Source of the DNA: Patescibacteria group bacterium | GTDB lineage: Bacteria; Patescibacteriota; Patescibacteriia; GWA2-46-9 | Direction of reading: 5' to 3' | Assembly (NCBI GenBank): GCA_041660005.1 | Contig: JBAZXG010000005.1 | Coordinates: 4,064 to 68,063, forward strand | Length of the DNA: 64,000 nucleotides | Shown: positions 1 to 64,000 of the stretch, in pieces | How the letters are laid out: each line of letters starts with the position of its first letter | Numbering within the stretch: position 1 is the stretch's first letter | Notes under the pieces: model-generated | Database searches by the model: none | What the model saw: the letters and a program-made list of their open reading frames with translations, nothing else | What the model was told of the DNA's origin: nothing | Translations under genes and position numbers: made by a program

Positions 1-1391
1 TCCCGGTTATTCTTTGGCTGCTGCATATCTTTGCGAGCAAACTCACCAATCTCGGTTGCGTAGGGTAAGCTCGTCGGAGGTGGCGTGTGTTTAAACTCAG
101 TCCGTTGCACCATAGCGCGCATCGGCTCAAATTCAGTCTTGATCGGAAAATGCCAAAGCGTCGCCAGTTCTTCGATATTCATCACCTGAGGCTCCCGCCC
201 GAATTCAAGTTCCCGCACACGGTAGCGATGCATAATTTTCCTGCGTTTCATGTTTTTTCGCCACTCAACAAAAAAGTAGTTAGCGTGTACGCCAACGTGT
301 TTGGTGTCGGGCTTGAGTGAATTAAGATCCTCAGTATTAAACTGCTTTATTGCTCCAACAAGCGCCTCTCTGCCGTGCGTCACGTTGTAACGCTCTTTCG
401 TTCCAATATAAATAAAGCGAATTTTTGTTTCAAAACCAATTTTTTTCACCTTAAGTGACATGGCCTCCACGCGTTCACGATCGTAGGGCGAAAGCAACAA
501 TAAACCACTGATGGTGGAGCTGTCGCCATGCGTCTCTTCTAAAACCCCTGAGCCGCCAGAAAACTGATGCGACGCTGACTTTCCAAATTTAGAAAATTCA
601 TCCGCTATTCTTCCAAGAACAGACGGGGAATGCTTTACATTACCCATGGCAGCTGTAATTTTATGAATCACCTCTTGTTTCCACTTGTTGTCTATAGGGA
701 GAATAATTATTTGCAGCCACAATTGTTCACCAGGCCCGAGCTTGCTCATTGTTTCCAACACCGCATTCATCGGATCCTTAAATTCCCTCGTCATCATGTG
801 CTCAAACTCAGGATAAGTACGAATAGGAAGGGCTTCGTTCTCAACGTAAATAACTTCAGTTCCGTACATATCATATCGTTCATCCGGATAAACTGCAGGA
901 TAACCGACCGTATAATCCTCTACCTCAGTTATTTGCGCATCCGGGTACTGACTATATATTGCGGCCTCAACTAAATCGCGGAATCGAATCTCTGTACGAA
1001 TCAAAAACTGCACATAACCCTCAATACTAACAATTTCTAAGGAAAACTCCTCCTGCACCTGTCCGTACCAATATTTTTCTAGCATTGTTTTTGTACCGTG
1101 TGCACCCGCTAAATGTGCAAAAATATTCTCAACAGCTTTGGGGGATTGAATATTGTCTTTAGGGACATCGATAGCAAGCAGCACGTATTTAAAAGTATGC
1201 TCACGGTATTTCTCCTTAATGTGGCGCATCCAGAAAAACCAAAAGATACGGACAAACGCAGCAACAAAAACCACCCAACCGCCATGCGTTACGATGTAAA
1301 AAAAGAGTTTCCAACTACTCAGAAGCGGTGATGCTCCGTAAATGGCTTCATTAAATAGCTGTAGAAATGTCGACGGTGCTGATGGATCCAT
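1..1391 (-). CDS. Hypothetical membrane-anchored protein (partial; 3' end beyond window start)
   Basis: Manual minus-strand translation gives a continuous open frame from ATG at 1389-1391 to position 1 (MDPSAPSTFLQLFNEAIYGASPLLSSWKLFFYIVTHGGWVVFVAAFVRIFWFFWMRHIKEKYREHTFKYVLLAIDVPKDNIQSPKAVENIFAHLAGAHGTKTM...ATEIGEFARKDMQQPKNNR) with an N-terminal TM helix. It is absent from the ORF track, presumably because no stop lies inside the window. It starts 4 nt downstream of the stop of the 1395..2639 gene, so likely the same operon. Confidence 0.6.
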   Translation of the reverse strand, partial: MDPSAPSTFLQLFNEAIYGASPLLSSWKLFFYIVTHGGWVVFVAAFVRIFWFFWMRHIKEKYREHTFKYVLLAIDVPKDNIQSPKAVENIFAHLAGAHGTKTMLEKYWYGQVQEEFSLEIVSIEGYVQFLIRTEIRFRDLVEAAIYSQYPDAQITEVEDYTVGYPAVYPDERYDMYGTEVIYVENEALPIRTYPEFEHMMTREFKDPMNAVLETMSKLGPGEQLWLQIIILPIDNKWKQEVIHKITAAMGNVKHSPSVLGRIADEFSKFGKSASHQFSGGSGVLEETHGDSSTISGLLLLSPYDRERVEAMSLKVKKIGFETKIRFIYIGTKERYNVTHGREALVGAIKQFNTEDLNSLKPDTKHVGVHANYFFVEWRKNMKRRKIMHRYRVRELEFGREPQVMNIEELATLWHFPIKTEFEPMRAMVQRTEFKHTPPPTSLPYATEIGEFARKDMQQPKNNR

Positions 1392-1394
1392 CTT

Positions 1395-2639
1395 TTATGT
1401 TTTAGAACTGACGAGCGAATAACGCCCGTCCTCGCCTTTTACAAATAGTGACTGATTAAGAAGCGCCAGGTGAATCGTTTGCTTTTTTACCATACGTTTC
1501 CGCAAAACCTCGCTCACAATTTCTTCTCTCGTTAACGATTTTCGCTCGACTAAAAGTTCCCGAACAACGTCCCCCACTGTTCCCGGCTGATACCCCCACT
1601 CCCGGAGTGCATACAAACCGCGTCCCACTAACACGAAACGTTTATCTAAAATAAGTTCGTTATGTACCGACGGAGCTTTGGCAACTTTTGCATCAAAATG
1701 AGCGCCATTAATTTTCTCGGTTATCGCGCTAAAGTGAAGCGGCTTGCCCTCATGACGCAGTATTAAATAAATTTTATCGTTCATGCGCCGCGGACGAATC
1801 GTCGGCCACGATTGTTTACCCCATTCGCCGAATATATTTTGCGACAAGTCCCCAGAAGCTGCTAAATACGCAGTGAGCACGCCATCCTCTTCGGCGGCTG
1901 TTGGTTCCTCATCTACATTTGGATCGCTGAGAAATTCTCGGGCAATATGCACAGGTTCAGCTACGAGCTGCCGTTTGTGCTCAATATAGTATGGCTGCTG
2001 ACGATAACGACGCAGTAACTCTGTGAGCTGCAGCGGAACGCCAGCCGGCTCCACGACGTTTAAAAAAGCTCCTACGGCTCCTTGCAACAGTAACGTATCG
2101 ACACCCGTCAACACGTAAAGCGTACGAAGCTTCTGCTGCTCGACACGACGTTCAACAAATCCTTCAAGTAAGTTGTCAAGTAAAAAATGAAGGCAGGCTC
2201 TGGTACGTATCTCTTGCGTGCTTGCGTCACCCGAGGTGTGTGAATAATGTAACAGCTGATTAATAAAGTATTCTGACTCTAAAGCTCCTCCATGGCTTCT
2301 GAGTAAGTATTCGGTCGTGCGAATAAATAACTTCAACTCATCATGCTTTGATCGCAGCGCTTGCAGTTTGCCTACAGAAGATTTTGTAATTTGACGGACA
2401 CGCTCTCTCGTAACTTGAAGTTTTTTTCCTATTTCCTCAAGGGTCTCGGTCTGACCACCGTCAGGAACAGCAAAACGGTGACGAACCACCTCTGCTTCAC
2501 GCGGAGTTAATGTCCCCAAAAGATGCACAACTACTGAAACTGGATCAAACGAACGAATTTCCTCAGCATGGCGCTGTGTTATAAGTTTGTCTAAAATACT
2601 GTACTCAGACATCGTTATATGGGCTAGTAAATGAATCAA
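1395..2639 (-). CDS. Sigma-70 region 4 (HTH) domain protein with large C-terminal domain of unknown function
   Basis: 414-aa ORF. The N-terminal segment ETLEEIGKKLQVTRERVRQI plus flanking residues resembles sigma-70 region 4, the -35-binding HTH. The remaining ~300 aa has no recognisable family. An alternative start is M10 at 2612. Confidence 0.55.
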   Translation of the reverse strand: MIHLLAHITMSEYSILDKLITQRHAEEIRSFDPVSVVVHLLGTLTPREAEVVRHRFAVPDGGQTETLEEIGKKLQVTRERVRQITKSSVGKLQALRSKHDELKLFIRTTEYLLRSHGGALESEYFINQLLHYSHTSGDASTQEIRTRACLHFLLDNLLEGFVERRVEQQKLRTLYVLTGVDTLLLQGAVGAFLNVVEPAGVPLQLTELLRRYRQQPYYIEHKRQLVAEPVHIAREFLSDPNVDEEPTAAEEDGVLTAYLAASGDLSQNIFGEWGKQSWPTIRPRRMNDKIYLILRHEGKPLHFSAITEKINGAHFDAKVAKAPSVHNELILDKRFVLVGRGLYALREWGYQPGTVGDVVRELLVERKSLTREEIVSEVLRKRMVKKQTIHLALLNQSLFVKGEDGRYSLVSSKT

Positions 2640-2687
2640 AAACTATGATGCTTGTAAAATAGCATAAAAAATAGATTATGTCAACAC

Positions 2688-2716
2688 AAAACAAGGGGCT
2701 TTATGCCCCTTGTTCT
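2688..2716 (-). terminator. Rho-independent terminator downstream of secF
   Basis: Hairpin CAAGGGGC-ataaa-GCCCCTTG in minus orientation followed by a TTTTGTGTTG run. It lies between the secF stop (2735) and the start of the 1395..2639 gene. Confidence 0.55.
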
Positions 2717-2734
2717 TGTAATACTGTAATTATG

Positions 2735-3685
2735 CTAATACTGAGCTAACCGACGCTTCTCCTTCCAGGAGTACCAGCTAACAAGCAATGGTGAAGCAAT
2801 AAAGATCGAGCTGTAGGTTCCAAAAGTGATGCCGAACACGAGAGCTAGAACAAAATAGCGGCTACTCGCACCACCAAAGAACAGTGTGAAGAGTAAAACG
2901 AGCAGTGTGGTGAGTGACGTGTTAAGAGATCGCGACATTGTTTCGTTGAGACTACGGTTGACAACTTTGGCAAATGAATCCGTTGTGTGATGTAAGTTCT
3001 CTCGAATACGGTCAAAAACAACGATGGTGTCGTGAACAGAAAAACCGAGGAGCGTTAAGAGCGCGGTAATAAACAAGGTATCAATTTCAACGCCCATAAA
3101 ATGACCGAGCACGGCAAAAATGCCGACGGTAATAATGGTGTCGTGAAAGAGTGCGATAATAGCAGCCATACCGTACTGCCAGGAAGGGACCGGTCGCGAT
3201 ACCTTTCTGAACGCCCAAGCAATATACAAAACAATAGCGCCGAGTACGGTCGCAAGAGCAAGTATTGAGTTCTGCCGGAGCTCCGCACCAATAGTTGGGC
3301 CAATGGCGGTAAAACGCTCGACAGTAAGCTTACTGCCATCCTCTCCCCCAAACTTTTTTTTCAAAGTACTCACCAACAGTTCATGGTCTGCATCGCTGAT
3401 GGCAGAACCTTCTTTGGCGCCAATTCGCAAAACAGCGCCTTGGCTTCCAACGGGCGTAACATCAACTTTGCCGAGTGAACTGGGTAGCGCCGTTTCAATG
3501 TCTGCCACGACTGGCCTGTCACCAGTAAAGGCAACTTCGAGAAGCGACCCTCCAGTAAAATCGATACCGTACCGCAAACCCCAGCCAGGCACAACCACCG
3601 CCAAAATCGCCAACACCGTCAAAGTGCCGGAAAATATATATGCCACGCGGCGATACCCTACAATGTTAAAGTTTCTGCGCTTCAT
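2735..3685 (-). CDS. secF: Protein-export membrane protein SecF
   Basis: 316 aa. SecF hallmarks include TLLTLLGFSVHDTIVVFDRIREN and a multi-TM topology. It overlaps the secD stop by 4 nt (ATGA). Confidence 0.9.
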   Translation of the reverse strand: MKRRNFNIVGYRRVAYIFSGTLTVLAILAVVVPGWGLRYGIDFTGGSLLEVAFTGDRPVVADIETALPSSLGKVDVTPVGSQGAVLRIGAKEGSAISDADHELLVSTLKKKFGGEDGSKLTVERFTAIGPTIGAELRQNSILALATVLGAIVLYIAWAFRKVSRPVPSWQYGMAAIIALFHDTIITVGIFAVLGHFMGVEIDTLFITALLTLLGFSVHDTIVVFDRIRENLHHTTDSFAKVVNRSLNETMSRSLNTSLTTLLVLLFTLFFGGASSRYFVLALVFGITFGTYSSIFIASPLLVSWYSWKEKRRLAQY

Positions 3686-5523
3686 AACTGTTCACTTTCA
3701 GAATTTTTATGAGACCAACCGTACAGCCACAATCGCTTGGTGCTACCATTACCAACAACAAGACGCAGGAACGAGCGGGTAACCGTGATCGCGCTGAACA
3801 TACTCACCAAAATACCAAACGCTAGAGTTAGCGCAAAACCGCGAATCACGCTCGTACCAAACCAGTACAGTATGAGACATGTAAGCAGTGACGAAACGTT
3901 TGAATCGCGAATTGATGTCCAGGCACGTTGAAACCCTACCTCAATTGCAGATTGCAGCGGACGCTTATCAGCAAGCTCCTCGCGCAGGCGTTCAAAGATA
4001 AGAACGTTTGCGTCTACCGCCATACCAATCGACAAAATAAATCCTGTCACTCCGGCTAATGTTAATGTTACGGGCCAAATTTTGAAAACAGCCAAAGCAA
4101 TACTTGAATAAATAAGCAAAGCAAGAACAGAAAGTATGCCCGGCAGGCGGTAATAGAGAATCATAAAAATCGCGACAAACAGAAACCCCATGAGCCCTGC
4201 CTTCAGACTCCGATCAATGGCAGCCGCACCAAGTTTAGCTCCAACAGTTTGCTGCGAAACTAACGTAATAGGAACGGGCAGCGCACCGGCGTTTAAGCGT
4301 TGCGCCAGAAGCTTTGCTTCGTCAATGGTAAAACTGCCAGTAATGACCGCTTCTCCGCCCACAATTGCCTGCTGTACAGTTGGTAAACTAATTGGCTGCT
4401 TGTCGAGGAAAATACCAACGGGTTTGCCAATGTTTCTACTGGTAATTTCTTCGAATAACTTTGACCCTTCGGCATTAAAACGAAGTTGTACCTGTGGTTG
4501 ATTAGTCTGCTGCGCAAAAACAACGGCTGCTGAGTCCAGTTGTTTACCCGACAATTCTGTATTTTTCCACCCACCGTTGGTGTCCTTTGGCAAAAAGTCA
4601 CTCTCTGAAGGTGCGGAAATGAGAATGTGGCGCGCGTGAATCTCCAGCGTGCCATCAGCGCTCTTTCGGTCATCAAGTCTTTGGATAACATGATAGCCAT
4701 AAGCAGACTGAACCGGTCGCGTCGTAACTTGGTTCGTTTTTAATTGATCAAACAGCGCAGTGCCAAATTCAGAGACAACACTCGCCTTAGTTATATACCC
4801 CAAATCGCCGCCATTCTCTTTCGAGCCGGTATCAGCAGAAAACTCCTTTGCCAGTGCTGCAAAATCAGCACCAGTTTTTAAACGCCGAATGATGTCCTCA
4901 GCTTTTTTCTTTGCATTAATCTGACCGTCAGCAATAATTTTCTTTTGCTCAGTAGTCAAAACTGGTGCCACGGCATTTGTATCTTGTTCTTTGAATTCAA
5001 GTAGCGGCGTTTCACCGATCTGCTTTATGGCGTCTGCCACATTCTCTACCCCAGCAAGTTCAACCAGCACGCGCCACTGATCCCCTGAACGGTCAGTTTG
5101 AACGACCGGCTCGGCTACGCCAAAAGCATTAACCCGTCGATCGATGACATCACGAACACCCTCAAGAGCTGAAGCGCGATCCTTTTGAGGAATCTTACTT
5201 GTATCAGCGTCATACAAAAGTTGCGTCCCACCAACTAAATCAAGGCCGAGACGAAATGGTCGATTAATAAAATGCGGAACGCCGGCCTTGAGAGCACCAC
5301 CGACCCACCCGAGGCCTCTTGGAAAATGATTTGATCCGAGATTAGCCAATTTAGGATTTACAGCATCTACCGCTCGGTTATAGTAAACCGGATCATTATA
5401 GAGAGCTGTGGTAATGGTCAAAATAATAATAGCGACAAAAGTCCAGCGCACTCTCCCTCGCCGCGTCTGGAAAGTAACCTTAAGTGCCATCCATAAAAAA
5501 CCTAGGCCGTGCAAGATAAACAT
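3682..5523 (-). CDS. secD: Protein-export membrane protein SecD (with inserted parvulin-like segment)
   Basis: 613 aa. SecD P1-head motifs are present (GLDLVGG, IGKPVGIFLD, VQQAIVGGEAVITGSF) with a C-terminal 6-TM block. Residues ~190-330 carry PpiC/parvulin signatures: ADFAALAKEFS, GGDLGYI, YGYHVIQ, EIHARHILIS. Confidence 0.9.
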   Translation of the reverse strand: MFILHGLGFLWMALKVTFQTRRGRVRWTFVAIIILTITTALYNDPVYYNRAVDAVNPKLANLGSNHFPRGLGWVGGALKAGVPHFINRPFRLGLDLVGGTQLLYDADTSKIPQKDRASALEGVRDVIDRRVNAFGVAEPVVQTDRSGDQWRVLVELAGVENVADAIKQIGETPLLEFKEQDTNAVAPVLTTEQKKIIADGQINAKKKAEDIIRRLKTGADFAALAKEFSADTGSKENGGDLGYITKASVVSEFGTALFDQLKTNQVTTRPVQSAYGYHVIQRLDDRKSADGTLEIHARHILISAPSESDFLPKDTNGGWKNTELSGKQLDSAAVVFAQQTNQPQVQLRFNAEGSKLFEEITSRNIGKPVGIFLDKQPISLPTVQQAIVGGEAVITGSFTIDEAKLLAQRLNAGALPVPITLVSQQTVGAKLGAAAIDRSLKAGLMGFLFVAIFMILYYRLPGILSVLALLIYSSIALAVFKIWPVTLTLAGVTGFILSIGMAVDANVLIFERLREELADKRPLQSAIEVGFQRAWTSIRDSNVSSLLTCLILYWFGTSVIRGFALTLAFGILVSMFSAITVTRSFLRLVVGNGSTKRLWLYGWSHKNSESEQL

Positions 5524-5620
5524 GACACCACGACCCAGCCATTCGATAGGCTTAGTTACAATAGCGCGAATTGAACCGAGAAATTTGAAGTTTATCTTTT
5601 TCAGATGATGAAACTACAGA

Positions 5621-5645
5621 AAAACCCCCTTTCGGGGTAAGCGAA
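5621..5645 (-). terminator. Possible intrinsic terminator (minus orientation) after the Nudix island
   Basis: Minus-strand ACCCC-GAAA-GGGGGT hairpin followed by TTTTTCT, about 250 nt downstream of the 5894 stop. It has a short stem and is tentative. Confidence 0.35.
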
Positions 5646-5893
5646 ACTATGGTAGCAAAAATGACAGTTAATGCAAGACCGCGGCACACAATAACACCTC
5701 AGCTGTTTATATTGAAACAACGTAACCCATGCGTATCAAGACTTATTCCTCAAATATCCCATTGATTTCAGCAATTTCCTGGCTGGATGGACAAGATTGA
5801 AATACAAACCAATCCCAGGCGGCTTCCTCACTGAGAAGACCCAAATTATCTTTCTCTGCAACACCGATCATTAAAGTAACGGTATTCACAACT

Positions 5894-6391
5894 CTAAATA
5901 TTTTTATACTTCTTAGTACTCTCTAGTATAGAGACTTCGTCAAGATCAGATCTTTTATACAAATCGTGCTGAGTGCTCATTTTGCTTATCAAAAAATCAA
6001 TCGGTAAAAATTTTATTTCACTGCCAGCTTCGGGGTCAGACATGTCACGCAACGAAGCATCGAATTTAACTAAATTGCACAGAAAATAAAGCGTGGTTTT
6101 TTTAACTTGAATACTTCCACGAGGAAACTCACTGGTAACCGCCCCAATATACGTTTCAATTATTGCCTCAACACCACATTCTTCAAGTAACCCTCTATGC
6201 ACAGCTGTCTCAAGTGTCTCTCCAACCTCAAGCGTTTCTCTCATTAACAAATATAAATTTTTATAGCATCCACCGTAAAGCTCAGTCGAAGTGAAATAAT
6301 GACAAAAAACTTCGTTCCGATCGTTTAAGACAACTGCCCCAACCGAAAGATGGTACGGATGCTCTTTGGTTCCATTGAAGTAGTTAGACAT
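5894..6391 (-). CDS. Nudix hydrolase
   Basis: 165 aa. It carries the Nudix box MRETLEVGETLETAVHRGLLEECGV (GX5EX7REUXEEXGU). It lies in a markedly AT-rich island. Confidence 0.8.
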   Translation of the reverse strand: MSNYFNGTKEHPYHLSVGAVVLNDRNEVFCHYFTSTELYGGCYKNLYLLMRETLEVGETLETAVHRGLLEECGVEAIIETYIGAVTSEFPRGSIQVKKTTLYFLCNLVKFDASLRDMSDPEAGSEIKFLPIDFLISKMSTQHDLYKRSDLDEVSILESTKKYKNI

Positions 6392-6410
6392 AACGAAGAT
6401 AATGTACCGA

Positions 6411-6839
6411 TCAAATTTTCGATAGGTCCCCTCTTAATACAATCGGCTGCATGGCTTTAATTTCATCACTGTAGCTCATCTTTGGAATATTATTCAACAA
6501 AAAAATCTTTTTATTGAGAACATGAGCAAACCCCATTTCTAAAAACACATTGCCGCCAATATACCCCTTAATCCCCTTCTTGTCATAATTGGCAACAAGT
6601 ACCACATCGCAATCATTAATGACGTTCCAGTATGCTCGTATTGAATCATACTGAATGGCTCTGTCGGAAAATTTTCCGCTTTTCTTCTCGTCTTTTATAC
6701 TATCCAAGGAAAACTCTCCAGCCAAAATTTTTCCTGAAGTAATTGGAATATGCACATCGAACTTCCGCGCACGAAGTTCATTTGCTAGTTTTTCAACTTC
6801 ATACGTAAAATCTAAGCTTGCACAAATTGCGATTTTCAT
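6411..6839 (-). CDS. Nucleoside 2-deoxyribosyltransferase-like (NDT/Rcl-fold) protein
   Basis: 142 aa. Resemblance to the NDT fold is weak. The N-terminal KIAICASL is an NDT-like Rossmann start. The C-terminal GGNVFLEMGFAHVLNKKIFLL resembles the catalytic-Glu block DSGTAFEIGYA of NDT/DNPH1. Confidence 0.45.
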   Translation of the reverse strand: MKIAICASLDFTYEVEKLANELRARKFDVHIPITSGKILAGEFSLDSIKDEKKSGKFSDRAIQYDSIRAYWNVINDCDVVLVANYDKKGIKGYIGGNVFLEMGFAHVLNKKIFLLNNIPKMSYSDEIKAMQPIVLRGDLSKI

Positions 6840-6842
6840 AAA

Positions 6843-7304
6843 TTACTTGCCATGACACTCTCGATATTTTTTACCGCTTTCGCACACGCACAATGTATTT
6901 AATTTAAAAAAATTACAATCGGAAACAAAGAGTGGCTCTGGTAAATCATTTAAATGAAACCATCGAATCTCAGTGCAGCGATCAGGCTCCATCATTCTAG
7001 GCTTCCCGCTCCACTTCGTTGCTTTCATAAAGATAGTCACATAATGCTTCTGCTCTTTTTTAAAAACATCGTTAGTTACGCCGAGAACGCGTACTTCCTC
7101 AATGTCTAAATCAACTTCTTCTTTTGTCTCTCTCATAGCGTTTTGTAAAAAGCTTTCCTGCCACTCCAAATGACCACCCGGCAAACACCAAGTACCTGCT
7201 CCATGACTTCCGCTTCTCTTTTCAAGCAAAACTTGATTCTTATCGTTTAAAATAAAAATACCAGTACCCACACTTGGTCTCATTGCCTTAGTTTCATTTA
7301 CCAT
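6843..7304 (-). CDS. Nudix hydrolase with C-terminal SEC-C-type zinc motif
   Basis: 153 aa. Nudix box GGHLEWQESFLQNAMRETKEEVDL. The C-terminus CVCESGKKYRECHGK resembles the SecA C-terminal CxCxSGKKYKxCHG metal-binding motif. Confidence 0.75.
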   Translation of the reverse strand: MVNETKAMRPSVGTGIFILNDKNQVLLEKRSGSHGAGTWCLPGGHLEWQESFLQNAMRETKEEVDLDIEEVRVLGVTNDVFKKEQKHYVTIFMKATKWSGKPRMMEPDRCTEIRWFHLNDLPEPLFVSDCNFFKLNTLCVCESGKKYRECHGK

Positions 7305-7411
7305 AGTATTTATACTGCGTATTTCGCTCCGGATTACAGCTCACCACTCATACATTATTATTAGCAGACCTAAGCATTTTTTCCATGGCAATGTTTGTCC
7401 CTCGACTTCGC

Positions 7412-10174
7412 TCAGGACTGCGAAATATCACTTCCGTGGCATTTCTTGTATTTCACCGGGGTGCCATCTGCTTTAACCGCTCCGCACGGGCACGGTTCAT
7501 TTCTACCAATTTTTTCTGCATGAACTTGTACAGCGCTAGAGCTCACATTTCCACCTGCCGGCAAACCACCGTCAGCTGTTCGCTCTGACATGGTTTTGGC
7601 GGGTGCAGAGAAGGTTATGTTTTGCTTACGTTGAAGCGAAGGCGCCATGTTTGCTGCAGCCCGCACTTTATAAATACTGTACACAACTTGCTTACGAATG
7701 AGATCAAGGAGCTCAGCAAACAAACGGAATGCCTCTCGCTTATACTCAACCAGAGGGTCTCTCTGTCCGTATCCGCGTAGACCAATACCCTGCCGCAAAT
7801 GGTCCATGGCTTCTAGGTGCTCGATCCATAGGGAATCAATGGAGCGCAGTAGCAGTGAACGCTCAACGAGAAGAAAACCGTTCTTGTCGTCCTTGATGGC
7901 TTCGTTAATTTCTTTGGCAAGTTGCTCATAAGCTGTCTCTGCGTCTTTCAAAATCTGCGTTATGAGCGCGTCACGTTTAACAACAAGGGTATGCTCTTCC
8001 CCGCGACTACTGAGTTTTACAATTTCTTGCTCAGTGTCTGCAGAAACCGGATAAATCGTTCGCATCACTTCGCTAATTTCCTTAGTGTTCCAGTCACCGG
8101 TATTCTCACTACTGGTATGAAATGCTACCACCGTCTCGATCTCTTCCGTAATCATTTTTAATATTTCGGGACGCAGCAAATCCTCGCTCGTTTCCTCGCC
8201 GAGCTTGAAATTATCCAGAACACGATGGCGCATACGATAAATCGTTTCGCGATGCTTGTTGATAACGTCATCGTACTCAACTAAGTGCTTACGAATATCA
8301 AAGTTATGACCCTCAACCCTGCGCTGCGCCGATTCTAGAGCGCGCGAAACCATTTTGTTCTCAATCGGCATATCTTCAGGTACACCGAGGCGCTCCATCA
8401 TGGTTTTGATGCGCTCACTACTAAAAATGCGCATGAGGTCGTCCTCTAAACAAACGTAAAACTGAGATGACCCGGGGTCACCCTGTCTGCCGGAACGACC
8501 GCGCAATTGGTTGTCTATTCGCCGCGATTCATGACGTTCAGTTCCGATAACATGCAGCCCACCGGCTGCAACCACACGCTTATGCTCCTCCTCCCAGCGC
8601 GCCTGCTCTTCTGGACTTTCTGGCGCACCGTTAATGAGCTGCGGCGAAGAGCCGCCTAAGATAATGTCGACACCACGACCAGCCATGTTGGTTGCCAATG
8701 TCACCGCCCCAAATCTTCCCGCCTCGGCGATGATACTCGCTTCGCGCTCGTGGTTTTTTGCGTTAAGAACTTCATGTGGTACGCCAGCTTCCAATAGCAG
8801 CTGACTCAAATGTTCGTTTTTTTCAATTGATATCGTCCCAACGAGAACCGGCTGCCCTGTCTCGTGACGCGCTTTAATCTCGTCAATAACTGCCTTAAAT
8901 TTTCCGTGTTCGTTTTTATAGATACGATCAGACAGGTCACCCCGAACCATCGGGCGATGTGTTGGTATAACAACAACTTCCAACTTATAAATTTTATGAA
9001 ACTCCTCAGCTTCGGTCTCGGCTGTACCGGTCATGCCGGCAAGTTTTTCGTAAAGACGAAAATAATTCTGAAACGTTATCGTTGCTAACGTCTGGCTTTC
9101 TCGCTGAATTTTCACGTTTTCCTTGGCCTCAATTGCCTGGTGCAACCCCTCAGAATAACGCCGACCATACATAAGTCGCCCGGTAAACTCGTCAACAATG
9201 ATAACTTCATCGTCCTTCACAACATAGTCGCGATCTCTTTTATATAACCGTTCTGCTCTCAATGCTTGTTCGATGTGGTGAACAATCTCAAGACCACTAC
9301 CCGTATAGAGATTCTCAATATTAAGCAATTTCTCGAGCTTCGAAATCCCTAATGCGGTCAAGGTAGCCGCGCGCATCTTTTCGTCGACATTATCATCAAC
9401 CTCTGGCTCTAATTTCCTAATGAGTTGGGCGAACTGGTAATAGCGATCGTTGGATTCTTCAGCCGGAGCAGAAATAATGAGCGGCGTTCTCGCTTCGTCA
9501 ATAAGAATGCTATCCACCTCGTCGACAATGGCGTAGTGAAGCCCCCGCTGCACCCTGTCCTCAACGCGCGCAACCATGTTGTCGCGTAAATAATCAAAAC
9601 CAAATTCATTATTGGTGCCATAAGTTATATCGCAGGCATAGGCCTCTTTCCTGCTAACCGCTTCGAGTTCTTTTGTCTCTGGGTTATAGCGAAAGGCGGC
9701 ATCATGTTCAATTGAGCCCACCGACATACCCAGCATATCAAATACTGCACCCATCCACTGACACTGGAAACGGGCCAAATAATCGTTCACCGTAATCAAA
9801 TGGGCACCCCTACCCGTGAGCGCATTAGCATAAAGCGGCGCGGTTGCCGTTAACGTTTTACCTTCACCCGTACGCATTTCCGCAATGTTCCCACGATGCA
9901 ATATGACGCCACCCATGAGCTGCACATCAAAATGCCGCTGGTTAAGTGTGCGGCGCGCCGCTTCCCTTACCGAAGCAAAAGCTTCGGGTAATAAGTCGTC
10001 AAGTGATTCACCTTCGGCAAGACGACGCCTCAAGGTAACCGTTTGGGATCGAAGTTCTTCTGCGCTGAGCTTTGTACACGCTTCTTCGAATCCATTTATC
10101 ACATCAAGCGTAACCTGAACGTTTTTCAGCGCCCGGGCGTTGCTATCTCCAAATAATCTACTAATAATGCTCAC
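7412..10174 (-). CDS. secA: Preprotein translocase ATPase SecA
   Basis: 920 aa. Full SecA architecture with DEAD motor, preprotein cross-linking domain, helical scaffold and C-terminal zinc motif CPCGAVKADGTPVKYKKCHG. The start codon is GTG at 10172-10174. Confidence 0.95.
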   Translation of the reverse strand: MSIISRLFGDSNARALKNVQVTLDVINGFEEACTKLSAEELRSQTVTLRRRLAEGESLDDLLPEAFASVREAARRTLNQRHFDVQLMGGVILHRGNIAEMRTGEGKTLTATAPLYANALTGRGAHLITVNDYLARFQCQWMGAVFDMLGMSVGSIEHDAAFRYNPETKELEAVSRKEAYACDITYGTNNEFGFDYLRDNMVARVEDRVQRGLHYAIVDEVDSILIDEARTPLIISAPAEESNDRYYQFAQLIRKLEPEVDDNVDEKMRAATLTALGISKLEKLLNIENLYTGSGLEIVHHIEQALRAERLYKRDRDYVVKDDEVIIVDEFTGRLMYGRRYSEGLHQAIEAKENVKIQRESQTLATITFQNYFRLYEKLAGMTGTAETEAEEFHKIYKLEVVVIPTHRPMVRGDLSDRIYKNEHGKFKAVIDEIKARHETGQPVLVGTISIEKNEHLSQLLLEAGVPHEVLNAKNHEREASIIAEAGRFGAVTLATNMAGRGVDIILGGSSPQLINGAPESPEEQARWEEEHKRVVAAGGLHVIGTERHESRRIDNQLRGRSGRQGDPGSSQFYVCLEDDLMRIFSSERIKTMMERLGVPEDMPIENKMVSRALESAQRRVEGHNFDIRKHLVEYDDVINKHRETIYRMRHRVLDNFKLGEETSEDLLRPEILKMITEEIETVVAFHTSSENTGDWNTKEISEVMRTIYPVSADTEQEIVKLSSRGEEHTLVVKRDALITQILKDAETAYEQLAKEINEAIKDDKNGFLLVERSLLLRSIDSLWIEHLEAMDHLRQGIGLRGYGQRDPLVEYKREAFRLFAELLDLIRKQVVYSIYKVRAAANMAPSLQRKQNITFSAPAKTMSERTADGGLPAGGNVSSSAVQVHAEKIGRNEPCPCGAVKADGTPVKYKKCHGSDISQS

Positions 10175-10191
10175 AAACTGTATGCTTTAAT

Positions 10192-10360
10192 AATAAATGG
10201 TATTAACCCAAGGGCAAACCCCTGGATTTCTCAATCCGCCAGTTGGCGGATTGAGAAAGAAAGCGCGGCTGGTCCGCGCGGGGTATTAAACCCTTTGACG
10301 CCTGCGCCGCACAGAAATACAAACTGCTATTTGCACTTCGCTCACTATCCTCGGCAATAA
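10192..10360 (-). repeat. Copy 1 of ~170-nt structured intergenic repeat (minus orientation)
   Basis: Reverse complement of the elements at 33990-34159 and 46370-46537. It contains a perfect hairpin CTCAATCCGCC-AGTT-GGCGGATTGAG and a GCGCGG-ACCAG-CCGCGC hairpin. It fills the hpf-secA intergenic region and ends 18 nt before the secA GTG. Confidence 0.8.
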
Positions 10361-10418
10361 TTCCTCGATCCAAGCATGGTCGAAGAGCACAAACAATGAA
10401 CAGAAATCAATTTTATTG

Positions 10419-10742
10419 CTAGAACGACTTTCTGTCACGCTTCATTTTTTTTGTTTTGAACCGGCTCATTTCTTTTTTAAGTTCATCACGCAAGATATCA
10501 ATTGCGCCATAGAGGTCTGCAGCTGAAGCCTCTGCATAAAACGAATGCCCAGGCACAAACGCCTTCGCACTGCTGCGAAAAAGATTTTCGCCTTTTTGAT
10601 GATGTTGCGTCGTTCGCTCTAGCTCAACATCCATGCGTAAGGTCTCTGGATAAAATTTGACCAGGCCGCCGATTTTATTTTGCGTATACTCCGCGAGCGC
10701 GGTAGTCACGTCAACATTAATACCTTTTATTGCTACCTGCAT
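10419..10742 (-). CDS. hpf: Ribosome hibernation promoting factor / RaiA family
   Basis: 107 aa from M at 10742. The sequence MQVAIKGINVDVTTALAEYTQNKIGGLVKF matches the HPF/YfiA fold. The longer 148-aa track ORF would overlap murB, so the internal start is preferred. Confidence 0.75.
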   Translation of the reverse strand: MQVAIKGINVDVTTALAEYTQNKIGGLVKFYPETLRMDVELERTTQHHQKGENLFRSSAKAFVPGHSFYAEASAADLYGAIDILRDELKKEMSRFKTKKMKRDRKSF

Positions 10743-10785
10743 ATTAAAAATAACGTACCATAAAAAAACCCATTCTGCAAGCGCT

Positions 10786-11886
10786 TTATTGCCTAAAAAC
10801 GGACGGCAGTGTGTCAAAACCGACGCACTCTGCCTCTGGAAATAGACGTACGCCAAAATGTTCAAAAACTGCGGCTTGAATGTCCGTTGCTAAGTTAATG
10901 ACATCATTTGCCGACGCATGGGAAAGATTAACAATGGCCAATGCCTGCTTTGACGACAAACCGACTGAACCCCTCTGGTAGCCTTTAGGGAAGCCCGCCT
11001 GCTCAATCAACCAGGCAGCCGAAAGCTTCACTTTACCGTCAGCACTTGGCCAGCGCACCAGTTTAAGGTTTCTAACTTTTAACTGCTCATCTAATGCGTT
11101 ACTTTGCTCCAAGCTTATTACTGGGTTGGTAAAAAAAGAACCGACGCTGCGACTATAGGGTTCGTCCGTGCTCAAAACCATGGCTTTCTTTTTTCTGAGT
11201 GTTAGCACTGCAGCGCGAATTGCTTCGAGGGTGGGTTCTTCTCCACGCTCAGCGAGCAAACTACGTAGCTCTTCGTATTTTACACTACCCGTTTCCGATG
11301 AAAGCAAAGAAAAGGTTACGGTCATAACAACATAGCGCTTCCGCCATAAACGTTTAAAATTGCTGGTGCGATAGCCAAAGCCGCATTCTTTTTTACTCAA
11401 ATCTACGACCCTCTGTTGCTCGGTATCATAAACACGCACGGACACTATACTTTCACCAACTTCTTGCCCATAAGCGCCAATATTTTGTACCGGCGTAGCG
11501 CCAACGCTTCCGGGAATACCGCTCAAACACTCCACGCCGCTTAAGCCCTTTTGAACGCAAAGCGATACAAAAGTATCCCACGAGACAGCTGCCTCGGCTT
11601 TGACCTCGACCCTCCCACTAAGAGGCTCAGAAAAATGGATGCTCTTAGCCACGAAGCGAACAACGAGACCACGATAACCAGTATCCGAAAAAAGTATATT
11701 ACTGCCATCGCCCAAAACAAAAAAATCAAGACGCTGTTTTTTTGCACTCTCAATCGCCCACACCAATTCCTCCTCAGTCTTTGCTTCAAAATAGTAATCA
11801 GCCGGCCCGCCAATTTCTATCGATGAATGCTCGGAAAGTGGCTCATTCGTTATAACCCGTGAAGCGCTGACGCCGGTAAAAATCAT
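10786..11886 (-). CDS. murB: UDP-N-acetylenolpyruvoylglucosamine reductase MurB
   Basis: FAD-binding MurB N-domain GGPADYYFEAKTEEELVWAIESAKKQRLDFFVLGDGSNILF and a typical C-terminal domain. The start is set at M14 (11886) to avoid a 35-nt overlap with murC. Confidence 0.85.
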   Translation of the reverse strand: MIFTGVSASRVITNEPLSEHSSIEIGGPADYYFEAKTEEELVWAIESAKKQRLDFFVLGDGSNILFSDTGYRGLVVRFVAKSIHFSEPLSGRVEVKAEAAVSWDTFVSLCVQKGLSGVECLSGIPGSVGATPVQNIGAYGQEVGESIVSVRVYDTEQQRVVDLSKKECGFGYRTSNFKRLWRKRYVVMTVTFSLLSSETGSVKYEELRSLLAERGEEPTLEAIRAAVLTLRKKKAMVLSTDEPYSRSVGSFFTNPVISLEQSNALDEQLKVRNLKLVRWPSADGKVKLSAAWLIEQAGFPKGYQRGSVGLSSKQALAIVNLSHASANDVINLATDIQAAVFEHFGVRLFPEAECVGFDTLPSVFRQ

Positions 11887-11890
11887 AGCA

Positions 11891-13276
11891 TTAACGAATG
11901 AGCATATCGGCAACGCGCCAGACATCCCCGGCGCCCATGGTTATGAGTACCCCTTTGCCGGTTTCTTTTTTGGCAACGAGACTGGCCTCCTCAAGACTTC
12001 CTACCCCAACCGCATGCCCCGGATTCACTGCATTAATCGCCGCAACAAGCATGGCGTGGTCTACCCTCCCCTTGTCTTCACGAGCGGAAGCATAAATTGG
12101 CGGAACGATAACAAGATCGGCTTCACCCAAAGACTCCGCAAAATCAGGAAGCAACTGTTCTGTGCGACTGTAGGTGTGCGCTTGAAAAACAACCACAATG
12201 CGACGCTCCGAATACCCTTTTCGTACGGCGCGAACAACTGAACGAATTTCTGAAGGGTGATGCGCATAGTCGTCAATCACCACCATTGACCCAAATGCAC
12301 CGCGTCGCTCGAAACGCCTGGCGGTGCCTCGATAGTGCTCCAAGGATCTGCCAATAATTTTTGAAGATACCCCCGCCTTGTCCGCCATGACTAACGCGGC
12401 AAGAGCATCAAGAGCGTAATGCTTGCCCGGAAAATTAAGGGAGAATTCTCCATGCAAAACGTTATGCTTGTATACGCGAAAGTTTGTCACGCCTTCTTTA
12501 ACTTGAACGTTTTTAAGTTGCCAATCATTCTTTTTATCTTCACCAAAAGTAACGACTGATGCGGAACAACCTTTGACTAAACTTTTAGAGACAGGATCGT
12601 CACCATTAATAATGAGCGTACCGTCTGCGGGCAAACGCTTTACAAACTCGGCAAAAACAGCGAGATAGGCGGCTTCGTTTTTAAAGAAATCTGGATGGTC
12701 ATAATCAACGTTCGTAATAATGATATGACGAGGTGCGTAGAACTGAAATTTGTTTTGATACTCATCAGCCTCAAAAACAAACCAATCCCCACTACCGGAA
12801 CGTGCATTTTTTCCCCAGGCGGTTACCGGTGCACCGATTAACGCCGTTGGATCAATGCCTCCTTCTTCAAGCATGTGTGCAAGCAATGCCGTGGTCGTGG
12901 TTTTACCGTGAGACCCGGCAACCGCTACCGAATTCCGATAACTCAACGCCAGCACACCGAGTACTTCGGGATAACTCCACTCTGGCAGAGATAAATCTCT
13001 GGCCGCCTCGCGCTCAATATGGTTTGGTGCGTAGGCTGTTGAATAAACAATCGCGTCAATAATCGAAGTAATGTTGCTTTTCGAAAAACCCTCAGCAACC
13101 GAAATGTTTGACGAGCGCAGTACTTCATCGGTCTGAAAAGATTCCATTGTGTCAGAACCGCTGACTACATACCCTTGCGCTTGTAGCAGCGCTGCTAAGC
13201 CAGTCATTCCTACACCTTTAATGCCAATAAGATGTATGCGTGCCGGTGGGTTAGGAAATTGAGTTTCTGCAGTCAT
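11891..13276 (-). CDS. murC: UDP-N-acetylmuramate--L-alanine ligase MurC
   Basis: 461 aa. MurC N-terminus IHLIGIKGVGMTGLAALLQAQGYVVSGSD with Mur ligase central and C-terminal domains. Confidence 0.9.
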   Translation of the reverse strand: MTAETQFPNPPARIHLIGIKGVGMTGLAALLQAQGYVVSGSDTMESFQTDEVLRSSNISVAEGFSKSNITSIIDAIVYSTAYAPNHIEREAARDLSLPEWSYPEVLGVLALSYRNSVAVAGSHGKTTTTALLAHMLEEGGIDPTALIGAPVTAWGKNARSGSGDWFVFEADEYQNKFQFYAPRHIIITNVDYDHPDFFKNEAAYLAVFAEFVKRLPADGTLIINGDDPVSKSLVKGCSASVVTFGEDKKNDWQLKNVQVKEGVTNFRVYKHNVLHGEFSLNFPGKHYALDALAALVMADKAGVSSKIIGRSLEHYRGTARRFERRGAFGSMVVIDDYAHHPSEIRSVVRAVRKGYSERRIVVVFQAHTYSRTEQLLPDFAESLGEADLVIVPPIYASAREDKGRVDHAMLVAAINAVNPGHAVGVGSLEEASLVAKKETGKGVLITMGAGDVWRVADMLIR

Positions 13277-13283
13277 AACAACC

Positions 13284-14342
13284 CTAGGTTATGAGTTTGC
13301 GAACAATTGCTAAAAAAAACTGTGTGCCGTCAGGTATTAGCGCGTGCAAACGCTCACCCATTTCAAGACGGTGCTCTGGGTTATCAAGAAGGTCCGTTAC
13401 CGTATGAACAAGGGCATCTGCAGTCAATTTCTCTTGGTTACAAATAACTGCCGCAGAATGCTTTTCAAGAACGGCAGCATTGTCTTCTTGGTGTGAATGA
13501 GGAATCGGCACGACAATTGTAGCTTTTTTTAGTGCTGCCGCTTCGGAAAGATTAGCCATACCGGCTCTCGTTATGACAACATCGGCCGCACGGTTAATGT
13601 CCGGCCAGTCAGCAATAGAGAGATCAATGGCACGATACCTTTCGTTTCGAATATCTGTGCGCAACTTACCGCGTCCCGTCAAATGAATGACATACGCTTT
13701 TAGAGTCAGTGCCGGTAATGCCTCAATGACGATATTATTCAATGCGAGTGACCCTGTTCCCCCACCCGTAACGAGAAGGATGGGTATTGATGGGGAAAAT
13801 GCAAAGCGTTTCAACAACGATTCTTTGGTACCACCATAACTCGATGGACGAATTAAATTACCAATTGTTTCAGCGCCCTCTTTGGGCCATACGCTCGTCC
13901 GCTTGCTAGCCGTAAAACGAACGAGCTTATTGGCTAATCCATCACGACTATCTTGCTCATGCACCAAAACGGATATCCTTAAACACCACGCCGCCCAAGC
14001 AACGGGAACAGCAACATATCCGCCGGCCGATACAACGAGCGCGGGGCGAATGAACGACAAAAGAAACAGTGCTTGCACAAAACCAAACAACGTTAGAAAT
14101 GGACTTATAAAATTATAAATACTCCAATAACGCCTAAGTTTGCCGCAAATGATTTTATAGAAAGGTACTTTGTAGGTGGCCACTATATCATGCTCAGGCC
14201 CGCTAAACGTACCCATCCAGACGAATTGCTCCTGATCATGTGTAGACGCTTCTCGTGCAGCTTCAATCAAAGCGAGAAGTGGCGTAACCGAACCAAGGGT
14301 GCCCCCACCAGCTAAAACAATAGTGCGCTTTTGAGGTGTCAT
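13284..14342 (-). CDS. murG: Undecaprenyl-PP-MurNAc-pentapeptide GlcNAc transferase MurG
   Basis: 352 aa. GT28 fold, N-terminal VLAGGGTLGSVTPLLAL. It overlaps ftsW by 4 nt. Confidence 0.85.
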   Translation of the reverse strand: MTPQKRTIVLAGGGTLGSVTPLLALIEAAREASTHDQEQFVWMGTFSGPEHDIVATYKVPFYKIICGKLRRYWSIYNFISPFLTLFGFVQALFLLSFIRPALVVSAGGYVAVPVAWAAWCLRISVLVHEQDSRDGLANKLVRFTASKRTSVWPKEGAETIGNLIRPSSYGGTKESLLKRFAFSPSIPILLVTGGGTGSLALNNIVIEALPALTLKAYVIHLTGRGKLRTDIRNERYRAIDLSIADWPDINRAADVVITRAGMANLSEAAALKKATIVVPIPHSHQEDNAAVLEKHSAAVICNQEKLTADALVHTVTDLLDNPEHRLEMGERLHALIPDGTQFFLAIVRKLIT

Positions 14343-15457
14343 ACTTCTTTGGCGTGTCTTGATATATTCGTGAGCATTCCAACCGCTGTAATGGAAACGG
14401 CGAGCGCCGTACCGCCATAGCTGACAAAGGGAAGCGGCAACCCTGTGAGCGGCAACAGGCCAAGCATGGCACTGATATTAATGATGGATTGCATCATAAA
14501 CCAGAGCACAATCCCCGCCCCCAGATACCGTCCAAAATCATCAGGTGCCCGGGCGGCGATCTTTAACCCGCGAATAAAAACATAAACCAAGAGAAGAATG
14601 AATAAGATAGAAAGTGCAAAGCCAAGCTCTTCTCCAATAATGGCAAAGATTGAGTCCCCGCTTGCTTCAGGCAGATACTGGAACTTTGCTTGCGAGTGCC
14701 CATACCCCCTACCCCAAAAACCTCCAGAACCAATCGCCAAAAAAGCTTGATTAATGTGATACCCGATGCCTTGTGGGTCAAGCGCTGGGTTCAGAAAGGT
14801 AAGAAGCCGTTTCAAGCGATAGGATTCGAATACGACAAGCGCACCAATGGATGCTGCGCCAGTAATCGTCAATAATAACATGTGGCGCAGGGGCGCACCT
14901 GCCAAGAAGTAGAGTGCAACAATGGCTAAACCAATAGCCATGGCAGTGCCAAGATCCGGCTCTAAAATGATGAGGCCAAGTACCGTACCCAAAAGTAACA
15001 TAAAGGGCACGAAACCTTGTTTAAAACTTTTTAGTTCTTCTTGCTTACTGGAAAACCAGGAAGCCATGTAGATAACGAAGGCGAGTTTGGCAAATTCGCT
15101 CGGTTGAAACGAGATGCCAGCAATTGATATCCAGCGGCGCGCACCGCCGTAGACTTGACCAAGACCCGGCACTAGTACCAAGACAAGCAAAATAACAGCC
15201 AGGGAAAAAAACGGAAGAGCAAAACGGCGTAAATTGCGGTAGTCAACAAAGTAGAAAAAACCAAAACCCAAAAGTCCGGGAACGACCCCTAAGGAAAACT
15301 GGCGTTTTAAGTAATAGTAAGCATCGCCAAAACGGCTAAATGCGGTGGCGGAACTTGCGGAAGAAAGCATCAGAAGCCCAAAAACAAGCAAAATACCCAC
15401 CGCAATGAGAAAGCGGTAATCTGGAGCACCGTTGCTTTGCCTTGAAAAACGACTCAC
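14339..15457 (-). CDS. ftsW: SEDS family cell-division/elongation protein (FtsW/RodA)
   Basis: 372 aa, about 10 TM helices, SEDS-family motifs. It sits between mraY and murG in the dcw context. Confidence 0.8.
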   Translation of the reverse strand: MSRFSRQSNGAPDYRFLIAVGILLVFGLLMLSSASSATAFSRFGDAYYYLKRQFSLGVVPGLLGFGFFYFVDYRNLRRFALPFFSLAVILLVLVLVPGLGQVYGGARRWISIAGISFQPSEFAKLAFVIYMASWFSSKQEELKSFKQGFVPFMLLLGTVLGLIILEPDLGTAMAIGLAIVALYFLAGAPLRHMLLLTITGAASIGALVVFESYRLKRLLTFLNPALDPQGIGYHINQAFLAIGSGGFWGRGYGHSQAKFQYLPEASGDSIFAIIGEELGFALSILFILLLVYVFIRGLKIAARAPDDFGRYLGAGIVLWFMMQSIINISAMLGLLPLTGLPLPFVSYGGTALAVSITAVGMLTNISRHAKEV

Positions 15458-16509
15458 AGCTTCACGCGGTCAATGAGGAAAAAAGCGAGGCCCAACATAG
15501 TCATAACACCCGTAATGAGCCAGAAGCGCATTACAATTTTCGGCTCAATCCAACCAATTGCTTCCAGGTGGTGGTGTAAGGGCGAGGAGAGAAACACTTT
15601 TTTTCCAAAAAACTTTTTAGAAGCGACCTGCACCAACACCGACCCAGACTCTATGACGAGAATAAAACCAAAAAGCGGCAGCAAGAGTGCGGTATTCGTC
15701 AGCATAGCGAGAACACCCACAACAACACCCAAGGACATTGCCCCCGTGTCACCCATAAAAAAACGTGCTGGGTGAATATTAAACCAAAGAAATGCCAACA
15801 GCGCACCCGAGAGAACCGCAATAAAAGCAGCGAGATCGTAGCGATCCTGCGCAAAACTAATGATTGAATAGGCAACAAGGACGATAAGCAGAACCCCACC
15901 GGCTAGCCCGTCGAGCCCGTCGACTTCGTTCACAGAAAAAGCCGTTGCAACAATGACCACAAAAAAAACCAAAAGATACCACCAGCCAATGGTGATGTCG
16001 CCTACGAGTGGAATATGAATGGTGTCCCAACCAAGTTTAAAGTAAAACCACCAAGCACCGATGGCAGCGATAACCGCATACAGGAGTAGACGGTGCTTTA
16101 CCGTGAGCCCGCCGCTCGTTGCGCCAAGTTTCCAAACATTCAAGACGTCATCGACAAATCCAACAAGCGCTGCCGCAATGAGGACGCCAAGCGGCAGCCA
16201 AGTTTCAGCGCGCGTTAAAAAATTGAGCGCACCGAAGCGCTCAGGGACCGTTGCCGCTAAAGCCCAAAACAATAAAGTAATAACGCTCGCCGTAACCCAA
16301 ACAAGCACACCGCCCATGGTCGGCGTACCTTGCTTATGCGAGTGCAGCTTAGAATAGACAGGTGTCTCGCCGGTTGAACGAACCGACTTACCGACGCGAT
16401 AACGATATAACAAGCTCGTTAAGAGCGGCGTCCAGGCCATGGCAAGCGCAAAGGACAGCACTGCCAAAAGAAGCATTCGTAAAATCGCAAAAAGCGCTAC
16501 CGTTGACAT
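15454..16509 (-). CDS. mraY: Phospho-N-acetylmuramoyl-pentapeptide transferase MraY
   Basis: 351 aa, polytopic. MraY motifs FFMGDTGAMSLG and NEVDGLDGLAGG. Confidence 0.9.
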   Translation of the reverse strand: MSTVALFAILRMLLLAVLSFALAMAWTPLLTSLLYRYRVGKSVRSTGETPVYSKLHSHKQGTPTMGGVLVWVTASVITLLFWALAATVPERFGALNFLTRAETWLPLGVLIAAALVGFVDDVLNVWKLGATSGGLTVKHRLLLYAVIAAIGAWWFYFKLGWDTIHIPLVGDITIGWWYLLVFFVVIVATAFSVNEVDGLDGLAGGVLLIVLVAYSIISFAQDRYDLAAFIAVLSGALLAFLWFNIHPARFFMGDTGAMSLGVVVGVLAMLTNTALLLPLFGFILVIESGSVLVQVASKKFFGKKVFLSSPLHHHLEAIGWIEPKIVMRFWLITGVMTMLGLAFFLIDRVKL

Positions 16510-16515
16510 ATAAAA

Positions 16516-16881
16516 TTATACGTTAACGTAGATGATCAATGCGCTCGCTGTTGTAATGAGTACGGTTATGACAACCGTACCAACAGCTAAGAAGTAACTC
16601 GTGGGAGCATCGCGGTGCCAGACAAAAAGCCCCACAGCCGCGTTAATGGCTGTGAGCACTATACCCACAACCGGAAGAAGAATCGCCGTTTGCCAACTTC
16701 CCAAGAAATCAATGCCGAAGTAGACGTTGTAATGTAATGAAAGTGCGTCTTCACGGGGCAAATAACGAAACATAGTAAATGCCGACAAAAGACACAGCGT
16801 CATGCTCGCGCCGTACGCGTATAAATTCCAGCGATCTCTAAAAAAAAGGCGTGCCAAGGCAAGAAAACGAGAACTATTCAT
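16516..16881 (-). CDS. Hypothetical small membrane protein (3 TM)
   Basis: 121-aa hydrophobic ORF immediately upstream of mraY in the same orientation. No recognisable family. Confidence 0.45.
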   Translation of the reverse strand: MNSSRFLALARLFFRDRWNLYAYGASMTLCLLSAFTMFRYLPREDALSLHYNVYFGIDFLGSWQTAILLPVVGIVLTAINAAVGLFVWHRDAPTSYFLAVGTVVITVLITTASALIIYVNV

Positions 16882-17108
16882 ACCTGCATCCTAGCATACA
16901 GCTCTATTCGGACAAGCGCCTTACTGGGTCGTCTTTTCAATTCGCACTCGCCCAGTTACAATTATGGAGGTCGAATGACAGAGAAATCGGTCATTATTGA
17001 GGCGCTAGCGACAGACCAGCTAACACTCCATACCGCAATTCGCAAAGTTTAAATTGAAATTTTCGATTTATCGTACTCGTTCTTTAGGTATTTGCACTGC
17101 ATTACCTT

Positions 17109-18881
17109 TTGTTTGACTATAATCAATGGTATACTTTAGATATGTTTACCGATAAACAGCTGGTAAAAATTCTAGATTCAACAGGAGCTTTTCCGTCGGC
17201 TGATATACAAAAATATAAAAGCGAAGCAGATGAGAAGCGCTTGCCATTAGAAAATTATCTCATCAGCAAACGGCTTATTTCAGAAGACAGTCTTTATGAA
17301 AACGCAGCTACGGTCTATAAAGTTCCCTTTATTAAACTCGGCGGCAAGCCCATTCGCAAGGATATTCTTTTTTTAGTACCGGAGCCGCTCGCCAAGCACT
17401 ATCAAATCATCGCCTATGACACTGAGGGCGACTCGATACTGAAGGTTGTTACCACTGATCCTGAAAACTTACAGGCCGTTGAATTTTTAAAGAAAAAAAC
17501 ACACCAGCAAATTGCGCTTTCGGTGACGACGCCTGATGAGTGGCAAGAACTGATGAAGCAGTACCACAAAAGTTTGCAAGCTGAATTTAGTGAACTAAGC
17601 AACAAACCGGAAAAGAAGGACGCCAAGGCTAGCATTAGTAAGGACTTGAAAGAACTTGCCGAAGATCTGCCCGTGATTCGCGTTGTCGACACCATACTCG
17701 AGTATGCCATATTCGAAGGCGCATCTGACATTCACATTGAGCCAGAAGAGCGTGATCTTAATGTACGCTACCGCATTGATGGTGTACTAAAAAATGTAAT
17801 GACTCTGCCGAAACCGGTTCAACCTGGCGTTATCGCGCGCATTAAGGTGCTATCAAACTTAAAACTTGACGAACACCGCATGCCCCAAGATGGTCGGTTC
17901 AAAATTGAAACAGAAGAATATAAAGTTGCTTTTCGTGTTTCCGTACTGCCGACGTTTGATGGTGAAAAAATTGTGCTGCGCCTACTTAACGAAGGTGGCC
18001 AAGTGCTTACGCTCGCCCAGCTCGGCATGCAACCCAAGGCGCTTGAGTTACTACAGAGTAATATCCAAAAACCACACGGCATGATTTTAGTTACTGGTCC
18101 TACGGGCTCCGGTAAAACAACGACGCTCTACACCGTGCTGAATGTACTTAATAAACCAGAGGTCAATATTTCCACAGTTGAAGATCCTGTTGAATACCGC
18201 ATGGAGCGCATTAACCAAAGCCAGGTTAATCCAAAAATTGGCTATACCTTTGCCATGGGTCTCCGTGCCCTACTCCGTCAGGACCCCAACATCATCATGG
18301 TCGGGGAAATTCGCGACCTAGAAACTGCAGAAATCGCCGTTAATGCCGCCATGACTGGGCATTTGTTGCTCTCAACACTGCACACCAATGACGCGGTTAC
18401 CGCCATTCCGCGCCTTTTCGACATGGGTATCCCCCCCTTCCTCGTCGCTTCAACCACCAATATGGTGATGGCACAACGTCTCGTGCGGCGCATTTGCACG
18501 CAATGCATCTCTAGCTACACGCTTGATCAGGCAGCGCTTGATGAACTACGCAAGCAGTTCAATCTGGATCTCATTCTTGAAGCACTGGTACGTCACGGCA
18601 GTGTTGCTAAAGGGACAAAAACATTCAATGACCTCCTTTTTTACCGCGGCAAAGGTTGCAAACAATGTAACAACGAGGGCTACAAGGGACGAATCGGCGT
18701 CTATGAGGTTCTCGACATCAACAAGGAGATTAACGATGCGATTTTGCGTAAAGCAGACCGAGAAGAACTGCAAGAACTTGCTCGCAAGCAAGGTATGACA
18801 ACAATTCTTGAAGACGGATTCTTGAAGGCAAAAGCAGGCATTACTTCGATCGAAGAGGTGCTCCGTGTTACTCAGGAATAA
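17109..18881 (+). CDS. pilB: Type IV pilus assembly ATPase PilB (GspE family)
   Basis: 590 aa. GspII_E N-domain, Walker A GPTGSGKTTT, Asp/His boxes and the tetracysteine motif CTQC...CKQC. An alternative start is 17142 (MFTDKQL). Confidence 0.9.
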   Translation: MFDYNQWYTLDMFTDKQLVKILDSTGAFPSADIQKYKSEADEKRLPLENYLISKRLISEDSLYENAATVYKVPFIKLGGKPIRKDILFLVPEPLAKHYQIIAYDTEGDSILKVVTTDPENLQAVEFLKKKTHQQIALSVTTPDEWQELMKQYHKSLQAEFSELSNKPEKKDAKASISKDLKELAEDLPVIRVVDTILEYAIFEGASDIHIEPEERDLNVRYRIDGVLKNVMTLPKPVQPGVIARIKVLSNLKLDEHRMPQDGRFKIETEEYKVAFRVSVLPTFDGEKIVLRLLNEGGQVLTLAQLGMQPKALELLQSNIQKPHGMILVTGPTGSGKTTTLYTVLNVLNKPEVNISTVEDPVEYRMERINQSQVNPKIGYTFAMGLRALLRQDPNIIMVGEIRDLETAEIAVNAAMTGHLLLSTLHTNDAVTAIPRLFDMGIPPFLVASTTNMVMAQRLVRRICTQCISSYTLDQAALDELRKQFNLDLILEALVRHGSVAKGTKTFNDLLFYRGKGCKQCNNEGYKGRIGVYEVLDINKEINDAILRKADREELQELARKQGMTTILEDGFLKAKAGITSIEEVLRVTQE

Positions 18882-18887
18882 ACCACT

Positions 18888-20003
18888 ATGCCACTAACCG
18901 CAGCTCAAGAGGTTACTGATGCGACGCAGCCAGCAGTAATCATTAAAAGGAAACGTTTACCCTGGCAGCGAATCAGTTCAAAAGATATTTTATTTTTGAC
19001 GCAGCAGTTAGAAATCATGGTTCACGCTGGTGTCCCTTTAACAAAAACACTGGAGACGCTGCAGGTACAAACAAAGAACAAGTACCTACACTTTGTCCTC
19101 GAAAGCGTTTCAGCAGATATTCAGCAAGGAAAAACTTTAGCTGACGCGCTAACTTCTTTCCAGAAAGACTTTGGTGAACTGATGATTAATATGATTGCCG
19201 CTGGTGAAGCAAGCGGTAGACTTGATGAAGTCTTGGCTCAGCTTTACTTACAAATGAAAAAAGACCACGAAATTGTGGCGCGCGTGCGCGGTGCGCTTAT
19301 TTATCCGGCAATTGTTGTAGCCGCCATGTTTGGCATCGGTACATTTATGATTGTTTTTATCGTTCCGAAACTAACGAGTCTCTTTACTGAGATGAGTGTT
19401 ACGCTTCCGCTACCGACGCGAATACTTATTGGCATGAGTAATTTTCTGACCAACCATGGGTTGCTGGCAGTTGGATTGTTTGTGGGTTTCATTATTGCCT
19501 TTACCTGGACCATTCATCAGCCATGGGGAAAGAAAGGCTGGCATAAACTACTTCTTTATACTCCTATTGTCGGCCCGATTATAAAAAAGGTTAACGTGGC
19601 GCGCTTTGCTCGCACCGTAAGCTCTTTTTTAAAGACCGATATTCCCGTTGTGAAAACGCTGCAAACGACGGCGCATGTTTTAGGAAATGTCTACTACAAA
19701 GAGGCGCTTCTCGATGCTGCTGAGAAAATTACGAAGGGTATTACGGTTGAAGAAGCGCTTCGCCCGCACAGTGCCCTCTTTAACCCAACGATACTGCAAA
19801 TGATTTCGGTCGGCGAACAGGCAGGGTCCTTAGACGACATGCTGGCTGAAGCTGCCGGCTTTTATGAATCTGAAGTAAACCAGACCATGGAAACATTACC
19901 ATCGCTTCTAGAGCCGATCCTTATGCTGCTCCTTGGTTTTGGTGTTGGCGGCATGGCTGTCGCTATCATTCTGCCGCTCTACACGCTTACGCAAGCGTTT
20001 TAA
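18888..20003 (+). CDS. pilC: Type IV pilus inner-membrane platform protein PilC (GspF family)
   Basis: 371 aa. Two GspF repeats and 3 TM segments. Confidence 0.85.
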   Translation: MPLTAAQEVTDATQPAVIIKRKRLPWQRISSKDILFLTQQLEIMVHAGVPLTKTLETLQVQTKNKYLHFVLESVSADIQQGKTLADALTSFQKDFGELMINMIAAGEASGRLDEVLAQLYLQMKKDHEIVARVRGALIYPAIVVAAMFGIGTFMIVFIVPKLTSLFTEMSVTLPLPTRILIGMSNFLTNHGLLAVGLFVGFIIAFTWTIHQPWGKKGWHKLLLYTPIVGPIIKKVNVARFARTVSSFLKTDIPVVKTLQTTAHVLGNVYYKEALLDAAEKITKGITVEEALRPHSALFNPTILQMISVGEQAGSLDDMLAEAAGFYESEVNQTMETLPSLLEPILMLLLGFGVGGMAVAIILPLYTLTQAF

Positions 20004-20006
20004 AAT

Positions 20007-21074
20007 ATGTCACTCTCTTTCACACTCTACACTCCCGAGCCGCCTGCCGCATTTGGCTTAGACCTATCTGATGACTCGCTCAAAATCGCTCAGTTAAGTA
20101 AGGCAAGAAAAATGACTGTTGTAGATATCCTTCACAAAGAAAGCCTACCAGCGGGCGCAATTGTCGATGGTGAAATTAAAAATGCCGATGCTGTGGCGAG
20201 TGTTTTGAAGCGCGTTTATGATGAGAACCGACGCATACTCGTTCCAAGCGTTGTTCTCTCACTACCCGAAACGCAAACATTCACTGCCACCATCCGAGTA
20301 GCCAAAAAAGATAACAAAACACTTTCAGAGCTGCTTACTGACGCGCTTGCTGAGTACCTACCCGACAGTATCGATAAGCTTTACTACAATACGCAAACTA
20401 TTGGCGAAGACAATGAGTCTTGGGATGTTCTTGTGGGGGCTGCTCCGCAAGCCCTAGTGCTGCCCTACCTGGATGTTGTGGAAAAAGCTGGCCTTACCAC
20501 TCTCGTTCTTGACATCGAAGCGCTCGCTACCGCCAACGCGCTCATTTCCAATAAATCTGATGCAGAAAAAACGCGCGCCATTATCAACCTCGGCAGTCGT
20601 CGTGCAAGTCTTATTCTCTACACCAAGGGTTCTGTACGATTTACGCTAAGTTTGCCAATATCTGGCGAAGCAGTAACCAAAGAGTTGCAAGAACAACTTG
20701 CCATCACGAGGGAGCAAGCCGAACAAACGAAGCGCCTCTGCGGTCTTGATGGAAAAAAGTGCGACGGCGTACTTCGGCAAGTGTTGGAACGTATGGTACA
20801 AAATTTACTTGACCGCATTGACGAAGGCAGAAAATATTACCGAGATCATCATCCCGGATCTTCCGAGATTGAAGAAATCATTCTCTCCGGCGGTGGCGCA
20901 CATTTAATTGGTCTTGATACAATACTAACTGAAGCCCTAAGTATTCCGGTACGCCTCGGCAACATCTGGGAAAATACATCTATTGTTCGACCACCGGAGG
21001 TTGAGTCACCGCTTAGCTTTGCTACGGTCATTGGCCTTGCAGAGCGTGCCCTCATTGAAGAAAAAAATCTATGA
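20007..21074 (+). CDS. pilM: Type IV pilus assembly protein PilM (actin-like)
   Basis: 355 aa with an FtsA/actin-like fold, encoded directly after pilC. Confidence 0.75.
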   Translation: MSLSFTLYTPEPPAAFGLDLSDDSLKIAQLSKARKMTVVDILHKESLPAGAIVDGEIKNADAVASVLKRVYDENRRILVPSVVLSLPETQTFTATIRVAKKDNKTLSELLTDALAEYLPDSIDKLYYNTQTIGEDNESWDVLVGAAPQALVLPYLDVVEKAGLTTLVLDIEALATANALISNKSDAEKTRAIINLGSRRASLILYTKGSVRFTLSLPISGEAVTKELQEQLAITREQAEQTKRLCGLDGKKCDGVLRQVLERMVQNLLDRIDEGRKYYRDHHPGSSEIEEIILSGGGAHLIGLDTILTEALSIPVRLGNIWENTSIVRPPEVESPLSFATVIGLAERALIEEKNL

Positions 21075-21613
21075 TGCTCACCCTTAATCTTATTCCGGAA
21101 TCAACAAAAGAGCATGTGCGCATGCTCCGACTCTACAGAATGCTGCGAACGTCCCTCGTTGTCGTGGCACTTTTTACTCTTATCATAGCCATTATTATCC
21201 TTATTGGTAGGCTTATCTTGCAACAACAATTTACCCGTATTGTTAACGAAACAACTCTGGTTACTACCAATAACCGAGCCGTTGAAACAAAAATTCGCGA
21301 CTTGAACAGCAAAGTTGGTACTGCAAAAAAGATTCTTGGCAGTACACACCCTTGGGCTGAGACTGTTTTTTCAATTTTAGAAATAATGCCAGGCGGAATA
21401 ACCATTGACTCGATTAGTTTGGACGCTGAAGGCAAAAGCACCATTAACGGAAAAGCGAAAACGCGAGACGAGCTTCTCGCTTTTAAAGCCGCGCTCGAGG
21501 CCGCACCCTATGCGACAAACGTGGGCCTACCAATTACCGATTTACTAAAACGGGAAGACGCCATATTTAGCATTAATTTTACACTCAAACCAGATGCGGT
21601 TTCCAAACGTTAA
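21071..21613 (+). CDS. pilN: PilN-like pilus assembly protein
   Basis: 180 aa with a single N-terminal TM and periplasmic domain. It overlaps pilM by 4 nt. Confidence 0.6.
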   Translation: MMLTLNLIPESTKEHVRMLRLYRMLRTSLVVVALFTLIIAIIILIGRLILQQQFTRIVNETTLVTTNNRAVETKIRDLNSKVGTAKKILGSTHPWAETVFSILEIMPGGITIDSISLDAEGKSTINGKAKTRDELLAFKAALEAAPYATNVGLPITDLLKREDAIFSINFTLKPDAVSKR

Positions 21614-22172
21614 ACTTAAACGACAAAACGTAACGATGTTACTTTTTACCGGGACCATACTATTGGTGCCGTTAGGTATCATTATTCCTAATGTACTTGA
21701 AATTCGATCAACTGCTCACGCCATATACAGCCAGTATGACTTTTTAGAAGAAAGAAACCGGCTCGGCTACGACATCAAAAAGGCCAGTCGCGACTACACT
21801 GAAGCACTCCCCCGTATTAAGGAGCTCACGTCACTGTCTTTACCTGAAGGTGATGAGCTGACGTTTATTACTGCAACTGAATCATTGGCGGACAAAAATG
21901 GCGTATCAGTAACACTTAACCTACTAACAGACAAAGCAGTTAAGGGTAAGACTGGCCAACTACCGTTCACTCTTCGCGTTGAAGGTACATTTGCGAACGT
22001 CATGGGCTACATTGGTGCATTACGCACACTGCCCATGGCAACAAGTATCAACAGGATCAATATTGGTAAAAAGGTTACTTCTACCCGCGAGCAGCAAAGC
22101 GTAACCAGTAATGCAGTTGCTGTAACCATGGAGGGGTTTGTTTACCGATCACCGGTTGCAACCGCGAACTAA
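21594..22172 (+). CDS. pilO: PilO-like pilus assembly protein
   Basis: 192 aa with an N-terminal TM and periplasmic coiled-coil/ferredoxin-like region. The call rests on position after pilN. Confidence 0.5.
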   Translation: MRFPNVKLKRQNVTMLLFTGTILLVPLGIIIPNVLEIRSTAHAIYSQYDFLEERNRLGYDIKKASRDYTEALPRIKELTSLSLPEGDELTFITATESLADKNGVSVTLNLLTDKAVKGKTGQLPFTLRVEGTFANVMGYIGALRTLPMATSINRINIGKKVTSTREQQSVTSNAVAVTMEGFVYRSPVATAN

Positions 22173-22177
22173 AAACT

Positions 22178-22528
22178 ATGAAATTAAAACTGCCCATAAC
22201 TTATATTGTTCGCTACGGTTATGCGTTTATTGTTACGTTAATGTGTTTAATATTTGCTGCAATTTTGTGGTTTATCTACGGGAATGTTTACGTACCACTC
22301 ACCCAGGCAACATTTCTCGCAGAACTACAAGCCCGGGTGGCCCTCATTAGTGTTAATAAAAAAGACCTAAAAGATGTTCTAGACGCTATGAGCATAAACG
22401 CCAAACCCACTGCTATCGACTGGTCTAGCGCGAGAAACCCGTTTATAATTGAGCCCGCAGTGCTGTCACCCGTTGCAACAGATAGCCAAAACCCTGCAGT
22501 CAACGCTGCCAAACAGCCGACACAGTAA
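22178..22528 (+). CDS. Hypothetical membrane protein (PilP-like position)
   Basis: 116 aa with an N-terminal TM, the last gene of the pil operon. Confidence 0.4.
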   Translation: MKLKLPITYIVRYGYAFIVTLMCLIFAAILWFIYGNVYVPLTQATFLAELQARVALISVNKKDLKDVLDAMSINAKPTAIDWSSARNPFIIEPAVLSPVATDSQNPAVNAAKQPTQ

Positions 22529-22598
22529 TCTTGACTCACGTACACTATCCTGCTATAGTCTTCTCTACGTGATTCCTAATATTAATTAGCCCACCTCT

Positions 22599-22880
22599 AT
22601 GGCACATAAGAAGGCCGGCGGATCTACATCCCTCGGCAGAGATTCGCAAGGACAACGACTTGGAGTAAAAGTTTCCGATGGCATGCTTGCTACGGCAGGC
22701 AGCATTATTATACGACAACGCGGTACACACATTCGAGCGGGTGCCAATGTTGGTCGTGGCGTCGACGACAGTCTTTATGCTAAGGTTGCCGGTATTGTTA
22801 AGTTTTCTGCCAAGAAAATCCGCACCTACACTGGCCAACTCAAACGCGCTGGATTTGTTACGGTTATACCGAAAGAGTAG
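22599..22880 (+). CDS. rpmA: 50S ribosomal protein L27
   Basis: [28 protein letters not shown]...[17 protein letters not shown] is canonical L27. It is 93 aa with a short C-terminal extension. Confidence 0.95.
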
Positions 22881-22902
22881 ATTGCATTAAACCATTTATT
22901 TC

Positions 22903-22932
22903 AAAAACAGCCCCTAGAAGGGCTGTTTTTGT
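22903..22932. terminator. Bidirectional rho-independent terminator
   Basis: ACAGCCC-CTAGAA-GGGCTGT hairpin with A-run upstream and T-run downstream. It serves rpmA (+) and the convergent 22960..23871 gene (-). Confidence 0.7.
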
Positions 22933-22959
22933 TATAAAACGTTCTAACAAATGAATGAA

Positions 22960-23871
22960 TCAACTTAAATGCTCCCTCTCGCTAGCTTCCATTTTGTGCA
23001 AAACGCTTGGGGAGGCCGCATCATAAGCTCTAGATTGATATTTATATCTCACTGATTCTCTACGTTTTTCCTGTAGAACGCGCAAAGCCCTTGCCAAAAG
23101 AAGCATGTCTCCACGATTGTTTTCTTGAACCTCGTCATTCATAGTACCCTCTACTCCCTGCTTGGCGTTAGTCTCTGCTGCCTCAGCTAAAACTTCTCCC
23201 GTATGTTGAATCAGTAGATCAATTCGACTTTGGTATTTGAGCATTTCCATTTTATCACGAGGAGGCCCACCTTTTGCTTCAAGTTCATTCAGAAAATATT
23301 GAACATCCAAAAGAGAAGCTATGCACGCCCCTTGCTTTGGTAATTCAGCATGCCTAATTGACGCACTGGCGTAGTTTGGCTCTGCGTCATCCGGATACAT
23401 CTTATCCATGAGTCGCGTAAACAGGTTTTCCGCAGCTTGGTAACGCTTTTGCGCTACTGCTTGTTCTCTCTTCGTACTGTTGTCGATGTTGTCGGCGGCG
23501 GCGTTCTCTTCCTGTCTGCCAAACCCTGAACGCGCCATTTCAAAACCAAGCATCGCAGCACCAGGTGCCAATTGGTTACGAACTTCATCGCCCTCTCCAA
23601 TTGCTAGTGTTTCTCTAAGATACTTGGTTATTAGAGGGCCCTGTTCCTGCAACATAAGAACTAAATGTTGGTCATCCGGCTCAAGTGCCATTTCTCCAAA
23701 AACAATACCTAAATTGCGTACTGTTTCGACATTTCTCTGGTCTTTCGCTTTCGCAGCAGCCGCAGCATCGACGTGCATAGTCACGGCTCTACTCTTGTCG
23801 GCATTACCATGCGCATCGCGTGTAACACCAACTAAATGTTCTTCAGGTATAAATCGTTCTTCCATAGTCAT
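22960..23871 (-). CDS. Hypothetical protein (soluble, predicted all-alpha)
   Basis: 303-aa ORF with ordinary codon usage and no recognisable motifs. Confidence 0.5.
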   Translation of the reverse strand: MTMEERFIPEEHLVGVTRDAHGNADKSRAVTMHVDAAAAAKAKDQRNVETVRNLGIVFGEMALEPDDQHLVLMLQEQGPLITKYLRETLAIGEGDEVRNQLAPGAAMLGFEMARSGFGRQEENAAADNIDNSTKREQAVAQKRYQAAENLFTRLMDKMYPDDAEPNYASASIRHAELPKQGACIASLLDVQYFLNELEAKGGPPRDKMEMLKYQSRIDLLIQHTGEVLAEAAETNAKQGVEGTMNDEVQENNRGDMLLLARALRVLQEKRRESVRYKYQSRAYDAASPSVLHKMEASEREHLS

Positions 23872-23911
23872 TAAAATAACACTTAAAGCGTACCACGATG
23901 CCGAAAATCGA

Positions 23912-24688
23912 TCAAAAAATCTGCGTCAAGTAATCTACCACTTTTGGTTTGCCGCATATGATATTGTGCTTCATTTTTCCGTCCGTCGACTGCGTTCTTT
24001 TGGTTGTTACGAATTTTCCTCCAGCCTCTTCAATAATAATCTGAGTAGCAGCGACATCCCAGTCATTTATATGAAAATCAACCATGGCGCCGACCGCACC
24101 CTTTGCGGCTAACGTATGACCAAAGCAGTCCGGAATTGTCCGCACGAGCTGATGTTTAGACAACAAGTTATTGTAAGCATCCATAGTACCGGATAACTCA
24201 AATTGCTTTAAGTCACCGGTCGCAATAATTTCTCGACTCAATTCGCTTAGAGAACCAATATCTTTCATAGTAATCCTTGTTTCGTTACAAAATGTGCCTA
24301 AACCCTTTGCTGCGTAATAACAAAGATCGAGTCCAGGATGGTCGATAATTCCCACTAACGGAATATCGTTTTGATAAAGCGCCAAAATAGTCCCATAAAG
24401 AGGTATGCCGTGACTAAAACTGATGGTTCCGTCTATTGGGTCGATATACCACTTAAATTCAGCATTTTGATTTATAACCCCAAACTCCTCACCGACGATA
24501 GAATGCGTTGGAAATTTTTTTTCAATTTCATTGCGTACGAGTTGCTCGGTTTCTCGGTCCACCTCAGTTACCGGCGAATCGTCATCTTTTATAGATACAC
24601 TAAAACCCGTTACGCTTTTTTGTTTAATCAGAGCTCGGGATTTAATTACCGTTTGCAACCCAAAATCTAAAAATGTTTGTGTATTCAT
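23912..24688 (-). CDS. Inositol monophosphatase family protein
   Basis: 258 aa. IMPase motifs WYIDPIDGT and the metal-binding DxxDGT pattern. Confidence 0.8.
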   Translation of the reverse strand: MNTQTFLDFGLQTVIKSRALIKQKSVTGFSVSIKDDDSPVTEVDRETEQLVRNEIEKKFPTHSIVGEEFGVINQNAEFKWYIDPIDGTISFSHGIPLYGTILALYQNDIPLVGIIDHPGLDLCYYAAKGLGTFCNETRITMKDIGSLSELSREIIATGDLKQFELSGTMDAYNNLLSKHQLVRTIPDCFGHTLAAKGAVGAMVDFHINDWDVAATQIIIEEAGGKFVTTKRTQSTDGKMKHNIICGKPKVVDYLTQIF

Positions 24689-24697
24689 ATATCAAAA

Positions 24698-25411
24698 TTA
24701 TTCTTCAGAAAGCGGCTTATGAATCAAAAAATAAGGGCCCGTAATTTCTGAAGCAATTTCAATACTACAGTGAAGTTCTCTTGCAAGTTTCTTTACGGCA
24801 AGAGAAATTTCCCATTTTTTTTGCGGTTTTCCTTGAAAAAAATCAGCCGTTCCATCCGATTGAAACGGTCTTTCCAAAAAAACATACCCACCTGGCTTGA
24901 GTATAGCCACAGCCGCCCTAAGCCTTTTTTCAAGCTGACCGTATACTACTTCCCTATAGCGAGGGTTATGTTTCAAATTTAAACGTGGGTCATAGCTCTG
25001 TAAACCTACAACGGGCTCAAAAGTTACAAGTGCCGGAGCGACATTTTCTTGCTTTAATCGTTCTAACAAGTTTGAAAAGTCCGCATTGCTAAAAATATCA
25101 CCATCAATGAAAACATCGTTTGGCCTTACGACTCTTCTAGATTCTGGTGTCTTCAGAGAAAAACAATAGGATTTATCGGCGCCTAATTTTTCAGCCGTTG
25201 CACGACCGCAAATGTCGACATGCACGACTTCTTCGTTGCTTCCATGAAGTGCTTGAAAGTACGTTGTTATTTGTTCTCTCCACTTTGGAAGCAAGGCAAA
25301 ATATTCAGACGCATCACGCCTGTCCAAATTGTAGTAATCGTGGGATTGTTGACCCGCAGAAGTTTCTTTCTGAAACTCTACCGCCTCACGAACTTGTTTG
25401 AATTTACCCAT
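24698..25411 (-). CDS. Hypothetical protein, possible SAM-dependent methyltransferase-like fold
   Basis: 237 aa. Degenerate motif I VVHVDICGRATAEKLG and post-I motif ILKPGGYVFLE. The assignment is weak. Confidence 0.3.
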   Translation of the reverse strand: MGKFKQVREAVEFQKETSAGQQSHDYYNLDRRDASEYFALLPKWREQITTYFQALHGSNEEVVHVDICGRATAEKLGADKSYCFSLKTPESRRVVRPNDVFIDGDIFSNADFSNLLERLKQENVAPALVTFEPVVGLQSYDPRLNLKHNPRYREVVYGQLEKRLRAAVAILKPGGYVFLERPFQSDGTADFFQGKPQKKWEISLAVKKLARELHCSIEIASEITGPYFLIHKPLSEE

Positions 25412-25516
25412 ATACTACTAACGTAACTATACTCTTTTATGATCCCTTTAGGTAAATGTTATCTTGAGATCAATATTTTTCCACTTTCTAAGCATAAGCG
25501 TGTCTATACTATTCTA

Positions 25517-26365
25517 TTAAGTTCCGTACCTTGTTAATGCTGCATCGACTGATGCTCTTTTGATAGAAATGAACACGCCTACTGCCATAATTGCAATACC
25601 AACAAGTTGGTAGAATGACAGGCTTTCATTAAAAAACCCAACCAAGAAAATCAGGCTAAATAGCGGAAAGGTCATAACGAGGGATATTGCCTTTGATATA
25701 TCAAGACGTTTAAGCCCTTCATACCATACTACTTTTCCTACACCTAACAAAATAAAGCCCGTGAACAAAATAAGTTTCCAGTGAACTAGTACCAACTCAA
25801 GCACATTTGAGTGCGGCTCTATAACAAGTGACAAAGCAAGGAGAAGCAATCCACCAATTAAAAAACGAATAAAAAGAATGATTGCGGGAGAAACAAAATT
25901 CAAAGCTTTTTTTGCATAAAAATTGCCTATTGGGAATGTAGCAGTACTCACGATAACGAGTAGGTCACCCGTATTTAAACCGAATTTCCCGTTATATAAA
26001 ATGAACGAGGCACCAATTAAAACTCCCATGGCGCCGAGAAGTTTATTGATGGTCGTTTCTTCTCCTATGAAGGGAGTGTAAAGGAGTGTAAAAATAATTT
26101 CAGAAAGCAAAAGTAGTGAAGAGTTAACGCCAGAGGTTTTACTGGCACCTACGAAAAATAACGTGTAAGGAATAACAACAATGCAAAGCGTAATCATTGC
26201 CAAAGATGCGTAAGACTTTCGATTACCTAGCTCATGGAGCTTGCCTTTAAGGATTGCATAGACAAAAGAACCGCAGGCGGCAAGCAGCGTCGTAATTGCA
26301 GCGAACATGATTGGAGGAATACTTTGTGCTCCGCGGTTAACGAGCACAGGAAACATGCCCGCCAT
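25517..26365 (-). CDS. EamA/DMT family transporter
   Basis: About 10 TM helices with the two-EamA-repeat pattern. The start is uncertain: the track ORF extends to 26518 but would overlap crcB, and M at 26365 is the first in-frame ATG clear of it. Confidence 0.65.
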   Translation of the reverse strand: MAGMFPVLVNRGAQSIPPIMFAAITTLLAACGSFVYAILKGKLHELGNRKSYASLAMITLCIVVIPYTLFFVGASKTSGVNSSLLLLSEIIFTLLYTPFIGEETTINKLLGAMGVLIGASFILYNGKFGLNTGDLLVIVSTATFPIGNFYAKKALNFVSPAIILFIRFLIGGLLLLALSLVIEPHSNVLELVLVHWKLILFTGFILLGVGKVVWYEGLKRLDISKAISLVMTFPLFSLIFLVGFFNESLSFYQLVGIAIMAVGVFISIKRASVDAALTRYGT

Positions 26366-26427
26366 CGCCGCGGCAATGAAAGCAAAAATGACGCCTACAT
26401 TTTCCTGCTTTTTCGACACACTAATGA

Positions 26428-26817
26428 TCAAATTTTTTTCACGACTAATATATAACCTAAAGACGCTAGTGCTATACCACCCGCAACACTCAGAAAAATA
26501 TTTCCGACAAAAAACCAATAATGCTTTTCGACAAGTAACTGAAAACTATCCTGACTAAAAGTGGAAAATGTTGTAAACGCCCCAAGAAAACCGGTTATAA
26601 AAAGATAATGACTAAACGACCCTCTGCTTAAAATGTTATATTTGACGCTTAAACCCAAGGCGATGCCAATAAGTAAGCTACCAACTAAATTTACAACTAA
26701 TGTGCCAAATGGAAAGTCGGTACGATGATAGGAACGATCATCAATCATAAAAACAAAATAGCGGCTTATTGCACCAAGAAACCCGCCAACTCCAATGGCT
26801 AAGAGATTCATGATCAT
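26428..26817 (-). CDS. crcB: Fluoride ion channel CrcB/FluC
   Basis: 129 aa, 4 TM. CrcB signature LAIGVGGFLGAISRYFV. Confidence 0.85.
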   Translation of the reverse strand: MIMNLLAIGVGGFLGAISRYFVFMIDDRSYHRTDFPFGTLVVNLVGSLLIGIALGLSVKYNILSRGSFSHYLFITGFLGAFTTFSTFSQDSFQLLVEKHYWFFVGNIFLSVAGGIALASLGYILVVKKI

Positions 26818-27605
26818 AGAACCCGACTTTGTTTTTTATCTCTGAACAACTGCTGCATCTTTCTCGCAGCTTTTTTAGAAAACAATGCGAGACTCACTGG
26901 CGTGACTGAAATTCTTCCTGCGGCTAATGCTCCTAAATCTGTTCCCGACTTTGCAATAGAAAAATTTATCGGCGGAGATATGAGTGTATACTTGCCGCCG
27001 ACTTTATGAAACAACTTTCCATATGAGTCCCGGTGTGGGCTGGTAATCTCTATTTCAGTGTCGACCCCTGCCTGGTAGGGAATATTTACTGACAGCAAGT
27101 CAACACTTTCTCCAAAGGGTTCATCAATAAACATTTTGACTATGCTAGCTGTAATAATAGCAGCATTATCAAAAATCGTTTTATCAACATCTCGGCTTCT
27201 TACTCCTTCTGGTATGTGCATAGATACTGATAGCGATTTTACTCCATTGACTGATGCTTCCATTGCGGCGCCGACAGTTCCAGAGCTCAAAATCCGACCA
27301 TGCCCAGTATTTAGCCCCTTATTTATTCCCGAAACAACTAATCTGGGTTTATCGTTAAGTACATCATATAAACCAATTTGCACACAGTCCGCTGGCGTGC
27401 CATTTAATGAGTAGATTTGAAATTCACTAAGAGTACGCTGTACGAGCGAAAGAGGGGTTGACCGCGACAATGATTTTCCAATCCAACTTTGCTCAGTCGA
27501 CGGTGCGACTGTTTCAACAGAAAAATGTTTAGATAGTTCCCTTAGCAACGGATAAAACGCGATCGAACTATATCCGTCGTCGTTCGTTAATAATATATCA
27601 ACCAC
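26814..27605 (-). CDS. surE: 5'/3'-nucleotidase SurE
   Basis: 263 aa. N-terminal ILLTNDDGYSS, the SurE catalytic motif. Confidence 0.85.
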   Translation of the reverse strand: MVDILLTNDDGYSSIAFYPLLRELSKHFSVETVAPSTEQSWIGKSLSRSTPLSLVQRTLSEFQIYSLNGTPADCVQIGLYDVLNDKPRLVVSGINKGLNTGHGRILSSGTVGAAMEASVNGVKSLSVSMHIPEGVRSRDVDKTIFDNAAIITASIVKMFIDEPFGESVDLLSVNIPYQAGVDTEIEITSPHRDSYGKLFHKVGGKYTLISPPINFSIAKSGTDLGALAAGRISVTPVSLALFSKKAARKMQQLFRDKKQSRVL

Positions 27606-27643
27606 AAAACGGTTCTAAAAAAATATTGCCAACGCTCAAAAAC

Positions 27644-27883
27644 TTATGACTTTTTTACGAAAAAATACGACACCAAAAAAGTCATAACAAAAACCACCAA
27701 GTAACGACCAACTAAAAATGCACCGCAGCTAAAAAAATATTGCCAAGGATTCAAGTATTGAGCAGTGCACTCAAAAGCAATGACCCCTGTGTTTCTGAGC
27801 AGTGCGTAAACAAGACTAACGCCGAGCGCGACCCAAGCAGACGTTTTAATTGCTTTTAAATTTTCTTTAATATAATCATTCAT
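27644..27883 (-). CDS. Hypothetical small membrane protein
   Basis: 79 aa with 2 TM, between pyrG and surE. Confidence 0.4.
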   Translation of the reverse strand: MNDYIKENLKAIKTSAWVALGVSLVYALLRNTGVIAFECTAQYLNPWQYFFSCGAFLVGRYLVVFVMTFLVSYFFVKKS

Positions 27884-27885
27884 GG

Positions 27886-29535
27886 CTACCTCTTTGTTGC
27901 CACTTTCGATTTTTTAAACCGGCACTTGTCAGCGGCCTCAATGAATGCGGCGAAAAGTGGATTTGGCGCAACAGGGCGTGAGGTAAACTCCGGGTGAAAC
28001 TGAACACCAACAAAAAAAGGATGCTTGATGAGCTCAATAATTTCCACAAGTTTGTTATCCGGAGAAACACCTGCCATTCTCATACCCTTCTTTTCGAATA
28101 GTTCTCTATACTTGTTATTAAATTCGTAGCGATGACGGTGGCGCTCCGTGATATTTCGTTTGCCATACGCCTTCCTGCTAATCGAGTCCGAGGCCAGCAC
28201 AGCTGGGTACGCGCCGAGTCTCATGGTCGCTCCATAATTTTTTTGCTTCAGCTTTTCGACCTGTTCAAGCATAACGTGAATGACGTTGTTCTTAGAATTT
28301 GTACCAGCTTCCTCCGTATTTGCATCGTTTAACTTACAAATATTTCTGGCAAATTCAATTGCCGCCAGTTGCATACCCAAACAAAGCCCAAAGAAAGGTA
28401 TGTTATGCTCGCGGACGTACTCTATGGCTCGAATCTTACCCTCTAAACCTCTCGTACCAAAGCCACCTGGGACAATCACCCCATCAAACTCATCCAGCTC
28501 TTTTAATTTACGTTTGTCATGCTCATAGCTCTCAGCGTTTAACCACGTAATTTCGGGCTTCCTATTGGCCTGCCAGGCGGCGTGGCGAATGGCTTCAATG
28601 ACTGAAATATAAGAGTCAGACAAGGTGAAATCACCCGTCCCGAAATACTTACCAACAATACCAATTTTTACAGGCGTCTTGGCTCGTTTAATCTTACTCA
28701 CAAGCTCCTTCCACTCTTTCATGTCTCTGGTTCGAGATTTCAAGCTTAACGCTTCAAGTAATTTATCGCTCAATTTTTCCCGTTCATAAATGACTGGTAT
28801 ATCGTAGATAGACTCCACATCTGGAGCTGAAATAGCATTACCTTCTTTGATGCCACAAAATATGGCCAGTCTTTTCCGGCGCGGTTCATCAATGGGCTTT
28901 TCGGCTCGACACAAAATAAAATCGGGTTGCAGTCCGGCAGAGTTTAGTGATCGCGAAGCATACTGTGTCGGCTTTGTTTTCATCTCTCCAATTGATCGCG
29001 GTATCGGCAAGTAACTAACGAGTACCAAAGCAATATCTTTTGGATATTTCAACTTCATCATACGGATTGCCTCGAGGAACAAAATATTTTGATACTCCCC
29101 TACTGTTCCGCCAATTTCTATGATGGTAATATCGGCCTTGTTCTTTTTACCGGCAACTTGAATGCGCCGAATAATTTCGTTAGGAATATCAGGAACAACT
29201 TCAACGTCCTCTCCGGCATAGCCGAGGTTGCGCTCTTTTTCAATGACCGTTTTATAAACTTGACCCGTAGTAATGTAATTGTCTCTCGTGCTCGTTACAC
29301 CCGTAAACCGCTCGTAATTCCCTAAATCCTGATCTGCCTCAATACCATCTTCACCAACGAATACTTCTCCGTGCTCAGTTGGCCGGATAGTCCCTGCGTC
29401 AATGTTGATATACATGTCGCATTTAACAAGGGATACTTTATATCCCCGACCTTGAAGAATGCGGCCAATAGACGCGGTTGATACGCCCTTACCAACACTC
29501 GACATAACCCCGCCGACCACGAATATGTATTTCAT
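27886..29535 (-). CDS. pyrG: CTP synthase
   Basis: 549 aa. N-terminal synthase domain MKYIFVVGGVMSSVGKGV and a C-terminal GATase domain with GLCLGMQ. Confidence 0.95.
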   Translation of the reverse strand: MKYIFVVGGVMSSVGKGVSTASIGRILQGRGYKVSLVKCDMYINIDAGTIRPTEHGEVFVGEDGIEADQDLGNYERFTGVTSTRDNYITTGQVYKTVIEKERNLGYAGEDVEVVPDIPNEIIRRIQVAGKKNKADITIIEIGGTVGEYQNILFLEAIRMMKLKYPKDIALVLVSYLPIPRSIGEMKTKPTQYASRSLNSAGLQPDFILCRAEKPIDEPRRKRLAIFCGIKEGNAISAPDVESIYDIPVIYEREKLSDKLLEALSLKSRTRDMKEWKELVSKIKRAKTPVKIGIVGKYFGTGDFTLSDSYISVIEAIRHAAWQANRKPEITWLNAESYEHDKRKLKELDEFDGVIVPGGFGTRGLEGKIRAIEYVREHNIPFFGLCLGMQLAAIEFARNICKLNDANTEEAGTNSKNNVIHVMLEQVEKLKQKNYGATMRLGAYPAVLASDSISRKAYGKRNITERHRHRYEFNNKYRELFEKKGMRMAGVSPDNKLVEIIELIKHPFFVGVQFHPEFTSRPVAPNPLFAAFIEAADKCRFKKSKVATKR

Positions 29536-29538
29536 AAA

Positions 29539-29985
29539 TTATCTTTCCTCTAGTATAGAAAGAGATATGACTGCCTGTCCACTATGCGGCACTGAAATAG
29601 TCACCTTATGCTTTCCTACTGTTTTTATTGGCTCGAGTAATTGCACTGCTGTTTCCGGAACGATAAACTTCTTTTTTTCAAGTAGCGCGACAATATCAGT
29701 TGCATGCAAGGCAGAAAACAAACGACCCTGTTCGCTACTTTTTTTTGATGTAGTAAACTCTTTCCCTTGAAGACGCTGGAGTACCTTTGCAAGACCCGCC
29801 TGTTTTGCTGCTGCACTACCCTCCCGCTGTTTCTTATGGGTGGCCAGATCATCGAGGCGCTGCTTTGTCGCTACTTCGGCCAACTGCCGGGGGAAAAGGA
29901 AATTCCTAGCATACCCTTCGCTCACTTCGCAGACAGTTTCCGCGTTGCCAAGCGTAGGAACAGTTCTTTTTAAAATCACTTTCAT
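29539..29985 (-). CDS. rplI: 50S ribosomal protein L9
   Basis: MKVILKRTVPTLGNAETVCEVSEGYARNFLFPRQLA is the canonical L9 N-domain. 148 aa. Confidence 0.9.
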   Translation of the reverse strand: MKVILKRTVPTLGNAETVCEVSEGYARNFLFPRQLAEVATKQRLDDLATHKKQREGSAAAKQAGLAKVLQRLQGKEFTTSKKSSEQGRLFSALHATDIVALLEKKKFIVPETAVQLLEPIKTVGKHKVTISVPHSGQAVISLSILEER

Positions 29986-31256
29986 GGCTTCTTACTCAGG
30001 AGCTCTAACGCCCGCTCGAGGACAGCATCAGAGTCCTTGGGGGCAGATTCAGCTACTTTTACTAGAACATCTGGAGCAATCCCGCCATCTGCTATAGATC
30101 GCCCCTTAGGCGTCAACCATTTAGCAACGGTTATTTTCACCGCCGACCCGTCGCTTAGTTGCCGTAGCTCCTGCACAGAACCCTTACCAAAGGTATTTTC
30201 ACCAATGAGCGTCGCCAGTTGATCATCCTGCAGTGCACCAGCAACAATCTCAGCGGCACTTGCACTGCCACCATTAACGATAACAATCGTCGGCTTACCG
30301 TTTAATTTTGCCACACCTTGGTGCTGGTGTTCGTTCGTTGCTCCGCCTTTAAATTGTTCAATGACAATCGGGCCGTCATTCACCCAGTAACTTGCAATAT
30401 CAACTGCGCTATCCAAAAAACCGCCCGGGTTGTTTCGTAAGTCAAGAATAATACCCTTAGGGTCACTCGCGAGCATGGTGTCTACCGCCTTACTAAAATT
30501 TTTCGTCGTATCTTCATTAAAATGTGTGACATTGATATAGGCAATGTTCTTCGGTCCTTTTGTGGTCGCAGAAATGAGTTTACTCTCAACAGAAGCAATG
30601 GTAATGGTGTCTCGAGTTACTGAAACGTCAAAAACGCGATGCTCGCCGTTAACGCGTTCTAAACGCAGTGCTACCTGAGTACCGCGCCGTCCGCGAATAC
30701 GAGAAACGGCCTCTACTAAACTCATGCCCGTGGTATCGGTGTTGTCTATGGCTCGAATGATATCGCCCGTTTTTATATCTGCTTTGTCAGCTGGTGTATT
30801 GGCCAATGGCGCAATCACCACGAGTTGGTCTTTCTTAACGCCGATTTCCATGCCAATCCCCTCAAAGCTACCGGAAAGTTCAGACGAAAAATCAGCGGCA
30901 GTTTTTGGATCAAGAAAAACTGTGTACGGATCTCCAACGCCTGCCACTAGTCCGGTAAGTGCGCCATAAAATAATTTGGTATCAGAGAGAGGTCGCGAAA
31001 CATAATTGTTCTGCAACAAATCCCATATCTGCCAAAAAAGAGAAAAATCAACATCGTTTGAAAGATAGGCGGGCGAGGGTGTTGTTTTTCCAGACAGCGA
31101 TCCGCTCCCTAATGCCTCTTGTGCACCTTTCGCTTTACCACTTTTATAACCTGCGGAAAAAAAAGCTACCAAGAGAACCAGGACTCCCAGGACCGCAAAA
31201 AACTTCCTACGTGAGGAAGTGGAGTTGTTGTGCAACGTCGCGAGAAGTTCAGGCAT
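29982..31256 (-). CDS. Carboxyl-terminal processing protease (S41 family) with PDZ domain
   Basis: S41 motifs: GVAKLNGKPTIVIVNGGSASAAEIVAGALQD (catalytic Ser), the TFGKGSVQ Lys block, and a PDZ domain. The start is taken at M35 (31256), which is followed by a signal/TM sequence. Confidence 0.85.
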   Translation of the reverse strand: MPELLATLHNNSTSSRRKFFAVLGVLVLLVAFFSAGYKSGKAKGAQEALGSGSLSGKTTPSPAYLSNDVDFSLFWQIWDLLQNNYVSRPLSDTKLFYGALTGLVAGVGDPYTVFLDPKTAADFSSELSGSFEGIGMEIGVKKDQLVVIAPLANTPADKADIKTGDIIRAIDNTDTTGMSLVEAVSRIRGRRGTQVALRLERVNGEHRVFDVSVTRDTITIASVESKLISATTKGPKNIAYINVTHFNEDTTKNFSKAVDTMLASDPKGIILDLRNNPGGFLDSAVDIASYWVNDGPIVIEQFKGGATNEHQHQGVAKLNGKPTIVIVNGGSASAAEIVAGALQDDQLATLIGENTFGKGSVQELRQLSDGSAVKITVAKWLTPKGRSIADGGIAPDVLVKVAESAPKDSDAVLERALELLSKKP

Positions 31257-31346
31257 AGGTGAATAGTAGCAGACGGTAAGAGCCTGCGTCAAAGCGGGTT
31301 GCCGGTACTGCCTCTTTTCTGCTACGATGCACGCAACAGAACCATT

Positions 31347-32603
31347 ATGCACCAACAATTTCGCATTTTAGGGGGTCAAGAACTCAGTGGCAGTATTGCT
31401 GTGCAGGGAGCCAAAAATTCTGGCCTAAAGATTATGGCCGCCGCACTACTCTCTGATGACCCCTGTACGATAACCAACTTGCCGGCAATTGAGGACATTG
31501 AGCGCATGAAAGAACTATTGATATCAGTCGGCGCAAAAATAAGTAGCGAGTCCGATGGATTTCGCATTGCAGCAGCAGGTAACCTTCTCTCAACACTACA
31601 ACCGGAGTTAGCTGGAAAACTTCGCGCTTCGGCAATTCTTGCCGGTCCTCTGCTTGCCCGCACTGGCGAAGTTTTTTTACCTTTTCCTGGCGGTTGCAAT
31701 TTGGGTGAGCGACCTATTGATATTTTTCTTGATGCATTCAAAGCGCTCGGTGCTGAAGAAGAAGCTTCAGACAACGGCGTTCGCATTACCGCACCCCACG
31801 GCCTCAAAGGCGCAAACATACTTCTCCCACGCGTTAGTGTAACCGTTACTGAAACGGCAATGATGACTGCTGCTCTAGCCACAGGAACAACGGTTATCAA
31901 AAATGCCGCCATGGAACCAGAGATTCCCGCGCTTGCCGAATATCTCACTACTCACGGCGCTTCAATTACCGGAGCCGGGACGAGCACGATTACGATTCAT
32001 GGAGTAAAGAAAATTGGTGGCGGAGTTGTGACTTTGATTCCTGACCGCATTGAGGCGGGCACGTTTGTCATGATGGGCCTACTCACAAATAGTGAAATTA
32101 CCGTGACCAACGTACAGCCCGAACATTTGGAAAATTTGTGGTTACAACTTGAACGCGCGGGAGCCGAGTTCACTATTCACGACAACAGCGTCAGCACAAA
32201 GCACCATCGCGGGCTTGTCGCCAAAGATATAACGACGCATGAATATCCTGGTTTTGCCACGGACCTACAAGCGCCCTACACCGTACTCATGACGCAAGCA
32301 AAGGGACTATCGCTTATTCATGAGACTATTTTTTCTGGAAGACTTTTTTATACAGATTTGCTGCGCTCCATGGGCGCGAATGTCATTATGTGCGACCCGC
32401 ATCGCGTTATTATTAATGGACCAACAAAACTACGGGGCAGATTTTTGACGAGCCCCGACATCCGCGCTGGTATAGCTCTTATTCTAGCGGGGCTCGCGGC
32501 AAATGGCGAAACAAAGATTGACAATGTTTACCAGATTGATCGGGGCTATCAAAATATTGTAGAACGTTTACAAAAGTTGGGAGCAAACATTACCCGAGAA
32601 TAA
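31347..32603 (+). CDS. murA: UDP-N-acetylglucosamine 1-carboxyvinyltransferase MurA
   Basis: MHQQFRILGGQELSGSIAVQGAKNSGLKIMAAALL is the canonical MurA start. The start is taken at M17 of the track ORF. Confidence 0.9.
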   Translation: MHQQFRILGGQELSGSIAVQGAKNSGLKIMAAALLSDDPCTITNLPAIEDIERMKELLISVGAKISSESDGFRIAAAGNLLSTLQPELAGKLRASAILAGPLLARTGEVFLPFPGGCNLGERPIDIFLDAFKALGAEEEASDNGVRITAPHGLKGANILLPRVSVTVTETAMMTAALATGTTVIKNAAMEPEIPALAEYLTTHGASITGAGTSTITIHGVKKIGGGVVTLIPDRIEAGTFVMMGLLTNSEITVTNVQPEHLENLWLQLERAGAEFTIHDNSVSTKHHRGLVAKDITTHEYPGFATDLQAPYTVLMTQAKGLSLIHETIFSGRLFYTDLLRSMGANVIMCDPHRVIINGPTKLRGRFLTSPDIRAGIALILAGLAANGETKIDNVYQIDRGYQNIVERLQKLGANITRE

Positions 32604-32607
32604 AAAG

Positions 32608-33984
32608 TTGGTTACTATGAACTTTACTGTGCGTCGAAGGATTTTTTGGTCTTTCATCATTTCTTTTTTTGTATTGTCGCCATTCATTATTCTGTATACA
32701 GCCGGCTATCGTTTAGCGAAAAACGAATTTGGCGTTGTTAAAACGGGAACAATCATCATCTCCACTGACCCGCGTCAAGCTTCGATTAGTATCAATGGAA
32801 AGGATACCAGCAAGACAACTCCGACTTTGCTTAGAGGTTTACAACCAGGTCGTTATGATATTGGTTTAACGAAGGTCGGCTACCTACCATGGAGTAAACG
32901 CCTCGACGTTACGGCTGACCAAGCCACTTTTGCAAGTAATATCCGTCTCTTTAAAAGCGCAGCGCCACTGCTGCGCCTTAAAGGAAACTCCATCGCAATG
33001 TGGTCAAAGGCAAATGGAACGCAGACGTTGATCATAGAGAACGATAACAGCGACCCGCACATTTATCACTTGTCTTTACTGCCTCGTATCCCTTCCTCAC
33101 CCCTTGTGCCTATTGCTACTGTCAACGGCTCGTCTGTTACACCAATCGACTGGTCACCAGACGAAACGAAAATTATTCTGCAAGTTGACCAGAGTTGGAT
33201 GATTGTCAATTTAGCAACATTACAAAGTTCGTCGCTCAAAACAACCGACGTTCCTGAAGGTACTTTTACATTACGCTTTTCCCAAAATAACTCCCTTTAC
33301 GCGGCGACCCATAAACAACTTTTTTTACTAGAAAAGGGAACAAATAGTTACGATCCAAAGCCAGAGAGAAATCCCATTAGTGCCCTAGGAAAAAATGCGC
33401 ACATTACTGACTTCTGGATAGACGCGGATCGGATATACGAGGCTATCTCGCTTGATGCTTCCAAGTCAGTGCTCCGAATTTCAAAAAATAGTTCGCTAAA
33501 CACAGAAATGACCACCCTACCAGATAGTGGTGACTACCACTATCTGGCGAGTGACAGCAATACGCTTATCCTTGAACACCAAGGAGATTTAAGTCTATAC
33601 AATATAACCTCTGAGACACCGTCGCTCCTTAAAACCATATCCAGCGCAAACACTGCGGTCATTGGAGACAATGGTGAAATTCTTTATAGTAATGGCTTTG
33701 AACTGCAACGGTATGCCCCTCTAACAAACACCAGTACCTTATTGCTGCGCTCAGCGCAGTCAATCAAAAAATTGGCTTGGCTGGCTGACAGCCGCCATGT
33801 GCTTTTTGCGTCTGACCAAGGGATATCAGTTGTCGACACACAACGTCCGGAGCCTTACACCACTTGGATGATAAGCCCACTATTGAGTCTCCAAAATTAT
33901 GCTACGACGACAGATGCGACTGCTCTTTATTTCGCAGGTACATTACCAGATGGAACGGCAGGATTGTTTGAGCAGCCATTATAG
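32608..33984 (+). CDS. PEGA domain protein, membrane-anchored with C-terminal beta-rich domain
   Basis: 458 aa. N-terminal TM, PEGA motif ISINGKDTSKTTPTLLRGLQPGRYDIGLTKVGYLPWS, and a repeat-rich C-terminal region. Confidence 0.6.
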   Translation: MVTMNFTVRRRIFWSFIISFFVLSPFIILYTAGYRLAKNEFGVVKTGTIIISTDPRQASISINGKDTSKTTPTLLRGLQPGRYDIGLTKVGYLPWSKRLDVTADQATFASNIRLFKSAAPLLRLKGNSIAMWSKANGTQTLIIENDNSDPHIYHLSLLPRIPSSPLVPIATVNGSSVTPIDWSPDETKIILQVDQSWMIVNLATLQSSSLKTTDVPEGTFTLRFSQNNSLYAATHKQLFLLEKGTNSYDPKPERNPISALGKNAHITDFWIDADRIYEAISLDASKSVLRISKNSSLNTEMTTLPDSGDYHYLASDSNTLILEHQGDLSLYNITSETPSLLKTISSANTAVIGDNGEILYSNGFELQRYAPLTNTSTLLLRSAQSIKKLAWLADSRHVLFASDQGISVVDTQRPEPYTTWMISPLLSLQNYATTTDATALYFAGTLPDGTAGLFEQPL

Positions 33985-33989
33985 TATTG

Positions 33990-34159
33990 CTTATTGCCGA
34001 GGATAGCGAGTGAAGTGCGCATAGCAATATGCATTTCCGAGCGACGCAGGTATCAAAGGGTTTAATACCCCGCGTGGCTATGCCACGCTAACTCTCTCAC
34101 TCCACCAACTAGCGGGTTGAGGAGTCCAGGGCTTTGCCCTGGGGTTAATACCATTTATT
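33990..34159 (+). repeat. Copy 2 of ~170-nt structured intergenic repeat
   Basis: Begins TTATTGCCGAGGATAGCGAGTGAAG and ends GGGGTTAATACCATTTATT. It has hairpins TGCATA-gcaa-TATGCA, GCGTGGC-TAT-GCCACGC and CCAGGGC-TTT-GCCCTGG. It starts 6 nt after the stop of the 32608..33984 gene. Confidence 0.8.
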
Positions 34160-34214
34160 GCCAAGGATTGCGAATTGAGAACTATTTAAAACTTTGCCCT
34201 GGGATTAATACCCT
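34155..34214 (+). repeat. Internally deleted mini-derivative of the repeat, tandem to copy 2
   Basis: TTATTGCCAAGGATTGCGAATTGAG matches the element 5' end. CTTTGCCCTGGGATTAATACCCTCTAC matches the element 3' end. It abuts the VanW-like stop at 34215. Confidence 0.6.
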
Positions 34215-36059
34215 CTACTCAACGACAACAGGCGCTGCTTCGTTTGTTACGCTCGTTATCGCGCTATTCATTTTTTTTGCTTCCAGAGTGTCCGATCCGA
34301 CGAGCCAACGCTCCGGCCAAGGACGGTAGTAGCTCTTGAATTCTTGATTTATAACGTGTCCGTCGCCATACGTCACCGTATATTTTGCAATTGCGGACCC
34401 TCCAGGATGCGCATGTTCAAGCAATTTTTTTTCATTAGCGCCAATGGTGTCCGATTCAACATAAATTGGGTCCCCGGATGGAATGCTACTCAGTGTATGT
34501 GGTCCGTCCACAACTGACTGGCGGCCATCTTTTGTACCATAGAGATCGAAGGTTATAAGTAGTCCTTCAACTCGACCAACAATCAAAAGAGAATTGGCGG
34601 TGTCGTTACGGAACCGAAGGTCGGGACGCGGTGAGTAAATCGTGGCGTCTAAACCAGGGCCGATACGCACACCGTTGCCATCCTTTTCATAGTAACTAAC
34701 TCTATAGGAATGATTTTGCCTGGCCGTTATGGGCAAACCCGCGTTTAAAAGCGAACGAAATAAAGTGGTTGACACCTGACACAACCCCCCACCAAACTCA
34801 GGCACCGTTCTGTCTCCTTTGATGACGAGTTCGGGTAAATACCCAGTTGTATTGTCTATACTCCCTAACGATTGTAAGGTTGAAAATTCTTCACCCGGCT
34901 TGACAAGTAAGCCCGACAAAAACCGAGTACCGTTTTTAATGTTTGCGATGCGATTTTTTGGACTACCGGAGAAACTCGTGGTTGCAGTTCCAATCAACTC
35001 TCGGATGCCAAGGTCAGCAGCAGAGCCATCTATGACTGGCTCTCGCACTGAGACAGGCAAAGACAGCTCACTCACTTCCTCCTGACCTTGCAATCGTACC
35101 TGTAATGCCTGGGTGAGTAGTAGAATGGTATCCTCCTCTTGCAATGTTCGTCCTGGCTGGGGTGCAGAAAACGAAACCACCTGATTTTCGTTGACTACAA
35201 CTTGCAAATTCTTTGCTGTGGTGTTCATTTTATCCGCGAGGTCAGCAACAAACTTACTTAACGCTACGGTATCGAAATGAACCGTCAGCTTATTACCTTC
35301 AGATGCAGATGCAACAAAACTGCCGAGTTCTTCACGCGTTACTGTATAGCGATTACCCTGGTAAACAAGAACAAGCGGCTTACCAATAACGCGCTTAACA
35401 GCATTAACCGCATCCGCCACTGTTCCGGGGTCAATACTCGGCTGTGTTGAAATTTTTTCTACAACGAGCGGCTGAAACTCTAGTTCAGCAGCTGAAGCCA
35501 GCAGATCATTACGCAATTTCTGCTGATCTATAATGAGGCCCGGTTTCGTATCCTTCAGTACGTTAACGTTCGTACCGTTAATTGACAAACGAATATCACG
35601 ACCAGGTTCGTCGTAAAGGGTAGCAATATCAGCAATCTCGCTCGTTAGCGCCACTTCATCAATACTAAGCGGAGCGGCTAATCGGGTACCTACAAAAAAG
35701 TTTTTCGAAGATTCGTTGATTCGGTGTAGTATGTCCCCTCTACGGCCAACACTCATCGCCTGCTTAACCGCCGCCGACCCGTCAATATTCAAACCAAACT
35801 GCTGCAAATGAATAACTTGGGTTTCGCTGTCAAATTTTAATGGTATGCCAACATCGTGAAGAGCTCTCAACCTCGCGCTAACTTTTGCTTCAGCCACAGT
35901 TGCCGAAAGCCCACCAACGTCGACGTTGCCTACAGAGACATTGGGTAAAACATGACCTGCATAGGCAACTCTATACAGAATCACGACTGCAGTAAGCGCA
36001 ATAAAGAGCGCCGCAGTGAGCAAAGCTAATTTTCTACCGATTGTTGTTAGTATCGCCAT
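34215..36059 (-). CDS. VanW family protein
   Basis: 614 aa with an N-terminal TM. The C-terminal VanW-domain signature EFGGGLCQVSTTLFRSLLNAGLPI. Confidence 0.7.
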   Translation of the reverse strand: MAILTTIGRKLALLTAALFIALTAVVILYRVAYAGHVLPNVSVGNVDVGGLSATVAEAKVSARLRALHDVGIPLKFDSETQVIHLQQFGLNIDGSAAVKQAMSVGRRGDILHRINESSKNFFVGTRLAAPLSIDEVALTSEIADIATLYDEPGRDIRLSINGTNVNVLKDTKPGLIIDQQKLRNDLLASAAELEFQPLVVEKISTQPSIDPGTVADAVNAVKRVIGKPLVLVYQGNRYTVTREELGSFVASASEGNKLTVHFDTVALSKFVADLADKMNTTAKNLQVVVNENQVVSFSAPQPGRTLQEEDTILLLTQALQVRLQGQEEVSELSLPVSVREPVIDGSAADLGIRELIGTATTSFSGSPKNRIANIKNGTRFLSGLLVKPGEEFSTLQSLGSIDNTTGYLPELVIKGDRTVPEFGGGLCQVSTTLFRSLLNAGLPITARQNHSYRVSYYEKDGNGVRIGPGLDATIYSPRPDLRFRNDTANSLLIVGRVEGLLITFDLYGTKDGRQSVVDGPHTLSSIPSGDPIYVESDTIGANEKKLLEHAHPGGSAIAKYTVTYGDGHVINQEFKSYYRPWPERWLVGSDTLEAKKMNSAITSVTNEAAPVVVE

Positions 36060-36091
36060 GGACGGCTTCGAACCTACCGCCCGCCACTCTG

Positions 36092-36868
36092 TTACTTTTG
36101 ACCGGCGGCTTTTGCTGAATCAATAATTGTTTGCAATTGCGCCAAAGGAACTGCCCCGTTAACTGGAGTATTCTGACCATTAGCAATGATTACCGAATAG
36201 GGCGTTCCACTACCTCCAGCAGCAACCGCTTCATCGTACTGACTCTGAACCTTCTGAGTATAGCGACCGCTTGCCAGACAGTCATTGAAAGCCTTTTCGT
36301 TTAAACCAACAGCTGTAGCTATTTTTGGAAGTTCTGTCTCCGGTAATGAATTATTCGAACCAGTGCGGTTGAACATCTCGTCGAGATATGCCCAAAATTT
36401 ATCGTTACCACCAAGCTCACCCGCACATTCAGTTGCTTCCGCTTCATGTGGTGCCTTGCTGTGGAGAGAGGCTAAAGGAAAGTGCCGGTACACCCAGGCC
36501 ATAGTACCCTTATTGTTTTGGTATAATTGCTCCATGGTTGCATGGAACTGCTTACAGAACGGGCACTCAGTATCAGAATACTCAACGACGACAATGGACG
36601 CATTCACGTCGCCTCGAATGTGATCTTTATCCGTAACCGCAGCAACACTAACAGGCGCTGCTGGATTCGCTGCTGCATCTGTCGGCTGATCGACAACCGC
36701 ATTCTTCTGCGCACTCGGTGCAAAGACTGCTGACTTCGGAAATGTCTTTCCGTTGACAAATTGGCTGAGTAAAACAATGAAACCGACGGTACAAACCGCC
36801 ATAATGCCTCCAACCACTCCTGCAATGAACGCCGTCTTGGGGTTCATGTTCTTAAAAAATTCATTCAT
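36092..36868 (-). CDS. DsbA/thioredoxin-family thiol:disulfide oxidoreductase, membrane-anchored
   Basis: 258 aa with an N-terminal TM and the thioredoxin active site CPFCKQFH. Confidence 0.75.
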   Translation of the reverse strand: MNEFFKNMNPKTAFIAGVVGGIMAVCTVGFIVLLSQFVNGKTFPKSAVFAPSAQKNAVVDQPTDAAANPAAPVSVAAVTDKDHIRGDVNASIVVVEYSDTECPFCKQFHATMEQLYQNNKGTMAWVYRHFPLASLHSKAPHEAEATECAGELGGNDKFWAYLDEMFNRTGSNNSLPETELPKIATAVGLNEKAFNDCLASGRYTQKVQSQYDEAVAAGGSGTPYSVIIANGQNTPVNGAVPLAQLQTIIDSAKAAGQK

Positions 36869-36914
36869 AATAATAATTAATTAACTTCGCACTAGTATAG
36901 CACGCTTCTAATGA

Positions 36915-37649
36915 TTATACAGAAAATCCTTTACTATGACTAGCGAGAAGCACATTTGCACGCAGCAACGAATCAAAGGTACCGGCATCGGTCCACTCAC
37001 CGCGCACAACTTCAAAGGTCATCGTACTATTCTTTATGTAGGCATTATTGACATCTGTAATCTCCAGCTCTCCGCGACCCGATGGCTCAAGCGTCTCAAT
37101 GACTTCAAAAACATTTTTATCGTAAAAGTAGAGACCGGTAACTGCTAAATTACTTTTGGGAACGCGGGGTTTTTCCTCAATGCCGACGATCCTGTCTCCT
37201 GAAACTTCGGCAACGCCAAAACGCGGCGCATCGGTTACTTCTTTCAACATAACTTTCGCCCCTGCCGTTTGATGTTTAAAATCCTGTGCTGCTTTATGAA
37301 TCTGCGTGAGATCGGTAAAAATGTTGTCCCCTAAAATAACCATGATCTTGCCGCTGTCAGAGAAATCTTTCGCTAAACCAAGAGCCTCAGCAATACCGCC
37401 CGGTTCTTCCTGGACTTCGTAAGAGAGCCGCACCTTAAACTCCCGCCCGGAACCAAGCAGGTTCAAAAAATGGCCAGCATGCTCTGGCCCTGAAACAATC
37501 AAGATATCCTTGACGCCTGCCGCAGCCAACGTTTGCAGAGGAAAATAAATCATCGGCCGATCAAAAACGGGCAGAAGATGTTTGTTGGTAACTTTTGTGA
37601 GCGGGAAGAGCCGGCTGCCGGTTCCACCAGCAAGTATGACGCCTTTCAT
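36915..37649 (-). CDS. rmlA: Glucose-1-phosphate thymidylyltransferase (short form)
   Basis: MKGVILAGGTGSRLFPLTKVTNKHLLPVFDRPMIYFPLQTL matches the RmlA N-terminus. 244 aa. Cluster context with rmlBCD. Confidence 0.8.
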   Translation of the reverse strand: MKGVILAGGTGSRLFPLTKVTNKHLLPVFDRPMIYFPLQTLAAAGVKDILIVSGPEHAGHFLNLLGSGREFKVRLSYEVQEEPGGIAEALGLAKDFSDSGKIMVILGDNIFTDLTQIHKAAQDFKHQTAGAKVMLKEVTDAPRFGVAEVSGDRIVGIEEKPRVPKSNLAVTGLYFYDKNVFEVIETLEPSGRGELEITDVNNAYIKNSTMTFEVVRGEWTDAGTFDSLLRANVLLASHSKGFSV

Positions 37650-38560
37650 GAAGCTAGTTTATCATGTTCCGCTGCGGAGAGGTACTCAATAAGAGCGTCC
37701 TGCCAGGGCCGAAGAAGCGGCAAACGTATACTGGTGAGCGCCGAAAACTTTGGCCGCGGGGCAGGCCTAGGCACGTCGGCTGCTGCCACTGGCAATAATT
37801 CAATATATTTTTTCCCCTTAATTGCCTCATTTGTGGTGTAGTGCTCGGAATTATCGAGAACGGCCTTAGCAAAATCGTACCAACTGCACGAACCTTGGTT
37901 GGTACGATGGTAAATACCAGACGGCGGACGATTCACAACAAGCCCACGCACCGCTGCTGCCAGATCTGCCGCATAGGTGGGGCTGGAAATTTCGCTGCCG
38001 TCAATGAACGACAAACTGTTTGTTTCGGCTGCACGTGTCAGCACAAGATCAGGAAACGACCGTTTAGCTTTCTTGTTTCTTCCTGATAGACCAAAAAGAC
38101 GCGATGTCCTGACGAGATAGTAAGAAAGACCGCGCTCCCCCGCTTTGATAAGAATCTCTTCACCCTCGCGCTTTGAGCGCCCGTACACAGACAATGGATT
38201 TGGTATATCGTCCTCATTGTACTCATCTCCCTTTTTGCCATCAAATACATAGTCAGTGCTGAAGTGGATAAGCACAGCACCGAGGGAAGCAGCCACCTCA
38301 GCCAATCCATGCACTGCTTTACTGTTCAGACTAAAAGCTTGCTCCGACGCCTCTGCGCTACGCTCCGCCTCATCAACCGCATTATACGCGGCGGCGTTAA
38401 TAATAATATCCGGAGTTGTTGCACTGCACTGCTCTCGAACTGCCTCAACATCTCGAATGTCAACATCGTCACTAGCCCACGTAAACACATCAGCATCTGA
38501 AAAAACTTTTTCCAGATAGCCGCCGAGTAATCCGTTGGTACCAAAAAGTGCAATACGCAT
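37646..38560 (-). CDS. rmlD: dTDP-4-dehydrorhamnose reductase
   Basis: 304 aa. RmlD-type SDR MRIALFGTNGLLGGYL. It overlaps rmlA by 4 nt. Confidence 0.8.
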   Translation of the reverse strand: MRIALFGTNGLLGGYLEKVFSDADVFTWASDDVDIRDVEAVREQCSATTPDIIINAAAYNAVDEAERSAEASEQAFSLNSKAVHGLAEVAASLGAVLIHFSTDYVFDGKKGDEYNEDDIPNPLSVYGRSKREGEEILIKAGERGLSYYLVRTSRLFGLSGRNKKAKRSFPDLVLTRAAETNSLSFIDGSEISSPTYAADLAAAVRGLVVNRPPSGIYHRTNQGSCSWYDFAKAVLDNSEHYTTNEAIKGKKYIELLPVAAADVPRPAPRPKFSALTSIRLPLLRPWQDALIEYLSAAEHDKLAS

Positions 38561-38563
38561 AGC

Positions 38564-39103
38564 TTAGGAATTTCCTAAAACGCTATCCCTCATCTTCTGT
38601 ATACTCGGAATATCGGCAGGGAGAATGTTGACGTAGTCGTCTGGGTCGTACGGTGTTGAAGCAACGCAGATAACATCTACCATTGATGCAGAAATAGGCC
38701 AGTACACATGATAAACGCCAACCGGCACGGTGATACCTGGCATCCCCTTCTCCCCCCTACGATAAACCGGGTAATCAGAAGTAAATGCGTCGTCTTTTTC
38801 AGTCGTCAGTATGACGGCTGCAGACTCGCCCTTCGTGCGAGAGTCATCGCGAAAATCGTAAAATGCCCAGAGCGCCGAACCTCTCACGACAAAAAAATTT
38901 TCCGTTTGCCGGTGATGATAGTGGCCAGCGCGAGGCGAAATGCCGTTTGCTGACGAAATATAAATATTCTTTATTCCCTCTTTTGCTTGCGCATTGTCGG
39001 TGCCACCCGGCAATAGTTCGGCCAAGAATCCGCGTTCATCTTCGATAAACCGGTTATAACTTACTACGAGTCCGTCTATTAATGTTTCAAAGTGCTCGCC
39101 CAT
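38564..39103 (-). CDS. rmlC: dTDP-4-dehydrorhamnose 3,5-epimerase
   Basis: 179 aa with a cupin fold and an RmlC-like N-terminus FIEDERGFLAELL. Confidence 0.75.
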   Translation of the reverse strand: MGEHFETLIDGLVVSYNRFIEDERGFLAELLPGGTDNAQAKEGIKNIYISSANGISPRAGHYHHRQTENFFVVRGSALWAFYDFRDDSRTKGESAAVILTTEKDDAFTSDYPVYRRGEKGMPGITVPVGVYHVYWPISASMVDVICVASTPYDPDDYVNILPADIPSIQKMRDSVLGNS

Positions 39104-39113
39104 AGCAGATTCC

Positions 39114-40115
39114 TTAGCGCAAATGTTCGTTAATGTCGCTAATGCGTCGCTTAACGTCAGCCACCCACTCGGCGTGGTCGCGATACCACTGAACCGTTTC
39201 AGCTATACCGTCCTCGAAGGTCGTTGCTGGTTCCCAACCGAGCTCGCGTCGCAGTTTGCTGGCGTCTATGGCATAGCGTCGATCATGACCCGGTCGATCT
39301 GTAACAAAGGTGATGAGTGATTCGCTCTTACCCAATATTCTTAGAATATGGCCGGCAATTTCGATATTTGGTTTTTCAGCATTGCCTCCGATGTTGTACA
39401 CTTCGCCCGCCTTACCGCTCCGCAAAATGGTATCAAGCGCAGAACAATGGTCGCGCACATAGAGCCAGTCACGAACATTTTTTCCATCGCCATACAGAGG
39501 CAGCTGCTCACCACTAAGCGCCCGATCAATAAAAAATGGTATCAACTTTTCCGGAAACTGATACGGCCCATAATTGTTCGAGCAGTGCGTCACAATAACG
39601 TCTGAGCCAAATGTTTTGCTAAAGGCGCGACATAACAGATCCCCGCCTGCTTTTGCCGCCGCATACGGCACATTCGGAGCAAACGGAGTCTCTTCCGTGA
39701 ATTGACTCGGGTCATCAAGCTCCAGCGAACCGTATACCTCATCCGTTGAAACCTGAATGTGACGAACGCCACCCTGTTTCCGTTCAGCATCGAGGAGCGT
39801 TTGCACGCCGAGCACATTCGCCATAACGAAGTCTCGTGAGCCAACGTGAATACTTCGGTCGACATGTGTTTCTGCTGCAAAGTTAACGACCGCATCAATA
39901 CCAGTGAGTGCCTTAACAACGGTTTCGTTGTCCGCAATATCTCCCTGTATGAAATGATATCGCGGACTACCCACTAAATCTGCCAGATTCGCGGGGTTAC
40001 CGGCATAGGTTAATTTGTCCAGATTCACAACGTAATCCTCTGGATACTTCTCAAGAATATAGTGAATGAAGTTGGAGCCGATAAAACCTGCTCCTCCGGC
40101 AACAAGTATGCGCAT
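39114..40115 (-). CDS. rmlB: dTDP-glucose 4,6-dehydratase
   Basis: MRILVAGGAGFIGSNFIHYIL...DKLTYAGNPANL with YxxxK. Canonical RmlB. Confidence 0.9.
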   Translation of the reverse strand: MRILVAGGAGFIGSNFIHYILEKYPEDYVVNLDKLTYAGNPANLADLVGSPRYHFIQGDIADNETVVKALTGIDAVVNFAAETHVDRSIHVGSRDFVMANVLGVQTLLDAERKQGGVRHIQVSTDEVYGSLELDDPSQFTEETPFAPNVPYAAAKAGGDLLCRAFSKTFGSDVIVTHCSNNYGPYQFPEKLIPFFIDRALSGEQLPLYGDGKNVRDWLYVRDHCSALDTILRSGKAGEVYNIGGNAEKPNIEIAGHILRILGKSESLITFVTDRPGHDRRYAIDASKLRRELGWEPATTFEDGIAETVQWYRDHAEWVADVKRRISDINEHLR

Positions 40116-40159
40116 AAATGTACAGGAAGCTTACTCAATTCTGAGCTTTCCGACAACAG

Positions 40160-40200
40160 CAACAAACAAAGATGGCTCCGTATTGGAGCCATCTTTGTAA
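40160..40200 (-). terminator. Rho-independent terminator downstream of the giant surface-protein gene
   Basis: Perfect 12-bp hairpin AAAGATGGCTCC-(GTAT)-GGAGCCATCTTT followed on the minus strand by TTTGTTTGTTGCTGTTG, 25 nt past the 40224 stop. Confidence 0.7.
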
Positions 40201-40223
40201 TCGGTCATACCTAAATTTAACTC

Positions 40224-43200
40224 TTAATGATTCTGCCCGTTACGCCTACCTCTCGTGTAGTAATAGTACCAGAGGTAGAGCAGGATGAGTAGAATAGGAA
40301 GCCACCAGTACCAACACAGCGAGAAAATGGTGTAACACCCAGGGCCAGACGGTACTGCTATAGGTGGTGTGTCCTGATTAAGGTTGTCACCAGCTCCAGT
40401 CGGACCCGTAGTGCTCTCACCTGAGCCAGATTGCCCGCCTTGTGGCTCTCCGCCAGTGTTACCACCCGCGCCACTGGTATCAGTAACACCAAGTACTTCA
40501 CCCGAGGGCTGCCCGCCTGTTGTCGGAGGCGGGGTTGTGCCACCACCAGTACCAGGACCTGTTTCAACACCGAGAACTTCTCCACCAGGAGGTGTTCCAC
40601 CACCAGTATTTTCGCCGCCTCCAGTTGTTGTGTTCGTGGTGCTTGCAAGTGTAACGTTGGTTGATTTAATGGTCGTACCGCCGCCTGCATTTCTGAATTT
40701 TGCATACACGGTCTTGAGGCCGTCGCCAGAAACCAGAACCCATGTACCTGATGTGGATGCCGGCTGGAAACCAGGTGAGTCGCTCAGATCTGAAAGGTTA
40801 CCTACAGCAATTTCCGTTACGTCCGGACCGTACGTGAAGAGCAAATGCACGTTTGGTGAAGTTACGCTCGTCCCTTCAGCAACGGCTACTGCGACAGTAT
40901 CGTAGTTAGGCCCGCCTGGCGTAATACCGCTGCCGCCACCTCCACCACCGCCGCCGCCCCCGCCGCCACCTCCACCACCACCGCCGCCACTAGTAGTCGC
41001 GAAGGAGAATTCAGCGCTTACGGTTTCCGGAACTGTTGCGGAAATAACGCGGTAGTAAATAGTCGTCGCCGCTGGTAGTCCGCTCAGATTCACGCCATGC
41101 GAAGTTAGTTTTGTCGAATCAGTCGGTGATGTTGAGCCGTAGTTATAGTTTGGTGCGCTCCCGAGTGTTCGCGATACTGCATCGTAAACAACGCGGCTCG
41201 TACTCCCTCGATCAGTATTCCAACTAATCGTGGCGCTACTCGTGGTGATGGCGCTCGCAGCGACATTACTAATAACCAGATCAGGGTAGTTACCAAAAGT
41301 CATGGTATTATCAGCGTCGTCAAGCGTAACTTCGTCAGCCGCACTGAGATTGGTAACCGTAACATCGTACGAGACCGTCTTATTCAGGTCTGCGCCTTCA
41401 CAACCATCTATTGAACAGACAAGCGTAAAGTCTTTACCTGAGAGCGCAGGATACGTACTTGCCCAGCCATGCTTATTCCCCTCGAGCACACGATAGGTGC
41501 CAGTAGTCGGTATGGTAAGGTCAACAAAACCGTCGGCGTTTGTGCTGCCAAGAGAGGCAATAGTGACCGTTTCAGTGGTACCGCCCTCAGTTTCAATGGT
41601 TACAACTTTACCAAGAGCGATTTGCCAACCTTCTACACCGTTTTCTCCCTCTTCTCGTGTACCATTGCCATTATCGTCTGACCACTTCTGAACACGAACG
41701 TGAGGCAGCTTGAAGTTCCCAAACTGTAAATCGAGGCTTAAAGACTCCCCATTTTGTCCGGTGGAAACCGTACTGCCACCTTCTGCAACCGTAACGTCAT
41801 ACGTTCGACTTGTTTCAAGAGTAACTCCGTCGCAGCCGGAAACGGTACACGTTACTGTGTAATCACCCACTGCGTTAACCGCTGGGCTTGTTGTCTGCCA
41901 GCCATCAGCTTTGGCTTCAAGAACACGGTACGTACCGGTTCCTGAAACCGTGAAGGAGAAATTACCGCTCTCATCAGTCTGCACAACTTGTAGAACCGTC
42001 AATGGTGTTGGATCGCCCGAATGAGCTGGCTCGCCAACTGATGCCAAGGCGATTGTCCAGCCGGCAATCGTCGATTCACCCTCTCCGTAAACGCCATCGT
42101 TATTGGCATCATTCCATTTAAGTCCACTGATTGTGGAATCCTCGATGTTGCCAAATTGAATCGTATGCTCGCTGTTATCGAGAGTAACCGTACCGCCGTC
42201 GGGCTGTGTTGTGTCGACCGTTACATCAAAAAAGGCGTTGGTGTCGAAGTTGTGTACATCACAGCCGAGAACTGAGTCGCCACAGGTAACTGTTTGGTTG
42301 ACGGTTTGTGAGCCGGGCATGATTCTACTCCAAGCAGAACGCAGCTCTTCAAACACGCGGTAGGTACCACTTGATAGAATTGGGATGGAGAAAGAACCGT
42401 CGGTACCCGTTAAACTGAGCGCGGTTATTTCAACCGGCACGGGCTCGTCCCCCTCTGAGGAACCAATTTTTCCGAGGGCAATCTTCCAACTCTCAATGGC
42501 GCTCTCCAAAGGACTGCCATCCCAAACACCGTTGCCATTCTTGTCGTTCCACTTGTGGCCACCAACATTCCAGTTTGAGTCGCAAGCGTCACCGATGTGG
42601 TCAGTGTCAGTATCGGCCTGGTCACTGTTCGCTACAAGCGGACAGTTGTCGCCAGGAGGAATCGCTAAATCTGTAAATACGCCGTTTCCGTCATCAGTCT
42701 TGTCAGTGACTTCGTCATTGTCGGCATCGGTGTCACAAACGTCACCAATATAGTCGCTGTCAGTATCTGTCCGCAGCGCATTTTCCGTAAGCGGACAGTT
42801 ATCGCCACCGTCGACCGAATCAATCGCAGTGAAAGTCCCGTCTTCGTTATCAGTTTTATCGGCAACGCCATCGCCGTCGCTGTCAGCATCGCAGACATCA
42901 CCCTTGCCGTCGGTATCCTTATCGCGCTGGTCAGGGTTGGCAATCGTCGGACAGTTATCTTCACCGTCAACAAAGCCATCACCGTCCGTGTCAACATCTA
43001 CAAATTTATTATTGAAGGTGCAGTTAACATTGTCTCCGGCTGCTACATCAAGATGTAGAGGATCGTACGTTGTTGCACTGTCGTTAATGGTGCAGCTAGA
43101 ACTCGTCAGCTCCCATCCGCTCGCATTCGCTTCGGTAACTGCATAGGAACCGGGCAGCAAGTTAGCGTAAGTGTGGGACTGACCGTCAGAGAGTGATTGT

Positions 43201-46046
43201 TCGTCCGCGTCATTCAGTGCGAAAGTAAATAACCGTGGCGAGTCAGCAGGGTCTGTGACCTTGGTTACGGTTATTGATGCAAATTTAACATTGCCAAAGT
43301 TACGATTGGGATGAGTGAGGTCACCGGTTGACCCTGAAACGAGGTAAGTTCCGTTGTCTTGCCCGCCAAGACCGGTCTCGGCCGTTGGTGCTGTTTGGTG
43401 CCAGCCATCCTGTTGAATCTCTGAAATAATGTACTCACCTGGACCAAGGTTGTTAAACTGGTAATTACCAGAATCGTCTGTTTGTACTTCACAATACTCG
43501 CCGCTGACAGTCGCTTCTACTGTCTTTCCAGATACACAAGTTGGTGCGCTCTCTGAACCAGCGAGGTCAAGACGGATCGTCCAACCGGGCAGATTAGGAT
43601 CAGCTCCGAGCGTGCGTACTCCATCAGCACTCAGGTCGTGATACTTCTTCCCGGAAATTGAGAAGAGTTCAAAGTTACCAAAGTCTTTTCCCGTAATGTC
43701 CTTTTCTTCACCAATGGTAACCAAATAAGTGCCAGAAGCAGGATAAGTCTGAGTCCATCCGCTCTTTACGGATTCTGAAAGAGTATAGCCGCCAGGGGTA
43801 ACGTCTAAGAACGAGTAGTTACCATTTTCATCCGTAGTCGCTGACTGGGTTGATCCGCTACCAGCCAAGGTGATTATCCACCCTTGAAGACCCGGCTCAC
43901 CAGCGTCCTTAGCGCCGTTACCGTTGGTGTCTCTAAATTTCATGCCCGAAACTGAACCGAGCTTCGTACTGTTGTAGGTACAGGTAATGTTGGAGCCCGC
44001 AGACAATGAAAGCGCGGACGGGTCCTGACCATCGGTGCAGGTCGGGGTTGAGTCAATAGTAAACCCACTTGAAGCACTACCGACGAGACTATAAGTAGTA
44101 TCTGGCAGTAAGCTCGGGAAGGTGTAGGAATCGCTACCCACTAATGAATGCGATACTGTTGTGCCGCCGCTTGGTGTTAAATCAAACGTAAACGTACCAG
44201 CGTCACTCGGGTCAGCAACGTTAATGACCGTGATCGTTCCGCGCTCTGCGTTCGAGAATGTGCATGAAAGGTTTTGACCAGCACTAATCTCAATGTCGCT
44301 TCCGGGAACATAGGTTACGTCACCACAAATCGCTGCCGTTAAATCCCAATCAGTGACATCGCTTTCGTTCAATGCGTATGTACCCGGCAAGAGACTGCCA
44401 AATGTTCCGGTTTCCCCGTTTTTTAGTGATGCAATGCCAGCCGATTTTCCACTGAGGGTAAAGCCAAATGCCTGTGTGGACGCTGACGGATCTGCATTTT
44501 TGGTTACACTGATAGAACCCAATTCGACATTCCCAAAATCAAGATTGTTTATAATGTCGTCATCAGCAACCGGCTGAGTATAACCAAATCCAGTCAAACA
44601 AGTTGCTCCAGCCGTTGGATAGGTCTGTTGCCAACCTGCAGGCACCGTTTCACACACGGTGTAGGTGCCAGCAGCCAATCCAGAAACGCTATACTCGCCC
44701 AAAGCATTTGTCGTAGCCGTTGCTGGTGTTGGACCGGCCAAGGTTACTTCCTGGCCAGAGAGTGGCGTACCGTCGTTGTTGATGCCGTCAGCATTAAGAT
44801 CGCTGAAGACTGCTCCATTAATAACTCCATTATTTTTCGCCGGCGGCTCACCTGCTCCCCAAACCGTAACATCGTCTAAGCGAACAATTTGATCGCTCAC
44901 CGGAGAATCAATTTCAAAACGTAGAGCAAAATTTGGGTTATTCTCTGCCCCGGCAAGCGGCCCAAATGATGTCCACACCAAATAGGGTTCAATGTTTTTT
45001 CGCGCTTCCAGTTGCAGCCAGGTAGTTCCAGCGTCAACAGAATAGTAAGCGCGCAAACCTTCGCCTCCGTGTTTCATTTCGCTAACGCGCCGAGCATACG
45101 CCACATGAATACCTTGGGTTACACCCGCAGTACTAATAACTTTACTAATGGCATCGCTAACGCCATGGGAACGATTAAGCTCGACACCATACCCCTTATC
45201 TGGAGTGTTATCGTCGGTGTAGTACTTTCGCTCATTTATCGTTTTCCCTTTTCTAATAACCGGATCATTTTCAACGGTCCAGTTGTTCGGCAGAGTATCA
45301 ACGGTATTAGCTTCAAACCCATCGTAAAAAATAGGGGGATTTAAGCCATACACTTTAACATTATCTATACCAACCTTGTCGCCATTAACACCCATCAAGT
45401 AAAACTGCAGCGACAACATGGCGTGACGGTCAGAATTTTCAATCGTATAGGTTGTCACCGTATGTGTTGGTATGGATTCAGTAACCGTTTCCAGTGCAAT
45501 GTCTGGAACAACGCTCCAGGCGTTGTATAGTGGGTCTTCAAAAGAATACTGAGAAACAAACTGACTTGTCGTCAGAGGTACGGCAAATTGAACCTTGCGA
45601 GAATATTCAACAACCAACCTTGCGTATCCTTGCGTAGCAATTTCACGACCGCCGCCATTATCAAGTGATGTTTTATTTGCACCTTCAAGATAGAGCCCTT
45701 TAGAACCCTCTACCCCAACAGGAAAACCATCGATGGTATTGTCACGCTTGGGTTTCGTTGCGCCGTCCAGTATTTCCCAATTATTCGTACCGATATTCGT
45801 TGTACCTTGATCAAAGTTGTCGTTAAAAATGAGAACCGGCGCTGGTACGACCGACGCCTGAGCGATACTCGGTACCGTTAAAGAAAAATGAACAGGACCG
45901 AAACTACTCACGACCATCGTAAAGATGGTAATAGTAGTTGTTACTTTATGAATAAATTTTTTCAATGCTGTTTTGCGACCCACCGACAAACGGCTGATCG
46001 CGCCTCTCTTAATTTGACTGCCGAACTGCAGTTTTATGTGAGTCAT
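40224..46046 (-). CDS. Giant multi-domain surface adhesin-like protein (SdrD-B-like / TSP3 / FN3 domains, poly-Gly linker, C-terminal membrane anchor)
   Basis: 1940 aa with a signal/TM N-terminus. Multiple SdrD B-like/Cna-B-type repeats (NGNG..D.GE.GL.GW..TL...NG.Y.F..L.PG.Y...E....GW.QT). Thrombospondin type-3 Ca-binding repeats (DTDGDGFVDGEDNCP..DQRDKDTDGKGDVCDADSDGDG). An FN3 module. A 21-residue Gly run. The C-terminus is CWYWWLPILLILLYLWYYYY followed by RGRRNGQNH. Confidence 0.85.
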   Translation of the reverse strand: MTHIKLQFGSQIKRGAISRLSVGRKTALKKFIHKVTTTITIFTMVVSSFGPVHFSLTVPSIAQASVVPAPVLIFNDNFDQGTTNIGTNNWEILDGATKPKRDNTIDGFPVGVEGSKGLYLEGANKTSLDNGGGREIATQGYARLVVEYSRKVQFAVPLTTSQFVSQYSFEDPLYNAWSVVPDIALETVTESIPTHTVTTYTIENSDRHAMLSLQFYLMGVNGDKVGIDNVKVYGLNPPIFYDGFEANTVDTLPNNWTVENDPVIRKGKTINERKYYTDDNTPDKGYGVELNRSHGVSDAISKVISTAGVTQGIHVAYARRVSEMKHGGEGLRAYYSVDAGTTWLQLEARKNIEPYLVWTSFGPLAGAENNPNFALRFEIDSPVSDQIVRLDDVTVWGAGEPPAKNNGVINGAVFSDLNADGINNDGTPLSGQEVTLAGPTPATATTNALGEYSVSGLAAGTYTVCETVPAGWQQTYPTAGATCLTGFGYTQPVADDDIINNLDFGNVELGSISVTKNADPSASTQAFGFTLSGKSAGIASLKNGETGTFGSLLPGTYALNESDVTDWDLTAAICGDVTYVPGSDIEISAGQNLSCTFSNAERGTITVINVADPSDAGTFTFDLTPSGGTTVSHSLVGSDSYTFPSLLPDTTYSLVGSASSGFTIDSTPTCTDGQDPSALSLSAGSNITCTYNSTKLGSVSGMKFRDTNGNGAKDAGEPGLQGWIITLAGSGSTQSATTDENGNYSFLDVTPGGYTLSESVKSGWTQTYPASGTYLVTIGEEKDITGKDFGNFELFSISGKKYHDLSADGVRTLGADPNLPGWTIRLDLAGSESAPTCVSGKTVEATVSGEYCEVQTDDSGNYQFNNLGPGEYIISEIQQDGWHQTAPTAETGLGGQDNGTYLVSGSTGDLTHPNRNFGNVKFASITVTKVTDPADSPRLFTFALNDADEQSLSDGQSHTYANLLPGSYAVTEANASGWELTSSSCTINDSATTYDPLHLDVAAGDNVNCTFNNKFVDVDTDGDGFVDGEDNCPTIANPDQRDKDTDGKGDVCDADSDGDGVADKTDNEDGTFTAIDSVDGGDNCPLTENALRTDTDSDYIGDVCDTDADNDEVTDKTDDGNGVFTDLAIPPGDNCPLVANSDQADTDTDHIGDACDSNWNVGGHKWNDKNGNGVWDGSPLESAIESWKIALGKIGSSEGDEPVPVEITALSLTGTDGSFSIPILSSGTYRVFEELRSAWSRIMPGSQTVNQTVTCGDSVLGCDVHNFDTNAFFDVTVDTTQPDGGTVTLDNSEHTIQFGNIEDSTISGLKWNDANNDGVYGEGESTIAGWTIALASVGEPAHSGDPTPLTVLQVVQTDESGNFSFTVSGTGTYRVLEAKADGWQTTSPAVNAVGDYTVTCTVSGCDGVTLETSRTYDVTVAEGGSTVSTGQNGESLSLDLQFGNFKLPHVRVQKWSDDNGNGTREEGENGVEGWQIALGKVVTIETEGGTTETVTIASLGSTNADGFVDLTIPTTGTYRVLEGNKHGWASTYPALSGKDFTLVCSIDGCEGADLNKTVSYDVTVTNLSAADEVTLDDADNTMTFGNYPDLVISNVAASAITTSSATISWNTDRGSTSRVVYDAVSRTLGSAPNYNYGSTSPTDSTKLTSHGVNLSGLPAATTIYYRVISATVPETVSAEFSFATTSGGGGGGGGGGGGGGGGGGGSGITPGGPNYDTVAVAVAEGTSVTSPNVHLLFTYGPDVTEIAVGNLSDLSDSPGFQPASTSGTWVLVSGDGLKTVYAKFRNAGGGTTIKSTNVTLASTTNTTTGGGENTGGGTPPGGEVLGVETGPGTGGGTTPPPTTGGQPSGEVLGVTDTSGAGGNTGGEPQGGQSGSGESTTGPTGAGDNLNQDTPPIAVPSGPGCYTIFSLCWYWWLPILLILLYLWYYYYTRGRRNGQNH

Positions 46047-46369
46047 AAAATAATAATATTTAAACCAAAAATAACGCTAACAAACAACGACTATTGATAT
46101 AATGACGTTTGTTTTTTCTTTTTATTTCGGCGAACAGAACCACTTTTAAAACACTGGCGCACTTATCAATTCCGTGGTTCTTTCCCCCTTTGAACCAAAC
46201 AAACGCTGTTATAAGGCACGTTGGCCTTAAAAAGTTAAGATGATTTGTGTATCTTCGTTTTCTGATATTGCCTGCTTTTCCGACCAAGGACTGCAACGAA
46301 GCACCTAATAGCTTAGTTAATAAAACCCCTGCTGTCAATAGAAAAATTAAATGGCCCTGTCGTATAATC

Positions 46370-46537
46370 TTATTGTCGAGGATAGCGAGTGAAGTGCGCA
46401 TAGCAAATATGCATTTCCGAGCGACGCAGGTATCAAAGGGTTTAATACCCCGCGTGGCTATGCCACGCTAACTCTCTCACTCCACCTAGCGGGTTGAGGA
46501 GTCCAGGGCTTTGCCCTGGGGTTTTATACCATTTATC
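46370..46537 (+). repeat. Copy 3 of ~170-nt structured intergenic repeat
   Basis: Near-identical to copy 2 (TTATTGTCGAGGATAGCGAGTGAAGTGCGCATAGCAAATATGCATTTCCGAGCGACGCAGG...). It lies in the 536-nt region between the giant gene start and the CAP-domain gene stop. A TATAAT hexamer lies immediately upstream (46363-46368). Confidence 0.8.
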
Positions 46538-46582
46538 CACAGTTTTTAACTAAAAAACCCAAGGAAAACGTATAAGTTAATC

Positions 46583-47776
46583 CTAAACGACCAGCAAAAA
46601 TACGGCTAAAACCACAACAGCAATTGAGTGGCTCACGAGAGATAGGTGGCGAATATGCAATTTTAGCGCAAATAGGTAGACCAGAATGCCTGCGGCCAAG
46701 AAGACGCTGAACGCCAGATAGATCATGCGCACTTTGTCGTTCAGGTTCCCGACCTTCAATAGCCCCCCAAAAAATGTGGTAAATCGCTCTGTTCCCTCGT
46801 TAAAAATGTAGAGCTGCTGCGTCTTTGAAACCGGCGCAACCAGAGCAATGGCTTTCGTTTCCAGATGCTTATCCGCCCCAGAAGCAACTAAGGTCAACTG
46901 TTCGCCATTACTAGACAGGGTGTTAGGGTCATACGGGATGCTGCCACTCCACACGCCGCTATCCGGTTGCGGCGCTAAATCACTTTCTACGCCCGCGAGC
47001 TGTGCCCGAACGGCCTCCGCCTTTGGCGCTTTTACGGCAACGGAAACAGATTTACCTTTCTGCTGGAGGACTAAACTAGATTCGTCAATAACGCTCGCCT
47101 TAACCACACTACTGGGATTTGTTACTACCGGCCCTGCGGCCAAGGTTGTTGCGGGATCACCAAACATCTGCACGACAAAAGTCGCGCTCACGCCCTCGTA
47201 CTCACCCGTTGCCGTACCCACGCCAATTTCGGTATATCCTGGGTTAATGATGTTCGCTCGGTGCGAAGCACTTGCCATCCATCCAGAATCGACGTCTTCA
47301 GCCGTGTGAAAGTTAACGGCCAAATTCTCACCGGCTTTGAGATAGTGGTATCCTGACGCCTTAATCCAATCCCAGGGTGTTTTTCCGTCAGGGCTGTTAT
47401 GCGCAAAATACGAATGTGCCAGCATGTCCCGCGCTTTGGCGTTCGCCGCGTCGGTTAATGCAGCATTTTTTTTCAATCCTTTTAATCCAAAATTCTTTCG
47501 CTCCTGATTAGTGAGTGAAATGATGTTCGCAGGCGTAATGGAGCTTGAAAAAAGACTGGACGAAGGCAAAGATAGCGGCGCGAGGACAACCAGCACCTTA
47601 AACAAAATAAGAATAACGCTATACCCCATGAGCACACGGTGCCGTAGTGCATGCGGTTTATAGCTATTTCCCGCGTGTGGAATCAGGTGGTCAAAGATCA
47701 CCTGGTAACCTTGCTTAGCATTACTATGCAAGCGGTTTTTCACTGGCGTTTTTTTGCGCATGGGTTCTTTGTTCAT
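46583..47776 (-). CDS. CAP (SCP/PR-1-like) domain membrane protein
   Basis: 397 aa. CAP motifs HSYFAHNSPDGKTPWDW and GENLAVN...GHYTQ-like HRANIINPGYTEIGVG. It has an N-terminal TM and two C-terminal TM helices. Confidence 0.75.
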   Translation of the reverse strand: MNKEPMRKKTPVKNRLHSNAKQGYQVIFDHLIPHAGNSYKPHALRHRVLMGYSVILILFKVLVVLAPLSLPSSSLFSSSITPANIISLTNQERKNFGLKGLKKNAALTDAANAKARDMLAHSYFAHNSPDGKTPWDWIKASGYHYLKAGENLAVNFHTAEDVDSGWMASASHRANIINPGYTEIGVGTATGEYEGVSATFVVQMFGDPATTLAAGPVVTNPSSVVKASVIDESSLVLQQKGKSVSVAVKAPKAEAVRAQLAGVESDLAPQPDSGVWSGSIPYDPNTLSSNGEQLTLVASGADKHLETKAIALVAPVSKTQQLYIFNEGTERFTTFFGGLLKVGNLNDKVRMIYLAFSVFLAAGILVYLFALKLHIRHLSLVSHSIAVVVLAVFLLVV

Positions 47777-47826
47777 ACGATATGTTTCAAAAAGCTATAT
47801 CGCTTTTGAAAACGTTACAATGTAGC

Positions 47827-48261
47827 CTAAATCGAGGCATCTGTCAATACGTTGCGTATTCTCTCTGCAATTTCTTTTGCTTCACCCGAACTATAGCTAG
47901 TATGACCCCATGATTGCAGGCCGTCATTGTCTTTTCTCGGTATGATATGTATGTGCATGTGACCAACCAGTTGACCTGCAGCTTTACCGTTATTAATGCC
48001 AACGTTGAATCCGTCTGCTTCTACGCCCAAAACAACCGACCTCGCAATGTTTGGTAAAGAGCTCATGAGATAAGCCAAACTTTTTTCATCAACAGAAAGT
48101 AAATCATTAGCGTGCGTTTTAGGAATCAGCAGCGTGTGCCCTTGACGAATAGGTTGAATATCGAGAAAGGCCAGAACTTCATCATCTTCATAAACTTTAT
48201 CACTCGGTAGTTCACCCGAAACGATTTTGCAAAAAACACAATTTTCCATACTGCTAAACAA
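47827..48261 (-). CDS. HIT family hydrolase
   Basis: 144 aa. Histidine-triad motif GHMHIHIIP and N-terminal CVFCKIV. Confidence 0.85.
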   Translation of the reverse strand: MFSSMENCVFCKIVSGELPSDKVYEDDEVLAFLDIQPIRQGHTLLIPKTHANDLLSVDEKSLAYLMSSLPNIARSVVLGVEADGFNVGINNGKAAGQLVGHMHIHIIPRKDNDGLQSWGHTSYSSGEAKEIAERIRNVLTDASI

Positions 48262-48589
48262 TCACGTAGGCTAGTAAAATAAGCAAAAACAATGCGACAG
48301 GGATGAGTAAGCTTGCTTGACCACTAAAACCCGCTGCGTAAAGTATAGCACCAGCAAGAATACCAACCAAAATCGATTTCACGACATAGGACTTTCCGTA
48401 ATCGATGGCAGGAGCGTTGAAGACAATCCACACACCATAAACAAAGAGAAAAGCAAAAACAACATACAAGTTGAGGTAACTCAAAACTAAGCCCGGACGC
48501 GCCAGTTCGGCGGCAGAATAAAAAAGAAAACTAACAAAAGCAATAAAGAATACGATGCTAAATTTTTTGTCTGAATATTGCAGGTGCAT
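48254..48589 (-). CDS. Hypothetical small membrane protein
   Basis: 111 aa with 3-4 TM. It overlaps the HIT gene start by 8 nt. Confidence 0.4.
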   Translation of the reverse strand: MHLQYSDKKFSIVFFIAFVSFLFYSAAELARPGLVLSYLNLYVVFAFLFVYGVWIVFNAPAIDYGKSYVVKSILVGILAGAILYAAGFSGQASLLIPVALFLLILLAYVIV

Positions 48590-48594
48590 ATATT

Positions 48595-49170
48595 TTATCG
48601 GGCTATGAGGCGACCTAGCCAGGACTGCACAACCGAGAGACTTAGCGCTTCACCGGCAAAGTTGACTCTTATACTATGAATTGCCGGACGCACACTAACC
48701 ATACTGAAATTGGGCGCTGAGATGATGAAGCGAACTCTGTTCTTCGACACTAAGGCCTCCGCTAACGAAAAGGTAAGGTCAGCACTTTGGGGGGCACTGC
48801 CATCAATGGGCATCAATTTTTTAATTTCGTAGCGCCAGGGTTCGTTTGGCGTTGGTGGCAGCGCCACACCTAGTCCAAGGGGCACAGAACTGGCATATAA
48901 GATACGTACGGTCGCGGATGACAACCTGCGCGGAAGGCGGACATCGAAATAAACTGGCTCGCCGCTCAGAACCGCGTATGGTTTCTCATTATTTCCTTGT
49001 TCAATGCCTACCCTGCCCTCAGGGTAGAGACGGCTCATGACGGGCTGCGATTTGGTAACATCGAGCGAAACAGCATACGTTCCCGTTGGCAGCGCGTCTT
49101 GGTAGAGCAGCCAGGCAAAAAACACAACCGGCAAGGCAGCAGCACAGCCAATGGCAATATTTTTTTTCAT
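48595..49170 (-). CDS. Hypothetical exported protein
   Basis: About 190 aa with an N-terminal signal/TM. The start is taken at M9 to avoid overlap with the upstream gene. Confidence 0.4.
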   Translation of the reverse strand: MKKNIAIGCAAALPVVFFAWLLYQDALPTGTYAVSLDVTKSQPVMSRLYPEGRVGIEQGNNEKPYAVLSGEPVYFDVRLPRRLSSATVRILYASSVPLGLGVALPPTPNEPWRYEIKKLMPIDGSAPQSADLTFSLAEALVSKNRVRFIISAPNFSMVSVRPAIHSIRVNFAGEALSLSVVQSWLGRLIAR

Positions 49171-50804
49171 AGATGAACGAGCGGATAAAGCCAAGCACCA
49201 TCGGGCAGTGCAAACGGTCGATGCAGAACCACTTGATACTGCTTTAGCAGCTCAACTGTTTCTGGTGTGACTCCCGTTAAGCTATAAAGGTAGAGCGGCA
49301 CATTATCAGCAATGGTAGGCAGCACGCGGATAACTTCAGTGTACGTTGTAAACGGTCGATCCCCAGGCGAAATAACGCTGCGCTCAGGAAAAAATATTTT
49401 ATCAATGCGGTCCCCTACTATAACCGAATCCGTTCCTGTTAATGCATTTACCGTTTGACTGACCGTTCTGTAGGTTGCTAGGCGACTAGCCACAACCGCT
49501 AGACCTTCCGATGAGTCAAAATAAACTTGCAAAAAACTGCTAAAACCGAGTACCAGTAGTAACACGAGAATCATGCTGCCGTTTTTATAAACGTTCCCTA
49601 ACAGGTGCATAACTCCATAACCAGCAAACGGCAGCCAAACTACAAATATCGGCAACCAATAGCGCACATAAGAAATGCCGAGTGTAATGTGCTGAGGGCC
49701 AACAGTATCGGCAATACGCCAACTTCCATAGTAAACACCGAGGGTTAAGGTCACCCAAACCGCCGCGTACACATATGAGCGCTCTTGTGCCGACCAGCGC
49801 TCGCGCTCTCTATAGCGAAGGTAACCGCCAAAAAACACAAGCATCCAAAATGGTAAGGTGACAAGAAAGCAATAGAAAAATACATTTGTAAGAATACTTA
49901 GTGGGTGAAAACCAAACGGCACTATGATACTGAGGAGAGAACTCACAATGTTGCCATGCGCCGTTAAGCTAGCAGCATTACGTACGGCTTGGTAGCCAAC
50001 CGGCAATGGTGCGTCGTACACCACAGTAAACAACAGAACAATAGTTGTCAGGAGCGCCGCACAAAGACTTCCTGCAATCACAATTTGCGGCAAACGAATG
50101 TGATGCCGCAGATGCCACAAACCAAATAATGCCAAAGGGAAAAGCCACAGGACTTCTGACGAACGCACGATGAGAGCGCCAACGAACATGATAATAGAAA
50201 AAATAAGCCACTCAACAGAGTTGCGCTCACGCTCTAAATGTACAAATCCCCACACGCTAAAAATGACGAGATCGAGAAATAAAATATTATGATAGAAACC
50301 ACGGCTGGCGTAATACCAAATCGCTGGGTGCATAGCAAGCAGTACCGTTGCGGCGAGAGCAACACTGACATTAAAAATGCACCGCCAGCAACCATAAGCT
50401 GCCATAAGCGCAAGTGCAGTCATGACTGCGGTGAGATATGGCAACACACCAAGTCCAAATACGAGAGCCGTCGCGCCGAAAATCATCGGCAGTCCCACGA
50501 AACTCGCTGGCACCAAATCATTTCCAACTGGAATGGTGGCGCGCGGATGGATTACACCGTTCGAAAGCGCTGAAAGCGGCTCAGGATAGCTGAGACCAAC
50601 GCCATTCGCAACTTGAAAACTAAAAAAGTAGTTGGCAGTTTCATCCGGGGAATTAAATCGCGGCGCCTGACGAATAGTCGCCCACGAAAAAAATGCGTAT
50701 GCAAAAAAGGCAACGAGCGTAATAGCCACGACATACACCCGTGGCTCTTTTGCCGCACCCTGCACAAACGCGCGCGCCCTGAGTATAAAAGTTTGAATCG
50801 TCAT
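49167..50804 (-). CDS. GT-C superfamily glycosyltransferase (ArnT/PMT-like), polytopic
   Basis: 545 aa with at least 11 TM. A conserved first-loop acidic motif NSPDETANYFF, typical of polyprenol-phosphate-sugar-dependent GT-C enzymes. Confidence 0.55.
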   Translation of the reverse strand: MTIQTFILRARAFVQGAAKEPRVYVVAITLVAFFAYAFFSWATIRQAPRFNSPDETANYFFSFQVANGVGLSYPEPLSALSNGVIHPRATIPVGNDLVPASFVGLPMIFGATALVFGLGVLPYLTAVMTALALMAAYGCWRCIFNVSVALAATVLLAMHPAIWYYASRGFYHNILFLDLVIFSVWGFVHLERERNSVEWLIFSIIMFVGALIVRSSEVLWLFPLALFGLWHLRHHIRLPQIVIAGSLCAALLTTIVLLFTVVYDAPLPVGYQAVRNAASLTAHGNIVSSLLSIIVPFGFHPLSILTNVFFYCFLVTLPFWMLVFFGGYLRYRERERWSAQERSYVYAAVWVTLTLGVYYGSWRIADTVGPQHITLGISYVRYWLPIFVVWLPFAGYGVMHLLGNVYKNGSMILVLLLVLGFSSFLQVYFDSSEGLAVVASRLATYRTVSQTVNALTGTDSVIVGDRIDKIFFPERSVISPGDRPFTTYTEVIRVLPTIADNVPLYLYSLTGVTPETVELLKQYQVVLHRPFALPDGAWLYPLVHL

Positions 50805-50826
50805 CGCTCTCTAGTACAATAATGTC

Positions 50827-52953
50827 ATGCATCTCAAAAAGTGGATAGTTATCCCCCACCTCGGCATTTCATTGCTTATTATCATGAACGCCTGTCTTTG
50901 GCGTTCGTCTGAAGTAGGCCTTATCTTGGGCATCGTGTATCTAGCTTTTTATGGATACGTACTTGGCGAATGCTGGTCTCGAACACTTTCGTCTTTTATC
51001 CGCTTCATAAGTGGTTTACTGCTCACACTGACGACCTTGGCGGGTTTGGGTGGCATTGTCTACTACCTCATTGGTCTGCCGAACTGGCTCGCCACAATCG
51101 TTCTCGTTGTCATTGCGTCTTCAATTGTTTTATTGAATTCCTGCATTGCTGAGGAAATCAGACCCACGCCTGACTCTATTATACCACAGAGCCAACACGG
51201 GCGAATGCAGATAATGGTAGCGTTTATTGGTGCGCTAGCCCTTGCTTTTGCGTTTTCTTTTCTTTTTAAAGCTCGCACCGGTGAAGCATTGCGATCGCCC
51301 TGGTCAGTAGTTGACGCGCGTTTTTTTGGCTGCTTCTTTATTGCTGAATTTTCCGCCTTACTTCTGCTCTGGACGGACAACAAGCGGAGAATGTTGCGTG
51401 ATTTTTTTGTTCTGTCGGCATTGACTACACTTGCCACAACCATCGGTATTATCGTCTACCGGGTTGGTTTTGGCTTTGATCCTTTTATCCATCAAGCCAC
51501 CGAATCACTCATCGCTACCGCAGGAGTCGTTTATCCTAAACCGCTCTACTACCTTGGCCAGTACGCTCTCGTTGTCCTGCTGCATACGCTGACCCTTCAA
51601 CCGATAGCGATCATAGACTCACTGCTCTTGCCGGCGGTTACCGGTCTCGCTCTTCCAGCACTTTTTATAACCACTTTCTACCATGACAATAACAAAAGAA
51701 CTGCTGCTTTAAGTGCAGCCACTTTTATTGGGATGCCGCTGTATCTTTTCGCCATGACGACACCCCAAGGCATCGCTAATCTTTTATTCGTTGCAGTAAT
51801 TTTTCTTGGCTACCGTAATGATTGCGATAAAGCAAGAACTAACCGTCAGTTCGAACTACTTCTTCTTGGTCTTTCAGTTACAGCAATGGTAATGCATCCG
51901 CTGGCAGGACTACCGGCACTTTTTTTTGTCGGACTGCGCTATATGCAAAACCGCTACCCGAAACAAAATATTATATATAGTCTGGCAGCGATAGCAGCTG
52001 CGGCTGTTTTGCCCATTATTTTTTTCATGCAAAACGCCGGTCGTGCTGGTGTGCAGGCTACAGCTACACTACCAACAATACCGGCTGAACAACTTTCGCG
52101 TGGCATTTTGTATTTCGGTCGACACTATAATTTTATCCTTGATACGGTTTATCTCTACGCCTTTAATCTTGGCGCTATTATTATTGCGCTCTTGTTAATC
52201 GGAATCTATCTGCTGAAGCGACAAGAAGAAGGCATTGCAGACAACAAATCGCTTTTGCTCATTTCGCTCATACTTTTCTTCGATGCGTTTATCGTTAAAT
52301 TTTTCATACCTTTTTTATTTCTTATAGACTATGAACGCAGTAACTTTAGTGGCCGCCTTTTCACGCTCGGGTTTATTGCGCTTTTGCCATTCGCCGTTAT
52401 AGCACTGCGCTCTTTTTTTGAACGTCTCACCAATGCACCACGAAGTGTTATTGTCTTTTTTTTGCTCACTCTCTCATGCCTCGCTACGATAAGCGTGTAT
52501 GTCGCCTATCCGCGCTTTGACACCTATGCTTTTGATCGCGGCTACTCAACAAGTCTCCACGATATTACTGCCGTAAGGTATATAGATTCAGTCGCAAGCG
52601 GCTCATACGTTGTTTTGGCCGACCAAGCGGTTGCCGCTGCAGCACTCAAGGAATTGGGGTTTAAGCAGTACTTCGCGCGACAGGGCAATAAAAGTAATGA
52701 GCAAATCTTTTTCTACCCTATTCCAACCGGCGGCTCACTTTACCAGGAGTACCTACGCATGGTCTACGAAAAACCAACGCGAGACCCTATTCGCTCGGCG
52801 CTTACCATGACCGGTGCAAATGAAGCGTATTTTGTGTTGAACGACTATTGGTTTGATTTTGAAAATATTCGCGACAGCGCAAAACAGTTTGCTGATGATT
52901 GGAAAGAAATTGATGGCGGGAAAATAGTCATCTTCCACTACAAAAAACTATAG
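50827..52953 (+). CDS. Large polytopic membrane protein, possible GT-C-like glycosyltransferase
   Basis: 708 aa, more than 12 TM, and a C-terminal soluble domain. It is divergent from the GT-C gene with only 22 nt between the start codons. Confidence 0.4.
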   Translation: MHLKKWIVIPHLGISLLIIMNACLWRSSEVGLILGIVYLAFYGYVLGECWSRTLSSFIRFISGLLLTLTTLAGLGGIVYYLIGLPNWLATIVLVVIASSIVLLNSCIAEEIRPTPDSIIPQSQHGRMQIMVAFIGALALAFAFSFLFKARTGEALRSPWSVVDARFFGCFFIAEFSALLLLWTDNKRRMLRDFFVLSALTTLATTIGIIVYRVGFGFDPFIHQATESLIATAGVVYPKPLYYLGQYALVVLLHTLTLQPIAIIDSLLLPAVTGLALPALFITTFYHDNNKRTAALSAATFIGMPLYLFAMTTPQGIANLLFVAVIFLGYRNDCDKARTNRQFELLLLGLSVTAMVMHPLAGLPALFFVGLRYMQNRYPKQNIIYSLAAIAAAAVLPIIFFMQNAGRAGVQATATLPTIPAEQLSRGILYFGRHYNFILDTVYLYAFNLGAIIIALLLIGIYLLKRQEEGIADNKSLLLISLILFFDAFIVKFFIPFLFLIDYERSNFSGRLFTLGFIALLPFAVIALRSFFERLTNAPRSVIVFFLLTLSCLATISVYVAYPRFDTYAFDRGYSTSLHDITAVRYIDSVASGSYVVLADQAVAAAALKELGFKQYFARQGNKSNEQIFFYPIPTGGSLYQEYLRMVYEKPTRDPIRSALTMTGANEAYFVLNDYWFDFENIRDSAKQFADDWKEIDGGKIVIFHYKKL

Positions 52954-53037
52954 CTGTGTTGATGGGCTCAAACTGTGCAGTTGCGCAGCTTGAGCCCACC
53001 GTTCGGTCATCTCCACTCCGCTCAGCCGAAAGCGAGA

Positions 53038-53478
53038 CTAGTCGACATTCGCAGGTGTCGCATGTTTCAGGGTTGACGTATCAAACACGCCAGCCCAAAC
53101 GGGGAAAGAGCTATCGGGGAAACCGAGCGCAGAGAGAACGTTCCTCGTTGCCGAGCATGGCAGGATGAAAACGGGCAGCTCACCGTTCTCGGCCCCCGTC
53201 ACCTCAGCCTGAATGTACAAGGTCGTATTGCAGTCGGCGTCCATGACCTCGACCGCAAGACCGAAACGAGATGCAATCTCGGTCACGGCCTCCGCCGGAA
53301 TTCTTGCGTCCGCATATCCCCTGAGGACGAATCGCTCTTTGTGCAAGGCCTGCGCAGCGTGACGCCACCGTTGAACAAAGACAGCTGCACCAACTGCCTG
53401 GGTCCGCAAAGCACGCTCATCGTCCTGCCTGTCAGCATCGATCCCAATGATTCCAAACCGCATGGTTAATCCTCCCAC
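53038..53478 (-). CDS. Hypothetical protein in a GC-rich (about 58-60%) segment
   Basis: 146-aa ORF MRFGIIGIDADRQDDERALRTQAVGAAVF... Composition differs clearly from the neighbours. No confident family assignment; an RNase-H-like GIDxD start is only suggestive. Confidence 0.45.
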   Translation of the reverse strand: MGGLTMRFGIIGIDADRQDDERALRTQAVGAAVFVQRWRHAAQALHKERFVLRGYADARIPAEAVTEIASRFGLAVEVMDADCNTTLYIQAEVTGAENGELPVFILPCSATRNVLSALGFPDSSFPVWAGVFDTSTLKHATPANVD

Positions 53479-53518
53479 TTTACAAACACCCGAAATTGGG
53501 TTTACTCAATCCTAGCAA

Positions 53519-54694
53519 TTAGTTTAAATCAGTCAACGCTATCAGTTCTTTGGAGTACTCTTTTGAGCCAACGCTTAAAGCCAAAATATTTTCACGAACA
53601 AACACGCGCGATTCTGCGCTCTCAGTAATGGCGCTCGCCAATGCTTCAGAGTCCCCCGGCGGAACTAACTTGGTATTTGGCGCTAAGCGTAAAAGCTCGG
53701 ACACGCCGCCAATGTCACTCGCCACAACGGGAACACCATGACTTAAGGCCTCGACAATACTCATGGGATTGTTTTCTATGAGTAACGACGGATACACAAA
53801 AACGTCAGTGACTTCCCAAATTGCCGCGAGCTGAATTTGCGACAAAAAACCAGAAACAATTATGCTACGGTCTTCAAGAGATGCTTTTTTTACTGCATGT
53901 AAGTAAGAACCAGCTCCAGCAAGAATTAACCGCCAGTGAGGTCGGCGAATTGTTTGCCAAACGTCAAGAAGTAACTGAATCCCCTTTTGCTCTTCTATTT
54001 GCCCAATGTAAACAACATTTATGCCCTTATGTTCTTTATGCACAACCGCAACGTCCGGCACCGGATTCATAAGAACCGACCGCTTCGCAACAGAAAAAAA
54101 ATGGTGCCCAGTATAAAAATCTTGAAGAAATTTTGACGGAAAAACAACGATTCCAACAGTGCGAAAAAGGTGCCGCGTTAGCGTACGGTACAGTATTCGA
54201 ATTGGTCGTGACAACTGCGTTTTTAGTTGTGCGACAAGCAATATACCGCTTGGCTCAACAAGCTGAACGTCATGCACAACTTGAATGTAGCGCTTTGCTC
54301 GCTTTGCAAAAAGACGCGGCAACAAGTAACCAAGTCCACGCAAATTGTGCGAGAGAACAAGGTCGGGTTGCTCACGACGCAACACTGCTCTTGTCACCAA
54401 CCAAGAATGAATGTTCATAACATCAAGACACCCCCAAATGGCGCGCGCGAAAAAACCATACGCATTTATGTTTACATACGAAAAAATATTCAGTGGAAAG
54501 AAGCGGAGCACCTTAATGCCCTCCTCTTCTTCTGCTACCGGCGTGAGTGAACGTATGCCATGAAAAGGTCTGACCGAAAGCACGCTCACCTCCCAGCCGA
54601 GCTCTTTGAATCCGTTCGCTGAGGCCTTCACAACGGTCTCTGCTCCTGACCGGTAGTACCGCCCGTACAAGTTACTGACAATTAAAACTTTCAT
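53519..54694 (-). CDS. Glycosyltransferase family 4
   Basis: 391 aa. GT-B fold with an EX7E-type C-terminal region (VVASDIGGVSELL). Confidence 0.75.
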   Translation of the reverse strand: MKVLIVSNLYGRYYRSGAETVVKASANGFKELGWEVSVLSVRPFHGIRSLTPVAEEEEGIKVLRFFPLNIFSYVNINAYGFFARAIWGCLDVMNIHSWLVTRAVLRREQPDLVLSHNLRGLGYLLPRLFAKRAKRYIQVVHDVQLVEPSGILLVAQLKTQLSRPIRILYRTLTRHLFRTVGIVVFPSKFLQDFYTGHHFFSVAKRSVLMNPVPDVAVVHKEHKGINVVYIGQIEEQKGIQLLLDVWQTIRRPHWRLILAGAGSYLHAVKKASLEDRSIIVSGFLSQIQLAAIWEVTDVFVYPSLLIENNPMSIVEALSHGVPVVASDIGGVSELLRLAPNTKLVPPGDSEALASAITESAESRVFVRENILALSVGSKEYSKELIALTDLN

Positions 54695-55836
54695 AGAACG
54701 AGCCCCAAAAGCTCAAGTAATTTTTTACGAACCACGGGTTCACTATATTCTTCCTCAACAATTATTCTACCCCGCTCTCCGTAACGCTTTGCAACTGCAG
54801 GGCGACTCAACAAGTGAATGAGCGCCGCAGACAGCGCCTCGACACTCTTTGGCTCCACAAGTTGGCCAGTTTCACCGTCTCGCACAACACGACGAAGCCC
54901 TGGCAAATGAGAGGCAACGGTGGCACGAGCGCTCGCCATGGCTTCAAGGAGCACTAACCCAAACGCCTCAGAGGCGTCAATAGAGGGCAGAACCACCACA
55001 TCAGCGAGTCGATAGTGTTCAGGAAGCATATCGCCCGAAACGCTACCTAGAAAACCAACTGAATCTGCAATCCTGAGATGCTTTGCTTCCGCTTCATAAC
55101 GCACTCGCCGATCACCGTCACCTACGAGTAGTAATTTAGCATTCGGTACTTCTCGCACAACTTCTTGCCATGATTTTAATAAAACTGAAATACCTTTGAA
55201 ATAGTGCGCGCCATCAAGCCCTCCAACAAAAAGTGCGACAGGCGTGTCTTTGGTAAACCCATACTCTGCCAAGAGATGATCTGGCTTTGGGCCGGGAGAA
55301 AAAAGAGCCGTGTTAACCGACAGTGGTAGTTCACGCAAACGACCCCCAATGCTCGGCAAGTACTGAGCAAGGAGAGAGTGCTCAGCATAGTCGACTGAAC
55401 TCACCAGAATTAAATGCGCATGATCAAGAAGCGGCTTCAAATAACGGCGATGATACAACTTAAATAATAATTTTTTCCAACCAACTCCTACGTTGTCCAT
55501 GTGATAGAAAAGAACGAGTTTCTGATTTGCAGCAACTCCACGACGGGCGTACCCTTGTGCGCCACCAAAAAACGGATAGTTGAGGATAACTATTTCGGCG
55601 CCAGTCGTAAGATCCGGAAAGTTTGGGATAATTGCCGCATTGCCGTAACGAAATAACGTTTTAACATAAATCACTTTTACTGCTCCGCCCTCAACGCTCT
55701 CCGGTTTTGGTGCCGACGTATACACATTAACCTGAATACCCTCTTGGCTTAGTGCGCGCGCCTGACTCGCAGCCACATTACCCATGCCGCCGCCATAGGG
55801 CGGATAGGTTGAGACAACAATGTTTACGCGTTTCAT
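54691..55836 (-). CDS. Glycosyltransferase family 4
   Basis: 381 aa. N-terminal STYPPYGGGMGNVAASQARAL with a GT-B fold. It overlaps the neighbouring GT4 by 4 nt. Confidence 0.75.
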   Translation of the reverse strand: MKRVNIVVSTYPPYGGGMGNVAASQARALSQEGIQVNVYTSAPKPESVEGGAVKVIYVKTLFRYGNAAIIPNFPDLTTGAEIVILNYPFFGGAQGYARRGVAANQKLVLFYHMDNVGVGWKKLLFKLYHRRYLKPLLDHAHLILVSSVDYAEHSLLAQYLPSIGGRLRELPLSVNTALFSPGPKPDHLLAEYGFTKDTPVALFVGGLDGAHYFKGISVLLKSWQEVVREVPNAKLLLVGDGDRRVRYEAEAKHLRIADSVGFLGSVSGDMLPEHYRLADVVVLPSIDASEAFGLVLLEAMASARATVASHLPGLRRVVRDGETGQLVEPKSVEALSAALIHLLSRPAVAKRYGERGRIIVEEEYSEPVVRKKLLELLGLVL

Positions 55837-55845
55837 ACGTTCGAG

Positions 55846-56943
55846 TTACCAAAAAATAACTGAGCGAATAATGCGCCAATATCCAGCCAAAAGCGGGTTC
55901 ACTATTCTGAGCGGCAGTGAAGGGACAGTCTGATACTCTACCACTGCACTCATCGTACGTATCACGTCACGATCTTTTGTCTTACGCATTGATTGACGAC
56001 GAGAGCGCTCTTTCATAATTTCTGAAAAATGAACAATAACATAGAGGTAACCCTTAAGCTTCAAAGGAAGCCATCCTTTCAAAGTAGCAAACAGCACAAC
56101 GCCAATTTCCATAACGAACCAGGCGGGAAAGATGAGCAACAGTGTCGCGAGATGGTAATTCTCGAGAAGCACGATGAGACGATTTCGCTCACCATAATAA
56201 TACTTGATGCGCGTGGAGCGGCTAAATTCGTAGCGATGATAAGCGCGTGCACTAGGCACGAGAACGCTTTGTTTACCAAAAAGCGATATGCGCCAGCCCA
56301 AATCCAGGTCTTCGTGGTACATAAAAAAATCTTCCGAAAAAAGACCAAACTGATTGAGGTCAAGCATTTTAAGCACGAGAGCCGCACCTGAGGCATAAGC
56401 AACCCGACGCGGCTCTTTAAGGTATCGCTGCATGGCCGTGCTGTTCATGTTCGTACCTTCTCGGTCACTATAGCCAAAACCGAGGTAGTGAATGCAGTTG
56501 CCAGCCGAATTAACGACGTCTCGGTTCTGATCAAGGAGAATTAAGGGCTGCGCCGCCGTTGCTTCGCTATGCGCCTCAAGGTAGTCAATAAGTTGACTAA
56601 ACATAGAGGCCTCAACAAAACAATCTTGGTTGATGAGCGCCAGGTAAACCGCACCAATTTTTTTCGCCTCCTCGTACCCACGAAGACAAGCCCCGGTAAA
56701 CCCTAAATTATTTTCATGCTCAATAATGTTGAGCGTCGGATACTTAGCTCGCGCACGCTGAACACCCACATCACTACTATGATTATCTACGAGAATGATT
56801 TCTAAATTATCGTAATCCGAAAGCATAAGCGCTTCCAGACATCGCTCCAGATCATTGCCGCCGTTAAAACTCGGCACAACAACCGCCAGGCGCAATCTTT
56901 TATTCTGATTCTTGTCTGTCACTGGCTGCATGGTGTTCTTCAA
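55846..56943 (-). CDS. Glycosyltransferase family 2 with C-terminal TM region
   Basis: 365 aa. GT-A start VVVPSFNGGNDLERCLEAL...VDNHSSD with DxD and C-terminal membrane helices. Confidence 0.75.
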   Translation of the reverse strand: MKNTMQPVTDKNQNKRLRLAVVVPSFNGGNDLERCLEALMLSDYDNLEIILVDNHSSDVGVQRARAKYPTLNIIEHENNLGFTGACLRGYEEAKKIGAVYLALINQDCFVEASMFSQLIDYLEAHSEATAAQPLILLDQNRDVVNSAGNCIHYLGFGYSDREGTNMNSTAMQRYLKEPRRVAYASGAALVLKMLDLNQFGLFSEDFFMYHEDLDLGWRISLFGKQSVLVPSARAYHRYEFSRSTRIKYYYGERNRLIVLLENYHLATLLLIFPAWFVMEIGVVLFATLKGWLPLKLKGYLYVIVHFSEIMKERSRRQSMRKTKDRDVIRTMSAVVEYQTVPSLPLRIVNPLLAGYWRIIRSVIFW

Positions 56944-57250
56944 GTGCTCGTTGACGTACGAGCTCCGTTAACGAACGCTCCAGGCGATCGGTCTTCCGGG
57001 ACTGCTGAAAAAAAGCATAAAAAAGGACAAGCACCGACGTATAAAGAACTGCATCAACTCCACGTCCAACCCCCAAGATGCGTGCTGCAACGTCCGTGGT
57101 CTTTGGCAAAAAAACAATCAAAACCGTTGCTACCCAAAAGAGAAGCCAAATCAAGAGCTTTCGTCGATCAAGCGATCCGCTGCGATACGCACGTAGTGCC
57201 CGAGAGACCGCAAAGAGCGCAAAAAGTGTAATCAGCCATTGTATGGGCAT
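56900..57250 (-). CDS. DUF2304-like small membrane protein
   Basis: 116 aa with 3 TM and a charged C-terminal tail. The typical genomic partner of GtrB-like GT2. Confidence 0.5.
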   Translation of the reverse strand: MPIQWLITLFALFAVSRALRAYRSGSLDRRKLLIWLLFWVATVLIVFLPKTTDVAARILGVGRGVDAVLYTSVLVLFYAFFQQSRKTDRLERSLTELVRQRALEEHHAASDRQESE

Positions 57251-57253
57251 AGC

Positions 57254-57931
57254 TTAGCGATGAGGAAAAAATTTCTCAATCACAAGATCCCGAACGATTG
57301 TTAAAGCGTTTACTGACGACTGCCCGTGCGCTAACGAGTACGGCGTGTAATGCACCGTAACCGGTACTTCAACATAGCGCAATTTGAGGTCAGCAATACC
57401 ATCAAGTATTTCCGAAGCGTGAGCCCAGCCATCATGACGTATAGGTAGCTTCGTTGCCGCAGAACGGGAAAATGCTCGAAGACCATTGTTGGTATCGCTC
57501 AAATAAATGCCAGAGAAGAATCGTGTAAAAAGAATGCCTGCCTTTAAAAGAATGCGCCTCTTCAATGGAAGATTGACCGCATGACCAAGAAAGCGCGACC
57601 CTAAAACAATGTCAGCCCTGCCGTCACGAATCGGTTCAGTAAGCAGAGTGATATCGTGCGCATCATGCTGCCCATCTGCATCGAAATGAACAATAATGTC
57701 TGCACGCTCCTCTAGGGCAAGCGCCACGCCAGTTGCCAGAGCTGCCCCCTGGCCACGGTTAATGCTGTGGCACAAAACTACTGCTCCCGCGCTCCTTGCG
57801 AGAGAAGTCGTGGCATCATTAGAGCCGTCGTCAACGACAATCACTTCGTCAACATATCTGCGCACGTCGGTTACCACATCATAAATGCCGCGCGCCTCGT
57901 TATAGGCCGGAATGACGGCAATCGTTCGCAT
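57254..57931 (-). CDS. Polyprenol-phosphate sugar synthase (GtrB/DPM1-like GT2)
   Basis: 225 aa. MRTIAVIPAYNEARGI...VVDDGSNDAT, a dolichol-P-mannose/undecaprenyl-P-glucose synthase-like catalytic core. Confidence 0.75.
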   Translation of the reverse strand: MRTIAVIPAYNEARGIYDVVTDVRRYVDEVIVVDDGSNDATTSLARSAGAVVLCHSINRGQGAALATGVALALEERADIIVHFDADGQHDAHDITLLTEPIRDGRADIVLGSRFLGHAVNLPLKRRILLKAGILFTRFFSGIYLSDTNNGLRAFSRSAATKLPIRHDGWAHASEILDGIADLKLRYVEVPVTVHYTPYSLAHGQSSVNALTIVRDLVIEKFFPHR

Positions 57932-57937
57932 ACGAAC

Positions 57938-58960
57938 CTATGACGCGCCGAGTTTTACGAGCCCTCGACCCGCTTTTAAGTCTTCTACTGTCTTTGCTAA
58001 ACCGTCCTTCAATAATGTTACCGGAAACCAGCTCAAATTTTCTTTGGCGCGAGTTATATTTGGAATAAGACGTGGATGATACCCATCTGGGTAATCTGGG
58101 CGCACCATAATGCGAACCTCTTCTTCAACGAGCGTCATCATCATGCGCGCGAGCTCAGTCAGCTGCAAAGCTTGATCGCTGCCAATGTTAACCGGCTGCT
58201 CGTCACCTGCGCTCATCAAGCGGATTAACCCTTTGACCGTATCGCTAACGTAGCAAAATGACCCCACGGCTTCGGACCCGCCGTAGATAATAACTTCTTT
58301 CCCTTTGAAAATATTTTGTAAAAATTCAGTTACCACATTCGAGTCATCGAGCCGCATGCGCGGCCCATAAGAAGAAAAAACGCGGGCAATCCGTACGTTG
58401 AGACCATAATTCCTGCGATACGATTCAACCAGCGCTTCCCCGAAACGCTGCGCCACAGCAAAGGCGCTGTAGTTATCAATGTGCGGCACTATCCCTTCAG
58501 CGCTCTCGCTAACACGTCCGCTGCCGTTTACCACCTGGCCATAAGTCGCATCTGACGAGACATAGCAAAAAATCGCCTTGCTCTCTTTGGCAAGATCCAG
58601 CGCATAGCGCAGTCCCACAGAATTGACCATCATGGTCTCTATGGGAAATCGTTCAACGTCGCTGCGCGAAGACGGGGAAGCCAAAAAATAAACTTCTTGA
58701 ACGCCTTGCCATGCCGCTTTAAATTTCTGTAAGGCACGTTCTTCTCCCGACAAAGAGAATGGCTCAGTAATATCATGGCGTATAAAAGCAAAGTCCGGAT
58801 TTTCAAGCAGGTGGTCAATGTTTTGCTCGCTCCCCGTCAAAAAATTATCAAGACAAATGACTTTTGATGTTTTGACCAGTTCATCACAGAGATGCGATCC
58901 TATAAAACCGGCGCCACCAATGACCAGTACGTTTTTTTTCTCAAAAATTGTTTTCGCCAT
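57938..58960 (-). CDS. NAD-dependent epimerase/dehydratase (extended SDR; UDP-sugar epimerase/decarboxylase-like)
   Basis: 340 aa. Rossmann start VLVIGGAGFIGSHLCDEL with YxxxK. Confidence 0.75.
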   Translation of the reverse strand: MAKTIFEKKNVLVIGGAGFIGSHLCDELVKTSKVICLDNFLTGSEQNIDHLLENPDFAFIRHDITEPFSLSGEERALQKFKAAWQGVQEVYFLASPSSRSDVERFPIETMMVNSVGLRYALDLAKESKAIFCYVSSDATYGQVVNGSGRVSESAEGIVPHIDNYSAFAVAQRFGEALVESYRRNYGLNVRIARVFSSYGPRMRLDDSNVVTEFLQNIFKGKEVIIYGGSEAVGSFCYVSDTVKGLIRLMSAGDEQPVNIGSDQALQLTELARMMMTLVEEEVRIMVRPDYPDGYHPRLIPNITRAKENLSWFPVTLLKDGLAKTVEDLKAGRGLVKLGAS

Positions 58961-58981
58961 GATGCATGATAAGAATGTATT

Positions 58982-59386
58982 CTAAGTCTCTAAAGTATAG
59001 CGAAAAACCCACTTTTTAGCGAATAGGAAGTTCCAGCACAGCGCTACAATCAAAATGGCTAACACCTTTGCTGCGAGATCATAGATATGGATAGTTTCCA
59101 CAAAAAGCGCTAAAAGAAGATTTTGCCATAGAATGCCAAGGCCGTAGACCGTTAAAAATTTGCCGTACCGACTCAGTGACAGTGGCGCTGGGTGGCGAAA
59201 GGTCCAGAGATGGTGCAGGGTGTAAGCAACGCTTGCCCCCAAAAACGAAGTTCCAACACTCGTCGCCAAATAGTGTGCGTAAAAAAACGGGATAAGACGA
59301 GTAAGCAAACTATAGCTACCAAAGTCAGCCACAGCAGAAGTTGCGCCGACGCTAGCAAAACGAAACAGTTGAGTCAGAAGCTCCAT
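58982..59386 (-). CDS. GtrA family membrane protein (polyprenol-P-sugar flippase-like)
   Basis: 134 aa, 4 TM. GtrA N-terminus QLFRFASVGATSAVADFGSY. Confidence 0.7.
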   Translation of the reverse strand: MELLTQLFRFASVGATSAVADFGSYSLLTRLIPFFYAHYLATSVGTSFLGASVAYTLHHLWTFRHPAPLSLSRYGKFLTVYGLGILWQNLLLALFVETIHIYDLAAKVLAILIVALCWNFLFAKKWVFRYTLET

Positions 59387-59395
59387 AGTGACACC

Positions 59396-61474
59396 CTATC
59401 TCAGTACCGCAACATTAATGCCAGCTCGGTAATACTGGTTATAGGCAAAGAATTGCCCAATCACTTTTCCTTGTGGTGTAAAGATTCGCACCTGCGGACC
59501 GCCGCCAGTTAGTGGCGCAATAACAATTTCATCAACGCCATCACTCGTAACATCACCAACACTCAACGAAACGCCGCCACGAAAGGTCTCCGGCAAAACA
59601 AAAAACTGATTCAACATTCGTCCGAAGCCATTAAATAGGCGCACTTGCGGACCACCGCCAGCCACGGGTGCAATAGCAATTTCTGCCTGTCCGTTTCCGT
59701 CTAAGTCTCCGCTTGCAACATTCACGCCGCCACGATAGGTCGGGTACGGGTACCATTCGCGAAGCAAATTTCCTTGGTCGTTGAACACACGCACGGGCAG
59801 GAATAAAGTTGTTGAGCTGACAATAATTTCATCTTTACCATCACCATTAACATCACCCGCCGCAACGCTAAACCCGCCGCGCAAGTTTTTGTCGTAGGCG
59901 AAAAATTGTGTGCGCAAGTTGCCGCCCCGATCGAAGACGCGAATCTGCGGACCGCTAGCGTTCGCCGCGGCTACAATAATACTGCCAACGCCGTCGCCAA
60001 ATATGTTACCGGCTGCAACGTTAATACCACTTCGGATGGGACGACTAAACGCGTACCACTGCGACAACGTTTCTCCATTTGTTGAAAGCATACGCACCCG
60101 ACCGAGCCCACTCTGCCCTTCGCCGATAATTATTCTCTGGTCGCCCCGTATAATGGCGCTTATGCGCACGCCACCATCTTCCGGAACGGAACGAGAATTT
60201 TCACTGACCGCAATGCCGCCTCCGCCGACAAAATCCTTACCGTAAACGGACCAGTTGTGCTGCATGGAGCCGTCGTTAAAAAACAGCTTGAGCTGCGGTT
60301 CATATAGTGTGTGCGCAACGGTGATAATGCGGCCAGCGGTGTTTGCCAAAGCCACAGGAGGAACTCTCGCAGGTGCCTCTGCGCCGAGTAAGGCACGACT
60401 GGCATCTACCCGCCCAACACCGAGCTTGCCAGTATAACCGTGATTCACCGTACTGATGTCGTCAGCACTTTTTAATAAAATATCGGTAATCTGAGCGTTC
60501 GTCAGTGTGGGATGAGCCGATTTTATAAGCGCCGCCACGCCAGTTACAACAGGCGCAGCAACAGACGTCCCAGACCAGCCGCCACCATAAGCATCGGTAA
60601 GACCTCTGGCAATGTCATACACTTCTGTGCTAAAAAAAAGCGTTCCCGGTGCAACAATATCCACGCAGCTTCCATAGTTTCCTGTCAGCAACCGCTGGTC
60701 CAGTGTATCAGTAGCGCCAACGCCGAGAATCCAATTTTCTTTTGCTCCGCTGTCAAAACAAACCGGGTAACGCGGGGATTGATCAAGGTTGCCGCCCGTA
60801 CCGTCGTTGTTGCCCGCAGCAACCACAATGAGAACGCCAGCATCATAGGCACGTCTTACCGCAGCATACAAACGATTACTATATCCCAGTCCAACAAAAC
60901 TTAAGTTAATGATGTCGGAACCATTCTTGACTGCGTAATCAACGGCGTCTGCTACGATATTAACGTCGCCCTCCCCTTTTGAGTCGAGAACTCTGAGCGG
61001 CATAATGCGCGTGTGCCAAGCAAGACCCGCAATGCCTTCAACATTATTTCCCGCCGCTGCAATAATTCCGGAAACAACCGTACCGTGATTCAGCGCTGTT
61101 CTACTAAACGGCGGCGTTGCATCAGGCCGTGGGTCTGCGGTACTTGAAACGAAGTCCCATCCGTTGACGTCGTCAATATATCCATTACCATCATTGTCTT
61201 TTCCGTCACCGGCAATTTCGCCGGGGTTTCGCCAAATATTTTCCCGAAGATCGGGGTGGTAAATATCAACACCGGTATCAAGAACTGCCACGACGACGTC
61301 TGGTACTCCCGTCGTTGTTTCCCACGCCGCAGGCGCACCAATTTGCTGCAAGTACCATTGCTTCGGATAGTAAACGTCGTTTGGGTCAAAGGCAGCAAGG
61401 ACTGGCTGACCAACAAACAGAAGAGTCAAGGATAAACCAATACATTTATTTAAAGTACACAAAAAATGTCTCAT
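59396..61474 (-). CDS. Secreted S8 (subtilisin-like) peptidase fused to FG-GAP/beta-propeller repeats
   Basis: 692 aa with a signal peptide. Catalytic triad blocks VLDTGVD, HGTVVSGIIAA, GTSVAAPVVTGVAALI. The C-terminal half carries repeated FG-GAP-like motifs (VAAGDVNGDGKDEIIVS, VASGDLDGNGQAEIAIAP, LSVGDVTSDGVDEIVIAP). Confidence 0.85.
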   Translation of the reverse strand: MRHFLCTLNKCIGLSLTLLFVGQPVLAAFDPNDVYYPKQWYLQQIGAPAAWETTTGVPDVVVAVLDTGVDIYHPDLRENIWRNPGEIAGDGKDNDGNGYIDDVNGWDFVSSTADPRPDATPPFSRTALNHGTVVSGIIAAAGNNVEGIAGLAWHTRIMPLRVLDSKGEGDVNIVADAVDYAVKNGSDIINLSFVGLGYSNRLYAAVRRAYDAGVLIVVAAGNNDGTGGNLDQSPRYPVCFDSGAKENWILGVGATDTLDQRLLTGNYGSCVDIVAPGTLFFSTEVYDIARGLTDAYGGGWSGTSVAAPVVTGVAALIKSAHPTLTNAQITDILLKSADDISTVNHGYTGKLGVGRVDASRALLGAEAPARVPPVALANTAGRIITVAHTLYEPQLKLFFNDGSMQHNWSVYGKDFVGGGGIAVSENSRSVPEDGGVRISAIIRGDQRIIIGEGQSGLGRVRMLSTNGETLSQWYAFSRPIRSGINVAAGNIFGDGVGSIIVAAANASGPQIRVFDRGGNLRTQFFAYDKNLRGGFSVAAGDVNGDGKDEIIVSSTTLFLPVRVFNDQGNLLREWYPYPTYRGGVNVASGDLDGNGQAEIAIAPVAGGGPQVRLFNGFGRMLNQFFVLPETFRGGVSLSVGDVTSDGVDEIVIAPLTGGGPQVRIFTPQGKVIGQFFAYNQYYRAGINVAVLR

Positions 61475-61597
61475 AGATGACTTAGATTATAGCACGACTT
61501 TTATTAACTACCGAAGTCAATAAAAATAGCTAACATTAAAACTAATAACTTGTAGGTGTTCATAAATCAACAACCCATCCGCAGGTGGTCAAGAAAG

Positions 61598-61680
61598 GAA
61601 CTTTTATTGCCGAGGATAACGAGCGAAGCACAAACTACAGTTTGTATTTCCGAGCAACGCAGGCAACAAAGGGTTTTATG
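61598..61680 (+). repeat. Partial (5' half) copy 4 of the structured intergenic repeat
   Basis: TTATTGCCGAGGATAACGAGCGAAGCACAAACTACAGTTTGTATTTCCGAGCAACGCAGGCAACAAAGGGTTT. The hairpin is ACAAACT-aca-GTTTGT here versus TGCATA-gcaa-TATGCA in copy 2, a compensatory replacement. Confidence 0.7.
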
Positions 61681-61693
61681 TCATGTATTACGA

Positions 61694-61735
61694 TTTTTAC
61701 ACCATTTTGTGCGTACGCACAAAATGGTGTAAAAA
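61694..61735. promoter_or_regulatory. 42-nt perfect palindrome (core TTTTGTGCGTACGCACAAAA)
   Basis: TTTTTACACCATTTTGTGCGTACGCACAAAATGGTGTAAAAA is perfectly self-complementary. It shares a 20-nt core with the palindrome at 62647-62686. Confidence 0.7.
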
Positions 61736-61982
61736 TTGAAAAACTCAAAAAGCAATAATACCAATTAACTCATTTCAGCTTTGTTTCGTTATTTTAAGGA
61801 CTCAACTAATCAATTACCCCACCCCAGGGGGGACGGGATATGTAATGGTGATCCCACTTCGCTGAGTCAAACTCATTTCCTTCACTTAAGCTACGGACGG
61901 TCAAGGAGCTACGAGGGATATTTTTGTCTTCTGCAACAGTAACCTCGCGGCAAGCCGACGAGGTATTGGGGACAAAAATAGA

Positions 61983-62639
61983 CTACCTTGCAGCTAAACT
62001 AAAATGCTTGCAATACTTGGCATCATCTTCAATTTTTTCAACAAGCGCATACGTTAAGTTGTCCGTTAAGTGGTAATGACGTCGCAACATCACAACTAAC
62101 TCATAACAATCGTAGGGGTATAAATAAACACTTTTTTGTATCTGCAATAGGCCAACGCGCTGCAGTGTCCGGCGAATGCTATTTCGAAATTTATGTTCTG
62201 TTTGTGGAATATCGAAAATAACTAACCTCCATTTTTTGTCCCATGTCTTTTTCATTTTAGGACGCCAGTGTGAAATACCAACAGCATCGAGCTTGTCTTT
62301 CCCCTTCTTTGTTAACTCAATAAGTTGTTCACCGTGCAATTTACGAATACGTATATACCCATGTGTGGCTAACCGACTAATTGCCGACCTCATATCAGCA
62401 ACCGTGAATTCGCGAGCATGCTTTTTGCGTGGTTTTGCAAAAAGAACCATGGCATTTGGTGCAAGGACAGCCACAGAAACTACCCCGACGACCAACACAG
62501 TCTTTAAAATATATGGCAATATATTCTGACGACTACTTGAACCAAACTGCATGTCATCATTTAAAATTTTATCAATTATTGATTGATTGAACTTTGTTTC
62601 TTTCTTTTGAGCTGTGGCTTGTTTGTTTATTTTTGTCAT
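61983..62639 (-). CDS. PaaX-like (Cas2-fold C-terminal domain) putative transcriptional regulator, membrane-anchored
   Basis: 218 aa with one TM (ILKTVLVVGVVSVAVLAPNAMVLFA). The C-terminal WDKKWRLVIFDIPQTEHKFRNSIRRTLQRVGLLQIQKSVYLYP resembles the PaaX C-terminal domain. Confidence 0.45.
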   Translation of the reverse strand: MTKINKQATAQKKETKFNQSIIDKILNDDMQFGSSSRQNILPYILKTVLVVGVVSVAVLAPNAMVLFAKPRKKHAREFTVADMRSAISRLATHGYIRIRKLHGEQLIELTKKGKDKLDAVGISHWRPKMKKTWDKKWRLVIFDIPQTEHKFRNSIRRTLQRVGLLQIQKSVYLYPYDCYELVVMLRRHYHLTDNLTYALVEKIEDDAKYCKHFSLAAR

Positions 62640-62646
62640 AATATCA

Positions 62647-62686
62647 TTTTACATATTTTTGTGCGTACGCACAAAAATATGTAAAA
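62647..62686. promoter_or_regulatory. 40-nt perfect palindrome (core TTTTGTGCGTACGCACAAAA) 8 nt upstream of the PaaX-like start codon
   Basis: TTTTACATATTTTTGTGCGTACGCACAAAAATATGTAAAA is perfectly self-complementary. Its core is identical to the 61694-61735 palindrome but the outer arms differ (ACATAT versus ACACCAT). Confidence 0.7.
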
Positions 62687-62816
62687 ACTACTTCTTGTAT
62701 TAAAATTCAAGCACCCACTAATAATTTGAACGATTGTTTTGGTAACTGCATAAATGCAAGTATACCAAATCAAAATCAACTGCGCTCCCTTGTCCTATCG
62801 AACTGCAAAAGCCGGA

Positions 62817-63503
62817 CTACTTTGTTTGGCTTATTTTTGCCTTAAGCTCTTGCACTTTAAGTTCATACTCTGCTTTATTTTGGTCGGACTTGTCTGCTAA
62901 AATTTGCCAGTATTTTATGGCGCTCGCGTAATCTTTCGTAACAGTCTCCAAGAATACGGCGTAGGCCTTCACAACGTTTAAGTTCTGACCACTTTTTGTA
63001 ACGGCGTCTGCGTAGAAATCATTGGCTGCACTGGTGTCGTGTAAATCATTCACATAAATTGTAGCGACGTCAAGCCAATATTCCGGTGCTTGCGGCGCTG
63101 CTTTGTATACACCCATATACGCTCCTATGGCTTCCTTATATTTACCTTGGAGAACATACATCCTCCCAAGGTTACTGAGGTATCGAGGGTCGTGCGCGTC
63201 TCTCTTGTTGGCGATAATAAACGCATTTGCCGCACCACTGTAATCGTTAAAGGCAGCGCGCAAAATACCAATCTGGTTATACAGACCTGCCTCATTCTTC
63301 CCCCACTCACCCGGGTGGTTCAACAGATCATGCTGACGATTTAAGTAATCTTTCTTCGCTTGGTCGCTTAAACTCGCAGGGAAATTGAGGCGCGTGTTCC
63401 AATAGCGAAAAGCGTAGGGGTATACAAAAAATGCACCGGCAACCAAAAGAACAATTAAACCAGCAACTATTGTTTGAATTTTTTTCATAGTAGCGAATAG
63501 CAT
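62817..63503 (-). CDS. Tetratricopeptide-repeat protein with N-terminal TM
   Basis: 228 aa with an N-terminal TM and TPR-like Y/A/G periodicity (AIGAYMGVYKAAPQAPEYWLDVATIYVN). Confidence 0.6.
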   Translation of the reverse strand: MLFATMKKIQTIVAGLIVLLVAGAFFVYPYAFRYWNTRLNFPASLSDQAKKDYLNRQHDLLNHPGEWGKNEAGLYNQIGILRAAFNDYSGAANAFIIANKRDAHDPRYLSNLGRMYVLQGKYKEAIGAYMGVYKAAPQAPEYWLDVATIYVNDLHDTSAANDFYADAVTKSGQNLNVVKAYAVFLETVTKDYASAIKYWQILADKSDQNKAEYELKVQELKAKISQTK

Positions 63504-63663
63504 AGCAATTCTCGGGCGCGCAAGGCAAGTACGCGTATATTAATACAAGTGACAATATTGACTCAATTTAACATTCTTACATTCTTGAGAATGTTGGAAT
63601 ATCAAAGTTAGTTTTCGATAGTAAATGCCGAAAAAATAGGGTTGCTTTGGTACACCATAAGCA

Positions 63664-63706
63664 AAACCCCCTCCGTGTCCGCCGTTAGGCGGATCGGAGG
63701 GGGTTT
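63664..63706 (-). terminator. Rho-independent terminator for the edge-truncated minus-strand gene
   Basis: 9-bp GC stem CCCCCTCCG...CGGAGGGGG enclosing a CCGCC-GTTA-GGCGG hairpin. On the minus strand it is followed by TTTTGCTT, 55 nt past the stop at 63761. Confidence 0.6.
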
Positions 63707-63760
63707 GCTCGATCAGGCAACTACTGCCGTGATCCCAACCTTACTAAGTCCTACAACGGA

Positions 63761-64000
63761 TTAGTAGAGGAAGGTCGGACCGTTCACCGGGTAGCTATCC
63801 GAGATAGTAAAGCCTGTGAGAGCTGAACCACCGGACGGAGTGTAGCCCCAGGTCAAGCCGCCATTAGAAGCGCCTTGGGTCCCGTTAATCTTCGTGTTGA
63901 AGCTAACAGTTGAACCACTTACTGCACCAGTACGTACAGCTGTGGTGTCGGCCTTAACCGTGAGGGTCAGACCTGAACCAGCTGTAACTCCCTGTGAAGC
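63761..64000 (-). CDS. Hypothetical secreted/surface protein (partial; 5' end beyond window end)
   Basis: Minus-strand open frame running off the window. Its C-terminus is ...GLTLTVKADTTAVRTGAVSGSTVSFNTKINGTQGASNGGLTWGYTPSGGSALTGFTISDSYPVNGPTFLY* with TAA at 63761-63763. It is Gly/Thr/Ser-rich, beta-like, and not in the ORF track. Confidence 0.5.
   Translation of the reverse strand, partial: ASQGVTAGSGLTLTVKADTTAVRTGAVSGSTVSFNTKINGTQGASNGGLTWGYTPSGGSALTGFTISDSYPVNGPTFLY

What the first reader, a model, noticed from the sequence alone, without database searches (positions are those of the whole stretch)
4534..4956. SecD carries an inserted, apparently circularly permuted parvulin-like (PpiC) PPIase segment in its periplasmic P1 head
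Within SecD (residues ~190-330) the sequence KKKAEDIIRRLKTGADFAALAKEFSADTGSKENGGDLGYITKASVVSEFGTALF...PVQSAYGYHVIQRL matches the helix/GGDLG/GYHII blocks of parvulins. It is followed by EIHARHILIS, which matches the usual N-terminal EVHARHIL strand of SurA/PrsA parvulin domains. The order is therefore permuted relative to canonical PpiC, and canonical SecD motifs resume on both sides. A foldase fused into the translocon accessory subunit would couple secretion and folding in an organism with a reduced chaperone repertoire.
Basis: partly seen in the sequence, partly recalled or inferred. Interest (0 to 1): 0.55.

Follow-up and report, generated by a model that had tools for sequence, protein, structure and literature searches.

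The report
SecD with built-in permuted prolyl isomerase
The protein-export helper SecD of this candidate-phyla-radiation bacterium has a complete but circularly rearranged parvulin prolyl-isomerase (protein-folding) domain built into its outward-facing part, which suggests that export and folding of secreted proteins are physically joined in these bacteria.

Summary
The secD gene (3682-5523, minus strand) encodes a genuine SecD (TIGR01129, 378 bits against a cut-off of 244). About 135 extra residues (183-320) sit between the P1 base and the P1 head.

The insert matches parvulin models strongly (PF13616, E = 2e-23) but lacks the usual N-terminal strand beta1. That strand, EIHARHILIS, lies after beta4 instead.

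Evidence that this is a real circular permutation:
- Moving the strand to the front in silico adds 10-12 bits and gives an end-to-end Pfam match. Shuffled strands add at most 1.6 bits.
- The AlphaFold2 model (pLDDT 93.6) folds the strand onto beta4 as a hairpin.
- The rest of the domain overlays SurA parvulin domain 2 at 1.0 A.
- The catalytic tetrad Asp231/His299/His278/Ser273 is invariant in all 61 single-insert homologues.

All 120 closest SecD homologues carry the insert; the named ones are Uhrbacteria, Buchananbacteria or other Patescibacteria. Fifty-seven of them have a second, ordinary parvulin nested between beta4 and the relocated strand.

The most likely function is a foldase or holdase tethered to the translocon, acting on chains as they leave SecYEG. 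Enzyme activity is not shown. I found no paper describing this fusion or a permuted parvulin. Verdict: a new variant of known parts, moderately interesting.

The parts
3682..5523 (-). secD ORF (613 aa as listed). The likely true start is Met12 at 5488-5490, because an identical 602-aa database protein, P0001, starts there.
   Evidence: TIGR01129 scores 378 bits against a cut-off of 244.
5389..5445 (-). Predicted first transmembrane segment (WTFVAIIILTITTALYNDP). It places everything up to about residue 430 outside the cytoplasm.
   Evidence: Hydrophobic stretch read directly. The topology follows from the known SecD architecture (TM1, P1, TM2-6) and was not computed here.
4981..5160 (-). N-terminal part of the P1 base (Pfam SecD_1st, residues 122-181). 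It ends in the conserved GETPLLEFKE strand.
   Evidence: PF21760, E = 6e-15. One search aligns it to T. thermophilus SecDF residues 33-125.
4570..4977 (-). The inserted module that was modelled (residues 183-318): linker, long helix, parvulin core, hairpin, relocated beta1 strand and return linker.
   Evidence: (AF2 pLDDT 93.6, pTM 0.85).
4876..4953 (-). A 26-residue helix (residues 191-216). It is parvulin helix alpha1 extended at its N-terminus and forms the outgoing arm from the SecD P1 base.
   Evidence: H9-34 of the model. One search aligns residues 191-215 to T. thermophilus SecDF 129-153.
4672..4929 (-). Parvulin core matched by Pfam Rotamase_3 (residues 199-284). It contains GADF, FSAD (Asp231), GGDLG and GYH (His278).
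   Evidence: E = 1.9e-23; SurA, PrsA, PpiC structures at E down to 1e-22; 1.0 A rmsd to 4g2p_A.
4831..4833 (-). Asp231, the tetrad position equivalent to Pin1 Cys113, Par14 Asp74 and NmPin Asp42.
   Evidence: Asp in 61 of 61 single-insert homologues. The tetrad definition is from PMC4922055.
4705..4707 (-). Ser273, the Thr/Ser of the tetrad, five residues before the beta4 His.
   Evidence: (Thr 44 and Ser 17 of 61).
4663..4698 (-). Strand beta4, GYHVIQRLDDRK (residues 276-287). His278 is encoded at 4690-4692.
   Evidence: His in 61 of 61.
4648..4662 (-). Hairpin loop SADGT (residues 288-292). It joins the old C-terminus (beta4) to the old N-terminus (beta1). In homologues it is variable in length and is the site where the second parvulin is nested.
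   Evidence: His-to-His spacing 20-26 residues; longer loops; nested domain.
4615..4647 (-). Relocated beta1 strand, LEIHARHILIS (residues 293-303). His299 is encoded at 4627-4629.
   Evidence: matches beta1 of SurA parvulin 2; de-permutation test; E111-121, pLDDT ~97; H, I and L invariant.
4564..4614 (-). Return linker APSESDFLPKDTNGGWK (residues 304-320), leading back into SecD.
   Evidence: In the double-insert model the equivalent WKNTELS forms a strand, as does LEFKE.
4273..4563 (-). SecDF P1 head subdomain (residues 321-417; Pfam profile positions 18-114 of 114).
   Evidence: E = 4e-31. One search aligns residues 324-600 to T. thermophilus SecDF 160-437.
3763..4266 (-). SecD membrane domain (SecD_SecF_C, residues 420-587) with the conserved GMAVDANVLIFERLREE motif.
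2735..3685 (-). secF (316 aa), overlapping the end of secD by 4 nt. It is the partner subunit.
   Evidence: SecD_SecF_C, E = 3.6e-55.

Best explanation
This is the SecD subunit of the SecDF export motor of a Patescibacteria bacterium of the Uhrbacteria type. A complete parvulin-type prolyl isomerase domain has been grafted into it where the P1 base passes into the mobile P1 head.

The domain is circularly permuted. The chain leaves SecD after the LEFKE strand and runs up a 26-residue helix (an extended parvulin alpha1). It then builds the parvulin core through to beta4, turns in a short hairpin, and lays down the strand that is normally the N-terminal beta1 (LEIHARHILIS). From there it returns to the P1 head.

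The catalytic tetrad is therefore assembled from the core (Asp231, Ser273, His278) and the relocated strand (His299).

Inferred mechanism: SecDF sits beside the SecYEG exit, and its P1 head binds emerging chains and moves with proton flow. The tethered parvulin would meet unfolded exported proteins at that point, hold them and speed up cis/trans isomerisation at prolines. It would be a built-in equivalent of PrsA, PpiD or SurA.

Shown here: the domain, its permuted order, the conserved catalytic residues, the confident predicted fold, and conservation of the architecture across a large family. Inferred only: enzymatic activity, contact with substrates, and any coupling to P1 movement.
For: - SecD identity and the position of the insert.
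- Parvulin homology: PF13616 at E = 1.9e-23 and PF00639 at E = 4.4e-19; solved SurA, PrsA and PpiC chains at E = 1e-22 to 1e-8.
- Permuted order, sequence evidence: the Pfam match starts at profile position 31-35, so beta1 is missing at the N-terminus. The strand after beta4 aligns to beta1 of SurA parvulin 2 within one continuous alignment.
- De-permutation test: placing the strand in front of the core raises PF13616 from 86.8 to 98.9 bits and extends the match to profile position 15. PF00639 rises from 73.0 to 81.6 bits and covers profile 1-95. Three shuffled-strand controls score 87.5-88.4 bits. P0035 gains 12.3 bits and P0051 gains 12.1 bits.
- The de-permuted sequence aligns end to end with Pin1, Par10 and SurA parvulin 2.
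- Predicted fold: AF2 pLDDT 93.6, pTM 0.85. Strands are 58-62, 89-91, 94-105 and 111-121 of the modelled fragment, and the last one, the trailing strand, has pLDDT ~97.
- Foldseek: every hit at E <= 0.001 is parvulin-containing as far as the descriptions tell. 4g2p_A (SurA domain 2) overlays at 1.0 A rmsd over 87 columns.
- Slot argument: beta2 and beta4 sit in their canonical places and beta2 is modelled as a paired strand. The only strand left to fill the slot between them is the trailing one.
- Residue conservation: Asp231, Thr/Ser273, His278 and His299 are present in 61 of 61 single-insert homologues.
- Family: all 120 best SecD homologues carry Rotamase domains. Twenty-nine of the 150 best-scoring 50%-identity cluster representatives are SecD-parvulin proteins.
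- Named lineages: Uhrbacteria, Buchananbacteria, Komeilibacteria and unclassified Patescibacteria.
- Functional context: AlphaFold models place the SurA parvulin domains on the SecDF P1 head, and SurA binds the holotranslocon (PMC9987972). In M. pneumoniae, PrsA-like PPIases form a complex with the Sec translocon, including SecDF.
Against: - No coordinates or contact map could be read from the models. Placement of the trailing strand in the beta1 slot, and the exact register of His278 against His299, are deduced from secondary structure, confidence and the overlay. They were not measured.
- The DSSP strand ends of the single-insert model (94-105 and 111-121) would, taken literally, put the two histidines three positions out of register. 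A bulge or an asymmetric loop must be assumed.
- Parvulin domains with good-looking sequences can be inactive or dispensable in periplasmic chaperones. In my recollection this applies to SurA domain 1 and to PpiD.
- Activity, substrates and the position of the domain relative to SecY were not tested.
- The taxonomic range outside the Parcubacteria group, and whether these genomes also have a separate PrsA, are unknown.
Confidence: 0.75

Rival explanations
1. The domain is folded and permuted as described but is not an enzyme. It serves as a passive substrate-binding or holdase surface, or as a docking or regulatory element for movement of the P1 head. Non-catalytic parvulin domains of periplasmic chaperones work this way.
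For: In the 57 double-insert homologues the permuted (first) domain has lost tetrad residues. The beta4 His is kept in 12 of 57, the trailing-strand His in 19 of 57, and Thr/Ser in 26 of 57. So the permuted scaffold is retained without catalysis in half the family. L013 (Buchananbacteria) has a degenerate GGDLG motif and a degenerate trailing-strand His. The dual-histidine motif has been argued to be structural rather than catalytic (title of reference 86 in PMC4922055).
Against: In all 61 single-insert forms, including this window, the whole Asp/His/His/Thr-Ser tetrad and the substrate-pocket residues Leu241 and Phe252 are invariant or nearly so. That is hard to explain by stability alone. 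In the double forms one intact tetrad is always kept, in the nested domain. This suggests selection for at least one active site per SecD.
Confidence: 0.2
2. There is no true permutation. The insert is an N-terminally truncated parvulin, and EIHARHILIS is only a leftover first strand of a second parvulin that was lost. It now serves as a linker or belongs to the P1 head.
For: The sequence looks like a slice of a tandem parvulin protein, from SurA domain 1 into the first strand of domain 2. Double-parvulin relatives exist.
Against: - His, Ile and Leu of the strand are invariant in the single-insert forms: all 47 aligned sequences, with His in 61 of 61.
- AF2 models it as a confident strand (pLDDT ~97) in a fragment that lacks the P1 head.
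- The Pfam P1-head match starts only at residue 321.
- A parvulin sheet without its central beta1 would leave beta2 unpaired, yet beta2 is modelled as a strand and the core overlays a canonical domain at 1.0 A.
- In the double forms, loss of the trailing-strand His tracks loss of the first core's His. Counts are 37 neither, 11 both and 9 discordant, Fisher p = 4e-6, although only 4-5 independent changes are inferred.
Confidence: 0.04
3. The fusion is an assembly or gene-calling artefact: a chimeric contig, or a frameshift joining secD to a neighbouring PPIase gene.
For: None beyond the general risk with metagenome-derived sequence.
Against: The reading frame is continuous, with SecD sequence on both sides of the insert. 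The same architecture appears in 120 clusters at 90% identity, drawn from NCBI, JGI, ENA and Logan assemblies. It also appears in five GTDB species genomes.
Confidence: 0.01

Closest known systems
Canonical SecD/SecDF (for example Thermus thermophilus SecDF, PDB 3AQP/5YHF)
   Same: It has the same membrane domain, P1 base and P1 head, the GG motif, the conserved AVDxNV...FER motif and an adjacent secF. It aligns to 3AQP at E = 8e-75 and passes TIGR01129.
   Different: About 100 more residues lie between the LEF(K/R) strand and the head than in T. thermophilus SecDF (about 143 against about 45). The inserted stretch folds as a separate parvulin domain of ~135 residues. No solved SecDF chain matched the insert.
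Parvulin PPIase domains of SurA (PDB 1M5Y, 4G2P), PrsA (4WO7, 6VJ4) and PpiC/Par10 (1JNS)
   Same: Same fold and motifs: GADF, S-x-D, GGDLG, GYH and HIL. The Asp/His/His/Thr-Ser tetrad is complete. The best sequence and structure matches are SurA domain 2 and PrsA.
   Different: The segment order is alpha1...beta4-beta1 instead of beta1-alpha1...beta4. Helix alpha1 is about twice as long. There is no SurA/PrsA-type N- and C-terminal chaperone module: Pfam finds only Rotamase models in the insert. The host protein is a membrane transporter subunit.
SurA docking on the SecDF P1 head / holotranslocon (Troman et al. 2023, PMC9987972)
   Same: Parvulin domains are placed next to the SecDF P1 head at the translocon exit. 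In E. coli this is a non-covalent contact, predicted by AlphaFold and supported by binding and EM.
   Different: Here the association is covalent and permanent, and involves only the parvulin part. These bacteria are thought to lack an outer membrane (my knowledge), so delivery of outer-membrane proteins is not the purpose.
Translocon-associated PPIase chaperones: PpiD-YfgM (E. coli), the PrsA lipoprotein (Firmicutes), and the Mdp444/436/489 dome on the Sec translocon of Mycoplasma pneumoniae
   Same: A membrane-tethered parvulin-type foldase sits at the outer face of the Sec machinery. In Mycoplasma it is in a near-obligate complex that includes SecDF, and substrate density contacts the active PPIase domain.
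   Different: Those are separate polypeptides with their own anchors and chaperone domains. Here the parvulin is a domain of SecD itself and is circularly permuted.

Membership tests
SecD (protein translocase subunit SecD, TIGR01129) | Whole-protein match to the curated equivalog model above its cut-off | tested here: met
   TIGR01129 scores 378.2 bits against a cut-off of 244.4. Residues 92-585 cover profile positions 1-396 of 397.
SecD (protein translocase subunit SecD, TIGR01129) | P1 base, P1 head and the SecD_SecF_C membrane domain in the canonical order, plus the GG motif | tested here: met
   PF07549 at 86-109, PF21760 at 122-181, PF22599 at 321-417 and PF02355 at 420-587. Aligns to T. 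thermophilus SecDF at E = 8e-75.
SecD (protein translocase subunit SecD, TIGR01129) | A partner secF gene adjacent | tested here: met
   secF lies at 2735-3685, overlaps secD by 4 nt, and matches PF02355 at E = 3.6e-55.
SecD (protein translocase subunit SecD, TIGR01129) | Conserved membrane-embedded acidic residue of the proton path (T. thermophilus Asp340, numbering from memory) | tested here: met
   GMAVDANVLIFERLREE aligns with T. thermophilus GAAVDGNVLSFERIKEE. Proton conduction itself was not tested.
Parvulin (PpiC-type PPIase; Pfam PF00639/PF13616) | Significant match to the family models above the gathering score | tested here: met
   PF13616 scores 83.6 bits (cut-off 22.5) and PF00639 scores 69.7 bits (cut-off 21.7).
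Parvulin (PpiC-type PPIase; Pfam PF00639/PF13616) | Canonical linear order beta1-alpha1-3-beta2-alpha4-beta3-beta4 | tested here: not met
   The profile match starts at position 31-35, and the segment before the helix is modelled as coil. The beta1-like strand follows beta4. The domain is homologous to the family but permuted.
Parvulin (PpiC-type PPIase; Pfam PF00639/PF13616) | Parvulin fold: a four-stranded sheet packed by helices | tested here: met
   AF2 gives pLDDT 93.6 with four main strands and the expected helices. Foldseek overlays 4g2p_A at 1.0 A over 87 columns. Hits at E <= 0.001 are parvulin proteins as far as the descriptions tell. This is a prediction, not an experiment.
Parvulin (PpiC-type PPIase; Pfam PF00639/PF13616) | Catalytic tetrad Cys/Asp-His-His-Thr/Ser (PMC4922055) | tested here: met
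   Asp231, His299, His278 and Ser273 are all present, and each is conserved in 61 of 61 single-insert homologues.
Parvulin (PpiC-type PPIase; Pfam PF00639/PF13616) | Measurable prolyl cis/trans isomerase activity | not testable with these tools
   This needs a protease-coupled or NMR exchange assay on purified protein.
Circularly permuted domain (general criterion) | Both segments are homologous to the parent family, in swapped order, with no copy of the moved segment at its original place | tested here: met
   The continuous SurA alignment runs into beta1 of the next domain. The de-permutation test gains 10-12 bits against at most 1.6 bits for the shuffled controls. The de-permuted sequence aligns end to end with canonical parvulins. 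There is no strand before alpha1.
Circularly permuted domain (general criterion) | The moved segment occupies its original place in the three-dimensional fold | tested here: inconclusive
   This is strongly implied by the hairpin onto beta4, by beta2 being paired, by the 1.0 A core overlay and by pLDDT ~97. Model coordinates could not be inspected, and no permutation-aware overlay (CE-CP or TM-align -cp) could be run.
SurA/PrsA/PpiD-type chaperones | N- and C-terminal chaperone (SurA_N / trigger-factor-like) module flanking the parvulin domain | tested here: not met
   Pfam finds only Rotamase models in residues 183-320, and only SecD and related RND-type transporter models in the rest of the protein. 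NCBIfam PrsA, SurA and PpiD models match only over their parvulin part and score far below their cut-offs.

The most novel reading that the evidence does not exclude
The permuted parvulin is the main, or only, extracytoplasmic prolyl isomerase of these minimal bacteria. Because it is mounted at the hinge of the proton-driven P1 head, it would work as an energy-coupled foldase: each proton-powered swing of SecDF would present the emerging chain to the active site and then release it.

The fusion would then be natural 'Rosetta stone' evidence that parvulin chaperones act at the SecDF P1 head in bacteria generally. It would also be the first natural circularly permuted parvulin. The two-domain variant would be a domain-in-domain design, held together by a two-stranded ribbon.
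Probability: 0.2. Interest if true: 0.8.

Novelty: new variant of a known kind. Interest (0 to 1): 0.58.

Why it matters
How exported proteins are handed from the Sec channel to folding helpers, and what the mobile P1 head of SecDF actually does, are still debated. Current support for chaperone recruitment by SecDF rests on weak non-covalent complexes and on structure predictions.

A large bacterial lineage that has welded a parvulin foldase onto SecD next to the P1 head is independent evolutionary evidence that these two activities belong together. It also offers a simple, one-polypeptide system to test the idea.

For protein evolution, it is a clean natural case of circular permutation in a small, well-studied enzyme fold. 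A sister form has a second copy nested in the permutation loop.

For CPR/Patescibacteria biology, it points to a lineage-specific solution for folding surface and secreted proteins. Automatic annotation hides it, because these proteins are simply named 'SecD'.

Tried and rejected
- **GTDB genome scan.** I scanned with the insert alignment to map the taxonomic range. Only five SecD loci came back: L001, L010, L013, L015 and L042.
- **The listing of cluster members.** Run on ten homologues; it returned no organism names.
- **Profile search with the insert alignment.** It returned only short multi-parvulin proteins and fragments, not SecD. It was useless for taxonomy.
- **Representative search.** It gave a mixture. 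Only 29 of 150 are SecD fusions, so it does not give a family size.
- **B. fragilis PPIase 8HM3/8HM4.** I wanted its residue alignment, because Foldseek aligned 116-127 columns to it. It never ranked among the printed alignments, and the paper I checked does not describe the domain. A Bacteroidales homologue (L038) shows an ordinary tandem arrangement with its own first strand, so I do not regard it as a precedent for the permutation.
- **Strand register.** I tried to read the beta4/beta1 register from the DSSP strand ends. In the single-insert model the ends sum to 216 while the two histidines sum to 213, so the register cannot be settled without coordinates.
- **Which form came first.** Single-insert cores resemble the nested domain in 56 of 61 cases. 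The window's own core resembles the permuted first domain more, and the helices always resemble the first domain. The direction of evolution is unresolved.
- **Rejected ideas.** A strand before the helix could serve as beta1: that segment is coil, with pLDDT 79, and is not conserved. The trailing strand could belong to the P1 head: the Pfam head match begins only at residue 321.
Full report
**Check of the observation.**
- The ORF is SecD. Pfam finds Sec_GG (86-109), SecD_1st (122-181), SecDF_P1_head (321-417, profile positions 18-114 of 114) and SecD_SecF_C (420-587).
- NCBIfam TIGR01129 scores 378 bits against a cut-off of 244.
- It aligns to Thermus thermophilus SecDF (3AQP) at E = 8e-75.
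- secF follows with a 4-nt overlap (2735-3685), and secA lies 1.9 kb upstream (7412-10174).
- An identical 602-aa database protein (P0001) suggests the real start is Met12.
- Between the two P1 pieces Pfam finds a parvulin: PF13616 at E = 1.9e-23 (residues 199-284) and PF00639 at E = 4.4e-19.
- Solved SurA, PrsA and PpiC chains match the insert at E = 1e-22 to 1e-8.

The match is real and far beyond chance.

**Anatomy.** T. thermophilus SecDF has about 45 residues between the LEF(R/K) strand and the LTGADL motif of the head. This protein has about 143. After GETPLLEFKE (to residue 179) the elements are:
- a short linker;
- a 26-residue helix (191-216);
- GADF (218);
- FSAD (Asp231);
- GGDLG (238-242);
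- beta3, then beta4 GYHVIQRLDDRK (276-287, His278);
- a five-residue loop SADGT;
- the strand LEIHARHILIS (293-303, His299);
- a linker, APSESDFLPKDTNGGWK;
- the P1 head, from residue 321.

Coordinates were verified. The insert therefore sits at the base-to-head crossover, at the N-terminal edge of the head. Given the known SecD topology, it lies outside the cytoplasm.

**Is it circularly permuted?** Canonical parvulins begin with strand beta1 (x-x-H-I-L-V), which carries the first catalytic histidine. Here the Pfam matches start at profile position 31-35, so that strand is missing at the N-terminus. Five results show that the strand after beta4 is the missing piece.
1. phmmer aligns insert residues 12-114 in one piece to E. 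coli SurA 171-273. That stretch is SurA parvulin 1 without its beta1, the linker, and beta1 of parvulin 2. EVHARHILLK pairs with EIHARHILIS.
2. A de-permutation test. Moving the 22-residue strand segment in front of the core raises PF13616 from 86.8 to 98.9 bits and extends the match to profile position 15. PF00639 rises from 73.0 to 81.6 bits and covers profile 1-95. Three shuffled versions of the strand give 87.5-88.4 bits. Two distant family members gain 12.3 and 12.1 bits.
3. The de-permuted sequence aligns end to end with Pin1, Par10 and SurA parvulin 2. Both histidines, GDLG and the pocket Phe fall in invariant columns.
4. AlphaFold2 on residues 183-318, using 47 homologous inserts, gives pLDDT 93.6 and pTM 0.85. 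The segment before the helix is coil. The strands are 58-62 (beta2), 89-91 (beta3), 94-105 (beta4) and 111-121 (the trailing strand, pLDDT ~97). The trailing strand is joined to beta4 by a five-residue loop.
5. Foldseek against the PDB returns parvulin proteins as the significant hits. SurA domain 2 (4g2p_A) overlays at 1.0 A rmsd over 87 columns.

In a parvulin sheet, beta1 lies between beta2 and beta4 (strand order from my own knowledge). The core is canonical and beta2 is modelled as a paired strand. The trailing strand is the only element left to fill that slot. I could not read coordinates, so this last step is an inference. The exact register of the two histidines is not settled either.

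**The family.** All 120 best database homologues of this SecD carry Rotamase domains in the same place. The closest is 81% identical and comes from a Candidatus Uhrbacteria genome. Other named sources are Buchananbacteria, Komeilibacteria and unclassified Patescibacteria. A few carry labels from other phyla, which I suspect are binning errors.

Measured from LEF to LSG, the homologues fall into two classes.
- **Single insert (61 sequences, about 140 residues), as in this window.**
  - His, Ile and Leu of the trailing strand and the His of GYH are invariant.
  - The full tetrad Asp/His/His/Thr-Ser, as defined for parvulins in PMC4922055, is present in 61 of 61.
  - The spacing between the two histidines varies from 20 to 26 residues. 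It is longer in L010 and P0184, as expected for a loop at a hairpin tip.
- **Double insert (57 sequences, about 250 residues).**
  - The order is: a first core lacking beta1; a middle strand (x-x-H-I-L-I-C) followed by a conserved Cys pair; a complete second core; and the trailing strand.
  - The middle-strand His (56 of 57), the second core's His (57 of 57) and its Thr/Ser (57 of 57) are conserved.
  - The first core's His (12 of 57), its Thr/Ser (26 of 57) and the trailing-strand His (19 of 57) have decayed, and they decay together. Counts are 37 neither, 11 both and 9 discordant (Fisher p = 4e-6). Only 4-5 independent changes are inferred, so this is suggestive rather than strong.
  - AF2 on the double insert of P0044 (pLDDT 94.8, pTM 0.77) gives two unbroken 24-residue strands, 103-126 and 212-235. 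Each runs from the beta4 of one domain straight into the next beta1-type strand.
  - The paired histidines sum to 336 and 337, close to the sum of the strand ends, 338. That is the signature of a two-stranded antiparallel ribbon joining the domains, with the trailing strand returning to the first core.
  - Foldseek finds full-length canonical parvulins in this model: the Pin1 PPIase domain over 113-118 columns (TMt 0.76-0.80, E ~1e-9) and 6xd8_A with TMt 0.80 at 3.0 A. For the single-insert model the same target, 6xd8_A, gives TMt 0.73 at 7.0 A, and no Pin1 entry appears among the 50 listed hits.

So the second parvulin is an ordinary domain nested in the hairpin loop of the permuted one. Which form is ancestral could not be decided.

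**How it most likely works.** SecDF sits next to SecYEG. Its P1 head is thought to bind emerging polypeptides and to move in response to proton flow (stated in PMC9987972). A parvulin with a complete active site, held on a long helix at the P1 hinge, would meet unfolded chains as they exit. I propose that it binds them and catalyses prolyl isomerisation, acting as a built-in PrsA/PpiD/SurA-like foldase.

Published work makes this plausible:
- SurA binds the holotranslocon, and AlphaFold places its two parvulin domains on the SecDF P1 head.
- PpiD-YfgM associates with SecYEG.
- In Mycoplasma pneumoniae, PrsA-like PPIases form a near-obligate complex with the Sec translocon, including SecDF. Substrate density contacts the active parvulin domain.

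The CPR fusion would be the covalent version of the same partnership. Activity, substrates, geometry relative to SecY and any coupling to P1 motion are all inferred.

The main rival is a non-catalytic binding or regulatory role. The decay of the permuted domain in the double forms supports that rival. The strict conservation of the tetrad in the single forms argues against it, as does the retention of one intact tetrad per protein in the double forms.

**Comparison with what is known, and novelty.** The protein is a member of SecD: all defining features tested were met. The insert is homologous to parvulins and has their fold and tetrad, but not their linear order. It lacks the chaperone module of SurA, PrsA and PpiD, so it is not a member of those families.

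Databases already hold the co-occurring Pfam domains as precomputed annotation. The proteins are nonetheless named only 'protein translocase subunit SecD', and NCBIfam has no model for the fusion. Full-text searches found no paper describing the fusion or a permuted parvulin. The searches were:
- SecD with parvulin;
- SecD, PPIase and Patescibacteria;
- 'circular permutation' with parvulin, which returned no papers;
- SecDF, candidate phyla radiation and peptidyl-prolyl;
- SecD with PpiC;
- CPR terms with PrsA and parvulin.

Subscription-only literature was not searched. I rate it a new variant of known kinds.

**Limits.**
- The claim of a 'reduced chaperone repertoire' was not tested. The 64-kb window holds no other parvulin, but a survey reports PrsA annotations in all CPR classes. 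Some of those could be this very domain.
- The taxonomic range beyond the Parcubacteria group is unknown, because the scans meant to map it were swamped by ordinary parvulins.
- Two structure libraries were unavailable.

Noticed in passing
window 6843-7304 (-): A 153-aa NUDIX hydrolase ends in a SEC-C zinc-binding motif (PF02810, 26.9 bits; CVCESGKKYRECHGK). It lies directly downstream of secA. SecA's own C-terminus has a SEC-C-like CPCG...KYKKCHG with an extra stretch inserted.
   Followed up: partly
window 5894-6839 (-): Between secA and secD lie a second NUDIX protein (5894-6391) and a weak nucleoside 2-deoxyribosyltransferase-like protein (6411-6839; 23.6 bits, below the Pfam cut-off).
   Followed up: partly
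window 1395-2639 (-): Next to secF is a 414-aa protein that combines sigma-70 region 4 (E = 5e-14) with a HARE-HTH domain (E = 9e-9). This is an unusual pairing.
   Followed up: no
window 3682-3685: The secD stop and the secF start overlap by 4 nt, which suggests translational coupling of the two subunits.
   Followed up: no
P0027-P0117 double-insert SecD homologues (alignment A2; P0044 fragment positions 127 and 134): A nearly invariant Cys pair (HILICxxGxxxC) follows the middle strand of the nested parvulin. It is probably an extracytoplasmic disulfide.
   Followed up: no
L013:2501-2866 (Candidatus Buchananbacteria SecD): This single-insert SecD has GGDLG degenerated to GGLYS and the trailing-strand His replaced by Glu, while GYH is kept. 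It is probably an inactivated version.
   Followed up: no
P0231 (905 aa), P0184 (624 aa), L010:2501-2914: Three architectural variants turned up. P0231 is a single-chain SecDF fusion carrying the parvulin insert. P0184 and L010 have roughly 15 to 40 extra residues in the loop between beta4 and the relocated strand.
   Followed up: partly
L038 (Bacteroidales SurA-like protein, 460 aa): Its first parvulin has a degenerate first strand (VEAEIIT, no His). The strand after beta4 (CRHILM), which formally starts the next domain, keeps the His. This protein is probably related to the B. fragilis PPIase 8HM3/8HM4, the top Foldseek hit for the insert model.
   Followed up: partly
literature: PMC9166423: The paper states that all CPR classes encode PrsA. 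Such automatic calls might in part be hits to the parvulin embedded in SecD rather than a separate gene. I did not test this.
   Followed up: no
window 10786-13276 (-): MurB-like and Mur-ligase genes lie upstream of secA, so this organism appears to make peptidoglycan.
   Followed up: no

Follow-up and report, generated by a model that had tools for sequence, protein, structure and literature searches.

The family described here is new, but it belongs to a kind already known, the small structured non-autonomous repeats, for which bcr1 of the Bacillus cereus group offers the best-matching precedent. [quoted passage not shown] MITEs such as Correia/NEMIS, RUP and ERIC carry terminal inverted repeats (TIRs) and target-site duplications that stem from a DDE transposase, REPs are palindromes of 20–40 nt with a GTAG or CGTC tag, and PATEs have similar hairpins at both ends. 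BOX and SPRITE of Streptococcus pneumoniae are co-transcribed with their neighbours, SPRITE being terminator-like. IS608 and ISDra2 show the pattern of a fixed short left-flank sequence and a fixed right end, and the ends of IS608-type elements are similar hairpins bound by one TnpA. The genomes of Patescibacteria (CPR) are ~1 Mb in size and heavily streamlined. In the literature searched, no description of interspersed repeats or of the present RNA/DNA motif was found for this group.

The window, meaning the whole 64-kb stretch of DNA that was analysed, comes from a member of the Patescibacteria whose SecA is 79% identical to the SecA of a Candidatus Uhrbacteria MAG. An nhmmer profile built from the copies themselves, together with the BLASTN identities given below, bears out the repeat of ~170 nt at the four loci named in the earlier note, as well as the mini-derivative adjoining copy 2:

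Copy 1, long form, 10192–10360, minus strand (nhmmer 10363–10191, E 1.9e-58)
Parts of copy 1: 5′ block 10336–10355; H1 10314–10339; 5′ strand of P3/P3b 10280–10296; H3 10263–10279; H4 10228–10257; H5 10208–10225; 3′ strand with TTTATT 10192–10209
Copy 2, long form, 33991–34159, plus strand (nhmmer 33988–34160, E 2.8e-62)
Parts of copy 2: 5′ block 33996–34015; H1 34012–34037; 5′ strand of P3/P3b 34055–34071; H3 34072–34088; H4 34094–34124; H5 34126–34142; 3′ strand with TTTATT 34141–34159
Mini-derivative, internally deleted, 34155–34219, plus strand (nhmmer 34169–34219, E 0.009)
Copy 3, long form, 46370–46537, plus strand (nhmmer 46367–46538, E 7.7e-58)
Copy 4, 5′ core, 61604–61679, plus strand (nhmmer 61601–61690, E 2.8e-25; covariance model 65.3 bits)
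Parts of copy 4: 5′ block 61609–61628; H1 61625–61650; 5′ strand of P3 61668–61679
Insertion within the second hairpin of copy 4, 61680–61753, no strand
Candidate degenerate 3′ terminus of copy 4, 61754–61768, plus strand (10/13 bases match)

The similarity among these copies far exceeds chance, with 95.9% identity between copies 2 and 3, 83.5% between copies 1 and 2, 79.5% between copies 1 and 3, and 83% over 77 nt between copies 4 and 1. Copy 3 terminates in TTTATC. The mini-derivative retains the first ~9 nt of the element (GCCAAGGAT) and its last ~45 nt, namely the 3′ half of H4, a decayed H5 and GGGATTAATACC. For copy 4, previously taken for a 5′ half, the 5′ core stands as described, but a bare half it is probably not: the insertion, which contains a perfect palindrome of 42 nt (61694–61735), has a like counterpart at the identical position of the related element at locus L055, and behind it AATAATACCAATTAA weakly resembles the family sequence AATACCATTTATT, possibly as a degenerate 3′ terminus, so that copy 4 is probably a whole copy spanning 61604 to ~61768 and interrupted by the palindrome-bearing insertion. 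The tally is thus three full copies, one interrupted and one deleted copy in 64 kb; a covariance-model scan of the window gave no copy beyond those listed, and a repeat search revealed only one other real repeat family in it, a 41-nt palindrome.

All copies lie between genes, and Pfam scans of 50 window ORFs showed these to be ordinary housekeeping, cell-envelope and pilus genes, with no transposase, integrase or reverse transcriptase among them. Copy 1 is located between hpf (10419–10742) and secA (7412–10174) on the same strand as both, and a promoter-like TTGCCC-16-TATTAT (10217–10190) spans its 3′ end, directed at secA 20 nt away. No exact-protein match was found to hpf (with two start choices) or to the PaaX-like gene beside copy 4. 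Copy 2 begins 6 nt past the stop codon of a PEGA-domain gene (32608–33984, plus strand) and sits between convergent genes, the facing one being a VanW-family gene on the minus strand, whose stop codon (34215–34217) is overlapped by the end of the mini-derivative. Copy 3 is antisense to both of its minus-strand neighbours, a CAP-domain gene (46583–47776) and the gene of a giant surface protein of 1940 aa (40224–46046), and an ORF called across the repeat at 46060–46401 is possibly spurious. Copy 4 is likewise antisense to both neighbours, a subtilase gene and the PaaX-like gene.

Relatives in other Patescibacteria, for which a search had been proposed, were retrieved with the conserved 5′ block as search pattern (18 fixed bases). 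A scan of 185,579 species-representative genomes gave 42 loci, six of which carry the element, all in Patescibacteria MAGs: L010 (Falkowbacteria), L031 (Kerfeldbacteria), L022 and L025 (one MAG), L028 and L036; the others are chance matches, about as many as a pattern with 18 fixed bases would produce. From metagenomes, 25 loci were recovered with 23 true members, among them L065, which is identical to copy 3, and after removal of duplicates 25 distinct elements were obtained. As Falkowbacteria are ranked by NCBI as a separate candidate phylum, the repeat family extends over several candidate phyla. The GTDB representative genomes with matches hold only one or two exact-pattern copies each, which is low for an active repeat, although MAGs under-assemble repeats. 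Orthologous copies (L044/45/46/52 and L047/56) stay in place. An all-versus-all BLASTP of the neighbouring proteins found no family common to the loci, by which a gene linked to the element was rejected, and no autonomous parent element was present among the 25 relatives. Carriage by phages was rejected as well: IMG/VR gave eight pattern matches with no family member. BLASTN of long and short forms against phages and 72,556 plasmids, those of the B. cereus group included, yielded chance matches only.

The relatives reveal the anatomy of the element, which occurs in a minimal form of ~85 nt (82–86 nt; 92–96 nt when aligned with flanks) at six loci, in the long form of ~170 nt and in intermediate forms. 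The minimal form consists of TTATT, GCCGAGGATAGYGAGNGAAG, a variable hairpin, CTTCCGAGCGNCGCAGGCRAC, AAAGGGT, a loop of 4–6 nt and ACCCTTTATT. RNAalifold on the six minimal forms predicts a P1 helix (UUGCC/GGCRA), a P2 of 2 bp (GY/GC), a long H1 closed by GAAG/CUUC and, one nucleotide from P1, the P3 hairpin (AAAGGGU/ACCCUUU), so that the unit can be written as TTA[TTGCC-GAGGAUAGYGAGN-GAAG...hairpin tip...CUUC-CGAGCGNCGCA-GGCAA]C[AAAGGGU-loop-ACCCUUU]AUU. The first hairpin is irregular and combines the strongly conserved 5′ block with a hypervariable, compensating tip; the 12-bp, AT-rich, hypervariable H1 and the 7-bp P3 are dissimilar. Because the 5′ block, along with the final two T of the left-hand TTATT, served as search pattern, its near-invariance is in part a product of the search, and positions outside this pattern are the independent evidence.

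In the long form, the minimal fold is kept and three hairpins, the GC-rich H3, the long H4 and H5 (CCAGGGC/GCCCUGG), are nested in the P3 loop and enclosed by an extra helix, ACCCC/GGGGU. Members with an ACCCUUU 3′ end (L057, L036a, L022, L051 and L049) take on precisely this fold. The recurring GGKTTAATACC motif, previously regarded as a possible binding site, thus represents the two strands of an interrupted P3/P3b helix and is explained by base pairing. All hairpins quoted in the earlier note are present: GCGTGGC-TAT-GCCACGC with its counterpart GCGCGG-ACCAG-CCGCGC, the variants of H1 and, in copy 1, a perfect stem formed by CTCAATCCGCC and GGCGGATTGAG. H3 and H4 differ wholly in sequence between lineages and are always formed; support for H3–H5 comes from per-sequence folds, the MAFFT alignment of the 3′ module being too ragged for pair counts. 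H4 has three mismatches in copies 2 and 3 and is perfect in copy 1, L055, L036a and L057. The intermediate forms (L044–46, L050, L052 and L063) appear to have arisen from the long form by internal deletion. A second copy in L036, the tandem partner of the first, joins a different 5′ core to a homologous 3′ module, by which the family is mosaic and probably wider than the search pattern could detect. The H1 sequence is common within a lineage or sample (L048/L049/L060; L051/L061/L053; copies 2/3; copies 1/4 with L055) and differs between lineages, the pattern of lineage-specific amplification.

Compensatory substitutions, proposed at first from the window copies, are supported statistically in a curated alignment of 24 members, from which the P3 interior of long and intermediate forms was excised in order to align the true 3′ strand. 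Standard pairs occupy 90.8% of the alignment cells versus 39–53% when partners are slid by 1–3 columns, both partners have changed in 11 of the 26 pairs (43 cells), and none of 500 shuffles equalled the observed pairing or covariation score. Most of the signal resides in H1 (8 of 12 pairs covarying), with one pair in P1, as in TTGTC...GACAA of L022/L025 versus TTGCC...GGCAA, and two in P3. This covariation supports the predicted fold, with counts that are indicative, the cells being phylogenetically non-independent. G·U pairs exceed A·C pairs by 41 to 12 over all helices and by 14 to 8 when counted by column, which assigns the fold to one strand, the sense strand, as RNA or single-stranded DNA, and not to a duplex protein site; the folding energy of the whole element does not differ significantly between sense and antisense (15/25, p=0.2). 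Two further candidates were rejected. A k-turn was dismissed for the inner loop, which appears to combine a tandem G·A 2x2 loop with a single bulge and to lack the geometry of a 3-nt bulge, and a conserved peptide is incompatible with a GAAG–CTTC interval of 14–21 nt, in non-multiples of three, and with stops in most frames.

In the earlier note, compensatory change had been taken as an argument against a mobile element, a conclusion that is not supported, since the copies behave like a mobile element in their flanks, the tandem pair, the deletion derivative, the empty sites, the patchy distribution, the random orientation and the want of a consistent promoter. At every copy there is a constant direct repeat which had been overlooked, TTATT on the left and TTTATT as the 3′ end. 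In 22 independent loci the left flank reads T, T, A, T, T in 21, 20, 20, 22 and 22 cases, where positions −2 and −1 are set by the search pattern and positions −5 to −3 and the 3′ motif are independent; a further T precedes it in 14 of the 22. The last six bases are TTTATT in 21–22 of 22 loci, and the sequence further out is unrelated. The absence of terminal inverted repeats noted before holds: the 5′ end TTATTGCCGAGGATAG is unrelated to the reverse complement of the 3′ end AATAAATGGTATTAAC, which excludes an origin as a classical DDE transposon. Copy 2 and the mini-derivative stand in tandem with one TTATT (34155–34159) common to both.

Empty sites are found at two of the loci. Synteny across murB-hpf-secA extends to L068 (SecA 79%) and L069 (SecA 73%), both without the element, where the hpf-secA spacer measures 67 and 44 nt respectively versus 244 nt with copy 1, and in L069 the right-hand flank ATTAAAG is still recognisable. 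The neighbourhood from a glycosyltransferase gene through HIT, CAP and giant-protein genes to rml is syntenic in L082/L083 (CAP 71%), where the CAP-to-giant-gene spacer has 371 nt versus 536 nt with copy 3; the difference is about one element (168 nt), and the remainder is alignable. At 71–79% protein identity to these relatives, the shorter spacers might also be due to deletion there, and the VanW homologues, at ≤51% identity, are too distant for such a comparison at copy 2. In ~98 kb of close relatives (L068–L071 and L082) no copy was detected, yet the element is present in the remote Falkowbacteria and Kerfeldbacteria. No filled/empty polymorphism within a population was seen; a near-identical strain is filled at copies 2 and 3. 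Relative to its neighbours the element is oriented at random, being antisense at 7 loci, sense at 5, divergent at 3 and convergent at 1. The upstream gene is often only 5–15 nt away, and space for a promoter is often lacking. That the fold is strand-specific although orientation shows no bias is more easily explained by a function in propagating the element itself than by one in the mRNAs of the host.

The descriptive traits of the group A bcr repeats that were compared all recur in this element: it is a multi-copy intergenic repeat within ~100–400 bp with partial copies, it has direct-repeat flanks of the TTTAT type, its positions are not conserved among relatives (L068, L069 and L082/L083 being empty), and its two-stem-loop fold carries compensatory changes (11 double-change pairs, 0/500 shuffles). 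Both are interspersed, and the 5-bp T-rich direct repeat is TTTAT in bcr1 and (T)TTATT in Patescibacteria. On the other hand, bcr1 is confined to one species group, whereas the present family spans several candidate phyla in hosts that are remote from Bacillus at the phylum level, and the nested three-hairpin expansion module is a feature of the Patescibacteria family. The element is treated here as an analogue of bcr1, working like it, and not as a member: the BLASTN searches of plasmids and phages returned nothing in Bacillus, bcr1 itself having been compared by its description and not by a consensus sequence. With BOX and SPRITE the family shares a modular structured intergenic make-up, variable module number and the lack of an assigned transposase, but the sequences are unrelated, constant TTATT flanks are missing there, and BOX modules are arranged as A-B(n)-C and not nested in a hairpin loop. 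REP/BIME-RAYT and PATE elements are likewise interspersed, intergenic, hairpin-based and free of TIRs, with a single-strand logic and a fixed short flank motif; the length and tags of REPs set these apart, as does the similarity of the two PATE end hairpins, which here differ. Size, intergenic position, non-autonomous nature, the donation of promoters or terminators and deletion derivatives which keep the ends recall the MITEs, from which the element is separated by its lack of TIRs, and neither the window nor the loci of the 25 relatives yielded an autonomous, transposase-bearing IS akin to it.

Because bcr1 is the best-matching precedent, we adopt a bcr1-like reading, in which the repeats are probably a trans-mobilised, TTATT-targeted, non-autonomous mobile family of Patescibacteria. 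The data establish the repeat and its conserved fold, as well as its constant flanks, its empty sites and its patchy occurrence. An enzyme encoded elsewhere would move the element after recognition of its conserved 5′ block, its folded strand or both; insertion would take place at (T)TTATT sites in AT-rich intergenic DNA and leave the copy between a left TTATT and a right TTTATT. As candidate routes, the TTATT core might undergo site-specific recombination, which has been proposed for bcr1, or the strand might be moved by an HUH-type 'peel and paste' of single-stranded DNA. In the minimal unit, the bases of the two adjacent hairpins would bring both T-rich ends together; since the final TT of the left-hand TTATT pairs within P1 and the TTT of the right-hand TTTATT within P3, the junctions come to lie side by side at the hairpin feet, a geometry which would be suited to cutting and joining and which would also favour precise loss via slippage between the direct repeats. 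Once inserted, copies would be passengers on neighbouring transcripts and would decay by mismatches such as those in H4 of copies 2 and 3, by internal deletions and by nested insertions. They may supply incidental signals, such as the promoter-like site towards secA and the stop codon of the VanW gene.

The strongly conserved internal-loop nucleotides would also suit a functional RNA, and the earlier note had indeed listed a multi-copy sRNA besides a REP/BIME-like element. Each copy would then be a transcription unit of its own, acting in trans and ending at the second hairpin with a U-rich tail. In keeping with this, the fold is conserved and covarying with a G·U excess on the sense strand, the invariant loop nucleotides look like a core to which a protein or RNA might bind, in some members (L064) the 3′ hairpin with the UUUAUU(UU) behind it is terminator-like, and a promoter-like site that contains TATAAT (46339–46368) ends 1 nt before the left TTATT of copy 3. 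Such an sRNA family is nevertheless improbable. Promoter position is not conserved, −12 to −7 differs between loci, upstream sequences share only TTATT, a promoter-like site precedes copy 3 alone, and the upstream gene often lies only the 5–15 nt away that are mentioned above; a terminator-like end was present in one of three short forms tested (it fails in L054 and L053), fails in copy 2 and is found at no outer end in the window. The L048 member lies between tRNA genes downstream of a 16S gene and the L028/L066 member between co-directional genes, immediately upstream of an atpD-like ORF, placements at which efficient termination would be harmful. Loci are moreover non-syntenic, close relatives do without the family over ~98 kb, and truncated, deleted and interrupted copies persist. 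The REP/BIME-like candidate comes close to the reading favoured here, and a host-domesticated variant of it would be a cis module (REP/BIME-, BOX- or SPRITE-like) which stabilises, terminates, insulates or promotes transcripts, its mobility being secondary or extinct. This is unlikely, despite the strictly intergenic placement, the position of copy 2 shortly after a stop codon between convergent genes, the promoter-like site of copy 1, the retention of orthologous copies across related organisms (L044/45/46/52) and the report that about half of the B. cereus bcr copies are within UTRs or operon spacers (PMC3446304). A function exerted in host mRNAs would be at odds with the random orientation of so strand-specific a fold, the element is missing from close relatives at corresponding loci, decay is visible in H4 of copies 2 and 3, in the mini-derivative and in copy 4, and terminator and promoter matches are inconsistent.

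Unlikely, too, is a derivation from IS200/IS605 (PATE) or REP/RAYT, by which single-stranded DNA would be moved by a Y1 HUH transposase and inserted 3′ of TTATT without duplication. The lack of TIRs, the fixed left-flank sequence and right end, the hairpins lying subterminally at either end and a fold of one strand that tolerates G·T would all agree with it, and the flank pattern is compatible both with a fixed left target without duplication and with a 5-bp duplication of a preferred target. However, the end hairpins H1 and P3 are unlike and H1 is hypervariable, no TnpA, RAYT or TnpB is encoded in the window or at any family locus, and orientations are mixed (1 minus, 4 plus, small numbers) within what the uniformly negative GC skew of the window identifies as one replichore, where a strict strand bias would have been expected. 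Invariant nucleotides in internal loops flanked by freely covarying helices are the usual signature of RNA active sites, and the sense strand folds, its 3′ end falling on a U-rich tract. Even so, an RNA that is catalytic or mobilises itself, whether as a self-cleaving ribozyme of a new type or by way of an RNA intermediate with priming at UUUAUU/AATAAA, is highly improbable, as no Rfam ribozyme matched even at permissive thresholds and neither an internal promoter nor a linked reverse transcriptase is present. The window as a whole had no Rfam hit at gathering score, copy 2 gave noise only at E up to 10, and the L054, L061, L048 and L057 elements gave no hit, in agreement with the initial view that the family is unclassified and does not resemble tRNA, tmRNA, RNase P, SRP or 6S RNA, whose motifs are also missing from the core by eye. 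With a low probability, finally, the core of two hairpins, in which the internal loops are highly conserved and the T-rich ends adjoin, may be the substrate of a hitherto unrecognised TIR-independent system. At (T)TTAT(T) sites this system would work on the single strand in its folded state, and it would also explain the mobility of bcr1–3 in Bacillus. This would involve a site-specific nicking and joining enzyme or an RNA-templated route; the nested modules, H3–H5 and the palindrome of copy 4/L055, lie just after a TTTAT-like loop sequence and might, under such a system, be further insertions by the same machinery.

Under the bcr1-like reading, a proliferating structured repeat without a transposase, at about one copy per 15 kb in the contig, is unexpected in streamlined CPR genomes, and a core strongly conserved across candidate phyla adds to its interest. 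Beside bcr1, the family would be a second, phylogenetically remote case of TTTAT-flanked, TIR-less structured repeats, and a comparison of the genes which co-occur with the Patescibacteria family and with bcr1 could point to the enzyme. In practice, such repeats break short-read CPR assemblies, risk false ORF calls and alter intergenic signals beside essential genes such as secA. In the near-identical strain, contig L081 breaks off inside copy 2 and contig L085 inside copy 3, as expected of a repeat in short-read contigs.

The family of structured repeats (about 85 nt in its minimal form of two hairpins, about 170 nt in its long form) has variant members in other loci, and one of them suggests a superfamily of mosaic make-up whose 5' cores can be exchanged, since the second of two tandem elements in L036 (4551-4686, minus strand) joins a 5' core that looks unrelated (ACGGAGCGGAATAGGAGC..GCATTCCATCCGAG) to a 3' module homologous to the family (nhmmer E 5.7e-5). 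In the member of L049 (8035-8160, minus strand), the 3' core is separated from the second hairpin, P3, by an internal insertion of 44 nt, and this insertion terminates in a duplicated CGACGCAGGC. In L048, a minimal-form element (10701-10796) stands in sense orientation among the tRNA genes downstream of the 16S rRNA gene, with the gene order 16S, tRNA, element and three tRNAs at 9852-13070, and because of this placement within the 16S/tRNA cluster it is probably co-transcribed with these highly expressed stable RNAs.

In the window, the ends of several copies coincide with other signals or signal-like sites. The 3' end of copy 1 and its flank together make up a sigma-70-like site, TTGCCC-16-TATTAT (10217-10190, minus strand), which faces secA, whose GTG start lies approximately 20 nt downstream; judged by its match to the consensus only, this may be a hybrid promoter that arose from the insertion of copy 1. 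The stop codon of the VanW-family gene (minus strand) at 34215-34217 is located inside the decayed terminus (34215-34219) of the internally deleted mini-derivative in tandem with copy 2, and the repeat therefore provides the end of this reading frame; the same arrangement is present in L081, a contig of a near-identical strain. Where copy 3 meets its right flank (46533-46541), the sequence is TTATCCACA, which matches the DnaA-box consensus perfectly. In L082, a syntenic relative without copy 3, TTATCCACAG likewise occurs in the empty spacer, in the opposite orientation; this may be a coincidence.

The spacer upstream of the gene for a 1940-aa surface protein (46046-46330, minus strand), aligned against L082 11300-11530 and the second such relative, L083, contains blocks that are also conserved in a relative at 71% identity, such as GCCAACGTGC and TTGTWTGGTTCAAAGGGG..AAGAACC. 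It may be a 5' leader or a regulatory RNA; an Rfam search with E up to 1 gave no match for it. One predicted reading frame overlaps it:

46060-46401, 113-aa ORF, start codon inside the first hairpin (H1) of copy 3

This ORF is probably spurious, as it gave no Pfam match and no corresponding gene is called in L082.

A PaaX-like regulator gene is bracketed by two perfect palindromes of about 41 nt:

61694-61735, palindrome, downstream of the PaaX-like gene stop, within the second hairpin of copy 4
61983-62639, minus strand, PaaX-like regulator gene
62647-62687, palindrome, just upstream of the PaaX-like gene start

The two versions, of the pattern TTTTACA..TTTTGTGCGTACGCACAAAA..TGTAAAA, are 85% alike, and may serve the regulator as a pair of operators. 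Alternatively, the palindrome could be a second small insertion element with a TTTAT-like loop as its target; a third version occupies the same insertion position in a related element of the metagenome locus L055 (~1355-1410), where the flanks differ from those of copy 4.

Throughout the window (1-64000), which holds no tRNA or other Rfam RNA genes, GC skew is negative in all 4-kb bins and the minus strand carries most genes, which suggests that the entire stretch belongs to a single replichore in which the minus strand is the leading one. The repeats break up short-read assemblies of the source organism: contigs of the near-identical strain (Logan SRR18595301) end inside copy 2 (L081), inside copy 3 (L085) and, in the case of L080, close to the second palindrome, approximately 160 nt past the TPR gene.

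Follow-up and report, generated by a model that had tools for sequence, protein, structure and literature searches.

What do the glycosyltransferases and membrane proteins encoded in this stretch of Patescibacterium DNA build, and on which side of the membrane? An initial annotation of the window (the whole stretch analysed, 64,000 nucleotides) held that the genes at 49167-59386 make a lipid-linked sugar, flip it and transfer it with a GT-C enzyme. All of the genes that it listed were found in place, domain scans agree with its assignments, and the parts of such a system are present. We conclude that the region probably forms the core of a locus for envelope-glycan assembly that is conserved in Patescibacteria and combines cytoplasmic and extracytoplasmic glycosylation; what this reading adds to fold and family is inferred.

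A single plus-strand gene, coding for a 708-aa polytopic protein with a predicted GT-C fold, is flanked by two tight minus-strand operons. The first runs from an S8 subtilase through GtrA, an SDR, a GacI/PpgS-type GT2, DUF2304, a membrane GT2 and two GT4s; the second comprises a 545-aa GT-C, membrane proteins of 199 and 111 aa and a HIT-family protein. The subtilase, the HIT protein, the two small membrane proteins and an orphan ORF (53038-53463) had been left out of the initial annotation.

The 545-aa polytopic protein (49167..50804, minus strand) is a weak member of the ArnT/PMT-like family PMT_2 (28.2 bits; gathering score 26.1), and its NCBI name is "glycosyltransferase family 39 protein". 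Every one of the 24 PDB structures that match its AF2 model (pLDDT 93.2) in fold at E<=1e-3 is a GT-C protein (TM-scores 0.43-0.57); they include OST/STT3, PglB, AglB, ALG9/12, AftA, ArnT and Pmt4. Oligosaccharyltransferases rank best, a dominance due in part to the number of OST structures in existence, and ALG9/12, AftA and ArnT score similarly. The SPDE loop motif reported earlier is real: it occupies residues 52-55, about 10 residues past TM1 in the first extracytoplasmic loop, and P53, D54 and E55 are invariant among 57 homologues. A small C-terminal alpha/beta domain is also present. The model and the invariant P-D-E loop together argue that the protein is a GT-C glycosyltransferase.

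The 708-aa protein (50827..52953, plus strand) has no family match in Pfam, NCBIfam or PDB sequences; its sole Pfam match is a sub-threshold ABC-2 (E 0.0096). In Foldseek, its AF2 model (pLDDT 91.7, pTM 0.93) has AftA, AglB and DPY19 as its top three PDB matches, AftA being the best (E 7.7e-4, probability 1.0, TM 0.46/0.51). Approximately seven TM helices precede an extracytoplasmic loop bearing an invariant G214-x-G216-x-D218-x-F220-x-H222 motif. The positive-inside rule places this loop (212-247) outside the membrane, and a predicted loop helix starts at the invariant D218...H222, comparable to D128...R132 in AftA. R510 is likewise invariant in the homologue alignment, and the protein, like AftA, has a C-terminal alpha/beta domain (about 570-708). 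Alignment of the 708-aa and 545-aa families with hhalign (95% probability, E 2.9e-8, 326 columns) suggests that the two neighbours are distant paralogues. Both thus have, besides a GT-C fold, an acidic loop residue that is invariant and extracytoplasmic; the fold search agrees with their earlier designation as GT-C proteins, which for the 708-aa protein had been a guess. At the level of sequence, the 708-aa protein resembles neither AftA nor any other solved GT-C. The 708-aa family comprises 1,043 clusters (E<=1e-30, clustering at 50% identity) and no fewer than 521 species-level genomes encode it; those members that have a name are all from Patescibacteria and all called "hypothetical protein". 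We therefore consider the 708-aa protein, on the strength of its model, a likely GT-C-fold member of an unannotated Patescibacteria family.

These results bear on whether the region is an ordinary cytoplasmic cell-wall or capsular polysaccharide cluster in which the polytopic proteins act as transporters, polymerases or ligases (Wzx/Wzy/WaaL-like). GT4 and GT2 genes beside rml genes are typical of such clusters, and the 708-aa protein, with no family and only the ABC-2 match, could be accommodated by one. Nevertheless, we deem this explanation very improbable: GT-C proteins are the top three folds for the 708-aa protein and the only ones at E<=1e-3 for its neighbour, the acidic loop residues are invariant, and a pathway confined to the cytoplasm would have no use for a dedicated synthase, DUF2304 and GtrA. 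Neither transporter-class polytopic proteins nor a wall-polysaccharide cluster devoid of an extracytoplasmic transferase, the outcomes that had been set in advance against the initial proposal, was found. A transporter identity is disfavoured by the GT-C folds themselves; for the 708-aa protein, transporters appear only at E>0.1 and probability <0.2.

The genes for donor synthesis are consistent with glycosylation outside the membrane. The 225-aa GT2 (57254..57931, minus strand) is soluble, with no TM helix. Its best NCBIfam match is PpgS (196 bits, E 5.5e-58, profile positions 5-223 of 226), at about half the equivalog cutoff of 370 bits, and so the match does not fix the sugar. AglJ is second (87 bits), and DPMS (5mlz) is matched at 47 bits among solved structures. 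Both acidic motifs, VVDDGSND and FDADGQH, are intact in the translation. The protein had been called GtrB/DPM1-like; the polyprenyl-phosphate type stands, but we predict a short synthase of the GacI/PpgS type, which lacks TM helices of its own. Only 3 bp separate its gene from that of a small DUF2304 membrane protein (56900..57250, minus strand; PF10066, 85.5 bits), and the two genes adjoin in 30 of 80 related loci. GacJ stimulates GacI, and Rv3632, a DUF2304 homologue, stimulates PpgS (bioRxiv 10.1101/180810); by analogy, the DUF2304 protein is a putative activator of the synthase. The GtrA-family protein (58982..59386, minus strand; PF04138, 71.3 bits; 4 TM) is a candidate polyprenyl-phosphate-sugar flippase; of 50 informative related loci, only 5 carry it within the cluster. 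The extended SDR (57938..58960, minus strand), previously termed an epimerase/dehydratase, does belong to the SDRs, with human UXS1 as its closest solved relative (174 bits), and its NAD motif is intact. At the catalytic YxxxK, however, the window genome reads F-A-V-A-Q and the closest relative, L001, YAVAE, whereas YDEGK is kept by 29 orthologues (as YDLGK in one); the window genome has thus lost both the Tyr and the Lys of the catalytic pair. The decarboxylase Glu is also absent, as read from the alignment.

Three further glycosyltransferases on the minus strand complete this operon: GT4 a (53519..54694; Glyco_trans_1_4 96 bits, Glycos_transf_1 83 bits), found in 47 of the 80 related loci; GT4 b (54691..55836; Glycos_transf_1 125 bits), found in 42; and a 365-aa GT2 (55846..56943; Glycos_transf_2 63.6 bits), found in 17. 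A hydropathy scan places a C-terminal TM pair at about 256-286 of the last, which is weakly rhamnosyltransferase- or MftF-like (TIGR03965 61 bits, TIGR01556 48 bits, both far below cutoff). Genes attributable to dTDP-L-rhamnose synthesis lie at 36915..40115, all on the minus strand. Pfam matches are strong for rmlA (36915-37649; NTP_transferase 200 bits), rmlD (37646-38560; RmlD_sub_bind 230 bits) and rmlB (39114-40115; GDP_Man_Dehyd/Epimerase 261/211 bits); the rmlC of the original rmlBCDA call (38564-39103) is marginal (dTDP_sugar_isom, 29.4 vs 27 bits). The rml link itself is upheld by conserved proximity: the distance to the GT-C pair is at most 10 kb for rmlB in 19/80 loci and for rmlA and rmlD in 15/80 each.

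Several accessory genes accompany the pair. The 199-aa protein (48595..49194, minus strand), whose gene overlaps that of the 545-aa GT-C at the latter's 3' end, has one N-terminal TM by hydropathy scan, an extracytoplasmic domain of ~170 aa and no Pfam or NCBIfam match; homologues, some of about 500 aa, lie directly downstream of the GT-C in 21/61 loci. The 111-aa protein (48254..48589, minus strand; 4 TM predicted by hydropathy) matches nothing in Pfam, its relatives share a 2-TM core with a PGFV motif, and homologues occupy the same position in 21/61 loci. Both are candidate accessory subunits. The HIT protein (47827..48261, minus strand; PF01230, 97 bits), encoded between rmlB and the GT-C operon, is co-conserved, occurring upstream of the GT-C pair in 17 of the 61 loci whose flank spans 8 kb or more. 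The subtilase (59396..61474, minus strand; Peptidase_S8 169.5 bits plus C-terminal FG-GAP repeats) is the first gene of its operon, 9 bp upstream of gtrA. A hydropathy scan finds an N-terminal hydrophobic segment, and the protein is predicted to be secreted. It is encoded in 27 of the 50 loci that extend 8 kb or more downstream and is, rather than the adhesin considered below, the co-conserved secreted protein of the cluster.

The 80 related loci are those that best match the query and do not sample the phylum at random. Among these genomes, the divergent GT-C pair is present in 54 of 68 informative loci, and the GT4-GT4-(GT2)-DUF2304-synthase-SDR-subtilase operon in about 55% (synthase, DUF2304, SDR and S8 in 26-29 of 50); about one locus in three has rml genes, HIT and the two small membrane proteins. 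Dozens of species-level genomes share this gene order, and the cluster is therefore confirmed to be real and conserved, beyond chance, across many ultra-small Patescibacteria. A CDP-alcohol phosphatidyltransferase gene (PF01066, 110 bits) lies between both GT-C genes in 25/80 loci and is absent from the whole 64-kb window. Four related loci encode a bona fide AftA_N GT-C, a family to which the 708-aa protein has no similarity, and two encode a WbaP-type phosphoglycosyltransferase. No recurrent initiating phosphoglycosyltransferase, Wzx/Wzy, ABC exporter or LCP ligase was found within 10 kb in the locus or its relatives; thus, a complete polysaccharide pathway cannot be reconstructed.

A further point is the identity of the acceptor. 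The neighbouring 1940-aa surface protein had been put forward, but this specific link did not survive a check of co-conservation: conservation of the glycan locus does not extend to the giant adhesin, a homologue of which adjoins the cluster only in L001 among the 80 loci. Other lineages have rmlB close to HIT and nothing adhesin-like in between; we therefore interpret the adhesin, a CAP protein and a 113-aa ORF (40224-47776) as inserted, in this lineage specifically, into a cluster that already existed. The adhesin carries SdrD_B, SpaA and TSP3 domains; its description as rich in Ser/Thr/Gly stretches is mildly true of its composition (T 12%, S 9%, G 13%), but only one short S/T-dense stretch occurs, near residues 614-700.

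Proteins could be modified more generally, with one or both GT-Cs transferring a lipid-linked sugar or oligosaccharide to secreted or surface proteins (the adhesin, the S8/FG-GAP subtilase, type IV pilins or an S-layer), as in PMT/Ppm1 O-mannosylation or an archaeal AglJ/AglB-type process on polyprenyl monophosphate. The PMT_2 membership and GT39 name of the 545-aa protein, its oligosaccharyltransferase-like best folds, the rank of AglJ for the synthase, the co-conserved secreted subtilase and the nearby surface-protein and pilus genes are compatible with this idea, and the lack of a phosphoglycosyltransferase fits a start on polyprenyl monophosphate. We nonetheless regard it as unlikely. The WWD motif of STT3/PglB/AglB is absent from both GT-C translations, a Pfam scan found the MIR domain of PMTs in neither, the OST-heavy fold list is partly a matter of abundance, and the adhesin adjoins only in the closest relative. 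Further, the conserved rml, GT4 and GT2 genes, together with the CDP-alcohol phosphatidyltransferase and AftA_N GT-C of relatives, point to glycan or glycolipid acceptors.

The acceptor is most likely a wall-associated glycopolymer or membrane-anchored lipoglycan of the same locus, in preference to a protein such as the adhesin; the phosphatidyltransferase, AftA_N and WbaP-type genes of relatives are hints of a glycolipid or glycopolymer. A sub-case of the envelope-glycan reading names the acceptor: in a pathway of the mycobacterial PIM/LM/LAM type, the GT4 pair would act on a phospholipid head group (PimA/PimB'-like), and the product would be flipped and extended by GT-Cs (PimE, MptA/B, EmbC-like). 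The phosphatidyltransferase between the GT-C genes of 25/80 loci argues for it. So do the nearest solved relatives of GT4 b by sequence (an SPS-like protein 84, PimA 75, MshA 70, PimB' 55 bits, the last over the full length) and its best NCBIfam match, MshA, although these similarities are family-generic and far below any equivalog cutoff. Several GT-Cs and a polyprenyl-phosphate sugar synthase without exporter or polymerase genes also fit, and a Saccharibacterium has been proposed to carry genes of the PIM type (PMC6031116). Yet the phosphatidyltransferase is missing from the window, and the locus holds no acyltransferase or inositol-phosphate synthase. Moreover, the conserved rml genes are not known to have a role in PIM/LM synthesis. 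We consider this sub-case less likely than not.

Under the envelope-glycan reading, the two GT4s and the membrane GT2 would build a lipid-linked glycan from NDP-sugars at the cytoplasmic face, with dTDP-rhamnose from the nearby rml genes probably among the donors. The short GT2, stimulated by DUF2304 as GacI is by GacJ and PpgS by Rv3632, would load one sugar, for which an N-acetylhexosamine is our best guess, onto polyprenyl phosphate. GtrA may then flip this donor across the membrane, where both GT-Cs, with D54/E55 and D218 as putative catalytic bases, would move the sugar to the outside acceptor.

In its logic, the locus appears to work like the GtrABC, GacIJKL or PpgS/Rv3632/Rv3779 systems of extracytoplasmic glycosylation, and two other pathways invite comparison. 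With the ArnA/ArnC/ArnT/ArnEF pathway (lipid A aminoarabinose) it shares a UXS/ArnA-like SDR beside a GT2 synthase, small membrane proteins and an ArnT-like (PMT_2) GT-C, ArnT being among the fold matches. However, ArnB aminotransferase, formyltransferase, deformylase and Ugd are absent here, the SDR lacks the residues noted above, and this organism group has no lipid A. The PIM/LM/LAM pathway (PgsA1, PimA, PimB', Ppm1, PimE, MptA/B) also combines two GT4s, a synthase and several GT-Cs without an exporter, with a CDP-alcohol phosphatidyltransferase that lies inside the cluster in 25/80 relatives; our locus differs in its rml linkage, its lack of an acyltransferase and the absence of a family-level match to GT87 or PimE-type enzymes. 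The GtrA/GtrB/Gtr* and CsbB/GtcA/YfhO systems have in common with it a synthase, a small flippase, a GT-C and a polyprenyl monophosphate sugar donor. GtrB-type synthases have their own C-terminal TM helices, whereas the synthase here uses DUF2304, and the present locus is a widely conserved chromosomal one rather than a seroconversion cassette, with two GT-Cs embedded among cytoplasmic GTs.

In Streptococcus pyogenes, GacI/GacJ/GacK/GacL add a side chain to the rhamnose-rich group A carbohydrate. Our locus lacks the ABC exporter (GacD/E), GacH, the Wzx-like GacK (its flippase candidate is GtrA-type) and an identified rhamnan-polymerising set, and it has a subtilase in the operon and a pair of GT-Cs, one from an unclassified family, where the streptococcal system has a single GT-C. 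Common to both are a short soluble GT2 synthase, an adjoining DUF2304 activator, extracytoplasmic GT-C transfer and linkage to rml and GT4/GT2 genes. The Mycobacterium tuberculosis system, which puts galactosamine on arabinogalactan through PpgS (Rv3631), Rv3632 and Rv3779 (the last of which we take to be the GT-C acceptor enzyme), operates in an envelope with mycolates, which a Patescibacterium lacks; DPA and arabinan genes are absent here, the synthase falls below the PpgS equivalog cutoff, and the likeness to AftA is not one of sequence. Nonetheless, PpgS is the best curated family of the synthase, Rv3632 is a stimulatory DUF2304 homologue, a GtrA-family protein occurs in both (Rv3789 in M. 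tuberculosis), and the 708-aa protein resembles AftA in its extra N-terminal TMs, the Asp at the start of the loop helix and the C-terminal alpha/beta domain.

The initial annotation had put forward both large, divergently arranged membrane proteins of this locus as GT-C candidates, and both candidacies have been borne out. We conclude that the 708-aa protein (50827-52953, plus strand) is a GT-C-fold enzyme of a family that is named in no database. Its sequence is identical to that of WC817_04260 in NCBI, a Patescibacteria group record titled "hypothetical protein". Neither the single sequence nor the profile has a match in Pfam, NCBIfam or the sequences of the PDB. The best fold match of its model (pLDDT 91.7, pTM 0.93) in the PDB is AftA (E 7.7e-4, probability 1.0, TM-scores 0.46/0.51), followed by AglB and the C-mannosyltransferase DPY19; the remainder are at chance level. 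Further, hhalign aligns its family with the PMT_2-type family of the neighboring 545-aa protein over 326 columns (95% probability, E 2.9e-8), pairing residues 220-561 of the former with residues 84-428 of the latter. This profile-profile match indicates that the two neighbors are distant paralogues.

The 708-aa family retains an invariant motif, G214-x-G216-x-D218-x-F220-x-H222 (consensus GYGFDPFIHQATE), and P313-Q314, P358/G361/P363 and R510 are among the further positions that do not vary. Hydropathy and the positive-inside rule place approximately seven TM helices ahead of a 36-residue outside loop (residues 212-247) that opens with the D218 motif; the loop at residues 183-192, which holds four Lys/Arg residues, is assigned to the inside. 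D218 starts a predicted helix in the model. The protein thus has both a conserved Asp in a helix of an extracytoplasmic loop and homology with a recognized GT-C family. In AftA, extra TM helices lie ahead of the GT-C core, the first of the long extracytoplasmic loops carries the catalytic D128, which is paired with R132 four residues later, and a C-terminal alpha/beta sandwich covers the active site (PMC10265970). The 708-aa protein matches this layout, with D218 and H222 in the places of D128 and R132 and with a C-terminal alpha/beta domain of its own. Membership in the AftA family itself (CAZy GT85; AftA_N, PF12250) was rejected: there is no Pfam match, the profile misses AftA in the PDB, and hhalign gives a probability of 0.8% for the 708-aa family against the AftA_N-positive proteins of four related loci (L025, L041, L063 and L072). 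A profile scan of 1.84 billion representatives yielded 1,615 clusters at E<=1e-3, with 1,043 at E<=1e-30. The family is compact; the 150 matches listed are all strong members, with no bridge to a named family among them.

The 545-aa protein (49167-50804, minus strand) is, we conclude, a GT-C-fold enzyme of a known family. It passes the threshold of Pfam PMT_2 (PF13231), an ArnT/PMT-like family in the CAZy GT39/GT83 neighborhood, narrowly (28.2 bits against a gathering threshold of 26.1, E 2.5e-6), and most of its homologues also carry a precomputed match to this family. The SPDE motif reported earlier is indeed present at residues 52-55, and P53, D54 and E55 are invariant across 57 homologues. 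These residues are held in a 55-residue loop that follows TM1 (residues 23-41), so that the protein is polytopic with a long first extracytoplasmic loop containing conserved Asp and Glu residues. When the AlphaFold2 model derived from the 57-sequence alignment (pLDDT 93.2) was compared with the PDB using Foldseek, all 24 matches at E<=1e-3 were GT-C proteins (TM-scores 0.43-0.57), among them STT3 (yeast and human), PglB, AglB, ALG9/ALG12, AftA, ArnT and Pmt4; sugar transporters appeared only at E>0.07. The C-terminal domain comprises about 90-115 residues. Searches of PDB sequences with this family, both single-sequence and profile, returned nothing meaningful. Membership in the STT3/PglB/AglB group was rejected, as the WWD motif (of WWDYG) is found in neither the 545-aa nor the 708-aa translation.

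The donor for these enzymes would be supplied by the 225-aa GT2 synthase (57254-57931, minus strand). This protein has a Glycos_transf_2 domain (82 bits) with the acidic motifs VVDDGSND and FDADGQH, lacks TM helices, and matches PpgS, the mycobacterial polyprenyl-phospho-GalNAc synthase, along nearly the full profile (positions 5-223 of 226; E 5.5e-58), as expected of a GacI/PpgS-type enzyme. PpgS is its best curated family and AglJ the second (87 bits). Its score against PpgS, 196 bits, is below the equivalog cutoff of 370, and GalNAc is thus not assigned as the sugar. Only 3 bp downstream lies the gene for a DUF2304 protein (56900-57250, minus strand; 85.5 bits) of the GacJ/Rv3632 family, the partner expected for such a synthase; the two genes are adjacent in 30 of the 80 related loci. 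GacJ reduces the Km of GacI for undecaprenyl phosphate and increases its Vmax by orders of magnitude, and PpgS is similarly stimulated by Rv3632 (bioRxiv 10.1101/180810). GtrA (58982-59386, minus strand; PF04138, 71.3 bits against 26.1) is a 134-aa protein with about four TM helices and, when it is counted, the three-component system as reviewed in PMC11127046 is complete in this genome. The 111-aa protein was also considered as a GtrA-like flippase and dropped, its conserved core having two TM helices only. For the 365-aa membrane GT2 (55846-56943, minus strand), the closest solved relatives yielded no useful lead.

Gene calls and domain scans confirmed every gene that the initial annotation had listed, at its coordinates and with its domain. 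On the minus strand, a secreted S8/FG-GAP subtilase (59396-61474) is followed by GtrA, the SDR (57938-58960), the synthase, DUF2304, the 365-aa GT2, GT4b (54691-55836) and GT4a (53519-54694). Given their spacing, which ranges from a 44-bp overlap to a 21-bp gap, we read these eight genes as a single operon. The 708-aa gene, the sole plus-strand gene, converges on it. A second minus-strand operon, divergent from the 708-aa gene and starting 22 bp upstream of it, encodes the 545-aa protein, the 199-aa and 111-aa proteins and HIT. Scans for promoters and terminators gave background levels only. Of the rml genes (36915-40115), rmlA, rmlD and rmlB are strong matches and rmlC is marginal (29.4 bits against 27); with that qualification, all four enzymes of the dTDP-L-rhamnose pathway, RmlABCD, are present in the window.

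Between the 708-aa gene and GT4a lies a 141-aa ORF (53038-53463, minus strand) that has a strong GGAGGA ribosome-binding site and a GC content of 57.7% (GC3 62.7%), compared with 45-50% in its neighbors. It has no match among 5.8 billion proteins except the copy from its own source contig, and the closest related locus (L001, from a Candidatus Uhrbacteria) has an unrelated 158-aa ORF at this position. The spot thus looks like a variable insertion point within a conserved cluster. Elsewhere in the window, which derives from a Patescibacteria (CPR) metagenome-assembled genome, there is a peptidoglycan and division block (10786-16881, minus strand) with MraY, FtsW, MurG, MurC and MurB; MraY (15454-16509) was assigned to it and not to the glycan locus. 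A type IV pilus set adjoins this block (17109-22172, plus strand; PilB-like ATPase, PilC, PilM, PilN and PilO), and farther upstream are SecA and SecDF, the 613-aa SecD containing an inserted PPIase domain (Rotamase, 84 bits).

In a pattern scan that covered a single genome for each GTDB species, the 708-aa family was encoded at no fewer than 521 loci. The named records belong to Uhrbacteria, Falkowbacteria, Buchananbacteria, Parcubacteria and "Patescibacteria group". Many other carriers are titled "uncultured Gammaproteobacteria" (binchicken/SRP co-assemblies, e.g., OZ246416.1, with locus L051) and one "Candidatus Methylomirabilis"; such titles look to us like placeholders or the product of mis-binning, because the gene order matches that of the named CPR records and the genomes are small, as in Patescibacteria. 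In L001, the nearest relative, the 708-aa protein is 50% and the 545-aa protein 57% identical to those of the window. The best 80 of the loci, a sample biased toward relatives of the query, were taken with 10-kb flanks, and all of their ORFs were assigned by best hit. The 708-aa gene is the single inverted gene among minus-strand neighbors in every locus, and the 545-aa GT-C lies upstream and divergent in 62 of 80. GT4a is present in 47 of these loci, GT4b in 42, the SDR in 32, DUF2304 and the synthase in 30 each, the subtilase in 29, the 199-aa protein in 21, rmlB in 19, HIT in 18, the 365-aa GT2 in 17 and GtrA in 4. Among loci with enough flank, the proportions are 54/68 for the GT-C pair, 29/50 for the synthase, 26/50 for DUF2304, 27/50 for the subtilase, 5/50 for GtrA and 21/61 for each of the 199-aa and 111-aa proteins. 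The subtilase holds the first position of the operon in 27 of the 50 informative loci.

Clustering of all ORFs from the 80 loci and domain scans of the representatives revealed further companions. In 25 loci (e.g., L043:9285-9899 and L074:9355-9969, both minus strand), the divergent GT-C genes have exactly between them a gene for a CDP-alcohol phosphatidyltransferase (PF01066, 110 bits), and in 10 others one for a TM-anchored SAM methyltransferase; neither was found in the window. Other companions are DUF4012 (22 loci), DUF11 (16), PEGA (12), and FdtA, NUDIX and VanZ (6 each). In four loci of Buchananbacteria type, an additional gene between those for HIT and the 111-aa protein (L072:5433-7130, minus strand; L025:4314-6035; L041:5882-7576; L063:4857-6632) encodes a third GT-C, whose AftA_N domain is bona fide (37.6 bits against 26.7). 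Only 2 of the 80 loci contain a WbaP-type phosphoglycosyltransferase. Of all the companions in this paragraph, PEGA alone is present in the window. Within 10 kb on either side, the 80 loci show no recurrent Wzx, Wzy, ABC exporter or LCP ligase, and a search of the whole window turned up none of these either.

Gene content, folds, invariant residues and synteny are observed, and the mechanism is inferred. The earlier proposal is supported at the level of extracytoplasmic glycosylation by GT-C enzymes from a polyprenyl-phosphate sugar. The short GT2 with DUF2304 would load a sugar onto polyprenyl phosphate, and this donor would be moved outward by GtrA or, in most relatives, by some other flippase. 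On the outer side of the membrane, both GT-Cs would then transfer this sugar to an acceptor located there. The acceptor itself would be assembled, wholly or partly, at the cytoplasmic face by the GT4 pair and the membrane GT2, and the conserved rml linkage suggests dTDP-rhamnose as a likely donor for these cytoplasmic steps.

As to the acceptor, a tempting link to the neighboring giant adhesin (1940 aa; 40224-46046, minus strand) had been drawn, and it is unsupported: a homologue adjoins the cluster in only 1 of the 80 loci, namely L001. Where rml genes are present in other loci (e.g., L006 and L037), rmlB is close to HIT, and we thus view the segment 40224-47776 (adhesin, CAP protein and a 113-aa ORF) as an insertion common only to L001. 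The adhesin has SdrD_B, SpaA and TSP3 domains, and its C-terminus, GPGCY followed by a hydrophobic segment and RGRRNGQNH, looks from its sequence like an anchor or sorting signal of undefined type. If the acceptor is a protein, the adhesin is a weaker candidate for it than the co-conserved subtilase; we regard protein glycosylation as a live alternative of low probability. The cluster has its own cytoplasmic glycosyltransferases and in relatives also includes phospholipid head-group and AftA_N genes, and both GT-Cs are without OST or PMT accessory domains; for these reasons, we favor a glycopolymer or lipoglycan as the acceptor. The lack of an initiating phosphoglycosyltransferase or exporter would suit either a phospholipid-anchored, PIM/LM-like product or initiation on polyprenyl monophosphate, which is the mode of Haloferax AglJ.

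The SDR has human UDP-xylose synthase (UXS1) as its closest solved relative (174 bits). At the catalytic YxxxK site, the window protein reads F-A-V-A-Q and its L001 orthologue Y-A-V-A-E; the 29 other orthologues and human UXS1 keep Y-D-E-G-K (Y-D-L-G-K in one orthologue). The window protein thus lacks the Ser/Thr...YxxxK arrangement of an active UXS or extended SDR, and its NAD motif and the rest of the protein are intact. The catalytic Tyr and Lys have thus been lost in this lineage specifically, and the protein may be a pseudo-enzyme. The Glu of the "STSE" motif, which has a role in UXS decarboxylation, is missing in all of the orthologues as we read the alignment, and even in the relatives the SDR may for this reason be an epimerase rather than a decarboxylase.

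The episymbiotic lifestyle of Patescibacteria depends on the cell surface and, to our knowledge, almost nothing is known of that surface experimentally. The locus is a concrete, widely conserved gene set for a CPR surface glycoconjugate, and through it the composition of this surface becomes directly testable. Its most novel element is the unannotated, CPR-wide GT-C family, a large one now labeled only "hypothetical" in databases; it comprises more than 1,000 clusters when grouped at 50% identity and has members in at least 521 species genomes. D54/E55, D218, H222 and R510 are candidate residues for mutation, and the donor module could be assayed in E. coli membranes. What the locus adds is a new family and a pathway open to testing; its mechanism belongs to a known type, and the principle is not new. 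It is possible, and we suggest it tentatively, that the 708-aa proteins constitute a new CAZy-level GT-C family restricted to Patescibacteria that, together with the divergently transcribed paralogue of PMT_2 type, the GacI/J-type donor module and two small membrane partners, makes a major, lineage-specific envelope glycoconjugate; candidates for this product are a lipoglycan and a secondary wall polymer, and rhamnose may be among its constituents. If so, these episymbiotic ultra-small bacteria would have their first defined pathway for a surface polymer, and its product would be a candidate determinant of host contact.

We found no description of the cluster or of the 708-aa family in the CPR literature, a search of incomplete coverage whose outcome is absence of evidence only. 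Rhamnose genes and many genes resembling dolichol-phosphate-mannose synthases have been noted in Peribacteria (PMC4736985), and PIM-like glycolipids have been proposed for a Saccharibacterium (PMC6031116). Among known systems, the locus most closely resembles two: the streptococcal GacI/J/K/L system for the rhamnose polysaccharide and, in mycobacteria, PpgS/Rv3632/Rv3779 together with AftA and the GtrA-like Rv3789. The GtrA/GtrB/Gtr* three-component systems bear a more general resemblance, and the Arn and PIM/LM/LAM pathways have parts in common with it. Unlike all of these, the present locus is without any exporter, has a subtilase within its operon, includes two small membrane partners, and is built around a conserved divergent pair of paralogous GT-Cs, one of which is unclassified.
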